A stretch of DNA of 63,401 nucleotides, counting the filler, from Hausera hauseri (Eukaryota): assembly GCA_046269625.1 (NCBI GenBank). It is 11 parts of 11 records of this genome, joined end to end, with 100 filler letters (N's around TTAATTAATTAA, not from the genome) between each part and the next. Parts side by side here need not be neighbours in the genome. Positions count along the whole stretch, not along the records: positions 6,123 to 12,427 come from JBJURY010114876.1; 10 more parts are not named here. One strand, 5' to 3'. Positions within the stretch are counted from its first letter, which is position 1. Every line of letters starts with the position of its first letter. This document shows positions 1-63,401 of this stretch, piece after piece. Made by a program: the position numbers and the translations under genes. The notes under the pieces are model-generated. The model had not been told where the DNA came from. It saw nothing but the letters and a program-made list of their open reading frames with translations, and did not search any database.

Positions 1-477
1 AATATCAAAAAAATGTTTTCATGTTTGGGCAAAATTGAAAAAGTGCGAAATGACTTAATATTCGACAGCTTTAATTGCAATTTTTTATATAGTTATTTTG
101 CATAATGCTTTTTACTTGTTATGAAAACCCCGACTGGCAATAAAGTCCATTCTCTGGTAAGTTATTATGTACAAAAACTGTACGTTGTATAGATCTTTCT
201 TAAAATTTTAATTGTCATTAGCAAACCTTCCTACACATACTCTACCCGGTGTGTAGTACGATATGTAGAACACAATGTTTCACAAAAAACACACAAGCAT
301 GAACTTCATTGATACGCAAATTTCAATGTTTACTAGGAAGTCTTAAAAAAACCATGATTAATGTATGTAATCGATATTTAAACAAATCAAATTACAATAT
401 TGCATAAACACCGTCTGTTCAATCTCCGTTAATTAATGTGGAAGAGCTTTATTATTAATATTGAGAATGTCTAGACC

Positions 478-790
478 GCGTTACGTGACTAACCGTTTGA
501 ATCACGTAACCAATCGCGTGACGTCACGTGACTGTCATCATGTATCACGTGACCAATCACGCACTGTCAGGTGATGAATCATGTGATTGGTCAAGTGATG
601 CGTGATCCACATCAGTTTTGACCAACCACGTAAGAGTGCTCGACGCTTCACCTGATCACGTGACCAATCATGATGACTTTCCGCACGCACCGCGTGGCCA
701 ACCACGTGATGCGTGGGCGGATCACGTGACTAATCACGTGACGCGTGGGCGCATCCCCGCTTGGCGCAGAAACTCCCTTTTCCCACTACT
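478..790. mobile_element. TCACGTGA/CCAATCA repeat cluster ending in ACTACT; putative Maverick/Polinton right terminus
   Basis: Dense (T)CACGTGA and CCAATCA motifs 478-750, GC-rich tail, then CCCACTACT ending at 790. The NOG1-like frame starts abruptly at 791. AGTAGT...ACTACT ends are known for Polintons. No Polinton gene is seen. Confidence 0.45.
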
Positions 791-1625
791 AATGTGATTA
801 TTTTGTTGAGAATCAAATTGAACTCTTGATTTATGTACAGTCGTTCTTTGGTTCAAAACCGTTGTTGATTTCATTGAACAAAATCGATACGAAATCTGTG
901 GATTCACTTGATCAATCCATTCGAGATAAAATCGAATCCATTTAAGATGGTGCCGGTAATAAAGTTAAAGTTGTCCATATGTCAACAGCTTGTGAAACCG
1001 GAGTAATAGAAGCTCGTAATACCATTTGTGAACTCGTTTTAAATGCACGTGTCGTGAAGAAAATCAACAAGATTGACACAGCTGCTTTCAGTAATCGGGT
1101 TTACATAACGAATAAAGTTGACAATTCAAATAAAAATGACATTCCCCAAGGGGTTATAATTCGATTGTTGTTGGATAAATCAAACCCTAGTAACAAGAAA
1201 AGTCCATATGTTCTTATGAGAGAACTTGGTGATATTTTCTCATAAGATTTGCGTTGTAAGTGGTGTCGTGTGAAACCCGATGAACGAGGTGATACCATCC
1301 CAGAAATTTATAATGGACACAATATCGCCGATTTTGGATATATCGATGATGCTGCTCTTGACAAATTGCTTCAGGAAGATCCCTATTTACAGTCCCGTGG
1401 ATTTTATGATATAAAGTACGATCCACTACCTGTCGATACGAAGGTATTGGCAGACAAGATGCGCAAGGCCGAACCGTCAAAAGTGTTAGAGAACATTAAA
1501 AAGAAGAACATCACGCGTGTGCAAACAATTGGTCGTAAGGCAGCCGGAATTACGACCAAACAGGTTCGGGATGGAATGGAGAAACCCGGTGTACATGTAT
1601 TGAGTAATGCTAAAGAGAGTAATTT
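791..1625 (+). pseudogene. GTPBP4: Nucleolar GTP-binding protein 1 (NOG1/GTPBP4) C-terminal fragment, intron-less, with in-frame stops
   Basis: One frame reads CDYFVENQIELL..FFGSKPLLISLNKID..MSTACETGV..IPQGV..ELGD..DTIPEIYNGHNIADF, matching NOG1 (KPLIVVANKCD, IPEIWEGHNIADY). TAA at 943-945 and 1243-1245. Confidence 0.85.
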
Positions 1626-1639
1626 TAAAAAAAAAACGC

Positions 1640-2777
1640 TTTCAGTATCTTTTCATGACATACTAATTAGAGATCAAGTTCTACCATCACGGTTCATGGT
1701 TAATATTTTGTTACATAAATTGGCGGAACTGGGTGGACATAGTGAAGCAGCATTTAGAATTTTCTACCGTGCAAAAGAAATTGAAATTTCAACATCTACC
1801 GTTACATGCAATGTTTGTTTTAAAAACTTACGTAAAGAATTGGCTGCAACGATTTCACTGTTGTTAGCTTTGGTCACAGATGGATTAATGGAGGAATTTT
1901 TCTTTGTGCTCGATAAACATTTGGAGGTTGGGAGTAAAGTTGATAATTATACTTTAGCAGCCGTACTGGAAGCTTGTTTGCATGATCGTAAAAGCGGTTT
2001 TAGACTTGCTCTATGTTTGTATAATCGTTTAGTCCATACCAATCATTGTAAAATATCCAATTACGTGTACACAATTCTCCTTAAAGTCGCTATGCACTGT
2101 CCGTTCGGAAATTCCACAGTACTGAAAATTGTATTCGCTCTGCCAACAACAGCATACCAACCCTTTACTTCCCATTATATAAATTCTCAAGAAATATCTC
2201 TCACTCCACCATCGGATCCACCATCATCGTCATTTACAGTTGCAGTCGCCCTTTTAAAAAAATGATGATATTATAAACTCAAAAGCCCGAAAAGTCGGGA
2301 TTTTTGCTACTAATTTTCTAGAGGAAAATGTTTATAAAAATGACGCCTTAGTCTGTTCCATCACATCCCCAACTAATATGTCGCAAAAGAAAAATTTTAC
2401 TGTTTTTGATCAAAAATGACCTCAAACGAAATTAACAACAGCTGCTAAATTGAGTTGCATTGGTGGTGTTTTAGGAGTCGTGGCATTACTGAAGGCCAAC
2501 ATGGCCGATCCAAATATGTTTCTACTGACGAGTCTAATTCGATGTTTACCTTACGATAAATTTACAACAACAGATTATACTTCCAAAGATATTTTTTGTT
2601 CCCATGAGAAAACTCACCGAACATTATAAATTGATACCTGACACAGCTTTTAAAAATGCTTTTCTTAAGAGAAGTATGGTTAAAGAAACATCGGATACGG
2701 AACAAGTTACCGATATCGGCAAAGCCAATCCTATGACAGGGAGTTCACCCCCTATAAACTGTAAAACACCAACAAAC
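1640..2777 (+). pseudogene. PTCD1: PTCD1-like pentatricopeptide-repeat protein fragment, fused in frame to the NOG1 fragment
   Basis: PPR-like helices; CLHDRKSGFRLAL resembles PTCD1 CIQDKKTGFRYAL; LKVAMHCPFGN resembles LVAARDCGLGD; later IGGVLGVV..PNMFLLTSL and LIPDTAFKNAFL; frameshifts after 2265. Confidence 0.7.
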
Positions 2778-3103
2778 TTTCGAAAAGCAGTTGATACCAT
2801 GTTAAAACTGTTGAACCAACAAGACATTAGTACGATATTCTCAATGAAACAGGAAAACGTTAACAAAGAACAGGACGATGTCATAACTGCCGAGAAAAGC
2901 CAAAAATTGATTTTCTTAAAATATATATATCTGCCATTCCTATGTTACTCCTTTCAGATGTGAGTAAATCTGAGATTATCGATCTACTTTCACGTTTTGG
3001 TATTCATATCGACGAGGAATTGCAAATCATATCTCATCAGGCCCTGATAATTATCATACAAGAATTTCCTAATTGGCGACTTAAGACATTGGCCGTTTTC
3101 TGT
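2778..3103 (+). pseudogene. FRY: Furry (FRY/FRYL) fragment
   Basis: FRKAVDTMLKLL..NKEQDDVITAEK, frameshift, then AIPMLLLSDVSKSEIIDLLSRFGIHIDEELQIISHQAL..EFPNWR, matching FRY ([47 protein letters not shown]..DWR). Confidence 0.8.
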
Positions 3104-4032
3104 AAGAATACCATCAATATTTACGCCGGTATTAATTGAATATAGGTTGACCAAAGTTCGGTTATTGCAGTTTATATTTGCTGCTTCAATTTTGTTGCAT
3201 TTGTTACCGGTCCGTCTTGGCATTATAACTTTTTCTCTTTAGTTTTTATGATTCCGTACGTTTTCTGTTGCCTCGGATTTTTAAAATACAATTAATATCC
3301 AGCGAAGGGGTTCATTGGTGATACATTTTGCAATTATTCCGACACCACTTTTACCTTCGTTGCGATTCTAGGCCATTTCAGCAAAACATACCGATACTTC
3401 TTTTCTTTATTCCTCAGATCATAAATTTCGTCTATCCTATTCAACAATTGTTTCACTTTACGCTTTGTCCACGACATCGTTTTTCGAGATATCTTGCTAC
3501 TGTTGACAAAATTACTCATTCTACATTGAAATTTAAATTGGCTTCATTGGACAAAATTGGTAAACTATACTTTTATATTCTGAGGTATTTGACTCTCGTA
3601 GGAATGCATGAATTCGATGATGGCCACGTAGAAATTAATGAAGTAGCCTAGTCAGTTTGCAGCATTGTTAATTGTATATCACCCGTACCTTGTCTTTCCA
3701 AACCTACAAAACTCGACAACGAACCATATATGAAATTTGATGAATCTGTAATGAGAAGAGGTAGAAGTAAAACACATTATCATAAAGTGGGCCCGATTTA
3801 TTTTTCTAATTATAGCGAGTACCTAACTAGAGCTTCTGACTATGGACAGATTCCGTCCCCTTCTAGTTATTGTCCATATTTTTCAATACGCATCGGTTAT
3901 AAGTGCAATAGATCCATTAATCATAGTGAGTCCACAGACCGGTCATATTCTTCAAAAAACACAGCAACTCTCTTACCTTCGAAGGACCACATCGATATAT
4001 CACACTACCCGGTTTACCGTACATCACCATCA

Positions 4033-4246
4033 TTCCCTCTCTACCTTTATGTTAATAATAATCTAATACAAATAGTACATGTCAGTCAACGTATCGAAAC
4101 ATTACAACTATATGCTATCATTCATAATACCTCCGCCTACAGAGATTTCTATCTGACTCACAACGGTTTCATTTTAGTCGACCTCCCACAAATCATGGCC
4201 TCATAACTATCTGTGTATATATATAAATCCTAGAATCCGCGGCGGT
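4033..4246 (+). pseudogene. Ubiquitin-like domain preceding Gag (copy 1; stop and frameshift)
   Basis: FPLYLYVNNNLIQIVHVSQRIETLQLYAIIHNTSAYRDFYLTHNGFILVDL..VYI/INPRIRGG, continuing in frame into gag. Confidence 0.65.
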
Positions 4247-6022
4247 ATAATTTCTTCATCAACCAGTGACATCACCTATAAGGTGACCACAAAACCGAAG
4301 TTCATTCTCTACTAGCCCAAATCAAGCCATCCACCTACTTCAATCGATACAAATTCTTCTCACAAAAATCTTATCAGTTCTTCACCACATTGTTCTGAAT
4401 ATTTTATAGACAATGAGAAGTCTAGCAAAACTTGGTTCCACTTCCATTAACTCTGGTTACAGTCCAACGGTATTACAGACTCGTTATCCAAAGTTCATAA
4501 TCTACTTTACCTTCCACCAAATTCCATAAAAGGCTCAATCCACAACTTACTGGACATTTTTCAACACTCTGACCCTTATACCCAATTGTTCGATGCTGTC
4601 TTAAAACTGACAGAGCCACCAATTGACTCTATAATTCAACGCTTCTTTAACGAAAACTCAATGGGGACAAAAACCCAGTGATTTCCTACGCACCTCGTTG
4701 GCTCACTTACGAACTCTAGGCGTCACCAAGGAACACAATCCGGATCTACTTCGACGATATTTCCTTAATGCATAAACCATTCAAATTAGGGCTTTACTTA
4801 CCGTTGTTGAAAATTCTACAGCCTTAGATAAACTGGCTGAATTGGTACATAAAGCACACAAAGTCTTACAAATCCAGTCACAATCCATAATATCAGCCGC
4901 TATTAGGACCGATGACAATCAACAACATACTTCTATTGAGCACCAATTGAATCAATTACGTGCCGAAAATGCGGCACTACAACACACAATCAACACCATC
5001 AAAAATAAACTAAACGAGATTTTATTGACTCGACGTGAGGGTTTCACACTTGACCTTACCGTTCAGTATTTCGTGGTCGTTCACCTTCTCCTGAACGATC
5101 ACTGATTTGCTATTACCACGGTAAGTTTGATAGTGACGCACAAAAATGCCACATATGATGCAAATTTTATGATCAAAGATACCATAAGGACAACGTCATT
5201 TGCATATATCATGCAAAATTCAGACATAATGCACGCAAATGCATTCCCGGTTGCATGATTAAAAACAAATCCCACCATGCATATGACGAACTCACAATTT
5301 TCGTTTCTAACAGTCGTTCAGGTTCCTCGTTTTCAAAAAATAACTTCGTCACCAGAGTTTTCGGCAAGCACTGGCGAAGACCACTTTTCACTTTCTAATA
5401 GCCGAAAAATTTCTTTCGCCGTGTTCACATTAAAAGCTTCCACCATTGCACCGAGCCCTCAACGCATAGATTTTCTCATCGATTCAGGCGTAGCGATTTC
5501 TTTACTACCGCTCACCTTCCCAACTCAACACACTTCATCCAAAATTACACCTTTATTTACAGCCTCCGGACAACCGCTCCATGTTTCCGGTACATGTAGG
5601 CTTTCTTTTGTCCTTCCGAAATTTACTCAAACATTCCACTGGATATTTACCGTCACAAATATCCAAACAGCCATTTTAGAATCCGATTTTCTTTCGCACT
5701 ATAACCTCCTTGTAGATTGCAAACAACGCTGATTAACAAGTGGTCGCAATAAGGAGCGATTCAATCACGACGATACAATTTCAGCTGTCGTACGGTTGAA
5801 TTCAGCTCAAATGCCGATATTAAAAAAATCGTTAAACAAACCTCTTTTACAACCATGGCATCTTATTTAATAAATCACTAAAGAACAACGTTATTGACGA
5901 TTGGGGTTTGCACAGAGATGAAAGTGATTCTGTTACCACTGCCAAATCCTTCGATAAAACTACAAACTACAATATCATCTTCAATACTACCATCCTGCAT
6001 CGAATACCACTTCATTCTCGAC
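4247..6022 (+). mobile_element. Ty3/Gypsy element copy 1: decayed gag, protease and PR-RT spacer; truncated by contig end
   Basis: YFIDNEKSSKTW..DPYTQLFDAVLK..LDKLAEL gag motifs; CYYH and CIYH zinc knuckles; protease FLIDSGVAISLLP..ILESDFLSHYNLLVD; homologous to 15704-18737 and 51949-53930. Confidence 0.9.
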
Positions 6023-6122
6023 NNNNNNNNNNNNNNNNNNNNNNNNNNNNNNNNNNNNNNNNNNNNTTAATTAATTAANNNNNNNNNNNNNNNNNNNNNN
6101 NNNNNNNNNNNNNNNNNNNNNN
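6023..6122. other. Artificial contig linker (44 N + TTAATTAATTAA + 44 N); first of ten
   Basis: Identical 100-nt linkers with stops in all six frames also at 12428-12527, 18738-18837, 23644-23743, 34790-34889, 39202-39301, 43705-43804, 48687-48786, 53931-54030, 58628-58727. Adjacency across linkers has no biological meaning. Confidence 0.99.
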
Positions 6123-7879
6123 TGATCGGAGGATTGTCCACACGGAAATTAAAGGGATTGCCAATTTTTAAATCATATTGTCACAATATTGTCAACTGCA
6201 CTATGGTAATTGCGATCACAGTAGCCAAAGTTCTTAGAAAAACATTCTTAGAAAAACCCACCGAATATCAAATAATTCGCATTGTCGAATTCAAACAGTT
6301 ACGAACACAAAATAAATATAATGGAGATTCGGTATGTTGCATATGTAATGAACCATGACTTACGACTGATGCAGAGTCAAACGGAATTGAGAAAACCCCC
6401 AATTGGATAATTACATAAAATGAAATTATATTTGATAGTCAAGACAAATGATGAGGTTATCATTTAAATTAGATTAATTCCCAGCATTATGCTATTAATT
6501 TCGTTAGGAGACTTCTAATATGATTTCACAATTTTATGAATTAGTATCTTACAACGGTATATCAAATAAATATTTTCTATGTTCAAATCACAAAGAAAAG
6601 TTACAAACGAAAATTTAAACCTGAGTTATCGCTTCATTATTACACACGGTCAACATGCAATCATATATCAACGATATTTCTACTACCATTACTCATATGT
6701 TAGCATTAAGTTAATTTCATTCCAATTTAAATGAACATTGATTTTTCATTATTGAACAGTAGAATAGTATAATTTTTATTATGGTATGATAATTGAGTCT
6801 ACTTTTTGTTGATTAATAATATCCCATTCATTTTTACTTTACTAATATTACACAAAATGAAATTCTATATTACGACTTGTCCAGTTTGTCGATATGGCTA
6901 GTTAGAAAGTACAGAAACGCCACCATAATAAATGCGAGATGAGAACAAAATGTTATTTTTAAACCCATAGCAACATTAAACATTTGAACTATTCAATGAA
7001 TTGGCGCTAACTTTATTGCCATTGATCGATATCCATTAATTTCCACGTATTGTTCAAGAAACAATTCCGAAATATATTAANNNNNNNNNNACGTTTCCAA
7101 CTCATAAAAATTTTCCGCGTAAAAAATGAAATACTGAGGAGTAGACACTGTAAAATTTATGTCTGTCAGCTGTGCATACTGTTCATTGTTCCGTTCACGG
7201 TCTTGGACACAATCATATTCGGGGTTGCCACTTTTATATATCAATGGTACTTTAAACGATGGATGATGTAGCAACAGTCTGAATTTATTTTGAGGAATGA
7301 TTTATACACTGCATAAATAAGGTTATAAATATAAATTATCGGCACTTCTGTGTTATATGTTACGTCTGCTTCTGTACTTCTTTATTAATTTAATACTAAT
7401 AGAGGCAGATCGACATTTTGTGCTTGAGTAAATGTAATCATTACTTTGAATTTTATGCAAACACAAGACTAATATACAGTGCTGCTAGAAAGTTTAAAGA
7501 TTAGTAAAAAAGAAGATTAATTTCAGATTAAAGATTTATGTTCATCATAATCACCGATTCAACACCTTCAATGGGCATTCAGTCAATAGTTAAATACACA
7601 CGAGATTATGTCACTAATTTTGCATGATCCAATTTTATCTCGCAAGGTCGAATTTCGTTTTCGTAATGTCTATTTTGAGAATTGATGTTACTAAGATAAT
7701 ATGTACAGGCACTTCTCTATTACAAGCATCCCCTGGTACTTCTTTACTATGCACTACATACAATATAAATGTTCTCCAATTAATTCGACAGAACCAGAGT
7801 TTGGAAAAAAAAATTTAATAGACAGAAGGGGGATAGTGAAGAAGTACACGAGGAATGTGCCAAAATTAAGTAGTTGTAC

Positions 7880-8186
7880 GATTCTACAACGGAGATTTTA
7901 AATGACACCATTTCGCACTTGTTCACATCTCCCTCATTATGACAAAAATTTCGTTCCTCTTTTCGAACTGATGTTCTTTTTAATATTCGATTTGTTTTTT
8001 TTGATGTTCTGTAAATCTAAAATGTATTCGTCTAATAAACAATCGCATATTCTCTCATGAATAAATTTAGGTTAGGTACAACTGTGACCACAGATTACAG
8101 GTCACATATTCAATGAACGTAGTGAGGGAGGTTTGAACAAGTGCGAAATGCTGTCATATTTAAATGCTCCAAATGCATTATTTTGA
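7880..8186. mobile_element. MITE-like element with imperfect terminal inverted repeats
   Basis: TGACACCATTTCGCACTTGTTCA (~7903-7925) is inverted relative to TGAACAAGTGCGAAATGCTGTCA (~8134-8156); same family at 38722-39150. Confidence 0.6.
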
Positions 8187-8404
8187 TAATTGGTGTCAAT
8201 AGGATAAAATTTATATAGGCACTACTGTATTATATGCCTCCCTAGTACTTCTTTTCTCCCATTAATTCGACAGAACAACAGTTTCGAAAGAAACTTCAAT
8301 AAATTGAAATGGGGATAGTGAAGAAGTACCAGAGTAACTACATAGTACAGAAGGTTCAATTTTCCCAAAATTTCAAGGTAATAATGCAAAATTTAAAAAC
8401 TAAC

Positions 8405-8703
8405 GGATTAATACAACTGATATGTATGTCTGCGTTCACTAAATTTTTGCATTTATGCACGGTGACGTTGAGAATTGACGTATTGTCATCGAATAGTAAT
8501 GAAAGCATAACCTCGCCGGACTGCATAGGATTGGAACATATGAAATAAAACGGGTCATTGTAATCAGGATAATTATTCGGAGTAGATGACCGAAATGACT
8601 GAACGTCTTCGGAAGGTTCAACTAACGCGTTGTTTTGATTGATTATTTGAAGTGGTCTGAAATAACATTTGGAGTTTGAGCCAATATTTAATCCGGCAGA
8701 CAC
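8405..8703 (-). CDS. Single exon encoding the start of a synaptotagmin-like C2 domain
   Basis: Acceptor TTTTTAG before 8703; GEVMLSLLFDDNTSILNVTVHKCKNLVNAD..CINP then GTTAG donor at the usual position before YVK. Confidence 0.65.
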
Positions 8704-9077
8704 CTAAAAAGAAAATAATATCACATTGGAATCGATAGATGAACGAAAAATTATTGATTTTTAATTGCGTGAGAATAATTGATGTTATGGTAATTCTCAA
8801 GACAGCAACATATAAGCCGGAATCGGTGAGGTTAATAATTTCAATCTATTCTCAGCTTATTTTCACAGTTCATCGACTACATCAAAGTGATTGACTAAAT
8901 ATGATATATGGTTGAAAATTAATAATTCTCTCACTATTCCTCTGTCATTAGACAACTTAATGAAAATTATTTTCTGTTAGCTCTTACATAGAACACATTT
9001 TCGGTGAACAGTATTTTTGAAATTTTCTAGAGGTACCCGGTTACAAAATTATTCCAACTTGATGTTGAATTGATTCT

Positions 9078-9841
9078 TGTTATATATTGGGGTGGCCCTT
9101 AACGATCTCCCGCTATATAACAGTAAGTTACTCTTTGGTTTATTAACCTTATGCAGATTCGGTTTGACGTTCTCGTCAAACGAATGTGCCGATGTGTAAC
9201 GATTTTAGCAGATGCGTGTACTGCGGGCAAATCCTGTGCTTGGTTAATTATAATTCTGGTAGCTATATAATTTAAAGTCTGATTTTACCCTTATTGTTGT
9301 CAAACCAGCTTTAAGAGCCGGTGGAAACTATAGTAGGAAGTTAAAACGATGTAAGCACAAATAAATAATATTACCACAATAACACAATCGTAACAGGATA
9401 AATCACTAGCGAATAAGTCAACAATGATTTGGAGCACAACTTGGCACTGCGATTCAACTTGGGTTTTTAAAACAATCGGTCGGAAACTGATCGACGCTAA
9501 AGTCGGAAATATCTTTAAAGAAAACTTTTACAGATGATCGGTTTCTAACGACGCTAAAGTCGTGAAAATAATGTTCTACTCTATTCTGATTTGGCTACGT
9601 TTATATAGTAGTTCATTGTGCAGGCATCCACAATTTCTATTAATTTCTTATGGCATGCTATGTAGGCGTCCGCAATTTTTCTCTATTTTTGATCGATTTT
9701 TCACAGCCCAATTCCAATGCATGCATCACTAATATAATTATAATCTACCGAATTTTATCTATTTACAGTAAACGATTGATATTTACAGCATCTCCTACGA
9801 TTTGACATTTACGACATAGCCTGCGGTTGACATTTACAACA
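9078..9841 (-). mobile_element. 3' LTR (~760 bp) of env/RING element copy A
   Basis: Minus strand starts TGTTGTA right after PPT AGGGAGGAGAAA (9853-9842) and ends TATAACA at 9078; shares CGCAGTACA(C/A)GCATC with the LTR at 48107-48686. The left boundary is inferred. Confidence 0.7.
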
Positions 9842-12116
9842 TTTCTCCTCCCTGAGCGACATCCTCGGATGTGCTTATTGCGTCAGAAAAGGTGGCGCCA
9901 TCATTTGAGCGTTGTAAGGCATTTAGCCTTTGTCGTAAATCGCTTTGGGAATTGATTCGCATACTAGTTTTGGGATTCTGCTCCAAGAAATAAGCAGTAG
10001 GTGTTTCATATCGACTACTCGATTATTTTCGCTACGTGAAAAGTATTTTAACTGGGATGCCTTTGCTTGGCATACTGGCCATGTCGTTTTTCCATTAATC
10101 AGCGTCCATTGTTCCAGACAATCTCGACAATGACGAAGTCTACAGTTCTTATTTGCTAAAATTACATAGCTTTGCCACAAATTGGCTTCACGTACGAGGC
10201 AATAATTTTGGGTATCCTTATCCAAATCACAGTCCGTAACCCATGTTATCTCTTGGAACAATAATCCTTTTGGATTCTTATAAAGGTATGCATGCAGTTG
10301 CTTTTGATCTGGGTCGACTGAACTTTTTCGTGGGTCCTCATTAACGGCTATTAGGGTCCACTCAATTACGGGTTGAGCATCTAGGTCTAAAATTCCCATT
10401 TTCTTGTACTGTTTCTTTATCTCTATTCTGGTCTGGTTATCAACTGGTACAGTTATTTTCTTGGTCCCTATTTTTGACTTGAATACTGGCGTCAAGTATT
10501 TTCCTAGTTTTGGGTCAATTCGTGCGTAGGCATTTTCGTTCAGTTCTAATATCGGTACTGTATGGATATAAAATATCGCTTCCTTGATATTTTCATGGCT
10601 TACATATTCTGCCATTATCAGGATGCTAGGTTGTTCTTCCATGTCCTTGTGGCCCTCTGTGATTATAATTTCTTTGTCTTGTCCCCTTTTTAGTACATTC
10701 ACTTCCGTAAGTCTCTTTGGTATATTTTCAGTAGGGTACTTTTTGATTTGTTCAGTTTGGGCTGATCCCTTTTCTTCTTTAGAAATCCGAATATTGATTT
10801 CTTTTTCTTTTCTGGAGACGAGTCTCTTAATTTGGGTTTTTTGGTTGATGTTCCTTGGTAGCTCTCCTCGATTTTTTTGTTTTTATGGGTATTTGGAATC
10901 CATATGTAATAGTACTTGATTTATGTTGGGCAGTATCTTGGTTTGAAACTGTAAATTGCATATTATTATCCTTGTTTGATACCGTAATTCGCATACTATT
11001 ATTTCTTTTGGATTCGACAATTCGCGTCGGCGAATACGGATGGAATTGTTTTCGGTGGCGCGAATTCAACTCCTTTAGATTCATACTGCTCTGCAGGTTA
11101 TTTTTAGGATGTAATGGTGACCATTCATGATCCCATTTGATTGTGGCGTAAATATCGCGCAAGTATTGGGTTCTTTTGGTAGCGGACAACTGTCGATTGA
11201 TTCTATAGTGGGTTCCGATCATGATTTCTATCATTCCCTTGAAATGCGTTTCCATGGTCATTGGAGCGGGTCGATTTACATTATCCATTTTCTCCTTAAT
11301 CTTGGGGTGAGCCCAAAACTCTTGTATCCCTGCTATATTTTTAGGGTTAATTTTCAGTTTGTCGATTTGTTCCTGGGTTTGGAATCCCGCGATTATACAA
11401 CTATACAAACAGTGGTTTAGTTCCATTTCTACAGCTTTTGTGTCTTTCCCATTTATCAAATCTTAATTTCTTATGCCTGTTATTTCCGCAAACGTTTCCT
11501 TTACTCTTTTGCGAGGAGAATTTCCATCATCCCCTTCTCCGTAGTTTCAGGCAATTATGCGAACGTTTCGCCCATCCTGTACCACTTTATATGACCATAA
11601 ATGTTGGTCTATTTGATATTCCGTCGGATACTGATAGTATATTAGGGGAGGCAGGGGTATGGTTAGGATTTCTTCACAGGTAATCTCTATTATAAATTTT
11701 ACGGGTAGGGATGCGATTCTTAATTCCACTTCTTCTCTCGTCAAGCTTTTTCCATGTATTGCCTTCCGTTGTTTGCGTCCCAGTTTTGTTCAGTCAGTCA
11801 ATAATAAACTTCCCCTTCTGCCAAGTGTATATACACGTCACTGTGCTGCCACAATTTAAATTACAATAAATATTTTAGACGATAGCTTCGTGCATCTTTA
11901 TTTTTCCTCATCGCATATAATCTCAACACTCGATTCTCTTCGACAATTCCCTTTAGATGGTTAGGAATTTCATCCACCTTATTGTATTCGATTGCTGTCT
12001 CGTTCTGTAGTTCCAGGTTGATTTGTCTAGATTGCTTTGGAATTAAGGGTGATGATGATTGCGTTCTCTTGTAAGAATCCGTCGATATTCATGTAAGAGT
12101 TGCTGCTGGTTGCCAT
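9834..12116 (-). pseudogene. Large accessory ORF with degenerate C-terminal RING finger (copy A; frameshifts and stops)
   Basis: Collinear with 45682-48114: EENRVLRLYAMR, LRIASLPVKFIIEIT, EAIFYIHTVP, EDPRKSSVDPDQK, C-terminus QGGEML*. Confidence 0.85.
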
Positions 12117-12227
12117 AATATTCACCAGTCTGAAATAAAACAAATCAAGGTTAATCCTAAGACAGATCTTTGTTTCATTACAAATCAATTTCCCTGTCTG
12201 ATGATAGAATAACCCGATCTGTAGTTG

Positions 12228-12427
12228 TCAGGTTATTTTATCATATAAATCACTGGTAAACCACCCTTATCCGTCCTTATTTTTGTGCTGTTTTCTACAA
12301 TTTTTGGCAGCTATATAAAATGACGCAATTAATATTAATAAGACGAACGTTGACACTCCAATAGTCGATATAATAGATGAAGTTGTTAATTCAATTGGTT
12401 TCTGTGTTGTCATATATGTAGTAATTG
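12228..12427 (-). pseudogene. C-terminus of env-like membrane protein (copy A)
   Basis: TM helix IISTIGVSTFVLLILIASFYIAA, then KNCRK..LYDKIT*; homologous to the end of 44285-45578. Confidence 0.8.
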
Positions 12428-13189
12428 NNNNNNNNNNNNNNNNNNNNNNNNNNNNNNNNNNNNNNNNNNNNTTAATTAATTAANNNNNNNNNNNNNNNNN
12501 NNNNNNNNNNNNNNNNNNNNNNNNNNNTTTTACTCTTCTATATTGTGTTCTATATCGTAGTGAATGGGAACGATGAAGGCAGCCAACGTTTAAGTGAATT
12601 ATGCGAGAAAATCCCTATTAAATATCATGCTGTTGCTTGTACAATGTTTGCTCCGTTAGTTATGAAATATCGACGAAATCCGAATGTATAATCGAAATGA
12701 ATACTATCAATTATGTTCCGAAAAACGTCAAAGAAGGCACATCAGATTCAGGAAAACGAGAGTTGTTACCTGACACGAATAAAGTCGAAGATTCCCATAA
12801 AGCGTTAGATTATTTACAATTGACCTCTAAAGAAGAAAAACTGTCAGATACAAAAACGATTGACGATTCTCAAAAAGAAATCCGAATATTCATTGTTAAC
12901 AATAATCGAAGACAGATCTGTGAAATCTGACGAAAAACCGAATGCCGATAAAAACCGTTCTCCTCCCGTTTCACAACCTGTTGTTATTTGTAACATCAGC
13001 ACATCTGTAATTCTAAATGACGACCAATTAGCTTTCCAACTACCAAGTTCTAAATCTTCGTATACCTTAAAAAAAGGATTTATCTGATTTACCGATGAGT
13101 AGAAAAGAATCCGTAAATAATCAAATAGTGAGTCCTAAAAAGTCCAATTCATCAAAGAGAAATGATGCATCCAATATACCGTTAAATTC

Positions 13190-13298
13190 TAAAGGTTCAG
13201 ATTATTATCTACCATGTCCACGAAATTGTCCATCAGAGATCTATTCCCTCATGACTGCAACGTGGAAATTGAATCTTCATTTGCGACCGAATTTTTGA
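13190..13298 (+). pseudogene. Tyrosine kinase C-lobe fragment (DDR-like)
   Basis: YYLPCPRNCPSEIYSLMTATWKLNLHLRPNF matches kinase subdomains X-XI; no upstream catalytic motifs. Confidence 0.7.
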
Positions 13299-13926
13299 CA
13301 GACTTACAAAATTTTGACATTAATGTTAAAATCCTCCAGTATCGTTGATTCCAGTACGAACTGATTTTTGTATTTTCTTTGTATGTTTACTTTTGTTCTG
13401 TATACAGACTGTTATTATGGACATGAGTATGCTGCATTGTTTGGGCCATGCGTGAATGTGTGTTTTACGGGAATTACGAAATGCAAATGTCTATTATTTC
13501 GTTCAAATGGAACAGCAACACGAACTGAAGAAATGAATTGTCATGTTACGTTACAATTTTTCTAGATGTGGTTTTGTTTTATTATTGTAGTGATATTTAC
13601 AGAATTGCAAACTGCAATTAAATAAATTGATTTTTCTACCATTTTTGATTTTATTTGCAATTTGAGAATTGGTAATTGAATTTGGCTGTTTTGAACATTT
13701 TGCAACAATAGGAATTTTATCAGTCGTTTCACTTATCGCAGTTTTCAACCGATTTATTTCCAAGATCTTGGTGTGTCTTTGAATAAGTTGTGGATTCGAC
13801 AATTGCGATTTTGAAAACATTTATTTCGACATTTTGATTCCCTATTACATTACTTTGGATATTTTAATTTTGATCTTCCATTGTTTCATCGTGGATATTT
13901 GTTGCTGTCAATTACGAAATTATAAA

Positions 13927-15040
13927 ATGGTGTTAGAAATCCTAGAAATTCAACATATTGAAGTATTCAAAGTTTGCAAAATGCCTATAAAAATTTTATA
14001 CCAAAGATTACCTCAAATTATAATGAATTTCGGGAATTTATCAGAGAGACATGCAATCCCATCAATTACAGATTTTGTAGAAAAAAAGATGGCAATCCAT
14101 TTTGCTTCCTAACGTTCAGTCATGACGATCAAATTAAATTTGCAGAAGATTTGATTAATCTCATCGCAGGAAAGATGGTTGATGGTGTAACGTTGCATCC
14201 ACAGTTTCTGGTCGATAAAGTGGTTGGCAATTCAAACGATATTGTTTTTCATGAATCTGAAACTGTCGATGACATGGTCAACACAACTCATTTCGAAAAG
14301 GGCTTTTATTTCGTTCAATTGTACATGGAACACGGTTTGAACAATAATGTGACGTTGTTTCTCAACGATTTGTATCGGAATTATGAATTGAAACTGTTGT
14401 CATCGTTGATTTTTGGTGATAGGGATCGATCAATTGTTTGCCACATTTTATTTCGATGAAGATCAGTTTCATTGTGTTCATGTTTTGGATAAATCGAACT
14501 CATCGAGTCAAAGTCATGTTCATCGCCTACTGTAACGAAGAACGGGTCACCGTTGATGATATCTATCCAACCAGCAATACGCTCCGGGAAATCCCTCTAC
14601 TGGCTCACAAATGCACCATTGACGGGGTCGTTATCGTTGATCCGGAGCGTCAACAAATTACGGCAACAGACGTTCTCCACAATAACATGAAAACCAGCCT
14701 GATAAAGGAATATAATGCGCAGCTCAAATCCAATCGTGTTGTGGCATTGGATTACACAGATTTCGCGTCAATTAGCTATCGAAAACCTCGTCGGCAAAGG
14801 AATCGTCGAGCCGATATGAAGCGAGAAAGTGACGAATAGCATGGCTGTTGAACACATTTCGACATTTGCCGATGAACTCGTCAGTGGGCATTCGTCGCGT
14901 CAATGCACAACAGATTTCGTTAGTAATAAGGCGATTTTGGATAAGGAATATTCCCGTGTAGATATTCGTTATTTAAGTCAATTCACCGAAGATAGCAATT
15001 GGTATCGTTGCGGGGTTGTCAAGGACAAACTTCCTCTACA
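13927..15040 (+). pseudogene. Tudor-domain protein fragment (frameshifted, intron-less)
   Basis: Extended-Tudor-like segments VKVMFIAYCNEERVTVDDIYP..LREIPLLAHKCTI and SQFTEDSNWYRCGVV; N-terminal RRM-like part (FCFLTF). Confidence 0.65.
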
Positions 15041-15219
15041 TGATTTGGTCTCACGTTCAAGATTTGGCTGGTTACAACCAGCACGATGCGCATGAATTTC
15101 TTTCGGCGCTACTTTCGTTGCTTTACTTATCTTAATGATCCCAACTTCAACAAATCGTACATTTATACTACGTGTAACAAGTAAGATTCCACCTCTGAAA
15201 GAGGGACAAAGGTCGACCA

Positions 15220-15392
15220 ATTAAATGATCAAAGAGACCACTACGCTCTTAGTTTGGCATGCCTCAAAGGACATTTCAAGGCGGTCGAATATTTGCTTAA
15301 AATTTATGCTGATCCAACAAATAAAATATAATTATACGATTCCCATTGAAGCACTACGAAAGGAACTTTTCGATATTATCGACCTACTACTA
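15220..15392 (+). pseudogene. Ankyrin-repeat fragment (ANKHD1/Mask-like)
   Basis: DHYALSLACLKGHFKAVEYLLKIYADPTNK, frameshift, YTIPIEALRKELFDIIDLLL; resembles DHTVVSLACAGGHLAVVELLLAHGADPTH..TMLIEAAKGGH. Confidence 0.65.
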
Positions 15393-15505
15393 CTGCCCGC
15401 CAGGCCGAGACGGAGATCCCGACCGCAAATTTTGCGCCGGTCGATCGGGGGGAGGCAGCTTCGACGTCGGCCCCAAGTCGTGCTCCAGGGCCCACTACTG
15501 CTCCC

Positions 15506-15703
15506 ATTTCCTTTTTCTTTATTTATAATAACACACACTCCACACAACACAGCCACACATTTTTACACCAGACCCGCATTTCTTCTTTCCTTGGGTCTTC
15601 AGACGTCTTCCTCACTCATCACGGCACTATCATTCATCTCAACGAAACTTTACCTTTCCCAAATCGAGCTTGCTTCAGCATACATCTCCGTATCCGCGGT
15701 GGA
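15506..15703 (+). CDS. Ubiquitin-like domain in frame with Gag (copy 2, uninterrupted)
   Basis: ISFFFIYNNTHSTQHSHTFLHQTRISSFLGSSDVFLTHHGTIIHLNETLPFPNRACFSIHLRIRGG directly followed by ATG 15704; 66 codons with no stop. Confidence 0.7.
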
Positions 15704-18700
15704 ATGAATTTCCCACCAACCACTGATACTACAGATACAACCACCTCAAAGAAGCCAATACCCATTCTCTACTACACCAGACCAAGTCACCCACCTATTT
15801 TAACCGACGCAAACTCTTCCAACAAAAACCCAGTTCATACTTCTACATATTGCATTGACTACTTCATCGATAATGAAAAGTCCAGTAAAACGTGGCTTCA
15901 TTTCCACCAACTCTGGCTACAGTCTAATGGTATCACTGACTCCTTATCTAAAGCCCATAGTTTGCTTTATCTTCTCCCGAATTACATAAAAGCCTCAATA
16001 CATAACCTGCTAGAGATCTTTCAACACCCTGACCCTTATACCCAATTATTTGACGCTGTATTGAAACAGACCGAACTTTCCATTGACTCCATAATGCAGC
16101 GTTTCTTTAACAAAAATGCACTGGGTACACAAAAACCCAGTGACTTCTTACGGACCTCACTAGCACACTTGCGTACTTTTGGCATCACTAGGGAACATAA
16201 CCCGGATCTTCTACGCCATTATTTTATGAATGCCCTACCTATCCAAATCCGGGCCCTTCTTACCGTGGTGGAAGACTCCACACCACTTGATAAATTGGCC
16301 AAATTGACCGATAGGACATACGATGTCCTCCACATAAATTCACAACCCGTAGTTTCAGCAGAAGTTGCTGCTAACGACATACAAACAACTAACACGCCCA
16401 TAGAACAGCAGCTAAATTAGCTACGTGCTGAAAATATTGCATTGCAGGCAACTAGCACCAACATAAATAATAAATTAAATGAATAGTCTTTGTCCCGACG
16501 AGGGGGTTTTGCCGCTAACCGTACCCGTTATCCTTCAGGAAACCGCTCACATTGCCTGCGCGTTCGTAGATCTGCTACTACCACAGCAGATTTAACACTA
16601 ATGCCCAGAAGTGCTGCCTGGGGTGCCAATTTTATAACAGTAAATTTTCCTCGAGCACCGTTGTTTGCATTTACCATGCGAGATTCAAAAATCAAGCACG
16701 TAAATGTATCCCCGGCTGCACCTTCAAATCCAACACGAACGACGGACGTACTGTCTTCACTTCAAACAGTCGTCCCACTTCTCCTTTTCAAAAAACCTAA
16801 CTTCGCCGCCAGAAGTCACGGCAACCTCTGGCGAAGACACTCGTTCACACTCTAAACGCCGACATGTCCTTTCGCAGTCTTCACGCTAAAAGCCGCAATT
16901 ACTGCCACTACAACTAAATCTCTTGGCTTCCTTATTGATACATGGGCAGCCATTTCTCTATTACCGCAAACCTTTCCTACACAGAACTCTCCTTTCAAAA
17001 TCAAACCTTTATATACTGCTTCAGGCCAGCCGTTGCACATCTCGGGAACGGCTACACTGTCTTTCACACTACCAAATTTCTTCACATCTTTCCGTTGGAC
17101 GTTCACAGTCGCTAACGTCCAGTCGGCAATCCTTGGTTCTTAATTCCTCTCACACTACAATTTACTGGTGGACTGCAACCAGCGATGTCTCAGGAGCGGC
17201 ACCACTGGCAACATTTCTGTACATGTATATAGCGTTTCGACTACCGCGCAGTCGACCGTGAGGTAGAAGTCAATCCTAAAATGTCTGCGAATAAGTCGAT
17301 TTTTTAGAACAGTAATTCGAATTTTCACCAAAGCTAACTCATTCGACGAAAATAACTCAGCCAACACCATTTTCAACTCAACCATCTTGCACCAAATTCC
17401 ACTTGACTGCATATCACGTAGCAACTCAGACATTGCATCCGCTACCACTCAAACCGTTCCACCACTTTCACCGAATCCCTCACAGTTACCTAAAATTTTA
17501 CAGCAATTCATCAACAAAGCATGTCCACGCGTACCTAAAAAAGACCGTTCCTTTACTCATGCCAACAGCACTCTACACCATATAGTCATACAGTATCAAC
17601 GTCCAATACGCCAAAAGGTACGGCCTTTGTCACCTCGCCGTAGACAGGCCGTAGAAGCCGACTTTCTTGAGCTCGAAAGCTCCGGCATAGTACGCCGTTC
17701 CAAATCACCTTGGTCATCACTGTTACACGTTGTACAAAAAAGGATGGCACTTTTCGACCATGCGGTCACTACCGACATCTGAATAACTTGACCATCATGG
17801 ATGCATATCCTTTACCACTCATCAAGGATATCTTGCATCGCCTTAATCCAACCATCATTTATTTGACTATTGATTTAGCTGAAACCTACCACCAAATACC
17901 GGTAGCACCTGAAGACATTGAAAAAACCTCAGTAACTACTCCGTTTGGCCTATACAAATATTTATTTATAGCATTTGGTTTTTGGAATGCAGCACAAACT
18001 TTTTAGCGACACATAGATTCCATTCTTTCCGATTTCTCGTTTGCACACCCTTATATCGACGACATTTTAGTCGTTTCGTCTTCGGCCAAACAACATGAAG
18101 AACACCTTCGAGCAATATTTCAACGTCTCAACCATCATAATCTACAAATCAATTTTGACAAATTTTAATTTTTCAAAAGCGCATTAACTTTTTAGGAAAC
18201 GTTATCACACTAGACGGTCATTCTCCCAATCAGACCGAGTTGAAGCTCTTAAAAACATCCAGTTGCCACGCACGACCACCGAAATGCGCAGCTTCCTTGG
18301 CACACTTTACTTTGTACATAAATATGTGCCATATTGCTCGGAATTAACAGCGCCATTCGCATACCTAAGCGGCGGCAAAAAAATATCAACCAAATCAATG
18401 GACACCTGAATTGGTTGACAAATTCGACAAGCTCCGCGAAGGCATCAAAACTGTAGATATTCTTGCTTTTCCCAAGCCTGATGCAGAACTTATCCTCACT
18501 ACTGACGCGTCAATCACTGCAGTAGGCGCTGTACTCCACCATATCTACAAGGGAGAAAACCAACCATTGGAATTTTTCTCTCGCAAACTAACCGCACCTG
18601 AAACCAGGTATTTCACGTTCGATTAAGAACTATTGGCAATCGTTCTCGCCCTCAAACATTTCTCACACTTACTCGTCGCTCGTCATTTCACTCTACAAAC

Positions 18701-18737
18701 TGACCACAAGCCTTTACTTAACATCATGGCCATGAAA
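15704..18737 (+). mobile_element. Ty3/Gypsy element copy 2 (CsRN1-like): gag, protease, RT, RNase H; decayed and truncated
   Basis: Gag LGTQKPSDFLR..FMNALP..LDKLA; two CHCC knuckles; protease FLIDTWAAISLLP; RT SKSPWSS..KDGTFRPCGHYRHLN..DAYPLP..YIDDILV; RNase H TDASITAVGAVL..FFSRKL..ELLAI..TDHKPL. Confidence 0.95.
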
Positions 18738-18837
18738 NNNNNNNNNNNNNNNNNNNNNNNNNNNNNNNNNNNNNNNNNNNNTTAATTAATTAANNNNNNN
18801 NNNNNNNNNNNNNNNNNNNNNNNNNNNNNNNNNNNNN

Positions 18838-21800
18838 ACGTGATGTCACGTGATTGGTCACATGATGTTACGTGATTGATCTCGCGATGTCACGTCATTA
18901 AACTCATGATATCACGTGATGTCTCGTGATTGGTCCAGTAAAGTCGCGTGATTAAACCCGCGATAACACGTGATGTCACGAGATTGGTCACATGATGTCA
19001 CGCGATTGATCTCGCGACATCACATGATTATACTCATACCAAGTGATGTCACGTGATTGGTCAGATGATGTCACGTGATTGATCTCGCGAAGTCACGTAG
19101 TTAAACTCATGATATGAAGTGATGTCACGTGATTGTTCTGATGATGTCACGTGATTAATCTCGCGATTTCATGTGATTTCACTCATGATATCAAGTGATG
19201 TCACGTGATTGGTCACATGATGTCACGTGATTGATCTCGTGATGTCACGTGATTAAACTCATGTTATCACGTAATGTAACGTGATTAGTCACACTATGTC
19301 ACGTAATTGATCTCGCGATGTCACTTGACTAACTCATGATATCACTTGATATCAAGGGATTGGTCCAGTAATGTTACGTGATTGAACCCGCGATATCACG
19401 TGATGTCACTTGATTAGTCACATGATGTCACGTGATTGATCTCGCAATGTCAAGTGATTAAACTCATGAGATCACGTGGTATCACGTGATTGGTGTCATG
19501 ATGTCACGTGATTGATCTCGCGATGTCACGTGATTAAACTCATGAGATCACGTGATATCACGTGATAGGTGTCATGATGTCACGTGATTGATCTCGCGAA
19601 GTCACGTGATTAAACCCATGATATCATGTGATGTCACATGATTGGTCACATGACGTCGCGTGATTGATCTGGTGATGTCACGTAATTAATCTCATGTTAT
19701 CACGTGATGTAACGTGATTGCTCTCGTGAAGTCACGTGAATAAACACATGATATCACGTGATGTCGCGAGATTGGTCACATGAGGTCACGTGATTGATCT
19801 CGCGATGTCACGTGATTAAACTCATGATATGAAGTGATGTCACGTGATTGGTCACATGATGTCACGTGATTGATCTCACGATGTCATGTGATTAAACTCC
19901 TGAGATCACGTGATATCACGTGATTGGTCACATGATGTCACGTGATTGATCTCGCGAAGTCACGTGATTAAACTCATGATATCAAGTGATGTCACGTGAT
20001 TGGTCACATGACGTTACGTGATTCATCTCGCGATGTTATGTGATTAAACTCATGAGATCACGTGATATCACGTGATTGGTCACATCATGTCACGTGATTG
20101 ATCTCGCGAAATCACGTGATTAAAATCATGATATCAAGTAATGTCACGTGATTGGTCACATGATGTCACGTGATTGATCTCATGATGTCACGTGATTAAA
20201 CTCATGTTATCACATGATGTAATGTGATTGCTCTCGTGAAGTCACGTGAATAAACACATGATATCACGCGATGTCACGTGATTGGTCACATGATGACACG
20301 TGATTGATCTCGTGATGTCACGTGATTAATCTCATGTTATCGCGTAATGTAACGTGATTGCTCTCGTGAAGTCACGTAAATAAACACATGATATCACGTG
20401 ATGTCACGTGATTGGTCACATGATGTTACGTGATTGATCTCGCGATGTCACGTCATTAAACTCATGATATCACGTGATGTCTCGTGATTGGTCCAGTAAA
20501 GTCGCGTGATTAAACCCGCGATAACACGTGATGTCACGAGATTGGTCACATGATGTCACGCGATTGATCTCGCGACATCACATGATTATACTCATACCAA
20601 GTGATGTCACGTGATTGGTCAGATGATGTCACGTGATTGATCTCGCGAAGTCACGTAGTTAAACTCATGATATGAAGTGATGTCACGTGATTGTTCTGAT
20701 GATGTCACGTGATTAATCTCGCGATTTCATGTGATTTCACTCATGATATCAAGTGATGTCACGTGATTGGTCACATGATGTCACGTGATTGATCTCGCGA
20801 TTTCATGTGATTTCACTCATGAGATCACGTGATGTCACGTGATTGGTCACATGATATTACGTGATTGATCTCGCGATGTCATGTGATTAAACTCATGAGA
20901 TCACGTGATATTACGTGATTGGTCACATGATGTCACGTGATTGATCTTTCGAAGTCACGAGATTAAAATCATGATATGAAGTGATGTCACGTGATTGGTC
21001 TGATGATGTCACGTGATTGATCTCGCGATTTCATGTGATTTCACTCATGAGATCACGTGATGTCACTTGATTGGTCACATGATGTCACGTGATTGTACTC
21101 GCGAAGTTACGTGATTAAACTCATGATATCACGTGATATCACGTGATTGGTCACATGATGTTACGTGATTGATCTTGCGATGTCACGTGACTATCTCATG
21201 ACATCACGTGACGTCGCGTGAATAAACTCATGATATCATGTGATGTCACATGATTGGTCAAATGATGTCACGTGATTGATCTCGTGATGTCACGTGATTA
21301 ATCTCATGTTATCACGTGATATAACGTGATTGCTGTCGTGAAGTCACGTGATTAAACTCATGATATCACGTGATGTCTCGTGATTGGTCCTGTAATGTCA
21401 CGTGATTGAACCCGCAATATCACGTGATGTCACGAGATTGGTTACATGATATCACTCGATTGATCTTGCAATGTCAATAATTAAACTCATATCAAGTGAT
21501 GTCACGTGATTGGTCACATGATGTTACGTGATTGATCTCGCGAAGTCACATGATTAAACTCATGATATGAAGTGATGTCACGTGATTTGTCACATGATGT
21601 CACGTGATTGATCTCGCGATTTCATGTGATTGAACTCATGAGATCACGTAATGTAAAGTGATTAGTCACACTATGTCACGTAATTGATCTCGCGATGTCA
21701 CTTGACTAACTCATGATATCACGTGATGTCACGTGATTAGTCACATGATGTCACATGTTTGATATCGCGATGTTACGTGATCAAACTCATAATATCACGT

Positions 21801-23643
21801 GAAGTCACGTGATTGGTGTCATGATGTCACGTGATTTATCTCGCGATGTCAAGTGACTAACTCATGATATCACGTGACGTCACGTGATTGGTCACATGAT
21901 GTCACGTGATTGATCTCGCGATGTCACGTTACTAAACTCATGATATCACATGACGTCACGTGATTGGACCCGTAAAGTCACGTGATTGATCTCGTGATAT
22001 CACTTTATTAATCTCATGTTATCACGGGATGTAACGTGATTGCTCTCGTGAAGTCACGTGAATAAACCCATGATATCATGTGATGTCACATGATTGGTCA
22101 CATGATGTCACGTGATTGATCTGGTGATGTCACGTGATTAATCTCATGTTATCACGTGATGTAACGTGATTGCTCTCGTGAAGTCACGTGAATAAACACA
22201 TGATATCACGTGATGTCGCGAGATTGGTCACATGAGGTCACGTGATTGATCTCGCGATGTCACGTGATTAAACTCATGATATGAAGTGATGTCACGTGAT
22301 TGGTCACATGATGTCACGTGATTGATCTCACGATGTCATGTGATTAAACTCCTGAGATCACGTGATATCACGTGATTGGTCACATGATGTCACGTGATTG
22401 ATCTCGCGAAGTCACGTGATTAAACTCATGATATCAAGTGATGTCACGTGATTGGTCACATGATGTCACGTGATTGATCTCGCGATGTCATGTGATTTAA
22501 CTCATGAGATCACGTGATGTCACGTGATTGGTCACATTATGTTACGTTAATGATCTCGCTATTTCACGTGATTAAACTCATGAGATCACGTAATATCACG
22601 TAATTGGTGTCATGATGTCACGTGATTGTTCTCGCGAAGTCACGTGATTAAACTCATGATATCAAGTGATGTCACGTGATTAATCACATGATGTCACGTG
22701 ATTGATATCCCGATGTTACGTGATCGAACTCATGATATCACGTGATGTCACATGATTGGACACATGATGTCACGTGATTTATATCGCGCTGTCAAGTGAC
22801 TACCTCATGATATCACGTGCCGTCGCTTTATTGGTCACATTATGTCACGTGATTGATTTTGCGATGTCACGTTACTGAACTCATGATATCACATGACGTC
22901 ACGTAATTGGACCCGTAAAGTCACGTGATTGATCTCGTGATGTCACGTGATTAATCTCATGTTATCACGTGATATAACGTGATTGCTTTCGTGAAGTCAC
23001 ATAAATAAACTCATGATATCACGTGATGTCACGTGATTAGTCACATGATGTTACGTGATTGATCTCGCGATGTCACGTGATTAAATTAATGATATCACGT
23101 GATGTCTCGTGATTGGTTTAGTAATGTCACGTGATTGAACCGGCGATATCACGTGATGTCACGAGATTAGTCACATGATGTCACGCGATTGATCTAGCGA
23201 TGTCACGTGATTAAACTCCTGATATCAATTGATGTCACGTGATTGGTCACATGATGTCACGTGATTAATCTCGCGAAGTCACGTGATTAAACTCATGATA
23301 TGAAGTGATGTCACGTGATTGGTCGCATGATGTCACGAGATTGATCTCGCGATTTTATGTGATTTCACTCATGAGATCACCTGATGTCACGTAATTGGTC
23401 ACATGATGTTACGTGATTGATATCGCGATGTCACGTGATTAAACTCATGATATCACGTGATATCACGTGATTAGTCACATGATGTCACGTGATTGATATC
23501 CCGATGTTATGTGATCAAACTCATGATATCACGTGATGTCACGTGATTGGACACATGATGTCACCCGATTTATCTCGCGATGTCAAGTGACTACCTCATG
23601 ATATCACGTGACGTCGCGTTATTGGTCACATGATGTCACGTGA
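18838..23643. repeat. Satellite array, ~76-bp unit (22+22+22+10) built on TCACGTGA palindromes
   Basis: Consensus TGATGTCACGTGATTGGTCACA TGATGTCACGTGATTGATCTCG CGATGTCACGTGATTAAACTCA TGATATCACG; 54-bp variants; fills the whole contig. Confidence 0.98.
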
Positions 23644-23743
23644 NNNNNNNNNNNNNNNNNNNNNNNNNNNNNNNNNNNNNNNNNNNNTTAATTAATTAAN
23701 NNNNNNNNNNNNNNNNNNNNNNNNNNNNNNNNNNNNNNNNNNN

Positions 23744-25722
23744 AGTCAGTGTTCAAGGCCTTGCGTATTCACAGGCTTGCACTCTTTGGTCATCTACCTG
23801 GTGGTTGAGTGGGCCTGGGTTCCGCCTAATCGTATAGTGGGATTATTTTTATCTAAGTTCTATGTGTTGTGATCTTTAATTAGATTAGTCTGGTTTTCTA
23901 TCTAGTCTAAATCCGTGCAATAATACCAGCTAAGTAAGACAGTGACACTGAAACAACAATTTCTTCACAGTGACTATGCACATCTGACACTTATGAGTGA
24001 TAACACATCTTAAACTAATATTAAAGTTTATTATAGTAAGTTCACAACACCTATATATCCTGCATATAAATCATAGTATGACACAACTGCAAATCAATCC
24101 ATTAATGATATGGTAAAGAAATGAATTCAATTATGCATGCATCTTAGCATACAACAGATAACTAATTAACGTATCTAATTATACACTTAATTTAGTTATC
24201 TCTAACGTGGTCTTCCCTTTCTGGGATTTCCTTTCTGATTAACTCGATTGACAGTTATTTATTAATAGAACGCGTTTTCTTGCTTCACCGAAATAACTTG
24301 ATTAACAGTATTAACACATATTAGTATTGTTCTGGTACTTATTGTCTATTCACTCAATTTCCGCGCCGTCTGTTAATTAACACTGTCTCTGGCAATTTAA
24401 GAATATGTCTCTGTTATGGTAAGGGCTATTTCGTTACTTCTCGACTGTCTGAGTCTAACGCTGTTCTCTCAAAGGTACAACGCTCTAGTAGGTTATGCGA
24501 CAGGATTATCACTCGAGTAAATCATGGATCTTTTAACAACTACACAGTATTCGTGATAACTAGCAGCACAGCAATTCACAACACGTTTAGTTATCTTTAG
24601 GCCAATTACTGCAAAACTGTTCACGGTTTCTTAATAATATCACATCAGGTATCTGATAAGCTCACTAGTTTTACACTCGTGTTTAAATTCGGTAGAGGAT
24701 TCATCTGAGTATCTTCTGCACTTTAATCTGCGAGATTTTAGTAACCTTTGTATAGATAAATTTATACCTGGTGAAACTGCAGCCAACAGCTGGAACTGAC
24801 TTCTCTGCTAACTTCGGTTCTGCTCGAGTACACGCTCAGTACGACTCAGTGATTAGGGTTATGACTCACTCGATTAGACGGGTCTCCACCATTAGGGTCT
24901 CGAACACTAATTATTGCGTACGCTCTGCGAACGATTTCAACTATGGCTATGTACTATTAGGTCTGACACTGACTTCCGGCTCTGCTGTGCCTGATTCTAA
25001 CTACCTCAGCTGGGTTTTCTACTTTCTGGCTAATAAACTTTTATATTCTAAGTAGAGCCGAGCTCTCCGTCTAATCCCCTCTCTACCTGAGTGTCCGAGT
25101 CTCTGAGTGTGAGTGTGAGAGTCTTGCTACTAAGGTATTCCTTAGCTTATAAGCATTTAGTTTCTTTGTCTCGGTTCTGTCTGCCCGGTTCTGGCCGGAT
25201 TTCTGTCCTAACATTGACTTCACCCTGGCCTTGATTCTCGCCCCTGGGAAATTTTCGCCATTAACATTTAGTTTCCCACACTTGCTATTCCTGAAGTATC
25301 TCCCTCAGATTTATTGCTGCAAGTGGGCGTTCCTGAACCTGTGGTATCCGTCTCTGAATTCTAATTTTCCTCGCTCAAACTAACATTTTGCACTTTTGGT
25401 GTCTGAACGTGTGAGGCCATGGCTGGATTTTCCTGGATCCAATTACCCCAGCTTACTATACTGACCACCTGGTTCTCTAAACTGTATTTTAAGTTTGTTG
25501 GAGCGGTCAGTGTTCATGTACATTTTACTTCGTTCCCACGGGAATTGTCCTTTATGCATATTTAACTAGTTCATGCACAAGTCCCGCTTAAAGCATCACG
25601 TCTTTGCGTTTCTTAGTCTTTGTGTTATTTCGTCTTTGTGTTTTGTAGTCCTGTAAACCCTAAGTTAGATAAACCACTTGATCTCTAATTATTAATTGGC
25701 AACGCCAATACTGCTATATATA
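23744..25722 (-). mobile_element. Putative long 3' LTR of a minus-strand LTR element
   Basis: Preceded on the minus strand by purine tract AAAAAGGGGG (~25734-25725); shares TCGTATAGTGG and TAAGAC..GTGACAC..ACAAT with 33000-33220. Confidence 0.4.
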
Positions 25723-28700
25723 TGCCCCCTTTTTGTTTTCGCGTTTTTTACTATCAAAAACGAAATTCCAGGTCCTGCTTGTCTCGTAAAAATGATGATG
25801 ATTACTGATGTCCTCCCTAAAATTGATGTCATATTGTCCTTTATTCCCGTTTCTGTAACTATCCTTAGCAATATCTTATACATTGACCTTCTATCTGTAT
25901 ATTGTGATAGCAATGTCGACCGAAAAAAAAAAATTCGCATTTAAGTAGGGAATAACTCGGTCGTGAAAGAGTTAATTAATAGTTTAGTCGACGACGACGT
26001 CATGAGACTATACGAGATTAACGCGTAAAGTAAAAAGTTGGATTCCTTCCTTCCGTTTTGTCGAGCTATTGGAGATGGAGAATCCATGCGTCCGTAGTCC
26101 GTATTCTTTGCCAAGGTAAGTTTTTTTATATAAATGTACTCAGAAATTTCTTATCTTATTCCTTTATTACCCTTCGGCGTATATATTCATAAAACATTCG
26201 TAAGCCTCCTGCTCGTCCATATAAACCCGAAACTATTTCTTCTTCATCATTTAGGATATTAGGCCTTTCCTTGTGATGCCACTTCCTTGATGATGTCATT
26301 GATGATGATTTTGCTCCCAATGCTTACTTTAGACTAGTAGCGATTTAACTTCAAGTATAAAGTGTAATGCCCTTTAATTATTAATCTTTTTAATTAGTTA
26401 CACATTCATGTAATCATATATTTATATTTTCCAAGGTAGAATTTGATATTTCCATAAATTTTATTTAAATTGCTTGAGTTAAACTCAGAAGGTTTATTTA
26501 ATATTTTAATTAATCAAATTTTTTTCATATATAAAAATCTTTGATTATTAACCTATTCAAAATAGAATAATGTCAAAAATTGTCAACAAAATTGTCCGTC
26601 CACTAAATGCAGCATTTAAGTAAATGATTTAACAGTGGATAGTGAATAGTGTTATCAATACAAGGTTGCAACTATAATACAACACATGTTATTAAATGCA
26701 TGCAGCATGTCATAAAATACTTAATGTGACACATCATTGAAAAAGAAAAGGATCGATCATACATCATATTATTGAATATAATGAATACACAGTACAAGTC
26801 ACAATGCACACATAATTAACTAACTTAACATGCACACATCATAATGCAGCATTTTCAAAATACAGATAAAGTTCAACAAAATCCCACATCAACATATACA
26901 TATAATGGTAACGCATAGCGATCAGAACAAATTAAACATAAAATATTCAATACAAATGCACACATCACTGCATTGGTTTAGTATATCATATCATAATAAT
27001 GATCAGAGCAAAATAATGTAAAATATCCAATCCTGTTAACAAGATCTGTGACATATTTTTAGAAACTGAAAAGGTCGTTTTCAATTTCCTTTTAAGCTTG
27101 TGGACCTCTGACAAAGACATGGCATGCAACCAACTGCTGCCTCATGGAGATTTCCTCTGGGAAAAGATTTGCCAGCCAAATGCCATCGGCCTCCCTTCCT
27201 CCAAGATGCCAACATGTTTGCCTGACTGGACGCTACTCTACCCCATCCAGGATGTCAACCTCATGGCTTCATGTATCGTGTTAATCACACTTGATACGCC
27301 ACAACACCAAAAATGCTCATGAAAAAAAAATCCTTCTTAATATTCCCAACCTTGTGGCTCCATGTATCGTGTTAATCACACTTGATATGCCACACTACAC
27401 CTGACCTTCACCTGGTCTGTTTATCCCGTAATTTCATAACTCAAGTTTTCCCCACTCACGTGAAACACAATACACTGTGGCTTGATAAACCACAGTCATT
27501 CTTCCTTGATACTTTTGTTCATCTTGTGGATTCATGCATCATGTTAACCACACTGTCATGAATAGCCCTTTAGCTTTGACCTTCTCATACCCAGTCAACT
27601 CATCCCCTTCAAGCCATTCCCTTAGTCATGTCAAAATAAAATACATTGTGGTATGACATATGCCAATCATGGTTATATACCAATATAAAGTAATCTGAAG
27701 GTGTATGTCATTAATGCTTGTCATAACAAAAATTCATGCATATAACCCAATATAATACTAGCATGTGCATAGGCTTAAGACATAATAAAAAGTCAATCAA
27801 AACATATAACATTAGAAGACATGCATAGTAGTTCATAATAACCACACTCCCAAAATAGTAGTCCACAGGATGTGCATATAAAATCTTACAAGTCATACAA
27901 AAAAAATCATTTACCCAATCCAGAAGAAAACTGTTTCATTCAAAGAAACCAACCTTCCATAATGTACCTGTAACAAATTCTCACACCTTTGTCATCAGAC
28001 TGTTTATGAGTTTCACACCCTCTTCCAATACATTTGTGTGAAAAAACAAAGTTAAAATGTCATTATGCAAGAATAATACATCCTTCAACAAATAAAATAA
28101 CATGAAAACTGTCCAACAACAACGTAAAAAGACCTGTTACCATTCGTAAGCAGTCATATCATTCAGCATTTTTCCCCCCAAAAATTCATGGAAAATTCAT
28201 TTGTTCCATAGGCTCAGCGCCTCCATGCTCATCCTTACATCTGCATCTCCCACCTCAACAAGAAAGCTCATTGCTCCTTACAACAATGAAGGTATACACT
28301 TCAAGTTCCCTCGGTTATCTTCTTCCCTAATCTAGTCCTTGTGTATGTGTTGGGGTCAGTCTTATCCCTTTATAGCAAATCTGTGCTATTCTTACCACCT
28401 CAGCCTGTTCCCCTTCCTTGGTGAAGCCCCCTGCTTGTGAAAAACAGTAAATAACTAAATTCATTAAGATTCTCACACCATTGTGTAGGCTCCCCTGCCC
28501 ACATTTTCCCAGTCAGTTTTCCACTGCATTGGCATGACCCAAATTGATTATTTTCTGTAATACACAGAATAAAGATTGCAAAATAATGTCGTTCCAGTAC
28601 AATCTGTACTATTAAAATATCTCTGTCACCCATATAAGCAATATAATTCCAATATGCAGTCATAAAATAAAACACTGACAGTATGTTTAGTGCAAATTGT

Positions 28701-29614
28701 ACAGACATATAAAGTTAAGCATCTGCTATATGAGACGTAATTTAAGAATGTGCTCTATATTTGTAATATAACTGCAGATTACTCCTTTCCTTGCCATTAA
28801 TTACATAATGCTCAACATCTGACTCACAGTGGAAATTGAGAACAAAAAAATTTGTATATCAATCATTATGAACATTGTAACAAAACATATTTTATAATTT
28901 GAATGTTGCTATAGTAGATTCTTGTTTATTTGTATGCATATCTCAATACATTTTTTTTTCTTCTATCTTTGCCAAGGACCCTGACTTGAAAATCATCCTG
29001 CCCGACCAATTGGACCCTAGCTAACTTCTGAATCTCTGACTTCACTGTCAGTTTGAGACTTACTAACTCACAGATGATTCAATATAGTGATGGCTTCCAG
29101 CATCACCTTCCTCAATATATATCAAGGATATCCCATCATCCAGATATCATCTTCCAGGCCACTGATGATAGCCTGCCAAAAGCTTAAATAACATGTGGAT
29201 TTTTTTCAAACAATGATGGACTTTTTCCTACTGTGTCCTTCCAAGTGAGAACCTACTGGTTTAGTGCGTATGTGGTGTATACTCATATGTATATGTGACG
29301 TTGGTATGCTAACTATGTGTGTGTCCTGTATACCTGTTTTTTTTTTCCATTGCCTCCTGTAGGTATTTCTAATTCTGTTTCTATGCTTTAAAATCATCCC
29401 TCTATATTATTTTCACTCTCTTCTAGTTAGTTTAGACATTGTGGTGCCTACTTACTCTACTTCTATACTTCCCCATCTTGTTCTTATAACTGCTTCATGT
29501 AGTGTTAGTCAGTCCCCACACGGACCTAATACAATTTCTCTCTTTTTAATATGTTGCCTAAACCTTCCTCTGCACTTGCATTAACCCCGCCTACGTCTCA
29601 GTACCCAAGGTAAG

Positions 29615-32416
29615 TTAGTCATCGTCTGTTTGCTCTTCTGCTAACTTCTTAACACAGGCGTTAAACACTTCAATTGCTTTTCTGGGGTTCCATTTTGCTT
29701 CATCGCATTCTGAATCACTTTCCTTGGTCTCCACCTCTGTTCTGTTCGCTGTTCTTTTATTCAGGGTTCTTTTATTCCTGACTGCCACTCGAACCTTACG
29801 TTCACCTTTTGGCTTCACCTGCTTAGCCTTGTAACTTCCCTTTATAACCTCTGCAGTCTGCTGTTTTGCTTTCATTTGTTTTTGTTTTTCTGTATCAACA
29901 GGGTTTTTATCCTTTTTACTTATCTCCTTATCCACTTCCAGGTTTTCAGCCATTTCTCCTTGACCTACCTTAACTGTTTCTCGTGGTCCTATCAGAACCA
30001 TTTCGCCTTGTCCTATCTTAACCATTTCTCTTTGTCCTATCTTATGCTTTGCTGCAATGTCGCATACGAAACAACAGTCCTTGACGTAAACGTCATAGAT
30101 AACGCCTTCGTCCTGATAATTATGACACCTTTTCTTCATTTCCTTGATAGCTTTGACATATCTAGTTTGCCATTCCTCACAAATTTCAATATTCCTCTTT
30201 TCCTCTTCTATACTCTCCCTAATTTCATTCCTCAACCATTCATTACGTTTCAGTACCTCTTCATTCTGTTTCTTTAATTTCTTTATTCGTTCTAATTGCT
30301 CCCTATTCTCCTCATCTAGCTTTCTCATCTGCTCCTCCATGTCTGGGATTTTCTGTATCTTATCTTCTATTGCATTTATGTGCACCTGATTCCTCTCTTT
30401 GAGACTGTTAAGCTGCTTCAGTTGAATGTTTAATAATTCAATCTCATTGTCCTTTTCCTTTAGGTTTTCCCTATAATTATCTACTTTGTTTCTTAGTGTG
30501 TTAGTATTCTCAACATGGTCACGATGTGAATTATGTAATTTTATCTCTAGTTCTACCTTAACCTTGTAAAATTCTTCCACCTGCCTTTTATTTTGCTCAA
30601 GTAGTTTTTGCTGTTGAGATTCNNNNNNNNNNNNNNNNNNNNNNNNNNNNNNNNNNNNNNNNNNNNNNNNNNNNNNNNNNNNNNNNNNNNNNNNNNNNNN
30701 NNNNNNNNNNNNNNNNNNNNNNTCTAGTTCTACCTTAACCTTGTAAAATTCTTCCACCTGCCTTTTATTTTGCTCAAGTAGTTTTTGCTGTTGAGATTCT
30801 AGTGATTGAATGTATTTCTCCATCTGATCAATTTCTTTCTGTTTATCTGCTACTCTTATCATAAGTGCTTTGACATAGTTTCTCTCTTCCTCCACTATCT
30901 TATTTAATTCTTCTAACTGCTTCAAGTACTCTTCCTCTACAGTGACTCGTTTGATTGGCTCCTCTGAGCTATTCTCAGTATCTTGCTTATGTCTTATTAT
31001 TTTTACCCTCATTTCTTCCCCCTTTTCTGAACTCATTTCTTCCCCCTTTTCTGAACTCTCTTCCCCCAGAGTTCTGGCATATACCTCTGAGCTTTCTTCA
31101 TTCCCACTCAGTGGTTCCTTATAATAATAGTTATCTCTGCTCTCAAGATTCTGAGCGGTGTCTGCCACACCTGCTTGACTTTCTGTCATTCTCTTCCTTC
31201 TTTTTGACTGTTTCCTTGCCACTTTTGCCTCTGTTTCTGTGCTTTGACATTCCTCGACCTTCATATTTTCTTCCAGTGCATCTAGAAATTCCTCTGATTC
31301 ATCACTCACATAACCACTACCTTCATTAGTTGATACCAGACTGCATTGTTTCTCCACTGCTGCTATAACCTGTGGTGAATTACTCTTCACCATTGTTTCC
31401 CCTTCATTCTTCTGGGGTCTACTACCCTTACACTCAATGTCTGTGGCCTGTGGCCCTCCCTCTTTGTCAGCTCCATTAAAATTTATCCTCCATTTGTTTG
31501 ACCTCCTCTGGGTTAATCGCCTCTGAGGTTGGTCCCTTTGTCGAGTCACTTGACTCACTATCCCATGTAGACTACGGATCTCACTTACTAGATTCTTAAT
31601 AATTGTGGTTTGCTTTTCAACCACTCTAAGTGTATTTCCTTCACTTCGTCTTGTTCTATCCCTCTGTCTTTTTCCCGGTCTCTTTTTTGCTTTTTCACCA
31701 TCGGCCTGACAGTGTCCACTGAAGTATGATTGCTCATATGCCCTATCTGAATCTGACAACTTGTGGAACCATTTTTTAACTTCGCTGACTCTTCCACAAA
31801 AGTGACATCTATGTAACTGAATCTTTAGAACTCTACTGTTTATATTGGCACCATTTATTCCTACCAGTGTCTGCTTATTTTGTGAGTTAACATTGGTACA
31901 GGATTCATTAAAATGTAGGATTTTATTTGCATGTCTATTATAACTAAGTGTCCCGTGAGCTATTTTATCATCTTCAAAATGCCTCATTGTTTGATTTCTT
32001 ATTATTTTCCCAGTTTCTCTTGCCCCATTCATGTAATTGTTTCTATAGTGGTGGTCATTCTTGCCCCACTTTGAGAACCTTTCTCTGCTATATTCCCAAT
32101 TGTTTACATTCCATCTTTTCTGTGGACCAAAATAAAAATCACCCCATGGGATAACCCTACCCCTCTTTTGTCTACCTAAATCACCCCACAACTTCCTACT
32201 GTCTTGTCCAGTAACTACCTGTCTGTTTACCTGGTGACCTAAATTCCTTTCTCCCTTCTTTTTGTGACTAGAAAACCCACCTTCTGTAGTGTGTGAGTTC
32301 ATGACCTTGCTAGTAGGAGTGTTTAGTGTCCTATTGTCTAGTAATTGTTCACAGGCCTGTGCTTTGGACTGTGTTACTGTATTGGGCTGTGTTGTTTCAT
32401 CTGTTGTTTGTTCCAT
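29615..32416 (-). CDS. Long uninterrupted coiled-coil ORF with degenerate zinc knuckle; probably retroelement gag-like
   Basis: First ATG at 32416; CHFCGRVSEVKKW resembles a CCHC knuckle; E/K/Q-rich coiled coil. About 875 aa once the 77-nt duplication and 100 N gap are removed. Confidence 0.55.
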   Translation of the reverse strand: MEQTTDETTQPNTVTQSKAQACEQLLDNRTLNTPTSKVMNSHTTEGGFSSHKKKGERNLGHQVNRQVVTGQDSRKLWGDLGRQKRGRVIPWGDFYFGPQKRWNVNNWEYSRERFSKWGKNDHHYRNNYMNGARETGKIIRNQTMRHFEDDKIAHGTLSYNRHANKILHFNESCTNVNSQNKQTLVGINGANINSRVLKIQLHRCHFCGRVSEVKKWFHKLSDSDRAYEQSYFSGHCQADGEKAKKRPGKRQRDRTRRSEGNTLRVVEKQTTIIKNLVSEIRSLHGIVSQVTRQRDQPQRRLTQRRSNKWRINFNGADKEGGPQATDIECKGSRPQKNEGETMVKSNSPQVIAAVEKQCSLVSTNEGSGYVSDESEEFLDALEENMKVEECQSTETEAKVARKQSKRRKRMTESQAGVADTAQNLESRDNYYYKEPLSGNEESSEVYARTLGEESSEKGEEMSSEKGEEMRVKIIRHKQDTENSSEEPIKRVTVEEEYLKQLEELNKIVEEERNYVKALMIRVADKQKEIDQMEKYIQSLESQQQKLLEQNKRQVEEFYKVKVELXXXXXXXXXXXXXXXXXXXXXXXXXXXXXXXXXXESQQQKLLEQNKRQVEEFYKVKVELEIKLHNSHRDHVENTNTLRNKVDNYRENLKEKDNEIELLNIQLKQLNSLKERNQVHINAIEDKIQKIPDMEEQMRKLDEENREQLERIKKLKKQNEEVLKRNEWLRNEIRESIEEEKRNIEICEEWQTRYVKAIKEMKKRCHNYQDEGVIYDVYVKDCCFVCDIAAKHKIGQREMVKIGQGEMVLIGPRETVKVGQGEMAENLEVDKEISKKDKNPVDTEKQKQMKAKQQTAEVIKGSYKAKQVKPKGERKVRVAVRNKRTLNKRTANRTEVETKESDSECDEAKWNPRKAIEVFNACVKKLAEEQTDDD

Positions 32417-32847
32417 TCTCACTATTTATTGTTACCTATCTGTCTATTATATTTATTATATCTTTCTAATTATGTTTATACCCTGTTATTAACTCTGTCC
32501 TGTGAAATAAAATTTGTTATAAATTATAATTTATTGTCACCTGCAAAAAAAAAGTGTATTAGTTTTGCAATAAAATTGCTGATTAAATTGTATTAATTTC
32601 TTGATTGTTTGCGTTTTTATATGTTGTGCTGTTGCCAGCTTTACATGTCAAAATAAAAATATACCTGCAACAAGAAATAAACATTTAGTACCAACATGCA
32701 AATATATTCAGTGTCCAATGATTTATCTTCCCAGTCTGAATGTTTTCTTCCCCCTGGTTCATTCAATAAGTCCTTGTCTGAGATTACCCCCAAAGAGATT
32801 TTCTCTGCCTAGGATTATCCTGGCACGGAGACCAATATTTATAATGG

Positions 32848-34789
32848 TGTTATGTCGCAGGGTAGGGTAATCGCCTACCTGCTGACAGAACCTTCTTACT
32901 TGGGGTTATGGGGTAGAAGGGTCCTTGTTGTGTCTGTGATCCTCTTCTCGACTCCCCTGGAGTTCACTATAGGTTATACACCGGTGTTAGTTTCCTCCTA
33001 TTGCGAAGTCTTCGTATAGTGGTTAGTTTTGCTTTTCCTTTTATGCTTCCTCGCCCTCTAGTCATCCATCGACTGGGTTTCTGCTTGTTTGGCGAATTAA
33101 TGGATTGTGATTAATTCGTTCCCTTTACCACCCTATTGGCTGTGATCCCACCCCATGTAGGTTGCTTTATCATGTAAGACTAAGACACTTGTGACACAGT
33201 GAACACTTGAACAATCATATTAAAACAAAATTACAAAGATTTTATTTGTGGATGTCTTAACACACATGTGGATATTCATTCAAGCATTAAGGAAATTCTT
33301 CATACAATTTGATTACCCTATGTAACTAAATCACTAATTATTGCTAACTTAAGCTGTTCCATTTCGACTGAATCGTTAATAGTTCATATCTACTGAAATC
33401 GCTGTTGCTAAATATCTTAGTCCTTATCAACACCTTGGTAGACTTTATTGCTGCCATGGATTGTTCTATGTCGAAACACTGTTCTCGCTAATAAGATTAG
33501 TACACATTAGTCTTTACCGCTTCTATGGATTGTTCTATGTCGAAACACTGTTCTCGCTAATAAGATTAGTACACATTAGTCTTTACCGCTTCTATGGATT
33601 GNNNNNNNNNNNNNNNNNNNNNNNNNNNNNNNNNNNNNNNNNNNNNNNNNNNNNNNNNNNNNNNNNNNNNNNNNNNNNNNNNNNNNNNNNNNNNNNNNNN
33701 NTTCTATGTCGGAACACTGTTCTGGGTACCAGGTAATAAAATCTGGAGCTAAATGTCTATCAAATATTCCCTGTCCATATGCTTCTTAATTAAATGTCTG
33801 TTAAATCTTCACCGTAAATCTGTTCTCATGTAATTATCAAATATTCACATCTGCTTGGGTAGGCTAATGTCTATTAAATCTGCACAGGTAATGTAACATC
33901 TCAATATTAACCTCCTTAAAACGATTTAATATGTTCAATTCTACACGACAATTCACTTCCAAGCTATCTTGTCATTGTTCTATGGGGTTAACTATTACAT
34001 GCTCTTTCGTCTTGATATGCTATGCTTTCTACGACTGCATTTCACTGAGGTAGGATCTTACGTTAGGTCGCTTATAGTCGGCGCTAATAGCTTCGATTCT
34101 GACTTAGACGCACTTTATTAATGTAGGCACTTACTATTACATCTACTCTATTCACGAGCATAATACCTGTCCTTAATGATTGCAAGCCTCGTGTTATGTC
34201 TGGCTGTTGAGTTCAATCGATGTTGGTCTCTCTAAAACGTGAGTGAGCTGAGGGATATTTCAGGATCGTGGAGTCCTGTCCCTATTAGCCGAATATACGA
34301 GTGCGTCGTTCAGTGTCTAACTCGTGCCTAACTCTGCGTCTAACTACCTTCCATTGCGGAAGCTGTTGCTGACTCACTTTTCGTCTCGAAGTCGGAGTCC
34401 TCAGTCGTCAGTCCTCCGCTTTTTGAAAAACCTTCCTTATATTTCATCTTCCTCCCCTTTTGCCCCGGTGCACGCGCCTCCTCCTGTCACCCTGCATAGT
34501 CTGTAGTTCCGCCTCTAGGTGGGGCCGAGCCTTGCATCTTTGTTCGTGCACTCCATCCGCATTTCTAAATCTGCGCGTCCATCTTATTATTGGCCGGTTT
34601 AGTGTACGCAGAAGTTATATTGTGGCATCTGTGATTCATGAGCTTGGTATGTTTGACCACAGTTACTCACTACTGTTCAGCCATTTGTTTATCGCTGTGA
34701 GGGTTCTGGTCAGCACCCACGTGTATGTTGCTGATTTTTCATGTCAAACGCGCCATCCAAGATTTATTGGCTTGGGTCATCTGGCTTAT
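32848..34789 (-). mobile_element. Putative long 5' LTR followed by a PBS-like sequence
   Basis: Minus strand ends CATAACA at 32848; TGGTCTCCGTGCCAGGAT (32834-32817) loosely resembles a tRNA-His primer-binding site; lies upstream of the long ORF. Confidence 0.4.
33457..33722. repeat. 69-bp tandem repeat spanning an assembly gap
   Basis: TTGTTCTATGTCGAAACACTGTTCTCGC.. at 33461 and 33530, resuming after the N run. Confidence 0.9.
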
Positions 34790-35240
34790 NNNNNNNNNNN
34801 NNNNNNNNNNNNNNNNNNNNNNNNNNNNNNNNNTTAATTAATTAANNNNNNNNNNNNNNNNNNNNNNNNNNNNNNNNNNNNNNNNNNNNATGCATATTTT
34901 AAATAACCAAAATCGGATCATGCAGAACATAAACACATCCCTCCTCTTGTCTGTTTATCACCGCCAGCAGCAGCAGCAGCAGCTTCCAGCCGTGAGGTTG
35001 AAGGGAATCGATGCTGGAGGGGGATCCTCCTCAGCGCCAGAGCGAGCACGAGCGCCCGTCGCGGGAGCGCGCGCATAGGAAGGGAAGGGGAAAGGCAAGG
35101 AGCCGAGGCAGCTTCACAGTCGCCAGCGGAGCCCAGGACGGCGGACGAACGGAGCGCAGCGTGCCTGTCGCCCTTGACGATTTTCCGCAGCAGCTTCCCC
35201 CTTAAGAGCCGCGTCCCGCAGCCCGAAACCCGCCCGAAAA

Positions 35241-35292
35241 ATGCTGCTCAGAGTGGCCGTTCTCCTCGGGGCGCTCGTCGGCATCAGTCAAG
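35241..35292 (+). CDS. First coding exon (signal peptide) of a vertebrate-like secreted or membrane protein
   Basis: GC-rich upstream region with a CAG run; MLLRVAVLLGALVGISQ then phase-1 donor AG/GTAAG and a TG microsatellite. Confidence 0.6.
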
Positions 35293-37682
35293 GTAAGAAG
35301 ATGTGTAGTATGTGTGTGTGTGTGGGAGGCTTGGTGACTTTGTGGACAAGTTCTGCTCCGTGTTGATGAGAAGTGGAGGCGAGCGGGGCGGACTGTTTAA
35401 GTGGATGTTGTTTGGTAGTTGAGGCACGTCTTGTTAGGGGCCAGAATGCTTTTCCTCCCTGAAAAGGGGGATTATGATGGTGGGGATCTGAAAATCCTTT
35501 CTCCCCTCCCCCTCAAGTTCATCCTAGATTACAACTGCTGTCCATGTTTTATGATCATTGAAGACACTGTGACATTCTGCGCTGTATGAACACTGCATTT
35601 TAATCTGTCCACAAAAATGACACCTGATACTGTAGCTAGTTTTTGTTTAGTTTTTTCAGTTTAGGTTTTTGCTCAGGTAAAAATTACAGGCAGTATATTC
35701 TGAACAGTTTAACCACCTGCTTACTCTTTGTATATTAAAAACCTGGCAGAATTTGTGTTGCGGTGTTGTTGGATTGGCTCTTATATTCACTCTTTCTGTT
35801 TTATCTTGGGAAAAGATTAACAAAAAATAAAGCCCAACAGCATTAAGCTACAGGGGAATGAATTGTGTATTAATAACTCTAGCATTTTGGACCAAGCTTT
35901 TTACCGCCCCAGCTTGCTACGTTACTTTCCTAAAGTAAACACCAGTACCCACATCAGACTGTATCTACCTGAGGTCACTTGGCCATGAAAACAATTTGCT
36001 ACAGCTGGAAATCAAACAAAATGCTGGTCTGGCAGTCAAATGTACCAACGACTACACTGTACACAACCGTAATCTGAGAGCTGACTGCATGCTGTTATTC
36101 AGAATTGTATTCAGTGATTTCTCTTTCAGGTGTAAGAAATTTCATTTTTTATATAAAATTTGATACAAATTCTTTGTTCCATATATTTATACATATTAAA
36201 AAATTGCCGAGAAAAATTTTATTCAAACACAAAAGACATTGTAATTTCTAACCTAACAAAGCAAATGTCATGAAACTTCTGTAAGCTGTTCACAACAGTC
36301 TTGCCATCCTACCAAATAAATATACACATCGATATTCAACGCACGTACTTTTTATAAATACAGTCTCATTACTTTTTGTCCGCACTGGTATATAAATACA
36401 TACAGATTTATTATTGACTGTAAAGTCAAATAACAAGAACCGAATGTTCCCAATTTTGATTCAAAAAACTCTTCTCATTTTTTATTTAAAAATCGAATTT
36501 CTTTTTCGAATTATTTTCTGATAAGTTCCCATGTATTTTATACAATTGCCTTTGCGTAAATGTATTATATAAATGAACTTGCTAATATAATTTTAATGGC
36601 TCTTTCACGTTATTCGCCCAAAGCATAAAACACCAGTTTTACAACACTTTATGGGGTCGACTTAACCCTAACCATATTCCAAAATCTAACTTGCATAAAA
36701 ATGCAATATTTAATAGTGCTATCTATTTATGTCGACACAACTTATCTCGACTTCCCATTAATCTCACCTCGTACGAAACTCAAAACTTGTCCACATCGAC
36801 CTAGAAAGTCAGCCATCTCTGTCGACATGAATTTACAATCCAGATTGATGAAATTCTACCATTCGAGCACTGTTTATATTGATGTGTAGAACATAAACCG
36901 TTAGAAATGAAAATGTCGGATTCGACCAACAGTATGTTTAAAAATATCTTTTAGACATTATTTTGAAAATCATAAATTTTCAAAATCTAATGCAACTCCA
37001 AAGCGTAAATTTAGACTAAAAATATGTCTTCTCAGTGGTTCCTTTTCTAAAAGGAAATTTATGTAATTACATAAATCATTTGTCAACAACCGTGTAAGAA
37101 TAGATGAAAGTCTTGAATATTTATTGACGAAAAAATATAGAGTTGCCTGAAAAATGCGTACGCTATTCAATATTATTAAAATAAAATGTTTTCTTAGTTT
37201 TAGTTATTGACTATTGTCTGTTATCCTCACAAACCGCTTATCTCGAGAGAAAATTAACGATCCTAGCGATGTCGACATAAGTGGATTGCACTTTAGAACA
37301 CAATAAATGGCCAAACTGTTTCATGAAAACTTTTATAGTTACACTTAAGATTGGCAATTGGAGTTAGATAAACATGAATTGTAGTAAACTTAACTATAAC
37401 GTACAAGAGCCGTGAAGTCAAAATTTTAAAATTCTATTGGCTAGTTCATTAAAATAATAAATTTAAACAAAGGAAATTGTAAAAAATGTATGGAGGTTTA
37501 TCAAAAATATTGAATAATCCGCAAAAAATTCGATCTTGTTACATGAAAAATTAGAAAATAAAGTTCCTTGAATCAAAATTGAGACATTTTGGATATGGTA
37601 CTCCATCAGATATCCATTATTATTTTAATACCATAATTCATGTGTTACATCGAATACAGAAAAATTAAGAAAAGTAAAATAC

Positions 37683-38120
37683 CAGCTCTAAGCTTCTTTT
37701 AAGAAGAAATCTTTCTTGAATTTTGAGACAACGAGGAAAATTTAGTTCGTAACATAGCGTTGGAGCTAAGATAAAATAGTACAAATCTTTCAAATTCAAA
37801 TTATCTGGATAATTTTGATAGTTCAAAATGCTACCAATATTCCTATCAACTTTCTCGATATCACCAAATTCATCACAATTCATAGGAATATCTATAACGA
37901 ATTGAAAAATAAGGAGTGATTCCGCAGAAATTCACACCATTTGATTTTGCTAAATCCATTACTGTAGAATATGCAGCACGCTTCGATGCGGCTGTTTTGG
38001 AATTTTTACTCATTTCTGCTTGACATTGACGAAATTCACGACACCATTTGTTAACATGAGCATACGACCATAGCTTCAAGAATAATACTGTATATATTCC
38101 CAGTATTGGGGCACTAAATA
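37683..38120 (-). CDS. DGAT1: Diacylglycerol O-acyltransferase 1, two internal exons (38120-37938, 37891-37683)
   Basis: [16 protein letters not shown] and [33 protein letters not shown]; a 46-nt GT-AG intron keeps the frame. Confidence 0.9.
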
Positions 38121-38721
38121 CTAAAGTAACATAAGTGACTTTTATATAATTGAACTTTAGTATAAAAAGTTAAACAGTTATCTGGATATACATGGTAATT
38201 AAAAGAAAACTGGAGTAATGATGAAAAATTGTTATTGGACGTCAGAGAGGTGCAAAATATGCTGATTAATGAGATTAACATTCCAAGTACGGTAATAGGA
38301 GTTTAACTCGAAGAACGGCACCCGTCAAATTGATGGATACGATGAAAAATTAACATCAACTAAAAAGGCACAAGTATTTAATTGCAATCGTAGGTAGAAC
38401 GCAGACGTCACAAGAAATCAACACAACGATAAATATATATTGAATTTTAGCAGTCTCGCGGCAGTCACAAAAGTTAGATAAAAATTTAAATTTTGCCGTC
38501 ATATTCACGGTTGCCGCCTTTATAGGTAAACATCGCAACAAATCATTCCTTGTTTAACTCTACTCAACTTATCATGGCTTTTAATTATCTGGGCAACAAT
38601 CAATTAAAACTTATTTGTTGTAACGCAAGAAATCATAAGTATTGAAAGCGCACATATAAATACTTGCCGTCAAATTGACGGCATCGTCCTTCTAGTGTTA
38701 AAAATGTTTTGTCAACGAAGT

Positions 38722-39150
38722 CAAAATAACGCATTCGGAGCATTTAAGTATGACAGCATTTTGAACTTTTTCAAATTTTCCCACTACATGAAGTAATTTT
38801 GAACTTCTGCAAAATTTTCATTACTTTTCTCGAGTCAATGTTCTTTTATTATTCGATTTATAGCATTTCCTTTATGTTTTGACGAAATAAAATATGCATC
38901 ATATATTGTCTGTGGTCAATCATGTGATAGTCAAAATTTATACACGAGGGAATGTCATTGTGAATTAAATCAATATATTTTAGATTGACAGAACATCAGA
39001 AAACATTGTAAATCGAATAATGAAAAAAACATTTGCATGAGGAAAGGAAGGAAAATGATCTGAAAGTTCAAAATTTCCAAATACAGTAGGGGATATTTGA
39101 ACAAGTGCGAAATGCTGTTACATTTAAAGGTTTCAAATGCTTTATTTTGG
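38722..39150. mobile_element. MITE-like element, same family as 7880-8186
   Basis: CAAAATAACGCATTCGGAGCATTTAAGTATGACAGCATTT is inverted relative to AAATGCTGTTACATTTAAAGGTTTCAAATGCTTTATTTTG. Confidence 0.65.
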
Positions 39151-39301
39151 CTTCCTCGGTAAGAAGTTTTTTATATTATTATTCAGCATTATATTTGTTA
39201 TNNNNNNNNNNNNNNNNNNNNNNNNNNNNNNNNNNNNNNNNNNNNTTAATTAATTAANNNNNNNNNNNNNNNNNNNNNNNNNNNNNNNNNNNNNNNNNNN
39301 N

Positions 39302-40214
39302 GTCTACCGGAAAGTTCTGTCCGTTTGTGGAATAAAACAAAAATAAAATTTTCATACCTTTATTAATATTTATTGAATAATACAATTTCCACCGTTATTT
39401 ATGACCTCTTGTCAGCGCGATGCCAATTTGTCATACCATTTTTGAAAAATGTGTTATTTTTAGAGAGGAAAACTCCAGCAGTGCTTGCATGACATCAGTT
39501 TCATTTTTGAATTTTTCCCCTTCAAAAATGTTGTAATGACAGCAACAGGTGATAATCGGAGGGTGCTACGTCTGGGGAGTATGGCGGATGCGATAAAATT
39601 TCCCAGCTCAGCTGTGTGATTTTCTGACGAGTCCCAAAAGTAGCATGTGGCCTGGCATTATCATGATGCAGTATGACGTGTTTCCCGTTGAACATCGCCG
39701 GTTCTTTTTTGTGAGCTCTTTATTTAAATCATCCATTTGCTGGCACAGTATCTCAGTGAATTGAGCTTTTCGTTTGGTTTCAAAAGCTCATAATGTATTG
39801 GTCCTTTCGTATCTCACCATATATTTTTATTTAGTCTGAAGCTCGGTTTAGAAGTAGAGGGGACAGGTTGGCCGAGCTCACAGTATGCTCTTTTTCTTTC
39901 GATATTTTCGTAGGTTATCCACTTCTCTTCCCCAGTTATCATCCGGTCCAAGAAGGGTTCATTTTTGCATGTTCTCTCCGAAACTGTACTTTCACTAAAT
40001 TTCTACACGCTTCTGTATTAATTCTTCCTTGTTGGAATTTGTACAAAATATAGTACTGTAAATGAACTTTCTCGATACCCATTTTTACACCATTGCGTCG
40101 CATTTTATACTAACATGAATCATCCTTGGTATCAGTTTGTCTCATATGAATATTCGCATACATATTGAAACTTGATATGACGTTATCAGACAGAACTTTC
40201 CGGTAGACCTAATA
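39302..40214 (-). mobile_element. Internally deleted mariner transposon with both TIRs
   Basis: TIR GTCTACCGGAAAGTTCTGTC at 39302 and its inverse at ~40189-40208 followed by CTAA-TA; remnants HHDNARPH and HPPYSPDVAPSDYHL. Confidence 0.93.
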
Positions 40215-41418
40215 AATTATATTCATCAGATGATCGGATTCACAGAATGGTGACTCACTATCGGACGAGTATTAAAATAACATGTATAATTTCACACAAC
40301 AACAACGACAAATAATAATGCAAATATTAGTTGAAAGTGACGAAGAAAAATGACAGAAATTTTACTAATTCTTACAATTTGTTTCAATATCATACAAAGT
40401 GGAACAAGTGTTCAAAATAGCTCATTTTTGAAAACTTCTGCCGCATTGTTTGTTTCGTTTGCAGAAAATATTTTGATATTATTATTGCACTAACAGTTGG
40501 GTCACTTACTTGAGTCTAACTGGAAAAAAAACGGAAGTCTTGTGTCTAGAGTGATCTAACCTACTATTTCCGGTAGGGTAACCGTTTGCGTTTGACAATA
40601 GTATTATATATAATGTAAGGTATAATGTCTTGTGAATCTATTTCAAAATGCTGAAACAAGGATTAAGTTTGTCTTATTCTAGCTTTCTAGTGTCCATTAT
40701 TTCCGCATTATTGAAATACAGTACAGCTGCGTGGTCCAAATGTATAAAAGGCTCGAATTCAGATGGAGTTTTTTCTTACAACCGTGTTTTCCACAGTCTC
40801 GGATTGCGTATCAGTGGTAACAGCTTTCATCGAATAGTTGTTGTACGAAAAAATACTTTCTATAGATTGTTTTTAGTATATCTTTGTTTAGAAAGCTACA
40901 GAAAAAGATCGTTTGGTTCCAAGATGGAAAGGAAAACTGAGCAGTTCATTGAAATATTACAGAAATAAATTCAATTCACCGTCACCAGAGCGTGAATGGA
41001 TGAACGAATCAGTAGAATCGTCTCCAGATTTATCGTATTCAACGCCCTGTTATCAGGAAGTTAACTTGATTATGAGATTAATATCGGAACTCATCAGACC
41101 AGTAACTAAAGTTACATACCAAAATTACGTACTGCCTTCAGAATCAATCGGGAATCAATTCAGGTACATTGTGAAGATTTTATGTTTTAGATATTCTACA
41201 TTTGTTAGTATCGGTATTTGAAGCAACATTATTTGATTTTAAATTCATCTTTTAACCTTGTAAAATTTATTTTCTTGTTTGGGCAGTACAGAAAAATCAA
41301 TAAAAAGATTTCTGGGAGATAAATTAATAACACTTACAAAGAACAGTACCTTAGTGCTAATTGGAGGTTTACAAGTTTTACAAGTACAAAATTTTATGTT
41401 TATTATGCTTGTTAGCCT

Positions 41419-43040
41419 TTAACCCTATGTGACAGTTTGTGTACAATTTGCATCAAACCATTTTCATCGATTTATACGTGCTAGCGTTGGAGAATTTTTC
41501 TCTTGAAACCTGTTATTGCGAATTCTACACTTACCTAGCAAATAGTGAGAAACAGAATTGCAACAGTTTATGAGTGTTCATGTTCTTGTTCTTTGATGTT
41601 CACACCTGTGTGTACGAGTTGGCTTGGGGTTCAGTATTACGTTTTATCAATGGGATTTCTTCACGTGTTATGTATTTTATGAATTAAAAATAGGAAATTG
41701 ATAAGTAAAGGGCTAAAGATGTAATAAAGTTGTTTTAGTTTGAAATATTCTGAAACAGTAACTATTTGTACGAGTGTAAACCATTGTGTAAAATTCTACA
41801 CTGGAGGCTTCAATGTTGCATTTCACTAATCTCAAAGCATTTTAGTACTTTGATCAATTTTTATTGTAGTAATAATTTACAAATTGTGTTTATTATTATT
41901 TGCAATGATGTAATTTTTACAGGTACATAACATTGAGTTTTATGATTTTTCATAATTTTGTGTCAAATTTTAGATTTTGAGATTTGATTTCAATGATTTA
42001 CAATGAATACAATTAGTTCAAAAAGCCTTTATGGTACAAAGTCTACCATTGAGAATCACACTCGCACTGCACCCAAGGACAGTTATGATACTGGATTGTC
42101 AGGAAATGAAAGTGAGGATGACATACCGACACCTAATATTTGCAATTATTATGATGACGTGGAAGATGGTGGTAGTGATGAAGATGATGACATCGAGGTA
42201 CCAAGCACTTCTGGAGCTGCACCTCATGGTAGAGATACTGTATTGGAACGTGTGACAGGTGCTGCAGGTCACAAGCCAGTCCCAGTCTGAACGGAAACCC
42301 CTGCGGATGTGGATGAATTGAAGCTGTCGATCGAGTATTTCAGATATTTCTTCTCAGATGAACTATTTGACCATATGGTACAGAAAAGCAACTTGTTTGC
42401 CATACAAAGAAATGTAAACAAACCTCTACAGCTTCTTAGACACGAGCTTGAACAGTTCTTTGGAAGTGTGATGATGGTTTTCATCTTCAAGTATCCAAGA
42501 ACACAAGGGTACTGGGCAAAACAACTCAACTATAGCATATTTCCAACCTCATATCTCGTGACAATGATGGAAATCAAGAGCAACTTGCACATAAATAATA
42601 ATACAAATATGCCTGATGCTAATGATGCGAACAGATATAAACTCTTCAAAATTAGACCATTGATAGTTTCCAGTCCCTCAAAATGTCGCAGATGATGAGC
42701 ATAGATCAACAGATGAATCCTTTCAAGGGGCATAGCAACTGGAAGCAGTACATGCCGAAAAAACCTTACAAATGGGGGTACAAGATTTTCATTCTCAGCG
42801 GAAGTGATGGTGTTTCATACAATTTTGAAGTTTATACGGGGAATATTGGGCAAGCTGATAAATGCGCAGATATTGGAGCAAGTGAGAATATAGTTATGAA
42901 GCTAACAAACATTGTGCTACACAATGCAAATGCTCTGTTGCATTTTGATAACTGGTTTGCATCTTTGAATCTTCTGGTGGAACTGCACAAGAAAGGTTCG
43001 TAGGCGCTCGAAACAATCAGAAGCAATCGTCTGGGTGCTT
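41419..43040 (+). mobile_element. piggyBac element (PGBD3-like transposase pseudogene), 3' truncated
   Basis: TTAA-CCC at 41419; fragments 42003-43040: YFRYFFSDEL, KLFKIRPL, SIDQQMNPFKG..QYMPKKPYKWGYK, FDNWFAS, TIRSNRL. Confidence 0.92.
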
Positions 43041-43490
43041 TGTATCTATTTAATTTAAGAACCAGTTGAGCTTTACATTCGATTTGGACGTCCTTCATTC
43101 GTCTTCCATTGGATTTGTATATTGCCCATTATTTATTTTTTGATAAAAATGGATTCTGGATCCAAATTAATTGGTACTGGAGGTCGGGATAACTCCGACT
43201 CAATAGTACTCATGTCATCGTCTGAAATATCGTTCAATAAAAATCCAAACCTACAACCTTTTAGGGTAATTTGGTCTCCAAAACGAATCTGATTTGGTTT
43301 CTTCATAAAACTTATTGCATAGCCAAAATACGTTTCGACTGGTTTAAATTCAGACTTTTTACATTATCTTCATCTTTTGTTTTGTAAGTTGCAGATTGTA
43401 ACTGATCGTTCACTGACAAATTACATGTAACGCCATCATCATCCGAATTAATGATAATTGTTTCAATTCCTCCTCACATCCCCCTCCTTT
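43041..43490 (-). mobile_element. PPT and putative LTR of an LTR element abutting the piggyBac transposase
   Basis: Minus strand AAAGGAGGGGGA (43490-43479), TGTGAGG at 43478, ending ATACA at 43041 where transposase similarity stops. Confidence 0.5.
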
Positions 43491-43804
43491 AAGAATTTCC
43501 GCAGTTTTTCCACATTTCTTTCCAAAATTCTGCCGTTGGCGTATATCGTCGATCGTGTTTTCTCTCGATGACTTCGTAAGGCCTTTCTCAACCGATTTTG
43601 GTACCCTTTCACCTTCTGGCTCACCAAATTGTATTTTCCTGTACTTCTTCCGCCAACAGGCGCAGGACCGCAGTTTCCCGGTCCGTCTCCGACATCTTTA
43701 TGAANNNNNNNNNNNNNNNNNNNNNNNNNNNNNNNNNNNNNNNNNNNNTTAATTAATTAANNNNNNNNNNNNNNNNNNNNNNNNNNNNNNNNNNNNNNNN
43801 NNNN

Positions 43805-44233
43805 TTCACTCCATTTTTTATGATGTACGGAAGAGAAGCTGCGCTTCCTACAGATCTAGGACTGATTCCATATACAACACAGACGGAGGATTTAGAACAA
43901 AATTTTGTCGAAATATTACAATCAAGACTGCACAAGTGTTGGGAAATAGCCAAGGAATTATCTAAAGTATACCAAGAACAATTCAAGAAGCAATACAATA
44001 AGAAAGCTAAACCTCACGATTTAGAACCCGGAAACTGGGTTTATATACACTATCCAGTAGCAAAGAAAGGCACATCTCTGACGCTTACCAGAACAGGCAG
44101 AGGACCTTATTAAGTTACTAAGATTACGCCTACTACAGTTTATATAAATAAAAACGGTACGGAAGAGGTTATATCAATTCAGAGGGTAGTTAAAACGGAA
44201 ATAAGACCAGTCAAACGCTACAATTTGCGTTCA
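43805..44233 (+). pseudogene. Ty3/Gypsy integrase C-terminus (GPY/F module) of env/RING element copy B
   Basis: FTPFFMMYGREAALP..KKQYNKKAKPHDLEPGNWVYI..GPY*VTKITPTTVYI..RYNLRS. Confidence 0.9.
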
Positions 44234-44284
44234 GGCAAAATTATTAGAGAAACAAAAACGTTGTCAATAGTAACTAGACCAATA

Positions 44285-45578
44285 TCGTATGTGCAAATAG
44301 TCCTGGCCTTATCGTTAATCGCTTCGTATCTACCGAAGGTGAAATCGATAAATCAAGCTGAAAAATTGCAATATGCGGCAAGGGACATTTAAAACTTACA
44401 GTCACCCAAAGTACACGATATGGATTGGAGAAAACCATGTTCGTGGTTCGAAGCAAGTGAACCCATTTAGAGTTATGTGAAATTTCAAATAATATTTGTA
44501 ACTAAATCCATGATGAGAACATGTGATTTTCCACACGGACATCATAAAAGATGCTGTGATTTGGACTTTTGACAAGCCTACGGATACAGATTTCAAATGT
44601 TCTATTCTAATCAGTTTGGAGCTCAAGCTTATATAATTACAGAACTCGTAATAAGAATGCCGCAGCGAAAGGATGCGAATCAAGTCAAGACGGACGAAAT
44701 AATCCGAAGCACTGACCCGTTTAAAAGACTCTTAGAATATAACATTATTGGGATTTCTAAGGACTTTAAAAACCAATGTATTCGAATCAAAACTAAGGTA
44801 GAACTGCATGGAGACAGACAAATTTCTGTCCGATGTATACCATTAAATGCTTCCATTCCTAACCCGGAGTATTGTTATTTGGCCAGACGCCGATCTACTA
44901 TGTGCTGTGTAATACAATTAGGACAAAAATATCAGCTGCAATTCGACTTGTACAATACGTACTCCGGAGAACGAAGTACGGGATATCGTCCGAGAATCGG
45001 AATATGGGAGCTTTCCTTCCCAACCACTACGAGAAGACCATCTACAGTTCCAAGTACAACTCTCACTACTACGATCGTCACTTCGGACGAAATGCCAGAA
45101 AGCATACCGGTTAAGATTTTAGCAAAAAGTGGTAGAATTCTATTTTACGTTGAAGAGACGTTAAATCGAGACGTCAAAATTGAATGTCGCACCCTGCACA
45201 TCAACCAAGTTGTGATCCTGAAAAAAAAATAATCAGGAAGCTGAATGCAGGTCCTTACGGCCGAAACATGACTATATAATCAGAATTATCTCAAAGGATA
45301 AGAACCCTAAAACTTATACAGTGCGGACTGTAGACAACCAAATCTAAGTGATGCGGTAAAGAGATCTTAGTACGCAGAATGCTTTTACCACAAAAGATTC
45401 TATTGAAACAAACAATTTACTGACGATAGTTAAATTAAGTTTATCAATTTTCGTTCTTGTCATATTAACGGCGATGATTTTTCTAGTTTCCAAAAATTGT
45501 AATAAGCGCTGTAAAAATCGGAAGGGAGATAAATGGGTAAAAAGGCACCAAAACGGACTTTATGATAGCATAACCTGA
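44285..45578 (+). pseudogene. Env-like type-I membrane protein (signal peptide, Cys-containing ectodomain, Thr-rich stalk, TM, YxxI tail), decayed
   Basis: YVQIVLALSLIASYLPKVKS in frame with integrase; PTTTRRPSTVPSTTLTTT; TM LLTIVKLSLSIFVLVILTAMIFLVS; KNC..LYDSIT* with TGA 45576-45578. Confidence 0.75.
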
Positions 45579-45681
45579 CAACTACAGATCGGGTTATCCT
45601 ATCATCAGACAGAGAAAATGTTTTGTTTCAAAACGGTGATGTCTTAGGACTGACCTTTATTTTTATTTCAGCAGAGTAAGT

Positions 45682-48114
45682 ATGGCCGAAAAGGCAAAGA
45701 ATCCAGCCGTCAGTTCCAACTACGACATCGATGATTTCTTACAGCAGCACGTTACTGTTCTCAAACCATTATCCAAGAGTTTATATCGACAAATTGGAGA
45801 AAATCTGTAAACCCAGACCTATCTAGAGTTCAATCAAGAGAGTAAAATACCAAATGGACTAAAATGGGGTTTAGAAGAGAATCGACTGGTCCGATTATAT
45901 GCCATGAGAAATCCCAAGGATGCACGGGCATACCTTTTAAGAGATCGGATCCCATATGAGCCGACACATCAGAAATTGTATATACATGTCGCTGATGGAG
46001 AAATTCAATACAGGATCGTAAGACAATCCTGGATTACTCAGAAAGGACAGCAATGAAAGTTTAGTACCTACGAACTATGTTGTTATAGCCTCATGAATTA
46101 TGCTCTAGAATTCAGGATCGCGGACCTTCCGACCAAAATAATGATCGAGATGACGTGGCGAATAGAGGTAATGAATCCACTACCACCATTATTATATATA
46201 CAGAAGCCAACGGAAGATGAAATAGAGCAAAATGGGGAATCTTATAGATTAGTCCCAGGTGGCCGAAATACCCGGATATTGGCAGTAAACTATGGAGAAA
46301 AGGATGACGGATGGTATGTTCCGATTGAGGTCTCTTTCAGAAATACTAATGGAGAAGAGATCATAAATAAAATAATCGCGCCTCGAGCTAGAATAAAGTA
46401 TACTTTTCCCGATGTCACAGGAATTACGAAAGTACAGCTCGAAAAGGGAAAGGATTCCTTGGAGATCCAAGAAGATATAAGCCATTGCTTCTATGTATAT
46501 ATTGTTACCGGATTCCGAGTGCACGAAGCGCTGAAGCGACTAGGAATTAGGCAAGAATACATAGCCGGAATTCCAGAATTGAGCCGAAACCCAGCAGTTG
46601 TGAGCCAAGTAAAAAATACCTTGATGCAGAAAAGAGGTTGCCTGCTTCTGTCAGCATCGCGCGAATCGCAATTTAAGATGATGCTAGAAGCCATAAATGG
46701 CGAACGATCCAAATTCCCTAAGTTGATGACAGCAAGCCAACGGCCCAAATTTATAAAAGATATCTATGACTCCTTACGATGGGATCTCGAATGGAAACCC
46801 AGAAATTACATGCAGAATGCGATATTCAACAATAATCCCAAGACCCTAATACAAAAATTCCGAAAAGGATTTAGTGAATACCCGAGTTATCGGCAAATAG
46901 TACCCCAAGAACATAACTGATTTCGAGTAACAGTTCAAAATAATCCAGTAGAAGTCCGTAACAGCCAACAGAAACCAACAACCAGTCAAGCTCAAAAAGA
47001 AACAATAGTAAAATCAAATAACCCTGACAACTCCAGAAGGCAAAAGACGAAAACTTCCTTCCTGTAATATATTAGTAAGAAGAGTAAACCTAGTAAAAAT
47101 CAAACAGACAAAAATAAACCAGCAGCCGACAGCCCAATTCAGAAGGAACCAACAAACGATGAAAAGAAAATATCGAGCCAACGAGGAACAGAGGAAAACA
47201 ACGAAAATCAGTCAAGAACTACCAAAATTGGATCGTTTAGGACAGAAATTAACGTTCTTCGGAAAAACTGGGAGGAAGATACTCCAATTATCGTTACAAA
47301 ATTCGGTCAAGTGAAGGAATATAAAAGAATCCTCGTCATGACTAAATATCATAGCAAAGGTAAAATCAGAGAAGCTATATTTTATGTATCCACTGTCCCT
47401 AGAAGAATAGTAAGTGGAAACGGATATACGAAAAAAGATACTACCATTGGCAGACACTTAGCCCCAATATTTCAATTAAAGAATGGCAATAACAGATTAA
47501 CAATTCCCGTGGATACCCAAGTTAGAATGCAAATAAAAAGACAATATAAGAAGACTGGAGTACCCGATTTGGATAAATAAGAAATAGTCGAATGGACGTT
47601 GGTTACGGTATCTGAAGATCCAAAGAAAAGTTCAGTAGACCCCAATCAAAAGAGACTATACGGATACTTATACCAAGACAGAAAAGTACTGGTATTCTAG
47701 AAAATAGAAGTGGATGAAAACCTTGTGGATATCGACGCAGCTGAAAAGGAAGAATGTCCCGTTTGCGATGCGGATCTCTATCAAGGATTCGTAGTATTGG
47801 ACAACAAGGATTGCAGTCACAAATATTGCACGTACTGCTTAAAAATGTGTACTGTGAAAAATGGGAAAATGATCTGTACAGTAAGTAGAGCCGAAGCTAC
47901 AAGGCTGAGACACTACTCAAATGGAGAAAACAAGAAAATAGTAGAGATACTACCCGAAAGGGCTACTACATTCTACCATTTTAACTCGAAATCGCAATCG
48001 AACGAGGCGCATTCGGAAGCGGACTTAAGCGGACGAATGGACCGATTACGCGGCACCTCTACTGATGCAACGGGCACATCCGAGAGTGCCGTTCAGGGAG
48101 AAGAAATGTTGTGA
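45682..48114 (+). pseudogene. ~810-codon accessory ORF with C-terminal C3HC4-type RING finger (copy B; one frame, several stops)
   Basis: ATG 45682 and track ORFs 46093, 47311, 47710 share a frame; CPVC..CSHKYCTYC..CTVS; the stop overlaps the LTR start. Confidence 0.85.
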
Positions 48115-48686
48115 AATGATCAACTTTGCAAAATCGTACTAAACGAAACTGTTATCGAAACGGAAACCAAAACAAATTGATTATAATTGAATGTAGTGCA
48201 CAATCCGATATAAAGTTCGAGGTATTAACTAGTGTATATAAGCCGGAAATTATTAAAATTGTGTAAATAGTCAACCAATTTAATTGAAATAAAAAAAATT
48301 GCAAATCGAAGAAAAATATTTTAAATATACGAGTCCAGAACTGTATATAAGTGGATGGATTTATGTACAGTCGTCAGTAGTTAGCCAGTTGTTAATCAAT
48401 CAATTTGAATAAACAGAATCTACATTTGCATCGAGAAGAGTTCACGACTAATAGAAAGACATTGAATTGCATTGTGAATCTTCGATATTGTTATTGGTAT
48501 TTTTCCTTGTTGTTTAATAAATTTTCGTTGCAAACTCTCATATAGTTTTCCGTCGCTCCTTACGAGGGACTTTCACCACACTAAGTTTCAAAATTGATTT
48601 AAACTTCATAAATAGGTCGAGATCCGATAACTACGCAATGCACCACACGCAGTACAAGCATCATAAACTAGTGCATACATTCTAAC
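48095..48686 (+). mobile_element. PPT and 3' LTR of env/RING element copy B (truncated by contig end)
   Basis: AGGGAGAAGAAA (48095-48106) then TGTTGTGA at 48107; same arrangement as copy A. Confidence 0.8.
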
Positions 48687-48786
48687 NNNNNNNNNNNNNN
48701 NNNNNNNNNNNNNNNNNNNNNNNNNNNNNNTTAATTAATTAANNNNNNNNNNNNNNNNNNNNNNNNNNNNNNNNNNNNNNNNNNNN

Positions 48787-49490
48787 AAGTTAAAGCTGCT
48801 CCTCGACACACAACGAAAACATTTCTTGTTGCTTAGAAAAGAAAATGTTTTCTGGAATTAAACGGTGCAACAACCCGACTGGCATTGGCAATGAGTTTTC
48901 TTATTCTTGATTAAACACAAAGGCTTTTTGTTCAGAGACTGTACGAACAAAATTTAACCAGTCACGCGGGACTACAGTACCAATGTTCCTGGCATGGATA
49001 AGCGTATGGTGACTGGCACCGATGCTGATTTGCGAAAGTTAACTTTAGAAAAAGCCATCCCTAAGGCACTTAATATTCGTCGGTGGGTTGATAACCCAGA
49101 AGGAACAAAAACAGTGCACAAGCAAACAATTATTTTGTCATCAATTGTCAAAACATACTTTAAAATGAATGAAAATCATAAGACAGACTTTCTAAAACAA
49201 TTTTGTGGCCTTAATATAGCTAGAGAAGAAGAAAAGAAAGCAAGAAAGAAACAACAATATAATATTCGTCGTTTAAAGCAGAAGCATCAATTACAAACGA
49301 ATTAAAATTTTTCGGTTCATGGTGGTTCTAACAACCAATTCAAAAAGAAATATCGGTCTAAGTTATCCAAGAGTGCCAATCTTAAATCTAAAGCTCACAC
49401 ATCGGAATCTCTTGTTAGTATAGTTGGCGATGCTAGTGAAAAAAGAGGCCACACGCGTACGAATAATGCATGTACACTTTATGCGAAAAC
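48787..49490 (+). pseudogene. TAF1: TAF1 fragment with internal deletion
   Basis: VKAAPRHTTKTFL..CFLELNG..PTGIGNEFSY; VTGTDADLRKLTL; DFLKQF..RRLKQ; GHTRTNNACTLY, matching TAF1 (APWNTT, PTGCGEGFSY, VTGTDADLRRLSL, GHMRTNKFCPLY). Confidence 0.85.
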
Positions 49491-51727
49491 AGAAAAAAAG
49501 ACATTCAAAGGGTCTCTCCTGTAAAAGGCAAAGACGAAAACAATTTGTCAGCTCATACATTCGGCACAGTTGTCCAAAACGAATTCTGCAGCCTACAGTC
49601 AACAACCAGGTGATTTAGATTTAGAGTTACAAACGCTGAATGATAGTGCAGAACCCATTCTGCTGACAGGAGACGCTGAAGGCGCATACGACCAAAAGGA
49701 CCAAAACGGTTGGGATTCGACGGTACCCGGTGAAGATGACGACAATGCAGCAACAATAAAATTAGTCAACAATAAAAAATACCCAGACTATTCTTTTATA
49801 AGTACTCGTACCATTGGTCCTTTTACATTGCGAACAAATATGAAGGCCGACAGATATGGATTTCGAGACGATTTTTTGTCCGACGCTAACCTGATCTCCA
49901 GCAATTGTATGACATAATGGTGGAAATAATGTGCCGACACTAGTGATACGCAGGATGGTTGATGTCGTTATACAGCAAATCGAGGAATATGAAACAACAC
50001 TAAATTCCCTTGAAACAAATTTGAAGATGCACGAAAATTATGCGTCCGATAGTCAAATGGCTGACTCCAGCTGTTTGACCGATCATTTGTCCAACATTGT
50101 CAAAGAGCACGCTTTAATTTCTCTCGATTTAACTCTGAATCAAGATGAGTTATCCGTTGACAACTTTGAGCCTATTGAGCTTTCGCCTACAGGACGAATA
50201 CTATCAAGTTCATTGGATAAAGACAAACCTGGTTCAATATCGACTGATTCATCTACTGATGCAAACATGGAACGAATTTTGTCGGATTTGCATCTGACAA
50301 ATAGTGAAGATGACGATAATTATGTTATAATACCGCGTGACGTACTTGTCGTCAAAACTACGTTAATCAAAATATCGTACGTTTTTGTTGACCCATTTAT
50401 TGGTATTTTACCGGCAATAGGTATACTACTCACCATCCCAAGGACAAGATTTGTTGTTTTTATACCGGAATTCTACGTTATATATGTTGGCCAAATAGGA
50501 TCCAATCAAATCCCAAAGGTATCCGAAATTGTACACCTTTAGGTTATTGCCTACGATTCACCTTTTTCGTACAAATTCTCCCCCGTAAGATATCAATCAA
50601 CGCGTGTCCTGCATACACTCGAAGATTCGTAGTTTGCCCAGGTGAACGGACTATATTTGACAGACCTACGCCACCTTACATCGAATGAGTTATGATCTCT
50701 TTTGTTGCCATGTAATAAATATAATATACATTTTATGGTTATCCGTCTTTTTTCGATAACACGGTATTATTTTTGTTACACATCCTTTTCCATGTTGATT
50801 GTGCCGGTTCTCAACACCGATTCTCAGTTTTGTTTTTTGGTTTTTTATTTATTGCCAATGTGAACAAAGTGGTCGTACATGTCGTTTTTCCTGAATTCAA
50901 TACTCCTCACCATTCGAATATCGTCAAAGATACCGATACTTTCCAAATTTTCAAAACAATGGTTACAGTCGTAATCGCGTGTTGGTTTCAACATACGACT
51001 GATTTCGACAAATTTATTAAACTATATAACACTGAAATATGCCTTGTTATAAATTTCGATGGGCTGGAATGGATGGACACATTTTGTAACATTTTCATTA
51101 TTTCCCTTTGTGCACAGCCACGTTTCAACCGATTGCGTAGTTTCTTCCATTTTATTACCGGTAACTATTACCGACGGTCTTTTGAACCATACTTTTCGGA
51201 TGATACGAATGGTAGGTATGGAATATTGACATCTATCTCTCTTTTGCACCTTGAAGACATTAATATGGCTATTACGAATTACATTATCTCGAGTTAGACC
51301 TATTTTTACTAATAATTCGGTCGTTGGAACCATTGCTGGATATTCCCGGATTTCCTTTAACGAACGGTGCGTGACATTCTCTGTTTCAATCATCAGAAGG
51401 TTACAAGTCCCGTCCAAAAAATATCACAATGTTCTATCACCGCGGCAACCTGTAGTACATAACATAACCGCCTCTCCTTCCTCAACGGGTTTTGTTTTTT
51501 GTACCGCTTCAATACTACCCGTTTATCACCATATTGAAAGATTACCAATTTATTGGCGAGGGGTGATTGATTCTTGAGTCATCGCTTCTTTCTCTAACTT
51601 TACACCATCGGTTGAATTCTACGACAAGCCTCTCTTTTCACCTCAGATATTTTAACCCCGTTGTAGTGGATCTAATCTTTCAGCTGTTACACCAACGACC
51701 GTGGGGTACGGAGAGCGATGCGCAGGA

Positions 51728-51948
51728 ATGCTAAACCGCCCAACCGGCTGCCTATTACCTACACACTTAACTTTGTTTTTTAAATAATAAATTAGTACAT
51801 ACTCTAAATGTAATAAACCATATAGATATTACACTTTTATATGACCATATTTATATGACTCAACGGCTTTGTCCTTGATAGTCTTCAAGACATTGCCTTT
51901 ACGTATTACTACCTCTGTTTTCGCATTATTCCTAGAGTCCGTGGTGGG
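51728..51948 (+). pseudogene. Ubiquitin-like domain preceding Gag (copy 3; deletion/frameshift)
   Basis: MLNRPTGCLLPTHLTLFLNNKLVHTLNVINHIDITLLYDHIYMT / NGFVLDSLQDIAFTYYYLCFRIIPRVRGG then MQ. Confidence 0.65.
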
Positions 51949-53930
51949 ATGCAATCCTATTCCACCATTGGCACTACGGACGATCCTGCTAAACCTAAAT
52001 CGATTATTTACCTCAAAAAACAATGTAACCTTAAACCATCAATAACTCCTCAAAACTCTTGTAAGACTTCTCTGTATGAGCAAACGGATATCAACCCATC
52101 TCAGTGTACCGAATATTTTATTGACAACCAAAATTCTAGCAAAACTTGATTGCAGTTTCACCAACTATGGCTTGAATCTTGCGACATTACTGATTTTTTG
52201 GCTAAGGCTAACAATCTTCTATTCCTCCTCTCAACCAACATCAAAACTCGTATCCACAATCTTATGGATATTTTTCAGCAGGCCGACCCTTATACTCAGC
52301 TTTATATACTCTATAATTCATCGCTTCTTTAATCATAATGCAATGGGAACACAAAAGCCTTCTGAATTTCTGCGTATGTCGTTGACTCACCTTCAAACGC
52401 TAGGTGTAACCAAGCAGCACAATTCCGACCTTCTGCGACGATATTTCTTAAACGCGTTGCCTACACAAATTAGGGCACTTTTTACCGTTGTTGAGGAATC
52501 TACGGTGTTGGATAAATTAACCGAATTAGCTCATAAAGCACATGAAGTGCTACAATTGAATTCCCAACCAATTGTATCAGCCGCGGTCACAACAAGCGAC
52601 AACCAACTCAATACATCAATAGAGCAACGGTTGAGCCAACTATGCGTTTAAAACTTGGCACGACAACAGACAATAAATAACATTAATAATAGGTTAAACG
52701 ATCTTTCATTACCACGACGAAGTGTCCTTTTTTAACCTTACCCGTTCTGTTTCCAAAAATCGGTCACCATCGCCTACACGATCTTATGTATGCTATTATC
52801 ATAACACATTTAATAATAAAGCTAATAAATGCTGTTTAGGGTGTAGATATTACACTCCACATTTACATTCAGACAAAATTGTTTGCATCTATCGTGCGAA
52901 ATTTGGATTTCACGCTCAGTGTCTTTCAGGGTGCAACTATAAGAACAACGCTAACCATACCACCGGCAGAAGTTCTATTTCCCCTTGTAATAGTCGGCCG
53001 ATCTCACCAATTCAAAAAAACTAATTTCGCCGCCAGTACTCACGGCAGAGTCTGGCAAAGGCAACTTCCCTAACACTAACTGCCGATACACTTGCAGTTT
53101 TTACACTAAAGGCTTCGATAACCACACCAACAACTCAATCTGTAGACTTTCTTATTGACACGGGTGCTGCGGTTTCTTTGCTGTTACTCTCCTTCTCTGT
53201 ACAAAATTCACCATTCAAAACTAAATTATTATTTACGGCTTCCGGACTACCGCTCGACATTTTAGGTACATCTAAATTATCGTTCACCTTACCAAAATTT
53301 CACTCCCAGTTTCATTAGCCGTTTACCGTCGATAACGTCCGCACAGTTATACTAGGTTCCGATTTCTTATCCCACTTTAATCTTTTAGTTGATTGCAAAC
53401 AACAATGTCTGAAAAGTAACACTACTGGATAACGTACCAAGCAAATAAACAGTATATCCGCTATAGCGTGAACGATTTTCCGACAGAAATCTATACTCAA
53501 ACATCCTATAACTAATCTAAACTTCTTCAACAAGCATTTTTCATTTCGTAAATTTTTAATGATAATATTGATATCTCGTGGAGATTTGGCTTTGGCAACT
53601 ACGGTTGTGTTAGTTCGGTACCTTCCCTAGACAAAATTACCTCTTCGAACACTATTTTCAATACTACTATCCTACATTAAATTCCACTTGATTTCACTAG
53701 CTCAAAATTCACTCGTCACTGCATATATTAACTCAATACTCCTCCCAACACCCAATGTCACAATTGCCTGCAAGCCTACGGCAATACATGCGCACTTCAT
53801 GTCCCCGTTTAATCCAAAAGGGCCGATCTTTCACTTCTACGGGTAGCACTATTCATCACATCATAACGCAACATGAACGACCTATTCGTCAAAAGGTGCG
53901 TCCATTGTCACATCGTCGTAGGAAAACTGA
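51949..53930 (+). mobile_element. Ty3/Gypsy element copy 3: decayed gag, protease, start of RT
   Basis: MGTQKPSEFLR..FLNALP..LDKLTEL; CYYH..KCCLGC and CIYR..CLSGC; FLIDTGAAVSLL; HHIITQHERPIRQKVRPLS. Confidence 0.92.
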
Positions 53931-54030
53931 NNNNNNNNNNNNNNNNNNNNNNNNNNNNNNNNNNNNNNNNNNNNTTAATTAATTAANNNNNNNNNNNNNN
54001 NNNNNNNNNNNNNNNNNNNNNNNNNNNNNN

Positions 54031-57000
54031 ACGTTGAGGTACTTGATGACGTTGGAATTGTTGTAGGTATGGTTGATTCAATACTCGAAGTCACAGTGCT
54101 TGTTGTCGTTGGAATTGTTGTCGATGTGGTCGGTACCATAGTAGATGTTGAGGTACTTGTTGACTTTGGAATTTCTGTAGATGTGCTTGGTACTATACTA
54201 GACGTTGAGGTACTTGATGACGTTGGAATTGTTGTAGGTATGGTTGATTCAATACTCGAAGTCACAGTGCTTGTTGTCATTGGAATTGCTGTAGTTGTGG
54301 TCGGTGCCATACTAGACGTTGAAGTACTTGTTGTCACTGGAATTTCTGTAGATGTGGTTGGGACTATACTAGACGTTGAGGTACTTGATGTCGTTGGAAT
54401 TGTTTTAGATATGGTTGATTCAATACTCGAAGTCACAGTGCTTGTTGTCGTTGAAATTGCTGTCGACGTGGTCGGTACCATAGGAGATGTGGAAGTACTT
54501 GTTGTGGTTGGAATTTCTGTAGAAGTGGTTGGTACTATACTAGATTTTGACGTACTTGCTGTCGTTGGAACTGTTGTAGATATGGTTGATTCAATACTCG
54601 ACTTCACAGTACTTGCTGTCGTTGGAATTTTTGTCGATGTGGTCGGTACCATATTAAATGTTGAGGTACTTGTCGTCTTTGCAATAGTTGTCGATGTCAC
54701 AGTGCTTGTTGCCTTTGGAATTTTTGTCGATGTCAAAGTGCTTGTTGTCGTTGGAATTGTTGTCGATCTGGTCGGTACCATACTAGACGTTGAGGTACTT
54801 CTTGTCGTTGGAATTTCTGTCGATTTGGTTGGTACTATACTGGGCGTTGAGGTACTTGATTTCGTTGGAATTGGTGTAGATATGGTTGATTGAATACTCG
54901 AAGTCACAGTGCTTGTTGTCGTTGAAATTGTTGTATTTATGGTAGACACAATACTCGACTGCACAGTCCTTGTTGTCGTTGGAATTGTTGTCGGTGTGGT
55001 CGGTACCATACTAGACGTTGAGGTACTTCTTGTCTTTGGAATTTCTGTTGATCTGGTTGGTACTATACTAGGCGTTGAGGTACTTGATTTCGTTGGAATT
55101 GTTGTAGATATGGTTGATTCAATACTCGAATTCACAGTGCTTGTTGTCGTTGGAATTTCTGTCGATGTCACAGTGCTTGTTACTGTTGGAATTGCTGTTG
55201 ATGTCGTCGGTACAATAGTATATGTTGGGGTACTTGTTGTCGTTGGAATTACTGTCGAGGACTCAGTATTTGTTGACGTTGGAATTGCTGTCGATGTGGT
55301 CGGTACTATAGTAGATGTTGATGCACTTGTTGTAGTTGAAATTTCTGTCGATGTGATTGGTACTATTCTAGACGTTGAGGTACTTGTCGTCATTGGAATA
55401 GTTGTCGATATCACAGTGCTTGTTGACGTTGGAATTGCTGTCGATGTGGTCGGTACCATAGTGTATATTGAGGTACTTGTCGTCATTGGAATAGTTGTCG
55501 ATGTCACAATGCTTGTTATCGTTGGAATTACTGTCGATGTCATAGTGCTTGTTGACGCTGGAATTGCTGTCGATGTGGTCGGTACCATAGTATATGTTGA
55601 GGTACTTGTTGTCTTTCGAATTTCTGTCGACGTCACAGTGCTTTTTATCGTTGGAATTTCTGTCGATGTCATAGTACTTCTTGTCGTTGGAATTACTGTC
55701 GATGTCATAGTGCTTGTTGTCGCTGGAATTGCTGTCGATGTGGTCGGTACCATAGTGTATGTTGAGGTACTTGCCGTCATTGGAATAGTTGTCGATGTCA
55801 CAGTGCTTGTTGTCGTTGGAATTGTTGTCGATATGGTCGGTACCATACTAAATTTTGAGGTACTTGTTGTCTTTGGAATTTCTGTCGATATGGTTGGTAC
55901 TGTACTAGACGTTGATGTACTTCTCGTCTTTGGAATAGTTGCCGATGTCATCGGTACCATACTCAATGTCATAATGCTAGTTTTCGTTGGAATTGCTCTC
56001 GATATAACTGGTAACATACGAGACGTGACGGCACCTGTTGTCGTTGGAATTATTGTATATATGTTTGATTCAATACTATATGTCACTCTGTTTGTTGACC
56101 TTGGAATTGTTGTCGATGTGGTCGCTACCACACTCGATGTCGAAGTACTTGTTGTCGTTGGATTTGTTGTCTTTATGGATGCTATCATACTAGATTTTCC
56201 GGTACTTGTATTCTTCAGAATTGTTGTCGATGTCGTTGGTACCATATTGGACGATGTCGTGCTTGTTCTCGTTGGAATTGTTATCGATGTGGTTGGAGCC
56301 AAATTATTCGTTGGGATAATACGTTGTGGAAATGTAGTCATTGTGATTGGCGGTATGATTGGAGAACTCGTTTTTATTGATGTAGAAATGACATTTGTTG
56401 CTGTGTTTGTTAATGTTTTTGAATAAGTCATTTTAGTTGATGAAATGCTTCTAGACAATTCGGTTATATTGATTTTTTTTGATACATTAGTTGAATTTGT
56501 AGTCCTGTTTTGTAGACGTATGGACATTGAAATTGGTGACATAGTGGAAAATATTGAAGTCGAAGGATGTGATTCGTTTGGATAAATTGTAGCAGTTGTG
56601 CGCATAGAAGAGTTTGTAGATTCAGTTGACCCTGCTGTTGCTGTCGTTGTAGGAAGTATATTGGTCGTCATGTTTGCTTGCGTACTTTTATTCCTGTTAT
56701 CATCTGTGCTGTTAGACTTACTTGATGAAAGTATAGTATTGGTACTTTCAAATTTCGTTCTTACCGTTTGTAGTGTTGAAGTTGAAGAAATAGTTGGTCT
56801 ACTGTTTGAAACCATTGTTTGAATAATTTTATCCGGTATGTTTGAAAACATAATGGAAGACATTAAGGAAAACGAATTTGTCTTTTTTGAATCTGTAATC
56901 TTTTCATGTTTCGCCGAACTTTGTGATGTCACAGATGATGTCTTTGTAGTCGTAGTTGGAGGAACCTTAAATACCGTACTGGACATGATACTTGGCACAG

Positions 57001-58084
57001 GTTTAGTTTCTGTTTTATACGATATTCTTAAGGAATTTTCAATGGATGTCTGCGCATTTGTATGAATTGACGTTGATATCGAACCTGTAGACGGGGCAAT
57101 GAAAGATGCTGTACTCTTAATATGAGGATCATTTGTTTCAGAAGAAAACGTATCGTATTTACTTGTTAAAGTTGAAGTCGAAAATTGTGAACTGCTGTTG
57201 AGAGAATCCATCATCAAACTTGACGTTACTTTAGATATTTTGTTTGAAGTTTGAGGGAAAATGTTAAGTGTACTTAAAGTCATACTGGTGGAAACGGTAA
57301 ATGAATTTTCTGACGTTTCGTTTGGAAATGTTGATAAAAACGATTGTAATTTCATACTTGAATTAGTAGATGAAACTGTACCAGTATTAATTGACGTTGT
57401 TGCTGAGGAAATTATGGACTTTTCTTTCGAGATATTATCAGGATTAATTGTAGTTAGTGTTCCTTCTGTTAGATTTGTATAAATGTTTTGTAAGGTTGAA
57501 CTTTGATTAATGTCCGTTACAATTTGTGAAGAAATTGTTTCATTGATTATAGTTATCGGACCTGAAGAATCACGTCCGTTAAGTGTCGTTTCAATTGATT
57601 TATCCGTAGTTATTGGCTTGGATTCTGAAGTAGAAAAAGAGCTTTTACTTGTTTCATCTGTCGTATTTGACATGTTTATAATTAAAGTATCTTGTGTACT
57701 GTTTGAGATAGATTCAGTCATTTTGAATATCGTAGTTTGAAATGTGCTTACGTTCGGTGATGTCGTCATATCTGTCACAATTTCACTAGTTTTAGATCGC
57801 GTCAATAGTACCGGATAGGTTGACAATTTCAATCTGTTGAAGCTTGTTATGTGTTCTTTATTATTTGCAACTGTTACAGTTGATTTTGATGATGACGAAG
57901 TTATTGTAGTAAAATGATTGGAACAGACACAGTTCATGAAAAAAATATGATTCCATTGTTTTTTGCACTGACAAAATGGTATTGTTTGTAAATTCGAAAC
58001 ACCGATGTAACAGAGTCCATTAGAAATATTAAACTTGAAGGTTGTCACATTACGACTTAATGCATAAACTGCACAATGAACCAT
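54031..58084 (-). CDS. Mucin-like protein: Cys-rich (PAN/apple-like) N-terminal part and long Thr/Ser/Pro repeats; C-terminus missing
   Basis: About 1350 open codons; HCAVYA..TFKFNISNGLCYIG; 19-aa (57-nt) repeats in 171-nt higher-order units. True start unclear. Confidence 0.85.
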
Positions 58085-58785
58085 ACTTCGTCTACTGAGT
58101 ATTTCAGCTGCATGTGAAATGTTATACTTCCTGCAGATCCATCTAATCTGATTTTTGTCTCACTACTTAATATCTCATACAACAAACGTATGAAATATTC
58201 CAGGAGATTAGATTCGAACATTGATCTAGATTTAATGCCCATGACACCGATCTGTACAGCTGTTGGGGGTTTTGTGGATGATGTATACATACAGCAACTT
58301 CAGTTCAAACATAACCATTATCGCAATTAAATATATATATTACCACTTTGATTAATATAAAATTAAGTATACAATCATGTGTTATAAATGTATTATAAAA
58401 TGGACATGTGAATATAAACTTTATTACAACAACATTTAGTCTGAATCTTTATCCCTCTTGTCCACCCATGCTGCCAACCATGCATTACTATACTTTTCAC
58501 CGCCAATGCTTTGCAATAAAGATATTTTACATGTAAATATCTTCCTGTTTTCGTACTATAAGGCAGCATTGTTCGATCGGTTTCTGCAAACTAGACAATT
58601 TTTCTTGACTTGCATCTAACCGACAAANNNNNNNNNNNNNNNNNNNNNNNNNNNNNNNNNNNNNNNNNNNNTTAATTAATTAANNNNNNNNNNNNNNNNN
58701 NNNNNNNNNNNNNNNNNNNNNNNNNNNGACGTATACTCAATTCAAACTCAGTGAAGAATGAAAGTTCATATTAAGAAAAACTGAC

Positions 58786-59460
58786 ATGCAACTGATGAAT
58801 TTAATCACAAAAATACCGAAGTTACACGATTCAGTGAAATATTTTAACTACATCGAGATTACAATTATGTTGATAAAAAATTATTTCAAACGATTAATAA
58901 ACATTTCGGAATATATCGACAATTTCAAAAACAAAACACTCAGCTGTCGTTCAACTCAATTCGATAAATTGGAATTATTTATGAAGATGTCTGCTCCATT
59001 TCTACGTGATTTTAACATAAATTGTAATAATTCTAAGAATAAATTTACACAGAAAATGATGCTGAAAGAACGCTTTATTTACGTTCTTAAAAAAGCGAAA
59101 GAACAAAGAACACGTTTGAAATCGTACGTCAAGAATCTGAGAGATAAAATACATTGCGTCGAAAGGAAATTACAAATGTCAAACGAATTGATACAAAAAC
59201 AAAGTACTACAAATTTCAATGAAGATGTATTATCGATGAGAAACGACATTTAGTCAATCTACCCGAATAATGATGGGAATGAACGAAAATATTTTGAAAA
59301 CAGAAATTCTGAATTAGAAAGTATAAAGGACGAAGAAAAACGCCATAAAATTTTTCACAACAAATTTCAGGAATTAATTGGAAATTTATACGTCTATTGT
59401 CGAATTAAACCAAGTCCGTACAGTTGTCTAAAATTATTGTATGAAGATAAAATTATGGTG
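58786..59460 (+). pseudogene. Kinesin-14 coiled-coil/neck fragment
   Basis: After the stop at 59253 the frame reads EEKRHKIFHNKFQELIGNLYVYCRIKP, the kinesin-14 neck (LHN..QELKGNIRVFCRVRP); motor domain absent. Confidence 0.75.
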
Positions 59461-59739
59461 TCGATTAAAAAGATTGTACAAAATGAAATAAAACATGTAG
59501 ATAAATTCATGTCAGAAAAAATTGTTACGAATTTAATGAGTTCGATTGTTAAATTGCCGATTTTACTCTGTTCATTAAAGAGTTATGATCTATATATGAA
59601 TTTCAAAGATATTAACACACATGTCGGTAATGTGTTATTATTTACCACCATTTCAAAAATTTATTTTTATAACGTATTAATTTTCCTCACAGTTGCAGTA
59701 ATGTATTTTGGTAATGTATTATTATTTATCACAGTTGTA

Positions 59740-60470
59740 GTTTACCCAACCGATCAAAAGAGAGAAGCACTATTGTTGCTGGCTCATATTTTTCAGCGAA
59801 AAATTTGTCAAGATAGTGGGACGTTTTCCTCAAATTCCGGTCGAATTAATAAATTGCCAGATGAACAACTTATTGGAATATTAAAATACCACGAATTAAA
59901 GGCAAAAGGTAATCCAGAGGTTTTACGTAAAGGATTGAAGGAATTTATGAAACGACAAACAAAAAATGACACTGATCAAAATGCTGAATCGTTGTCTATT
60001 GAATCATTATATTCTTATTTTCTTATGATTGATTTCGAGGTAACTTGTGATAAAATGAATAATCGATTTAAACACAAAATTATCAAATTTTTGATTATAC
60101 TTTATGATGTAGTTTTAAATCGCAAATTTGAAACTACAAAAATGGTTAAATAAACACCATGTTTTCGGAATCATTCACTATTGTTTGATATTGTAATATT
60201 GATATGGCGAAATTCATGAGAATTCAGTGTGAAATCCGTGGTATTGAATTTCCATCATGGTGTAAACAACGGAATAACATAACAAAAAGTTTTCGACAAT
60301 TCTATAAGATATCTAGTTTATTGAAACCCAATTTACAAAAAATGTTGAACAGTCTTGGATTAGCGTTCAAAAGTCAACAACACAAGGGACTGAACGATGC
60401 AGAAAATGCTCCCCGAATCACCGAAATAATTCTAAACGACAGATGTGGTCTGCAGATAAACGAAAAGTTC
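59740..60470 (+). pseudogene. ERI1: ERI1 3'-5' exoribonuclease fragment (SAP + DEDDh) with internal deletion
   Basis: SAP RINKLPDEQL..LKAKGNPEVLRKGLK; YFLMIDFEVTC; DMAKFMRIQC..MLNSLGL..HKGLNDAEN..LQINEK. Confidence 0.85.
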
Positions 60471-60529
60471 GATAAGAGTTCGCCGCATTTTACAGCAACT
60501 ATATCCAGGAAAGAAGATGAATCAATGAT

Positions 60530-62262
60530 GGTAATTTATAAAGATATTCGTATGAAAGAAAATCAAATGGTAGATGAAATGGAACAAATCAGCACAATAG
60601 TTGGTAAGAAATTACAACGTCGAGGGCAATTGCAGCTGACAAATAATGATTATAAAACAACTAAACGCGGTGGTGCGAGTGTAAGAGCACGAGCCCAAAA
60701 GGATTTAAAAAGAGTAATGCAAAAAATTCAAAGTGTACCAAATCGATTTGAAAACATTAAGTCTCAATACGAAAAAGCCCGTTCACTTGAGGATGATGTT
60801 GCAAATAACCTTAGTTATGCTGAACATCGTCGGAATGAATTATTTACGAAACAGGGCCGAGTTAATCAATTTCAAAGCAGAACACAAAAAGACGAATGGA
60901 TTAAGGAATAAATGAAGAGTTTAAATAAAGCGATAAAAGATAACGAAAATACAATTAAAAATTGTCGGATGAAATCGATTTGGATTCTAATCGAATCGAA
61001 GTTCTAAACAAAGAACTGGTTGGTGCTGAAGCCAGTATTGAAGGAGTTCGAATGGAATTGGAAGCGGTGCCCGAGGAGTTACGTAAATTCCGCCGAGAGA
61101 AAGATGAGGTCCAAGCAAATCGACAGACAGTTTATCGACAAGAAAGTAAAGTTCAACAGCAGTTAAACAATTTGCGTGATGAGCTCGATCAAACTGAACA
61201 CAATTTGAGGTCGATTATCGGCAAAAGTATATTAAACGGTTTGAATTCTGTCATACGCGTTATTGAGATATTTTGTGAAAAATTTGGTTCAGAATGTGTC
61301 ATCGTTAATGGATACTATGGCACATTGATTGAATTGATTAACTATTTAGACACGTTTAATGCGAGCGTTGAAGTTACCGTCGGTACGAGATTGTTTTATC
61401 ATGTTGTCGAAAATGAAGAACTCGTTATAAAAATTCTCCAAGAAGTGAACAAACACAAATTTCCGGGAGAAATTAATTTCTTCCCGATCAATCGATTGCA
61501 TGCCAGAGAATCTACATATCCGGATACGAACGATGTAATTCCAATGATATCGAAACTTGAGTTTGACAATCAATTTCATAATGTGATGCTGTACCATTTT
61601 GAAAAGACTTTGGTTTGTAGAAGTATTGAAATTGCTGTGCAGTTGACTAAAAGTTTAAATTTTGTTTGCGTTACGCTTGATGGTGTTCAGGTTTCTCGAA
61701 GAGGAACCCTTACCGGTAGCTACTATGATCAAAGATTGTTAAGACTTGAATTACAAAAAAGAAGCAGAAAACGGAGACGGAAATTCAGGAAACGGGGAAT
61801 GTACAACAGAATAACATTAAACGAAAAGAAACGTTAAATTCTAAAATTAATGACATTATCGACGAACTTCAACGAAAAGAGACGATTCAGTCGAAACACG
61901 AATTGACATTTGATAAGTTGAAGAAAGATATCCATATTTGGAAGAAAGAATTGCATGCAAAAACTGAGGATAAACCTCAGAAGGAATGGGAATTGACGTC
62001 GTTGAAACACGATCTGGAACAGATGAAATATACAAGGAAATCGTATCAAATTGAACTTGGAACAGAATTGAGTCAACTATCGCCTACGAAACAACGGGAA
62101 GTTGATAGACTGAATGAGAAAATACAATGTCTGACTGCCAGTGCCAAGGAGGCTTACAGCGCAAGGATGGAATTGGAAGCAGAAAAAACAGAAAATGAAA
62201 CTTTATTGTATCGTAATTTAATAAGAAAAAAGGATCAATTAGAAGCCAAATTGACTGAATTG
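60530..62262 (+). pseudogene. SMC3: Cohesin SMC3 coiled-coil and hinge fragment, intron-less, with stop and frameshifts
   Basis: LFTKQGRVNQFQS..DEWIKE; GYYGTLIE..VEVTVGTRLFYHVVE..PGEINFFPINRL..PMISKL..TLDGVQVSRRGTLTGSYYD; ELGTELSQLS. Confidence 0.93.
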
Positions 62263-62400
62263 ACCAATTTGTTAAATGTTGAAGTCAATGGATTGGAAGA
62301 TGGATACGAAAAGAGAAACTTAGATGGCAGTGGTTTAAAAGTTCATTTAATTGAACGTCTAAATAAATATGACAAAGAACAAGAATCAAAAGAAGCTTCA
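62263..62400 (+). pseudogene. SAP-domain fragment fused after the SMC3 fragment
   Basis: [28 protein letters not shown] resembles the SAP consensus LKVxELKxELxxRGLxxxGxKxxLIxRL. Confidence 0.55.
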
Positions 62401-62520
62401 AGAAGGGCCGATGCCATACCAAGACCAATTGAAAATGACGAGAATTTAAAAGGTAACAGATAGTACACAAAATGTTTTTCAAAGTTATGCTTAATATCAT
62501 CTTCCTTGAACATTATGTCT

Positions 62521-62900
62521 GTGTGTCCTCCAATGCCAACATTAATACCATAGTCATCCAGGACCTTTCCATCATTGATCCTATTATGGAGCTGGTTGGG
62601 TGTGGAGTTGAGCGAGTGTCCGCCTCCATCGTCTTCGTCAGAGTCATAGTCATCAAGAATGGGAGTTTCGCGAATGGGCATTCCAATAACAGAGCCGCCA
62701 TGCTGGTGAGTGCCTCGAGAACCACGATAGCTGTCACGGCCCTGCGGACCAAGCAGGATGGAGGGAATATAGTGAATCTCATGGGTGGCCTCAGTGCTAG
62801 CGCTCTTCTGAGGAATCCGGCGACGCTTGCACCAACGGTGGCGGGTATACAGGACAAGGGTGAAGAGAAGAATCAGAAGGAGGAGGGCAATAAGACCTCC
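62521..62900 (-). CDS. ASTN2: Astrotactin-2 internal exon (vertebrate, probably fish), 3' end cut at a junction
   Basis: Acceptor TTTTCTTAG, then [70 protein letters not shown], nearly identical to vertebrate ASTN2; no stops. The junction position is approximate. Confidence 0.92.
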
Positions 62901-63401
62901 CTAAGAAAAAAAAGGAGAGGAAAATGTGAAGTTAAAAGAAGCTGTGCAATTGGACAATGTCAGTGATGTGAAATGGCACAGAAACTTGGAGAAGCGCTTT
63001 GAAATCAAAGCAAAGGAACAGAAGAAGAATGAGGACGATGAAGAAACCCATGGACATTGGTACGTTGGGTTGTTCTTCTAACTGCTTGACAGTCCAGTTT
63101 GTTTGGTCTTTTTCCTGATGGTTCTTGGTTTTATATAATTTCTTTAAAATGCTCCTTCCATTTCACCTTATTTTCCAACTTCATTTATTGTCTTCACAGA
63201 TCTTGTTACCAACACGGACAACCCAACACCTCCTCAAACCGTAAGTGAACAAAAACTAAACGTTCTGAAATAATTAGACGTCAAGAGAAAGGCTCTATGT
63301 TTAAAAAAACTGACAAATATATAAAGAACAATCACTATCTGTTCATTATGGGACTAAGAACTCAAAAGGTATTGAACTGTTTGAGATGAAAGTCTGATGT
63401 A

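What the first reader, a model, noticed from the sequence alone, without database searches (positions are those of the whole stretch)
9078..12427. Second, diverged copy of the env + RING accessory-gene LTR element
Seen: same order as 43805-48686 on another contig and strand (TM-tail, conserved 43-mer, long ORF, PPT, LTR). The DNA is clearly diverged but peptide blocks are kept (EENR..RLYAMR, EAIFY..TVP, EDP.KSSVDP.QK, QG.EML*). Inference: the accessory ORF is a selected family feature, not a one-off capture.
Basis: partly seen in the sequence, partly recalled or inferred. Interest (0 to 1): 0.7.

Follow-up and report, generated by a model that had tools for sequence, protein, structure and literature searches.

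The report
Leaky stop anchors retrotransposon RING protein
This is the decayed end of a large virus-like jumping gene whose many copies keep a stop codon flanked by known read-through signals, which likely lets ribosomes sometimes attach a selected protein (two enzyme-like folds, one visibly disabled, plus a RING finger) to the tail of the element's own membrane protein.

Summary
Confirmed: 9078-12427 (minus strand) is the decayed 3' end of a ~15.4-kb Ty3/gypsy element, collinear with 43805-48686. The 3' ORF is a family feature: at least 126 matches in the genome, dN/dS about 0.1-0.2, and one contig holds gag to LTR.

The 'env' is misnamed. The fusogen (chuvirus/gB-type) lies between gag and pol; the part after integrase folds as three FN3 domains plus a TM helix.

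The '43-mer' is a readthrough-type cassette. In 33 copies anchored only on the upstream peptide, 30 have UGA and 29 have CAR-YYA. A covarying stem-loop starts 12 nt later. The 99/102/105-nt spacer stays in frame with a ~780-aa ORF (DSBH fold, DEDDh exonuclease without catalytic residues, RING-HC). A splice acceptor and in-frame ATG are also kept, and distant relatives with an intact nuclease use only the acceptor.

Best reading: a free protein by splicing plus a membrane-anchored form by readthrough (0.55; no RNA data). The gag-env-pol layout is known (Burro; Chary and Hayashi). The scan noted the pseudonuclease-RING on other DNA of this genome; I found no note or paper on the FN3-TM/readthrough coupling.

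The parts
9078..9841 (-). 3' LTR of copy A, 764 bp, TG...CA
   Evidence: related LTRs followed by PBS; 3 solo-LTR candidates with 4-bp TSD
9842..9853 (-). polypurine tract; overlaps the last codons of the accessory ORF
   Evidence: sequence; same site in other copies
9834..12116 (-). accessory ORF of copy A (ATG 12116, stop 9834), broken by four frame changes (near 12030, 11757, 10830, 10000) and several stops
   Evidence: open 777-814 codon frames in L021, L022, L148
10070..10207 (-). RING-HC finger (approximate; three ligands decayed in this copy)
   Evidence: Pfam zf-RING_2/zf-C3HC4 above cut-off in L021, L029, L148; each of 8 ligands kept in 22-24 of 23-24 rows
10240..10624 (-). conserved middle domain of unknown fold (EAIFY..TVP, EDP.KSSVDP blocks; approximate)
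   Evidence: dN/dS 0.10; model pLDDT mostly below 60
11110..11570 (-). DEDDh-type exonuclease domain without its catalytic residues (approximate)
11665..12089 (-). double-stranded beta-helix (AlkB/cupin-like) domain (approximate)
   Evidence: AF2 model pLDDT about 70-95 for residues 11-160; VIA Z 9.9 to Ofd2, 9.3 to ALKBH6
12120..12154 (-). branch-like YTRAC, pyrimidine tract, CAG acceptor (AG 12131-12130), then a 5'-splice-site-like hexamer 4 nt later
   Evidence: sequence; YAG 85 of 90, GTRAGT 76 of 90 copies (motif search favours these)
12148..12215 (-). predicted long stem-loop starting 12 nt after the stop
12222..12230 (-). UGA stop (12230-12228) plus CAR-YYA hexamer, in frame with the accessory ORF
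12231..12427 (-). end of the stalk, TM helix (~12374-12306) and basic cytoplasmic tail of the post-integrase FN3 membrane protein; contig ends at 12427
43805..44250 (+). copy B: integrase C-terminal part
   Evidence: homologous to IN in L027, L148
44290..45575 (+). copy B: signal peptide, three FN3-like domains, T-rich stalk, TM, tail (decayed; approximate start)
45576..45684 (+). copy B: UGA-CAACTA, stem-loop, acceptor, ATG (45682); spacer 2 nt short in this copy
45682..48114 (+). copy B: accessory ORF with stops (40% identical to the L021 copy)
48095..48686 (+). copy B: PPT and LTR (from 48107; cut by contig end; not alignable to the LTR of copy A)

Best explanation
This is the 3' end of a gag-env-pol Ty3/gypsy element whose selected last gene (DSBH fold, catalytically stripped DEDDh exonuclease, RING-HC) lies in frame behind a conserved UGA-CAR-YYA stop and a predicted stem-loop, and is likely made in two ways: as a free protein from a spliced RNA, and by stop-codon readthrough as a cytoplasmic extension of the element's FN3 membrane protein.

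Shown: the element order; purifying selection; the conserved stop context; frame-keeping spacer lengths; covariation in the stem; the acceptor and ATG; loss of the nuclease catalytic residues.

Inferred: (1) One long ORF (gag-Ubl-gB-PR-RT-RH-IN-signal-FN3x3-TM-tail) is cut by signal peptidase and protease, so the FN3 part faces outward and the tail faces the cytosol. (2) A few per cent of ribosomes read through UGA, giving a receptor-shaped protein with an inside RNA-binding module and E3 ligase. (3) The hairpin over the stop and the long stem share one strand and may act as a switch: the long stem hides the branch site and would stimulate readthrough; the short hairpin frees the branch site for splicing. 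(4) Most likely job (about 0.35 on its own): counter-defence, in which the dead nuclease and DSBH folds bind RNA or RNP and the RING ubiquitinates a host factor at the membrane where particles form.
For: Stop context: UGA 30 of 33 and CAR-YYA 29 of 33 copies anchored on the upstream peptide only. Position +4 alternates C/T as the motif allows (55 vs 15 of 77; that set was partly found with the motif). CAR-YYA and 3' stem-loops 8-9 nt after UGA are established readthrough signals (PMC3159437, introduction and passages).

Frame: 80 of 90 junctions are in frame (31 of 37 in the set found independently of the junction). On a 71-row tree the three inherited length changes are all 3 nt and every off-frame length sits on a single tip. 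Stops in the spacer frame occur in 10 of 80 copies, against 11 of 80 in the next 35 coding codons and 53 and 80 of 80 in the other frames.

Structure: the same stem forms in four open-frame copies from different lineages (z -2.9 to -4.2). 89% of cells pair, and 90 cells change on both sides against 30 in shuffles (0 of 500); slid controls pair 40-54%. Synonymous divergence in the spacer is 0.32-0.48 against 0.80-0.86 in the ORF between lineages. Two outside proteins (P0002, P0003) are also open upstream of the ORF start.

Splice route: first ATG after the acceptor is in frame in 82 of 90 copies; 16 of 17 relatives start within 12 nt of a YAG.

Selection.
Against: No RNA, ribosome or protein data exist here, so neither route is observed. 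RNAalifold on the 63-row alignment chose the hairpin over the stop plus only the tip of the long stem. The long stem was taken from one copy's fold, and related sequences can beat shuffles without structure. Only three inherited indels support the frame, and a shuffled spacer is open 7-13% of the time. Window copy B and L153 share the same 2-nt deletion in the spacer; it also occurs in another subfamily (L269), which suggests a hot spot but does not exclude inheritance. Every lineage keeps its own ATG, so readthrough is not needed to make the protein. In Tca2 a stop plus structure that looked like readthrough was accompanied by a junction promoter (PMC2194720, passages). The conserved GTRAGT 4 nt after the acceptor is unexplained. 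No target of the RING is known.
Confidence: 0.55

Rival explanations
1. Splicing only. The accessory protein comes solely from a cis- or trans-spliced RNA using the acceptor. The hairpins regulate splicing, export or packaging, and the readthrough-like hexamer and open frame are by-products.
For: Branch-like site, pyrimidine tract, YAG and in-frame ATG are kept in all lineages. Relatives with the intact nuclease, and their TRAF/RING neighbours, start right after (T)nAG and show no UGA-CAR-YYA. The stem covers the branch site. A donor-like AACG/GTAAG lies about 230 nt after the PBS in some leaders.
Against: It does not explain an unpaired loop fixed as CAA-YTA, a stop kept in frame, three inherited indels of exactly 3 nt in a T-rich tract while private indels are mostly off-frame, or a stop rate equal to coding sequence. 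The leader donor is not a full consensus in most copies.
Confidence: 0.27
2. Readthrough only. The acceptor-like tract merely encodes hydrophobic residues, and the protein exists only as a membrane-anchored extension.
For: All readthrough features. None of the 42 exact exon-start matches of one subfamily was seen joined to an element leader: 39 keep AG, the three exceptions were inspected, and 30 of 42 were fetched.
Against: An in-frame ATG is kept just after the AG at a different place in each lineage, and the homologous gene is acceptor-started in relatives. Absence of spliced retrocopies is weak evidence.
Confidence: 0.12
3. Another route: an internal promoter in the junction (as in Tca2), or selenocysteine insertion at UGA.
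For: Tca2 precedent. A stem-loop near a recoded UGA also occurs in SEPN1.
Against: No SECIS or other Rfam family at gathering score in L148, L021, L101. Two copies have UAA with the same context. No promoter evidence was sought or found.
Confidence: 0.06

Closest known systems
GAG-ENV-POL errantiviruses with HSV/gB-type ENV of Platyhelminthes, Nematoda, Bryozoa (Chary and Hayashi, PMC13524379; passages, and flatworm rows of two supplementary tables)
   Same: Ty3/gypsy order PR-RT-RH-IN; class III glycoprotein between gag and pol; similar size; the gB domain resembles their planarian ENV rows (by eye only).
   Different: The main text has no hit for readthrough, read-through, fibronectin, exonuclease, RING, accessory or splic-. 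Regions after POL were not annotated in the passages read. Their elements may carry the same parts unannotated; untested.
Burro/GYPSM1 giant gypsy elements of planarians (review PMC6431247, passages)
   Same: One huge polyprotein with gag, coiled coil, ubiquitin-like domain and in-frame env before PR; ubiquitin-related accessory domains. Relatives L166/L168 carry TRAF-MATH and RING ORFs.
   Different: 15 kb, not 30 kb. No BIR, BCL2, ankyrin or dUTPase in the Pfam scans run. FN3-TM after IN and a stop-linked pseudonuclease-RING are not mentioned in the passages.
Type I (UAG-CAR-YYA, tobamovirus) and type II (UGA plus 3' stem-loop, alphavirus) readthrough signals (PMC3159437, introduction and passages); SIRE1 pol-env in-frame stop (as cited in PMC2194720; the SIRE1 paper itself was not read)
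   Same: Hexamer, stem position, suppressed synonymous change, in-frame downstream ORF.
   Different: Both signal types together; the stop ends a membrane protein's cytoplasmic tail; the downstream ORF is an accessory E3, not pol or env; a splice acceptor is nested in the cassette.
DEDDy ORF3 of bdelloid Juno/Vesta elements (PMC5408684, passages)
   Same: DnaQ-fold exonuclease as a 3' accessory gene of LTR elements.
   Different: Those are DEDDy with intact residues and no TM link; here an ISG20/REX4-like DEDDh lacking catalytic residues, fused to DSBH and RING.

Membership tests
Ty3/gypsy LTR retrotransposon | PR-RT-RH-IN order | tested here: met
   Pfam on L148, L149; order on one contig
Ty3/gypsy LTR retrotransposon | LTRs TG...CA, PBS, PPT, short TSD | tested here: met
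   4-bp TSD at 3 solo-LTR candidates among 52 LTR ends examined; primer tRNA not identified
Ty3/gypsy LTR retrotransposon | RT groups with named Metaviridae | not tested
   no tree with named references; best database hits 33-46% identical, few named
GAG-ENV-POL gB-type errantivirus | class III glycoprotein between gag and pol | tested here: met
   PF24664 E 2e-44 to 2e-16 in 5 of 5 pieces; position 5166-7298 of contig C377701
GAG-ENV-POL gB-type errantivirus | POL tree position and cysteine-bridge class | not tested
   paper sequences were not used in calls
   no fusion family in Pfam; model instead matches triple FN3 structures, E 2e-10
Programmed stop-codon readthrough | conserved stop with CAR-YYA in frame with downstream ORF | tested here: met
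Programmed stop-codon readthrough | conserved 3' structure and low synonymous change | tested here: met
   RNAalifold preferred the rival hairpin
Programmed stop-codon readthrough | measured readthrough product | not testable with these tools
   no RNA holder listed
Active DEDDh exonuclease | ExoI D-x-E and ExoIII H...D | tested here: not met
   D 0 of 30, E 0 of 30, H 0 of 26, D 0 of 26 rows; present in 17 of 17 (ExoI) and 16 of 17 (ExoIII, one cut off) relatives
2OG-Fe(II) oxygenase (AlkB-like) | DSBH fold | tested here: met
   Z 9.9, rmsd 4.6, 139 aligned; cupins score close behind
2OG-Fe(II) oxygenase (AlkB-like) | HxD/E...H metal triad | tested here: inconclusive
   one invariant His (26 of 26), no HxD/E by eye; no structure-based residue mapping was done
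RING-HC E3 ligase | C3HC4 ligand set | tested here: met
RING-HC E3 ligase | ubiquitin transfer | not testable with these tools
   needs an assay

The most novel reading that the evidence does not exclude
An enveloped retrotransposon encodes its own receptor-like E3 ligase (three FN3 domains outside; dead AlkB-like and exonuclease folds and a RING inside) that exists only when ribosomes read through a leaky UGA. A two-state RNA hairpin switch chooses between this membrane-anchored form and a spliced soluble form.
Probability: 0.3. Interest if true: 0.8.

Novelty: new variant of a known kind. Interest (0 to 1): 0.6.

Why it matters
Readthrough in retroelements is known mainly as a way to set gag/pol or pol/env ratios. 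Here it would decide whether an accessory ubiquitin ligase is tethered to a membrane protein, much as viruses manage counter-defence proteins. The cassette is about 120 nt and has natural covarying variants, so it can be tested directly in reporters. The family also offers a matched comparison: an intact, acceptor-started DSBH-exonuclease in relatives against a dead, RING-fused, stop-linked version here.

Tried and rejected
The search for homologous proteins with the whole accessory protein: none at E<=0.001 among 7,993-scale candidates (7,991 scored); the full HMMER scan then gave 34 hits.
ESM Atlas: only RNase_T and arenavirus NP clusters below 0.9 for the N-terminal half, and generic RINGs for the C-terminal part; leads only.
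Middle domain: no fold found; the model is low-confidence and it was not folded alone (both jobs used).
Viral fold library: nothing beyond AlkB/cupin-like and RING matches.
Profile comparison A3 vs A4 and PDB search with A3 share rows with the active relatives, so they are not counted as independent.
RNA evidence: no RNA holder listed; two contig runs laid showed no GT..AG joint among those listed; this says nothing about expression. The second run (organism B) holds near-identical pieces at low depth and is not counted as a second species.
Rfam: only a below-threshold miRNA-like hit on the hairpin.
Primer tRNA: one pattern, no match.
Spliced retrocopies: none seen.
Host variant code UGA=Trp rejected: open frames of 1,192-1,709 codons hold no TGA.
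Literature: 9 searches. Those combining retrotransposon terms with stop codon readthrough plus envelope, CARYYA, DEDDh exonuclease, or FN3 plus RING gave 0, 0, 0 and 1 irrelevant paper. The library omits most subscription journals and Repbase.
Viral-contig scan could not run with the family alignment.
Rows dropped: 14 of 77 junctions not given to the RNA alignment (mostly off-frame or deleted copies); 3 without the downstream motif; 2 too short.

Full report
Observation. The window is a string of short contigs joined by N linkers. The finding is the right end of one contig, read on the minus strand. It is collinear with 43805-48686 at the protein level, and all four peptide blocks and the 43-mer are present. 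The LTR runs 9841-9078. Related LTRs end at the same base, many are followed by a PBS, and three solo-LTR candidates have 4-bp target duplications. Both window copies are decayed.

The element. Searches of the own genome gave 126 matches to part of the accessory ORF (lower bound) and 106 exact junction matches. Contig C377701 holds one whole, decayed unit from PBS to next PBS, 15,375 bp. Its order is gag, coiled region, ubiquitin-like domain, glycoprotein, PR, RT, RH, IN, membrane protein, junction, accessory ORF, PPT, LTR. Other natural copies show env tail to TM as one open frame of 1,709 codons and gag to the ubiquitin-like domain as 1,344 codons. The ubiquitin-like domain to env signal is in one frame with a single stop. 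One polyprotein is therefore inferred. The glycoprotein matches Monjiviricetes_fusion, so this is the element's env. The gag-env-pol layout is published for flatworm, nematode and bryozoan errantiviruses (PMC13524379) and for Burro (PMC6431247). The host is probably a flatworm; I infer this from these resemblances and from earlier notes, and did not test it.

The part called env. After integrase come a hydrophobic signal-like stretch, three beta domains, a T-rich stalk, a TM helix and a ~30-aa basic tail (mean pLDDT 76). Foldseek ranks triple FN3 fragments first (E 2e-10; low TM-scores, probably from different domain angles). It looks like an adhesion or receptor-type protein, not a fusogen.

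The accessory protein. In copies with an open frame it has 777-814 codons. Residues ~10-158 fold as a double-stranded beta-helix, with AlkB-family structures on top (Z 9.9; the tool's background best is 7-8). Residues ~190-365 match SDN1 and ISG20L2 weakly from the family profile alone (E 1e-3, 3e-3), and match database proteins with RNase_T domains (E 1e-6 to 4e-4). The ExoI D/E and ExoIII H/D positions are lost in every family row and kept in the relatives. A conserved middle domain of unknown fold and a RING-HC follow. Pairwise dN/dS among natural open pieces at dS 0.3-0.8 has medians 0.13 (DSBH, 6 pairs), 0.17 (exonuclease, 5), 0.10 (middle, 9) and 0.08 (RING, 5); the window pair gives about 0.21 near saturation. 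The dead domains are therefore kept by selection. The scan had noted this pseudonuclease-RING on other contigs.

The junction. The membrane protein ends in a stop that is in frame with the accessory ORF. To avoid circularity I anchored on the upstream peptide in loci found without the junction: 33 copies gave UGA 30, UAA 2, UGG 1, and CAR-YYA 29 (three of them supplied the anchors). CAR-YYA is the tobamovirus readthrough hexamer, and UGA sites of alphaviruses carry a stem-loop 8-9 nt downstream (PMC3159437). Here a long stem starts 12 nt after the stop in four lineages and shows two-sided changes in 11 of 25 pairs, with the caveats that tool lists. Synonymous change is about halved in the spacer. 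The spacer is 99, 102 or 105 nt in inherited lineages; off-frame lengths are private to single copies; its stop rate equals that of coding sequence. Against this: RNAalifold preferred a second hairpin that buries the stop, which pairs in 97% of cells but shows no covariation; and one 2-nt deletion recurs in three copies.

The splice signals. The stem's 3' arm holds a branch-like site, followed by a pyrimidine tract, YAG, four bases, GTRAGT and an in-frame ATG in 82 of 90 copies. Seventeen metagenome contigs from two datasets, some near-duplicates, carry the same DSBH-exonuclease with intact residues and no RING. Their neighbours include TRAF, RING, FN3-like TM and gag ORFs. In 16 of 17 the ORF starts within 12 nt of a YAG, and none shows the UGA cassette. 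The acceptor is thus probably the ancestral way to express this gene, and the readthrough cassette an addition in this family. No spliced retrocopy was seen.

Mechanism. I commit to dual expression (0.55): a spliced RNA gives a soluble protein, and readthrough on the genomic RNA gives a minor membrane-anchored form. The two hairpins share a strand, so they could switch between exposing the branch site and stimulating readthrough; this is a model only. For function, counter-defence through RNA or RNP binding plus ubiquitination is the likeliest (about 0.35). It rests on inactive DEDD derivatives such as Maelstrom and EXD1 keeping RNA binding (stated in PMC5408684) and on the ubiquitin-related cargo of Burro. 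Rivals: splicing only 0.27, readthrough only 0.12, internal promoter or selenocysteine 0.06.

Novelty. The element class and exonuclease cargo are known. I found the FN3-TM after integrase and its readthrough link to a pseudo-enzyme RING neither in nine literature searches, nor in the passages read, nor in the scan's notes. Published flatworm elements may carry them unannotated, and Repbase was not searchable. Verdict: new variant of a known kind, interest 0.6.

Noticed in passing
G000 C377701, C2236; L116, L160, L234, L235, L249: Elements often lie head to tail sharing one LTR (PPT before, PBS after the same LTR).
   Followed up: partly
window 12125-12120 (-) and 45676-45681 (+): A 5'-splice-site-like GTRAGT is kept exactly 4 nt after the acceptor AG in all lineages (76 of 90 exact); role unexplained (microexon, U1 binding, or donor).
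   Followed up: partly
L165-L168 (metagenome contigs): Related elements carry a row of separate accessory ORFs (RING, coiled coil, IAP-type RING, TRAF with MATH, intact DSBH-exonuclease), most starting directly after a (T)nAG, as if a polycistron were resolved by splicing.
   Followed up: partly
L146:1-4032 (-): The gag-side ORF has a CCHC knuckle, ~700 aa of coiled-coil-like sequence and a ubiquitin-like domain before the env signal.
   Followed up: partly
window 58762-62463: Intron-free, stop-broken pieces of host genes in a row, including SMC3 (E 6e-62 to human SMC3) and an ERI1-like exonuclease piece (by eye).
   Followed up: partly
window 4303-5731, 15763-17208, 52102-53428: Three 64-68% identical copies of another, smaller gypsy-type gag-protease region.
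   Followed up: no
window 18838-23643: Tandem array with a ~76-bp period that also aligns to its own reverse strand.
   Followed up: no
window 53975-58159 (-): 1,394-codon Thr/Ser-rich mucin-like open frame.
   Followed up: no
L264 (G000 C131695): A copy with a 33-nt in-frame deletion that removes the branch site and pyrimidine tract but keeps stop, hexamer and frame.
   Followed up: no

Follow-up and report, generated by a model that had tools for sequence, protein, structure and literature searches.

A recoding-like cassette that is real and conserved was found in a dead copy of an apparent LTR retrotransposon of Hausera hauseri, where a TGA stop with a TMV-like 3' context separates a membrane-protein gene from an accessory gene lying downstream in the same frame. 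With moderate confidence, the bridge between the two genes is proposed to serve programmed readthrough in working members of the family, where it would fuse the membrane protein to a pseudo-exonuclease/RING protein. The window, meaning the whole stretch of DNA that was analysed, is 63,401 nucleotides long, is made up of short contigs with N spacers between them, and includes two copies of the element: copy A on the minus strand of the contig at 6123-12427 (JBJURY010114876.1) and copy B on the plus strand of the contig at 43805-48686. Both copies are decayed and neither works, so the question is what the family does; copy A is a dead copy that cannot make the fusion product.

Both contigs start after most of pol, and RT and the second LTR lie outside both. 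Copy B runs in the order integrase C-terminal-like piece, membrane gene, bridge, accessory gene, polypurine run and TGTTG. The integrase-like piece matched PF18697 at E 0.083 and has a GPY motif, which is typical of such integrase C-terminal pieces. Judged by this anatomy, copy B is an LTR retrotransposon in which pol is followed by two genes, and a purine run followed by the TG of a likely LTR start, seen in both copies, is consistent with the Ty3/gypsy type. By blastn, copies A and B have just 12130-12245 and the polypurine end in common; the accessory genes do not align as DNA. Identity between the copies is 93-97% near the stop and 40-70% in the flanks. The genes and the end of the element were placed as follows.

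9834-12116, minus strand: decayed accessory gene of copy A, with an ISG20-like exonuclease fold, a middle region and a C3HC4 RING; stops and frame changes occur throughout.
9842-9856, minus strand: polypurine tract and, after it, TGTTG, where the 3' LTR probably starts; the second DNA block common to copies A and B.
12231-12425, minus strand: C-terminal 65 codons of the gene in env position of copy A, comprising a transmembrane helix, a basic cytoplasmic tail and a YxxI end; truncated by the contig end at 12427.
44270-45578, plus strand: gene in env position of copy B, approximately 435 codons, with a signal-like N-terminus, a Cys-rich part, a Thr-rich stalk and a transmembrane helix, as assigned from anatomy and hydropathy.
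45682-48114, plus strand: accessory gene of copy B; its single frame of 810 codons is interrupted by 6 internal stops, and identity to the intact relative P0004 is 40%.

The upstream gene is, on its predicted architecture, that of a type I membrane protein in env position, and 'Env' serves here as a positional label. Copy B presents the env layout of signal peptide, ectodomain, transmembrane helix and short tail in a position after pol; several stops and one frame change lie upstream, and the frame through helix, tail and TGA is intact. In copy A the helix has a hydropathy of 2.39 across 19 residues. A TAA at 12269-12267 stands in the tail frame of this copy 13 codons ahead of the TGA, which is thus not the first stop of the frame, and related contigs differ from copy A by indels in the tail at 12253 and 12270. 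The TGA had been described as the stop of an Env gene; the stop is real, whereas the identity of the protein as a viral fusion protein was not borne out by any search. No F-type or gB-type homology was found among Pfam, PDB, protein or Atlas matches, and no homologue of the env-position protein occurred among 364 candidates of 176-560 residues. Two structure models reached pLDDT values of 28.5 and 32.2 (the latter for the membrane protein), too low for use. The last residues of the tail, Y-D-x-I-T, form a YxxPhi-like sorting motif, for which the 5' arm of a predicted hairpin described below is the coding sequence (H1; 12234-12245, minus strand; 45561-45572, plus strand). YxxPhi sorting motifs are typical of retroviral Env tails.

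The accessory frame of copy A meets a stop at 12029-12027, 29 codons past its ATG, and continues through three frame changes in four further pieces. Two relatives from metagenome assemblies proved informative: P0004, an intact protein of 870 residues with a C3HC4 RING at E 2.6e-7, and P0005, a partial relative. P0004 alone gave no Pfam match over its exonuclease-like part. A profile of eight relatives matched human ISG20L2 at E 3e-20; rows for acetyl-CoA carboxylase in the same profile search stem from a chimeric member, P0007. The Atlas lead for the accessory protein was PF00929 at 0.89, and among the distant accessory matches PF00929 was carried by three of seven that are retroelement-like and by one cellular-type protein. 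The catalytic D-x-E of motif I reads D-A-E in P0022, P0025 and P0046, and an Asn occupies the place of the first acid in P0004 and P0005. The accessory protein is accordingly best described as a putative pseudo-exonuclease, a DEDDh fold of ISG20/REXO4 type that appears to lack the first catalytic acid, joined to a RING. No fused env-accessory protein was present among 5676 candidates of 445-1418 residues. The gene crosses the polypurine tract and ends 8 nt into the likely LTR (9834-9856, minus strand; 48097-48114, plus strand), with a C-terminal end, QG(G/E)EML, common to P0004.

Several further features were noted elsewhere in the window. A second repeat family is present in three copies 64-68% alike (4303-5731, 15763-17187 and 52102-53403), with no Pfam match in the ORFs scanned. 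An open frame of 1394 codons at 53975-58159 (minus strand) contains periodic repeats of 57 nt, again with no Pfam match, and a satellite of approximately 5 kb at 18738-23743, built of 22, 32 and 54 nt units, fills one contig. Pieces of a DDE_Tnp_1_7 transposase, an SMC hinge gene and an ORF with a NOGCT domain lie at 42291-43000, 60959-62463 and 1246-2265. A coiled-coil-like open frame of 936 codons at 29615-32425 (minus strand) extends over an assembly gap and has no Pfam match; it resembles the opening ORF of a further mobile element.

The junction between the membrane-protein and accessory genes comprises the following elements.

12228-12230, minus strand: TGA, candidate leaky codon; no variant is listed here in the related contigs.
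12216-12227, minus strand: CAA CTA CAG ATC, a stop-CARYYA context that also forms the H1 loop; it encodes QLQI, the four residues that follow the stop in TMV.
12117-12227, minus strand: open bridge of 111 nt, in frame with both the stop and the accessory gene; the match to P0005 is in this frame only.
12186-12188, minus strand: bridge codon 14, a possible internal start that is polymorphic in related contigs; copy B has a Met here (45618-45620), whereas copy A does not.
12201-12245, minus strand: hairpin H1, predicted, 17-18 pairs, with the stop buried in the 5' arm and CARYYA in the loop; the block most conserved between the copies.
12140-12222, minus strand: stem-loop H2, predicted by folding, wholly 3' of the stop; core pairs join 12214-12195 with 12164-12149.
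12130-12155, minus strand: splice-acceptor-like site, with a branch-like YTRAY, a T-rich tract and a CAG ending at 12130, 13 nt ahead of the ATG.
45579-45681, plus strand: bridge of copy B, 103 nt and out of frame, with the same context, H1, H2 and acceptor-like site.

The original prediction, that the TGA at 12230-12228 (minus strand) is followed by 111 nt without a stop leading in frame to the ATG at 12116, was exact, the bridge having 37 codons and the peptide being as given. The gap of 103 nt claimed for copy B was also confirmed, between a TGA at 45576-45578 and an ATG at 45682; its first part is open in the frame of the stop and its last part in that of the ATG. Both other frames of the copy A bridge contain stops. 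After 20,000 base shuffles of the bridge, 4.1% were open, or 1.4% once a one-in-three frame match is included. Openness alone is nonetheless modest evidence, since 17.6% of 111-nt stretches sampled over the whole window are open.

The sequence following the stop is more distinctive. Both copies read TGA-CAA-CTA-CAG-ATC. Of all 7367 stop triplets in the window, 12 are followed by CARYYA; the TMV-like form of 12 nt is confined to these two sites. CAR-YYA is the TMV-type readthrough signal (PMC3159437, PMC2194720); TMV itself reads UAG CAA UUA CAG AUU, and contexts derived from CAAUUA work after UGA as well (PMC13517186). The bases preceding the TGA are ACC, with no A at -1 or -2, and type I signals usually have UAG where this junction has UGA. 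Long host ORFs are open under the standard code, which bears on reassignment of TGA and on selenocysteine.

Variation at the junction was assessed using contigs of a single public run, X1, for which a third of the words were shared and which is perhaps from the source organism. A total of 573 of 15.5 million contigs aligned to 12085-12300 at 80% likeness. With a 1% threshold, 26 variant rows were listed, none of them at 12216-12242; at the peak depth 1% corresponds to approximately 1000 units, so variation in small subfamilies could escape. Summed contig depth (109,593 at the peak against 2,367-4,646 elsewhere in the bridge) was not taken as copy number. Within the bridge, 23 rows at 19 places introduced zero in-frame stops when worked out by hand, an outcome with a chance of 0.30, and both indel rows fall in the tail, with none listed in the bridge. 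The contigs are short, and among the pieces listed one spans the whole bridge, with one gap letter somewhere. Bridge variants are distributed 8/6/5 over the codon positions, without third-position bias, and the bridge peptide shows no sign of selection at the amino-acid level on this count. Variable places are concentrated in the H2 loop (11 of 27) as against the H2 3' arm (3 of 26; Fisher p 0.028). The alignment ends for 36 and 14 contigs at 12195-12201, and for others at 12245; the flanks beyond are less than 80% alike, and H1 is thus common to more divergent subfamilies. In a wider alignment, the non-coding stretch 9105-9759 held 9 of 12 among the indel rows listed, a weak contrast.

Evidence for the bridge frame in a distant relative was provided by P0005. 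Its first 30 residues match copy A bridge codons 11-37, approximately, in the frame of the stop, with a score of 49 that was equalled in none of 5000 shuffles; the other frames scored 14 and 15. In P0005 the bridge peptide is open into the accessory domain and no Met stands at the place of ATG 12116. This ATG is therefore not conserved as a start, and a distant relative has the same bridge frame. A protein database shows in-frame cases only, and P0005 is to that extent a biased sample. The N-terminus of P0004 could not be placed significantly against the bridge (624 of 5000 shuffles). Searches for DNA relatives were negative: a motif scan of viral and metagenome contigs found none, and protein-guided scans confirmed none of 5 viral, 269 metagenome and 194 genome-contig candidates. 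A 17-mer scan of prokaryote genomes returned 14 loci, none alike beyond 17-20 bases, and these were dropped as chance matches; phage records gave no match. A search with a stop-free piece of 287 residues was equally negative.

The called starts of P0004 and P0005 both fall within the bridge, which raises the possibility that translation restarts at the bridge Met, 39 nt past the stop, through reinitiation, internal entry or an internal promoter. The product would then be an N-terminally extended, unfused accessory protein. Such a start would leave codons 14-37 open without readthrough, and is consistent with the Met at codon 14 of copy B and with the related contigs, in which 1438 of 2083 depth units differ from copy A at 12188; a junction promoter is known from Tca2 (PMC2194720). 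Against this, P0005 encodes Val at the corresponding codon and begins four codons before it, gene callers accept any upstream start, and the placement of P0004 is the non-significant one given above. Codons 1-13 are likewise open and carry the exact leaky context. An internal start is considered quite unlikely.

Folding of the junction predicts two structures that are mutually exclusive, since the 5' strand of H2 is a strand of H1. In the free RNA, H1 is dominant in copy B and accounts for approximately 40% of the ensemble in copy A. When the bases to +6 were held unpaired, as they would be under a ribosome, H2 replaced H1. In both copies the predicted stem falls within the range of extended 3' stem-loop elements, which have 10-14 pairs and start 7-12 nt past the stop; in copy B, H2 has a 12-nt spacer, an 11-pair stem and a 1-nt 3' bulge. 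When each was folded on its own, beginning at the stop, the copies share 15 of the 34 pairs of copy A, among the 30 of copy B. Two one-sided changes between the copies keep H2 pairing and there are zero two-sided ones, while the first residue and His13 of P0005 imply, from their codons, a probable swapped (two-sided) pair in the inner stem of H2. The fold energy of the bridge is marginal, with z of -2.16 for copy A and -0.90 for copy B (12 and 55 of 300 shuffles, respectively, being equally good).

The strongest conservation lies in H1 and includes 12 nt upstream of the stop, where plain readthrough needs none; a hairpin that buries the stop is unexplained by the readthrough model. H1 might be some other cis element, such as a packaging, dimerisation, export or protein-binding hairpin, with the frame match incidental. 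Its 5' arm and loop are invariant and common to contigs with flanks less than 80% alike, as is the case for the polypurine tract, and the variants sit on its 3' strand. A 12-nt TMV-like context directly after the stop of a gene, together with an open frame in both copy A and P0005, is unlikely to be incidental, and no Rfam family was found at threshold, making this alternative improbable. An Rfam search of the H1 region gave three matches up to E 5, all far under gathering. The best, at 12189-12258 (minus strand), was to the mir-4878 precursor over 9 shared loop bases (E 0.27; 19.4 bits compared with a gathering score of 100), which is at chance level. A microRNA reading of H1 was dropped, as the invariant part is the loop and 5' arm and not the two arms.

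Retrovirus-like elements usually express their downstream genes by splicing. The accessory gene could be expressed from a subgenomic RNA, cis-spliced or trans-spliced to a spliced leader, through the acceptor with which the bridge ends; the stem-loops would then regulate how accessible the branch point is, and the open frame would be a by-product of conserved RNA. YTRAY, T-rich tract and TTTCAG are present in both copies, 13 nt (copy A) and 10 nt (copy B) before the ATG, and sites of this kind occur at approximately 1.2 per 100 stretches of 30 nt in the window (49 in 124,622 nt). The branch-like word lies within the 3' arm of H2. In copy A (12092), P0004 and P0005 a Met just precedes the first conserved motif, as would be expected of an independently started gene, and plant env is expressed by splicing (PMC2829016). 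This route leaves the invariant stop-CARYYA 100 nt upstream unexplained. Moreover, P0005 has 22 open in-frame codons upstream of the acceptor and 35 more before Met68, and the T-rich tract doubles as an F/L/Y-rich peptide that is kept in P0005. Splicing as the sole explanation is judged unlikely, and the two routes can coexist. A splice-donor-like hexamer was also observed 4 nt past the acceptor-like AG (12125-12120, minus strand; 45676-45681, plus strand); it is an exact GTRAGT in copy B and has one mismatch in copy A, at a base where copy A differs from 2222 of 2238 depth units. The same place encodes a Val-Ser kept in P0004 and P0005.

All three alternatives leave the invariant TMV-like context unexplained. 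For the family, readthrough is the preferred interpretation because the stop-CARYYA, the shared 3' stem-loop, the invariant stop context and the in-frame bridge peptide of P0005 all favour it, and to this extent the readthrough fusion originally proposed is supported in part. The proposal is qualified by the decay of both copies and the availability of other routes; of the window's two copies, copy B is out of frame and counts against it. A readthrough assay can also turn out negative for an in-frame stop followed by a 3' structure, as Tca2 shows (PMC2194720).

Under the readthrough model, a ribosome reaching the stop would melt H1 and free its 3' strand to pair approximately 60 nt downstream, forming H2, an 11-pair stem starting 12 nt past the stop. 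Context and stem together would let a near-cognate tRNA decode UGA in a minority of rounds, and the 37-codon bridge would act as a loosely constrained linker. The fusion product, estimated from copy B, would have approximately 1,280 residues and hold the RING and nuclease-like domains in the cytoplasm at the membrane. Such a topology is sensible, as the tail past the helix would be cytoplasmic. A more speculative reading, judged unlikely, is that the junction acts as a two-state RNA switch in an invertebrate LTR clade: in free RNA, H1 would hide the stop and leave the branch point open, giving a spliced, free accessory protein, and with a ribosome at the stop H2 would cover the branch point and drive TMV-type readthrough, so that a pseudo-nuclease/RING E3 ligase anchored to the envelope would be made.

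If readthrough does operate, the element would produce a small, fixed share of a membrane-tethered RING ligase, which may suit the down-regulation of host membrane or silencing proteins. The cassette, at approximately 130 nt, is short and natural, and the overlap of H1 and H2 bears on ribosome-triggered refolding. Retroelement readthrough is documented at gag-pol and pol-env, so a leaky stop ending a gene in env position would be a new place for it. No case of env-to-accessory readthrough was found in the literature covered, which was mostly open-access main texts. The term 'retrotransposon' is absent from the texts of a 2026 readthrough review (PMC13517186) and of Firth et al. 2011 (PMC3159437). 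Similarly, no readthrough is described in the passages on Juno/Vesta (PMC5408684) and Burro/GYPSM1 (PMC6431247), or in those of a survey of env-carrying retrotransposons.

Accessory genes alike in kind are carried by the bdelloid elements Juno/Vesta, whose ORF3 encodes a DEDDy exonuclease (PMC5408684), and by the planarian Burro/GYPSM1, an LTR element bearing a RING (PMC6431247). The present element differs from these in that the ISG20-like domain and RING are combined in one gene of 800-870 residues between env and the polypurine tract. Among LTR elements, MuLV at gag-pol and SIRE1 at pol-env also read through an in-frame stop (cited in PMC2829016, PMC2194720). In those cases the stop alone separates the genes, whereas here a 37-codon linker would lead from the gene in env position to a fourth, accessory gene. 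The alphavirus Sindbis resembles the predicted H2 in its UGA, 12-nt spacer, 11-pair stem, 1-nt 3' bulge and less conserved loop (PMC3159437); the differences from alphaviruses are CAA-CUA in place of CUA or CGG directly after the stop, a loop of approximately 50 nt with an inner stem, and thin covariation. The TMV type I signal has the same arrangement of stop and CAR-YYA, and its next two codons match as well, giving QLQI (PMC3159437, PMC13517186). Compared with type I signals of plant viruses, the junction described here has UGA for UAG, no A at -1 or -2, a setting in an animal LTR element and a second, predicted hairpin that would bury the stop. Benyviruses combine a type I context with a predicted 3' stem-loop, and in the coat-protein extensions of benyviruses and pomoviruses a structural protein acquires a long readthrough domain (PMC3159437, PMC13517186). 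If the readthrough reading is correct, an animal LTR element would share this coat-protein-readthrough strategy with plant viruses.

Follow-up and report, generated by a model that had tools for sequence, protein, structure and literature searches.

The window analysed here, a 63,401-nt stretch of DNA from Hausera hauseri, consists of short pieces of repeat-rich sequence with N runs between them, and two separate N-bounded pieces carry copies, A and B, of one element. A tyrosine-kinase-like tail and a C2-like fragment, picked out by eye in translations of the window, make an animal source probable. Copy A (43805-48686, + strand) reads, in order, integrase-like tail, ORF2, stop, ORF3, purine run and TG, and its contig piece starts inside the integrase-like tail. 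Copy B (12427-9830, - strand) covers the same stretch, but only from the ORF2 TM segment onward. The integrase-like tail of copy A has no meaningful Pfam or PDB match and contains a motif, picked out by eye, which we take to be GPY/F-like. A PPT-like tract followed by TG, as at the 3' LTR of Ty3/gypsy elements, is present at the 3' end of both copies, which match at 81% over 75 nt in this region, and the ORF3 stop of copy A falls just within it. The family to which the copies belong is likely a high-copy, LTR-retrotransposon-like one. The features of the two copies are as follows.

43805..44270 (+): integrase-like tail with a GPY/F-like motif and one stop, from the translation of copy A
44270..45578 (+): ORF2 ('env') of copy A, decayed, interrupted by 5 stops and frameshifted near 45222-45232; identity to intact P0006 32%
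~44267-44323 and ~45435-45491 (+): signal-like hydrophobic stretch and TM of ORF2, copy A, followed by a basic tail ending YDSIT
45562..45605 (+): hairpin 1, predicted, 16-17 bp, stop at the top of the 5' arm; -17.5 (A) and -15.6 (B) kcal/mol
45576..45584 (+): UGA stop and CAR-YYA (TGA CAA CTA); 11/11 identical between copies over 45576-86
45591..45656 (+): stem 2, predicted 3' readthrough stem, in which 45591-601 and 45607-11 pair with 45640-56
45650..45681 (+): branch-point-like CTGAC, pyrimidine tract, CAG (AG at 45670-71) and donor-like GTAAGT 4 nt on; 13/14 identity
45682..48114 (+): ORF3 of copy A, decayed, with 6 internal stops and no frameshift
~45720-46160, ~46270-46800 and ~47755-47890 (+): AlkB-like, dead ISG20-like DEDDh (predicted) and RING domains of ORF3, copy A
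48095..48114 (+): purine run then TG, PPT-like tract and likely LTR start, copy A sequence
12228..12427 (-): end of ORF2, copy B, TM and tail; one earlier stop interrupts the frame before the TGA
12194..12236 (-): 43-nt element, copy B, from the alignment with copy A; TGA at 12230-12228
12114..12227 (-): copy B linker, uninterrupted after the TGA and in the ORF3 frame; 3' arm 12164-12148, AG 12131-12130, ATG 12116-12114
9834..12116 (-): ORF3 of copy B, with stops, frameshifts and damaged RING ligands

Both copies are decayed: copy A has five stops and one frameshift in ORF2 and six stops in ORF3, copy B has stops and frameshifts, and damaged RINGs and internal stops are found in both. Judged by their reading frames, both copies are dead, and neither an ORF2-ORF3 fusion nor ORF3 alone could be made from them. 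They were compared with the relatives P0005, P0006 and P0008, which are known as proteins only; an intact ORF2-stop-ORF3 DNA locus was not among the sequences compared. In copy A, the integrase-like frame enters the ORF2 signal region without a stop (44114-44392), with Val where intact P0006 has Met.

ORF2 had been called Env in the original prediction, and a signal peptide, a C-terminal TM by hydropathy and a position 3' of the integrase-like tail fit that label, but no env or fusogen match was found in Pfam or with the low-confidence fold. The sole intact ORF2 relative among 911 candidates, P0006 (479 aa, 32% identical), has hydropathy peaks at residues 13 and 429, and so ORF2 is predicted to encode a type I membrane protein, FN3-like, with a cytosolic tail. 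P0006 matches no env family in Pfam. Its model is of low confidence (pLDDT 42.7) and is matched by Foldseek to FN3 arrays (best E 8e-7); the best VIA-align match has a Z of 7.8 (rmsd 2.9, 84 aligned), and the top matches are FN3 or other beta-sandwich proteins. A search of a viral fold library with the low-confidence ORF2 model gave beta-sandwich repeats and no fusogen among the best 50 matches. Atlas matches, all below 0.9 and to be read as leads only, were FN3-like for ORF2 and RNase_T-like for ORF3. From the models, 'FN3-like' appears to be a consistent lead and 'Env' a positional label only. Between the signal and the TM of copy A lie three predicted beta-sandwich (FN3-like) domains and an S/T stalk, and the tail has a YxxI ending that resembles a sorting motif.

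ORF3 has two close relatives, P0005 (870 aa, 40% identical) and P0008 (333 aa, E 1e-108), among 39 representative matches, the others comprising 23 to the N-terminal half and 14 to the RING only, which were set aside. The P0005 model was built on 24 sequences and is confident over residues ~60-410. Residues 49-207, a possible double-stranded beta-helix of the AlkB/2OG-Fe(II) dioxygenase kind, match Ofd2 (Z 10.2, rmsd 4.0, 138 aligned; domain not folded alone) and several AlkB chains (Z 8.6-9.7), and no HxD...H iron-ligand motif is visible by eye in P0005 or copy A. An ISG20-like DEDDh fold follows in P0005 (ISG20, Z 18.8, rmsd 2.2, 159 aligned; Foldseek E 7e-8 to ISG20L2). The catalytic D-x-E reads A-x-N in P0005, P0008 and copy A, and later residues are lost too in P0005 and copy A; the domain is predicted to be catalytically dead. 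Between this domain and the RING, copy A has a low-complexity stretch and then a beta region, and a beta-rich region before the RING is conserved at 47250-47700 (P0005 ~595-735, low model confidence). The C3HC4 RING of P0005 (747-790; PF00097, E 2.6e-7) retains all eight Zn ligands, whereas that of copy A lacks the last Cys and that of copy B lacks three ligands. Taken together, the models predict that ORF3 is an RNA-binding E3 ligase. The proposal of a membrane-anchored E3 holds in that the topology would place the RING in the cytosol, but the partner is larger than a RING, at ~800 aa, the RING being preceded by an AlkB-like and a dead ISG20-like domain.

The 23 N-half relatives are separate proteins of 173-778 aa, 12 of which match Pfam RNase_T at E<=0.01; several of them (among P0009-P0045) retain the DEDDh residues. 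They may represent a wider family in which an AlkB-like domain is paired with an ISG20-like nuclease. No relative of P0005 was found in IMG/VR.

The junction between ORF2 and ORF3 is the most conserved part of the stretch shared by the two copies. The claim of a near-invariant 43-nt element stands: 45570-45612 (+) and 12194-12236 (-) are identical at 42/43 positions, against a background of 54.6% over the common 2.7 kb. The binomial probability of at least 42/43 is 2e-10, or 5e-7 across all windows, and the next-best 43-column window, at the 3' end of the element, reaches 36/43. The 22-nt core has two matches in the window at <=3 mismatches, with 0.00 expected from 100 shuffles. Identity between the copies is 11/11 over the stop and spacer (45576-86), 25/26 over 45587-612, 17/27 over the loop (45613-39), 16/18 over 45640-57, 13/14 over 45658-71 (pyrimidine tract and AG) and 8/19 over the 19 nt after the AG. 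The flanks, described as diverged in the original prediction, are diverged in the loop, but the segments at 45640-57 and 45658-71 are conserved too. A comparison of synonymous sites, which had been suggested as a check, points the same way as the 43-nt identity: codons for the same residue are identical in 10/10 cases after the stop and in 118/270 in ORF3, and therefore the constraint is on the RNA. In the TM and tail the count is 15/20.

Conservation was also assessed in a contig run, X1, the one run listed by a search that listed no RNA run; X1 is possibly the window's own source and has 894 pieces on 45380-45800 at 80% likeness. Depth, which is not equal to copy number, peaks at ~116,000 over 45590-619 and ~99,000 over 45665-79 and is below 1,000 at 45380-439; a dip with loose ends at 45640 coincides with the copy A indel. 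Four metagenome loci matching an 18-nt core were rejected as chance, the flanks being unrelated by eye in all four. No Rfam family, SECIS among them, reached its gathering threshold over 43805-48686, and the junction had matches with E>1 only.

The TGA at 45576-78 in copy A and 12230-28 in copy B closes a TM-plus-basic-tail ORF in both, and is followed directly by CAACTA. The ORF2 C-termini read YDRIT in intact P0006, YDSIT* in copy A and YDKIT* in copy B, and because the intact relative ends at the same YDxIT, the TGA is, on this alignment, the normal ORF2 end of the family. The predicted stop-CARYYA signal is thus found after a natural stop in both copies, with a chance of ~0.003 for an exact CARYYA after a stop. 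The commonest change near the stop in other copies, C45582T (64% of X1 depth, 59 contigs), gives CAA-TTA and leaves CARYYA intact, and no TGA variant occurs among 40 listed of 130 X1 variants. For assignment to type I readthrough, CAR-YYA directly 3' of the stop is present and a UAG stop is absent, both copies having UGA. An alternative genetic code was ruled out, all three stops being scattered at positions where intact P0005 and P0006 carry residues.

Two RNA structures are predicted at the junction, and they share one strand, the 5' strand of stem 2. The pairing originally proposed between ATAACCTGA and TCGGGTTAT is recovered in folding (-8.2 kcal/mol, z -1.7 and -2.2). The hairpin around the stop does pair, but it is longer than had been described, with 16-17 bp over 45562-45605, and it excludes the 3' stem. 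Hairpin 1 has a z of ~-6 and is matched in stability by 0/300 shuffles, in a folding window chosen by the analyst. Hairpin 1 covers the stop and excludes the 3' stem, and is therefore more like a switch than a stimulator; a ribosome at the stop must melt it, and so the second, 3' stem is the likelier stimulator. Stem 2, predicted with the stop region removed, begins 13 nt (A) or 7 nt (B) after the stop and has energies of -19.4 (A) and -22.6 (B) kcal/mol, with equally stable shuffles in 25/300 (A) and 2/300 (B). Its own stability is modest, with z scores of -1.6 and -2.0 for A and of -3.0 and -1.4 for B, and full-context folding of free RNA gives hairpin 1 a probability of ~1.0 in A and 0.4 in B (40:60). 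Its arms are conserved (25/26 and 16/18) around a freer loop (17/27), in which the copy A frameshift sits.

Covariation consists of one-sided compatible changes and one two-sided change inferred from the amino acids of P0008. Among the X1 variants, G45591A (33% of depth, 40 contigs) replaces Gly by Arg and turns a G.U into an A-U pair in both stems, and C45650T (in a bulge) and G45652A are compatible with stem 2. Residues 1 and 14 of P0008 (start codon and His, versus Gln and Leu) require an A-U pair in the top helix of stem 2 to be replaced by U-A, as read from amino acids in an ungapped alignment. Over the 3' arm, the one arm available for P0005, its residues differ (VIRIA versus CLRIN). The folding models suggest that stem 2 likely stimulates readthrough.

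Downstream of the stop, the linker is open and in frame with ORF3 in three of the four copies (B, P0005 and P0008), and not in copy A. Copy B has 45 open codons from the TGA to the Met preceding a conserved DID motif, and P0005 and P0008 have 54 and 67 open codons before the same Met, with the linker motif in frame. The chance of such an open stretch is ~0.03, 0.02 and 0.008 for B, P0005 and P0008, each taken singly as they are not independent. Out-of-frame relatives are invisible in protein databases, and so two open relatives out of two is a biased count. P0008 aligns with copy B without gaps over linker codons 10 to 24, and differences in linker length are whole codons, including one codon inside the pyrimidine tract. 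In copy A the frame is shifted in the stem 2 loop and a TAG lies 22 codons after the TGA. Programmed frameshifting was ruled out because B, P0005 and P0008 are in frame. The proposed programmed readthrough into an Env-RING fusion is therefore matched by a natural stop with its signal and an in-frame RING ORF, but not by copy A, which is out of frame. A search of 3,678 longer candidates found no fused ORF2-ORF3 protein, which is weak evidence.

An acceptor-like site also lies at the junction, its branch-like motif falling in the 3' arm of stem 2 in copy A. A strict scan for branch, pyrimidine tract and YAG over 98 kb unmasked, both strands, gave five matches, two of which are copies A and B. 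A Met precedes the first folded domain in 3/4 copies. The overlap of this conserved site with the 3' stem makes it probable that ORF3 is also expressed by itself, as a soluble protein translated from RNA spliced at AG 45670-71 and beginning at the Met that directly precedes the first folded domain. Within the window TTTCAG is no commoner than expected (45 versus 44) and so gives no host acceptor consensus; X1 contigs contain no joints and are uninformative on splicing. A donor-like GTRAGT/GTGAAT lies exactly 4 nt after the AG, at 45672-45681 (+) and 12129-12120 (-), and V-S or V-N occurs at this site in 4/4 proteins; the hexamer is possibly a micro-exon or exon-definition signal.

From the natural stop, its context, the RNA constraint and the open linker, we consider it probable that the membrane-protein gene and the RING gene are joined by a cassette for programmed stop-codon readthrough, of which the 43 nt form the conserved core, and which gives a minor tethered ligase. 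Most ribosomes would stop at the TGA and release the type I membrane protein with its FN3-like domains and YxxI tail. A ribosome reaching the stop would melt hairpin 1 and free the shared strand, which would then pair as stem 2 just ahead of the ribosome. With CAR-YYA and stem 2 acting together, a minority would insert an amino acid and go on through ~35-70 codons to ORF3. Both nucleic-acid-binding folds of the product, catalytically dead, and its C3HC4 RING would sit at the membrane on the cytosolic side, making the fusion a tethered, RNA-binding E3 ligase. Its likeliest job, speculatively, would be to collect at the membrane the RNP or particle of the element itself and to ubiquitinate it, so promoting trafficking or budding. 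A more far-reaching scheme, which we offer tentatively and regard as possible rather than expected, is a two-state RNA switch that couples splicing and recoding: hairpin 1 on nascent RNA would leave the branch point free, yielding soluble ORF3, and the translating ribosome would flip the RNA to stem 2, yielding the membrane-tethered RNA-binding E3. A captured FN3-type receptor and ligase would then replace a fusogenic Env, bringing particles to membranes or neighbouring cells.

Against readthrough, the conserved acceptor offers a route to ORF3 that does not require it, and the original prediction had named a splicing role as a finding that would count against it. In its full form, hairpin 1 and stem 2 would serve only to gate the acceptor and branch point used to splice a subgenomic ORF3 RNA, with the TGA terminating normally and CAA-CTA being a fixed hairpin loop sequence. 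The rarity of strict acceptor-type matches (5 in 98 kb, both copies included), the 13/14 identity of the tract, the branch-like motif within the stem 2 3' arm, the Met ahead of the first folded domain in 3/4 copies and the existence of the 23 distant N-half relatives as separate proteins (173-778 aa) are all consistent with it. The acceptor-like site is present and conserved, but splicing control alone is unlikely. It leaves unaccounted for the reading frame that stays open ahead of the AG in B, P0005 and P0008, the length change of one whole codon within the tract, and the exact CARYYA after the stop, which the common variant keeps.

Hairpin 1, as the most stable local structure, might instead serve packaging, dimerisation or export, with ORF3 reached by re-initiation or an internal promoter. 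Its paired codons upstream of the stop are synonymously identical in 4/4 cases; the TM and tail region already stands at 15/20, however, so this is weak evidence, and a packaging hairpin explains neither the open linker nor the conserved 3' arm. Re-initiation is disfavoured by the lack of an AUG near the stop in both copies, and we regard this alternative as quite improbable. It is highly improbable that ORF2 and ORF3 were once a single continuous frame in which the TGA arose by decay or encodes selenocysteine, or that the match between copies reflects gene conversion. Decay stops are many in both copies, and some selenoprotein genes have a stem close to their UGA (PMC3159437), but intact P0006 ends at the same residue, the same stop is found in two copies that are 55% identical, and the conservation peak extends across the 894 X1 pieces.

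The readthrough cassette favoured here resembles several known systems. CAR-YYA is active across eukaryotes, with all three stops in plants and yeast, and in the available text of PMC13517186 type I readthrough needs no structure and animal viruses are listed under types II and III only. The hexamer is of the tobamovirus (Beier-Grimm type I) kind, CAA-CUA here and CAA-UUA in many copies. In contrast to tobamovirus type I, the stop here is UGA and a 3' stem is present, which type I does without (PMC13517186). UAG-CAR-YYA readthrough and an 8-nt spacer in MuLV have been described, and 3' stems with free loops boost readthrough up to ~10-fold (PMC3159437). UGA-C, an extended stem, conserved arms and a free loop recall alphavirus/kelch and gammaretrovirus signals, and the stem spacer is near MuLV's 8 nt (PMC3159437). 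The present junction differs from these in its CAR-YYA, competing upstream hairpin and overlapping acceptor-like site, and in fusing a membrane protein to an accessory ORF rather than a polymerase. SIRE1 is said to have a CARYYA-like stop context. This Sirevirus is likewise an LTR retrotransposon that expresses an extra ORF by stop suppression, but it is a plant Ty1/copia element reading from pol into env, whereas readthrough here would lead out of a membrane ORF into a cytosolic one (PMC2829016). Luteovirus coat-protein readthrough similarly places a long C-terminal extension on a minor share of a surface protein, although there the protein is a capsid protein, the signal is different and the extension serves aphid transmission, and here it is a membrane protein (PMC3159437).

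Bdelloid rotifer LTR elements carry accessory DEDD-fold and membrane ORFs 3' of pol, their nucleases being DEDDy with intact residues and without TM domains; neither 'readthrough' nor 'RING' occurs in the available text (PMC5408684). The ORF3 domain differs in being ISG20-like DEDDh, predicted dead, with an AlkB-like domain on one side and a RING on the other, and in its link to a TM ORF. A DnaQ-like exonuclease has been given as an accessory domain (PMC6338049). The gene set of an FN3-like membrane ORF with an AlkB-like, dead ISG20-like and RING ORF was not found among the matches listed in the open-access literature. The cited retroelement readthrough runs from gag to pol or from pol to env; here it would exit a membrane ORF and add a cytosolic module of ~800 aa and, if true, would fix the proportion of plain surface protein to surface protein that bears the ligase. 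The cassette would unite signals that are usually separate, CAR-YYA on the one hand and UGA plus a 3' stem on the other, and with the competing hairpin and the acceptor all within ~120 nt it forms a compact, testable candidate recoding switch.

Elsewhere in the window, three decayed copies of another gag-pol element (4303-5731, 15763-18737 and 52102-53930) are 64-68% identical, with an RVT_1 match at 17671-18003 and RT and RNase H motifs by eye. A broken piggyBac-type transposase (DDE_Tnp_1_7) lies at 42291-43003, and an inverted-repeat, MITE-like element at 38717-39154 and 7891-8186 has related pieces elsewhere. Two long repetitive ORFs on the - strand, 53975-58159 and 29615-32425, run 1394 and 936 codons stop to stop across N runs and have no Pfam match, and a 4.8-kb tandem array of ~76-nt units with weak internal self-complementarity occupies 18838-23643. 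Decayed, apparently intronless host-gene fragments are found at 1246-2265 (NOG1 C-terminus and a PPR-like part) and 58762-62966 (a kinesin-like piece followed by one resembling, by eye, an exonuclease and by an SMC hinge); both look like chimeric retrocopies.

What the first reader, a model, noticed from the sequence alone, without database searches (positions are those of the whole stretch)
58786..62463. Fourth mosaic: kinesin-14, ERI1, SMC3 and SAP fragments chained on one strand
Seen: four unrelated decayed fragments; ERI1 to SMC3 and SMC3 to SAP are in-frame joins; 1.7 kb of SMC3 has no intron. The captured genes across all mosaics are largely proliferation or germline type (SMC3, TAF1, NOG1, Tudor, ERI1). 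Inference: capture from stem or germ cell mRNA; fragments could seed small RNAs against the parent genes.
Basis: partly seen in the sequence, partly recalled or inferred. Interest (0 to 1): 0.7.

Follow-up and report, generated by a model that had tools for sequence, protein, structure and literature searches.

The report
Chained gene-fragment retrocopy in parasitic flatworm
A fish-parasitic flatworm carries a decaying chain of pieces of four unrelated genes joined end to end in one reading frame, most likely stitched together from messenger RNAs by a retrotransposon, a process known from flies and maize.

Summary
The chain is real. It lies on a 4.7-kb unplaced contig (58728-63401) of a neodermatan-like flatworm. 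It holds a kinesin-14 neck (weak), ERI1, 1.73 kb of intron-free SMC3 and a SAP domain (weak), all in sense. An independent DNA run (X1) bridges the ERI1-SMC3 join and shows different lesions, so the copy is drifting neutrally. The last 930 bp are a functional fish astrotactin exon and intron, most likely an assembly chimera, so the element's 3' part cannot be seen. Best reading (about 0.55): a multi-parent retrocopy made by template switching in a Ty3/Gypsy LTR element, like the three other contigs here where gene fragments sit upstream of an R[IV]RGG-Gag. No LTR, Gag or shared DNA ties this contig to them. The ubiquitin-like domain was not confirmed, the 'germline-type cargo' claim is unsupported, and piRNAs are unlikely because Neodermata lack Piwi. 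This is a new variant of a known mechanism (LTR-mediated retroposition, maize Bs1).

The parts
58728..63401 (.). Unplaced contig holding the finding; preceded by an artificial 100-base N/six-frame-stop linker (58628-58727)
58762..59250 (+). Unassigned 163-codon frame, same frame as the kinesin piece, separated by one stop (59251-59253); possibly kinesin stalk or a further captured piece
   Evidence: no informative match
59302..59478 (+). Kinesin-14 (Kar3/Ncd-type) neck and start of the motor domain, fragment
   Evidence: weak (best E 9e-4 in PDB, 2e-4 in Pfam, below cut-off)
59422..59823 (+). Unassigned 134 codons, open in the kinesin/ERI1 frame, with a degenerate 42-nt (14-codon) repeat at 59621-59732; probably a fifth coding fragment
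   Evidence: 0 stops against 10 and 12 in the other frames; 0 of 20000 simulations open; D2; no atlas hit
59824..60132 (+). ERI1 (3'hExo) SAP domain and first part of the DEDDh nuclease
60139..60515 (+). ERI1 nuclease, second part, after a ~41-codon deletion with frameshift; the C-terminal ~63 aa are absent
   Evidence: the deleted segment is seen as a loose end in X1
60516..60540 (+). ERI1-SMC3 join, in frame
   Evidence: bridged by X1 record 6, 60397-60738
60540..62262 (+). SMC3 aa ~278-849 (coiled coil, hinge, coiled coil), intron-free, decayed: one stop, two frameshifts
62263..62460 (+). SAP-domain fragment (Tho1/hnRNP U-like), in frame with SMC3
   Evidence: weak
62473..62491 (.). About 19-20 nt shared by the flatworm and fish sequences; probable site of a chimeric join
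   Evidence: the extent on the X1 side is inferred from bin depth
62473..62902 (-). Fish astrotactin exon with its splice acceptor (AG at 62902-62901); under purifying selection; not part of the mosaic
   Evidence: 15 of 17 shown differences to other fish runs are silent
62903..63401 (.). Fish-type intron and repeat DNA

Best explanation
A multi-parent processed retrocopy. Spliced host mRNAs (kinesin-14, an unknown repeat protein, ERI1, SMC3, a SAP protein) were co-packaged with the RNA of a Ty3/Gypsy LTR retrotransposon. Reverse transcriptase switched templates several times and chained internal, doubly truncated sense fragments. Chains that kept one open reading frame were favoured while the element RNA was expressed. 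After insertion in the germ line of a fish-parasitic flatworm, the chain has decayed neutrally. Shown: the pieces, the absence of introns, double truncation, in-frame joins, decay, and one join in a second sample. Inferred: introns in the parent genes, template switching, the carrier (the R[IV]RGG-Gag family seen on three other contigs), and selection for frame.
For: No intron in SMC3 aa ~278-849. Neodermatan SMC3 models carry insertions at aa 345, 450, 655 and 778 and gaps at 681-703 and 816-866, which read as retained introns and skipped exons. A mean monogenean exon of 289 bp (PMC4040987) gives a rough chance of 0.003 for such an unbroken stretch. Pieces are cut at both ends, with no 3' ends and no A-run of 7 or more; partial duplication and multi-parent chimeras are the LTR signature in PMC5131818 (passages). 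3 of 3 joins between named pieces are in frame (1 in 27 by my arithmetic), plus 134 open unassigned codons. In 3 of 3 contigs that hold this Gag, host-gene pieces lie upstream on the same strand (TAF1 in the third is a recalled motif, Pfam shows only a weak bromodomain), and one contig has reverse transcriptase. Decay: 16-17% of invariant SMC3 sites are changed, against 0-8% in five intact orthologues; 14-15 of 21 shown X1 differences change the amino acid. X1 bridges two joins.
Against: No LTR, primer site, Gag or pol on this contig, and no DNA or translated similarity to the three Gag contigs. The organism's own parent genes were not seen, so neither intron loss nor microsimilarity at the joins was tested. 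The SMC3 3' end (aa 849) coincides with the start of a gap in the Mesocestoides model (850-868), so a splice-made join cannot be excluded. No bridging record for SMC3-SAP is among the 8 X1 records shown of 184 laid, and 2 X1 contigs leave the window sequence at 62295. Copy number is unresolved: X1 depth fits two or three haplotypes as well as paralogues. The kinesin and SAP assignments are below family cut-offs.
Confidence: 0.55

Rival explanations
1. A chimeric retrogene or retrocopy made without an LTR carrier (LINE template switching or successive retro-fusion), possibly translated for a time as one ~1,200-codon host fusion protein before decay.
For: All named joins are in frame, and 58762-62460 reads as one frame apart from a few lesions. 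No retroelement sequence lies on the contig.
Against: No fragment keeps its 3' end or poly(A). No fused ERI1-SMC3 protein stands out among the 150 best of 250 HMMER hits: the top ERI1 rows end near query aa 113 and the top SMC3 rows start near 118. Three similar chains in the window sit next to Gag.
Confidence: 0.17
2. DNA-level capture by a Helitron or Pack-TIR element, from intron-poor parent genes or from retrocopies that already existed.
For: Such elements capture multiple gene fragments (PMC6431247, passages). The ends of the block are not visible. Parent structures are unknown.
Against: No retained intron in 1.73 kb of SMC3 or ~0.7 kb of ERI1. All pieces are in sense and in frame. No terminal inverted repeat within 58728-62491 (only short chance pairs).
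Confidence: 0.13
3. The chain itself is an assembly artefact, or spliced cDNA contamination mis-joined in a poor short-read assembly.
For: The same contig is very probably chimeric at its 3' end, and the window is a bin of small unplaced contigs.
Against: X1 differs from the window at 21 or more places and yet bridges ERI1-SMC3 and the entry into ERI1, with depth across the whole chain and no joint listed. Stops, frameshifts and loss of invariant residues exclude cDNA of the working genes.
Confidence: 0.05
4. The fish astrotactin exon is a true fifth cargo, horizontally acquired from the host.
For: It abuts the SAP piece directly, and the break falls 2 nt from the exon's donor site.
Against: It is on the opposite strand and keeps its intron and acceptor. 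CpG observed/expected is 0.58 against 1.41 in the chain. 15 of 17 shown differences to other fish runs are silent. X1 contigs reach only about 20 nt into it. About 20 shared letters would explain a mis-join.
Confidence: 0.07

Closest known systems
LTR-mediated retroposition in animals (Tan et al. 2016, PMC5131818; passages read)
   Same: Partial, intron-free, sense mRNA pieces; more than one parent gene per copy; frames often kept; older copies decay.
   Different: Here there are four or five parents in 3.7 kb, against 'two or more' in the abstract and two in the example read. Flanking LTR sequence and microsimilarity were not shown here.
Maize Bs1 (as described in PMC5131818)
   Same: A chain of exonic pieces of several unlinked genes.
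   Different: Bs1 has three parents, one out of frame, and proven LTR flanks; it is a plant element.
Planarian Burro/GYPSM1 giant Gypsy elements (PMC6431247, passages read)
   Same: A flatworm Gypsy element whose long frame carries host-like motifs, including Smc and ankyrin.
   Different: Burro has Gag at the N-terminus of a ~4,900-aa polyprotein. Here the pieces are recognisable, decayed copies of the organism's own genes, and in the sibling contigs they lie upstream of Gag, each contig with different cargo.
Cellular insertions in pestiviruses, including ubiquitin (PMC13517609, passages read)
   Same: Mosaic capture of host mRNA pieces next to ubiquitin-like sequence; a functional analogy for the RGG-Gag idea (ubiquitin as a cleavage signal is recalled).
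   Different: An RNA virus without reverse transcription. The ubiquitin-like nature of the domain here is unconfirmed.
Helitron and Pack-MULE gene-fragment capture (PMC6431247, passages read)
   Same: Several unrelated gene fragments in one block.
   Different: DNA-level capture is expected to keep introns (recalled); none was seen here.

Membership tests
LTR-mediated retrocopy | Captured sequence lacks the parent's introns | tested here: inconclusive
   No intron in 1.73 kb; orthologue models imply introns; own parent gene not available
LTR-mediated retrocopy | Partial mRNA pieces without poly(A) tail | tested here: met
LTR-mediated retrocopy | Flanked by LTR-retrotransposon sequence | tested here: inconclusive
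   None on the contig, but it ends 34 nt upstream of the first frame and is cut by fish DNA downstream
LTR-mediated retrocopy | Microsimilarity at switch points | not testable with these tools
   Needs the parent DNA; a 7-nt direct repeat is visible at the SMC3-SAP join (sequence), untested
LTR-mediated retrocopy | Secondary multiplication | tested here: inconclusive
   X1: 184 contigs over the whole stretch (62/51/38/33 at 99+/95-99/90-95/<90%), several distinct indels; alleles, paralogues and parents cannot be told apart
R[IV]RGG-Gag Ty3/Gypsy family of this window | Gag-protease(-RT) downstream of the cargo | tested here: inconclusive
   Absent from this contig, which is truncated; present in 3 other contigs at 64-68% DNA identity to each other
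R[IV]RGG-Gag Ty3/Gypsy family of this window | Ubiquitin-like fold before the Gly-Gly motif | tested here: inconclusive
   Motif in 3 of 3; no Pfam or PDB match; model pLDDT 46, no fold match
LINE-type processed pseudogene | Intact 3' end with poly(A) and target-site duplication | tested here: not met
   ERI1 and SMC3 lack their 3' ends; no A-run of 7 or more; the true 3' end of the block is not visible
Helitron / Pack-TIR | Element termini bounding the block | not testable with these tools
   Contig ends hide them; no TIR within the stretch
Helitron / Pack-TIR | Retained introns in captured pieces | tested here: not met
   None in SMC3 or ERI1
Burro-type giant Gypsy | N-terminal Gag in one intact giant polyprotein | tested here: not met
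   Chain is decayed and has no Gag; in siblings the cargo precedes Gag
piRNA source locus | Host has a Piwi pathway and reads map to the locus | not testable with these tools
   Piwi lost in Neodermata; no small-RNA data

The most novel reading that the evidence does not exclude
A family of Ty3/Gypsy elements in a Piwi-less parasitic flatworm serially captures host mRNA pieces in frame upstream of Gag. It tolerates any such cargo because a Gly-Gly-ending ubiquitin-like module lets host deubiquitinases cut Gag free. That would explain the position of the cargo, its variety between copies and the selection for in-frame joins. It would make the element a standing exon-shuffling machine and a possible source of siRNAs against host genes.
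Probability: 0.2. Interest if true: 0.8.

Novelty: new variant of a known kind. Interest (0 to 1): 0.5.

Why it matters
The mechanism is known, but chains of four or five parent genes, all in frame and recurring with different cargo in one small sample of contigs, would be an unusually heavy case in an animal. It arises in a lineage without Piwi, where transposon control is an open question. If the Gly-Gly/Gag link holds, it offers a testable rule for why cargo is kept in frame. In practice it also flags two traps in such assemblies: false duplicates of SMC3 and ERI1, and host-parasite chimeric contigs that mimic horizontal transfer.

Tried and rejected
No own genome is held, so the parents and flanks could not be read. 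No RNA holder was listed among the 4 runs. Word-based protein searches for the kinesin piece and for the RGG-Gag region found nothing among longer proteins (weak evidence). Atlas searches for 58762-59250 and 59254-59823 gave no usable hit; the atlas call for the SAP piece failed. Ubiquitin-like domain: no Pfam, PDB-sequence or fold match, and the model was too poor to judge. No tRNA in the window. No shared DNA or translated sequence between this contig and the Gag contigs. Three look-ups of earlier findings were empty. I first thought the upstream frames might be a long ERI1 N-terminus, since flatworm ERI1s reach 905 aa; rejected, because none of 150 hits aligned upstream of 59824. I first noted 49913-50100 as Nup58-like, then read it as TAF1 continuing (both recalled, neither tested; one search returned an error). 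X1 has almost no cover at 62492-62783; a hole alone proves nothing. Paper searches (listings only) showed no description of such elements in monogeneans or other fish-parasitic flatworms; a direct monogenean search timed out and was not repeated, subscription papers are not covered, and no supplements were read.

Full report
Setting. The window is not one locus. It is a string of 11 small contigs or scaffolds joined by 100-base linkers of N with a six-frame stop word, and no whole genome is held. The finding lies on the last contig, 58728-63401 (4,674 bp). Neighbouring contigs need not be neighbours in the genome.

Observation. SMC3 is certain. 60540-62265 aligns without an intron-sized gap to aa ~275-851 of Schistosoma mansoni SMC3 in three frames, with one stop (60909-60911) and two frameshifts (near 60957 and 61757-61782). 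ERI1 is certain. The closest of the 150 hits listed (P0024, unnamed, 377 aa) aligns over aa 42-144 and 195-313 at 58% and 62%; about 41 codons are missing at ~60137 and the last ~63 residues are absent. None of those 150 proteins aligned upstream of 59824. The kinesin-14 neck (best E 9e-4; the ten best of 17 PDB rows are Kar3 or Ncd) and the SAP domain (E 0.012-0.017) are weak but consistent. In addition, the frame of the kinesin piece stays open through 134 unassigned codons into ERI1: 0 stops against 10 and 12 in the other two frames, and 0 of 20,000 composition-matched simulations were open. That stretch holds a 14-codon repeat and is probably a fifth coding piece. So 3 of 3 joins between named pieces are in frame (1 in 27 by my arithmetic, with the caveat that two assignments are weak).

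Organism. The 13 best of 23 SMC3 hits are all trematode, cestode or monogenean (57-63% identity). In a tree of the window piece and 16 of those 23 proteins (left out: S. japonicum P0015, and P0013, P0017, P0020-P0023), the piece groups with neodermatans against Macrostomum and other spiralians with support 100, but its place among them is weak (64). No planarian was in the set. A fish-parasitic neodermatan, perhaps a monogenean, is therefore likely but not proven.

Is it real? Contigs of four public runs were laid on the stretch. Run X1 has depth in every bin from 58728 to 62471, and no joint is listed. Of the 8 X1 records shown (184 laid), one spans 60397-60738 across the ERI1-SMC3 join and one spans 59714-60131 across the entry into ERI1. 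None shown spans SMC3-SAP, and 2 contigs leave the window sequence at 62295. X1 differs from the window at 21 shown places in the chain (211 further rows were not shown), so it is unlikely to be the source sample. Some X1 contigs lack lesions of the window copy and others carry different frameshifts; one 428-bp contig shares the frameshift near 60957. This shows at least two differently decayed versions; alleles, paralogues and parent genes cannot be separated.

Decay. At columns invariant in a panel of eight orthologues, the window piece differs at 22-25 of 133-145 (16-17%). Intact orthologues tested the same way differ at 0 of 133, 2 of 135, 3 of 136, 3 of 136 and 12 of 145. Of the 21 shown X1 differences, 14-15 change the amino acid. 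At 7 SMC3 sites checked, X1 has the orthologue residue at 4, the window at 2, and 1 is unclear. Both lineages are drifting.

The 3' flank is host DNA. 62473-62900 on the minus strand is a vertebrate astrotactin exon (Pfam E 3.5e-22) with its acceptor. Runs X2-X4 match it at about 95%, and the loose end listed for X4 at 62473 carries a canonical donor that the window lacks. 15 of 17 shown differences are silent. CpG observed/expected is 0.58 there against 1.41 in the chain. X1 appears to run about 20 nt past 62471 (inferred from bin depth), so parasite and fish share about 20 letters: a likely seed for a mis-join. Whatever follows the chain in the real genome is lost from view.

RNA or DNA origin. 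The parent genes were not available. Indirectly, among 22 SMC3 models aligned to S. mansoni (P0023 left out), those of other flukes and tapeworms carry insertions at aa 345, 450, 655 and 778 and gaps at 681-703 and 816-866, and one ends at 657. I read these as mis-called introns inside the interval. With the mean exon of 289 bp reported for Gyrodactylus salaris (PMC4040987, passages), an unbroken 1,726 nt has a rough chance of 0.003. The pieces are cut at both ends and there is no A-run of 7 or more, unlike LINE retrocopies. The SMC3 start (~278) lies past the apparent intron at 268. Its end (849) coincides with a gap in one tapeworm model (850-868), though other models put the intron at 867-868, so a spliced join is not excluded there.

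Carrier. Three other contigs hold a related Gag-protease region (64-68% DNA identity), one with reverse transcriptase. Each has R[IV]RGG just before Gag and host-gene pieces upstream on the same strand: NOG1, PPR and Furry; tyrosine kinase, Tudor and ankyrin; and a weak bromodomain in what I recall as TAF1. NOG1 and PPR share one ORF, a further in-frame join. However, this contig shares no DNA or translated sequence with them, and the ubiquitin-like domain could not be confirmed. The link is by analogy.

Mechanism. Most likely (0.55), template switching between co-packaged mRNAs during LTR-element reverse transcription, as described for Drosophila, other animals and maize Bs1 (PMC5131818, passages), with selection for an open frame while expressed and neutral decay since. 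Rivals: a non-LTR chimeric retrogene (0.17), DNA-level capture (0.13), real capture of the fish exon (0.07, a question about the flank), full artefact (0.05). The boldest reading (0.2) is that a Gly-Gly-ending module lets host proteases free Gag from any in-frame cargo, by analogy with ubiquitin insertions in pestiviruses (PMC13517609, passages; the cleavage role is recalled).

Enrichment for proliferation or germline genes is not shown, as half the identified cargo is general and no background was tested. Heritable retrocopies must arise in germ or stem cells in any case, and a tapeworm LTR-type element is expressed in stem cells (PMC4558846, passages). Piwi is lost in Neodermata; flatworm-specific Argonautes bind transposon siRNAs in Schistosoma (PMC8191739, passages). 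Only an siRNA version of the idea is open, and it is untested.

Verdict. A real, decayed, in-frame chain of host gene fragments of probable RNA origin: a new variant of a known kind. The nearest flatworm precedent is Burro (PMC6431247, passages), which differs in layout. The listings of six paper searches showed no report of this in fish-parasitic flatworms; one search failed. Interest 0.5, limited by the missing flanks and parents.

Noticed in passing
window 62473-63401: Host-parasite chimera. The fish part itself looks composite: in runs X3 and X4, 63034-63322 matches closely (0 and 4 differences) but sits in other flanks.
   Followed up: partly
window 4030-5830, 15500-18737, 51860-53930: Three related Ty3/Gypsy Gag-protease(-RT) copies, each with R[IV]RGG directly before Gag and different host-gene fragments upstream; ubiquitin fold unconfirmed.
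   Followed up: partly
window 9826-12410 (-) and 45387-48124 (+): Two diverged copies of an unidentified multi-ORF element (signal or membrane segment, long ORF, RING-like finger); no Pfam name except a weak RING; may be an undescribed mobile element or accessory region.
   Followed up: no
window 53975-58159 (-): Long Thr/Ser-rich mucin-like ORF (about 1,370 codons, cut by the contig end), single frame.
   Followed up: no
window 18838-23643 and 480-760: CACGTG-rich satellite filling a whole contig, with a short similar tract upstream of the first mosaic.
   Followed up: no
window 42291-43003: Decayed piggyBac-type transposase (Pfam DDE_Tnp_1_7).
   Followed up: partly
window 23744-34789: Scaffold with CpG depletion (0.53) and a 936-codon coiled-coil ORF on the minus strand; may be fish DNA mixed into the bin.
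   Followed up: no
window 51025-51423 (-): Antisense 133-codon frame between the cargo and the RGG-Gag region of one element; no Pfam match.
   Followed up: no
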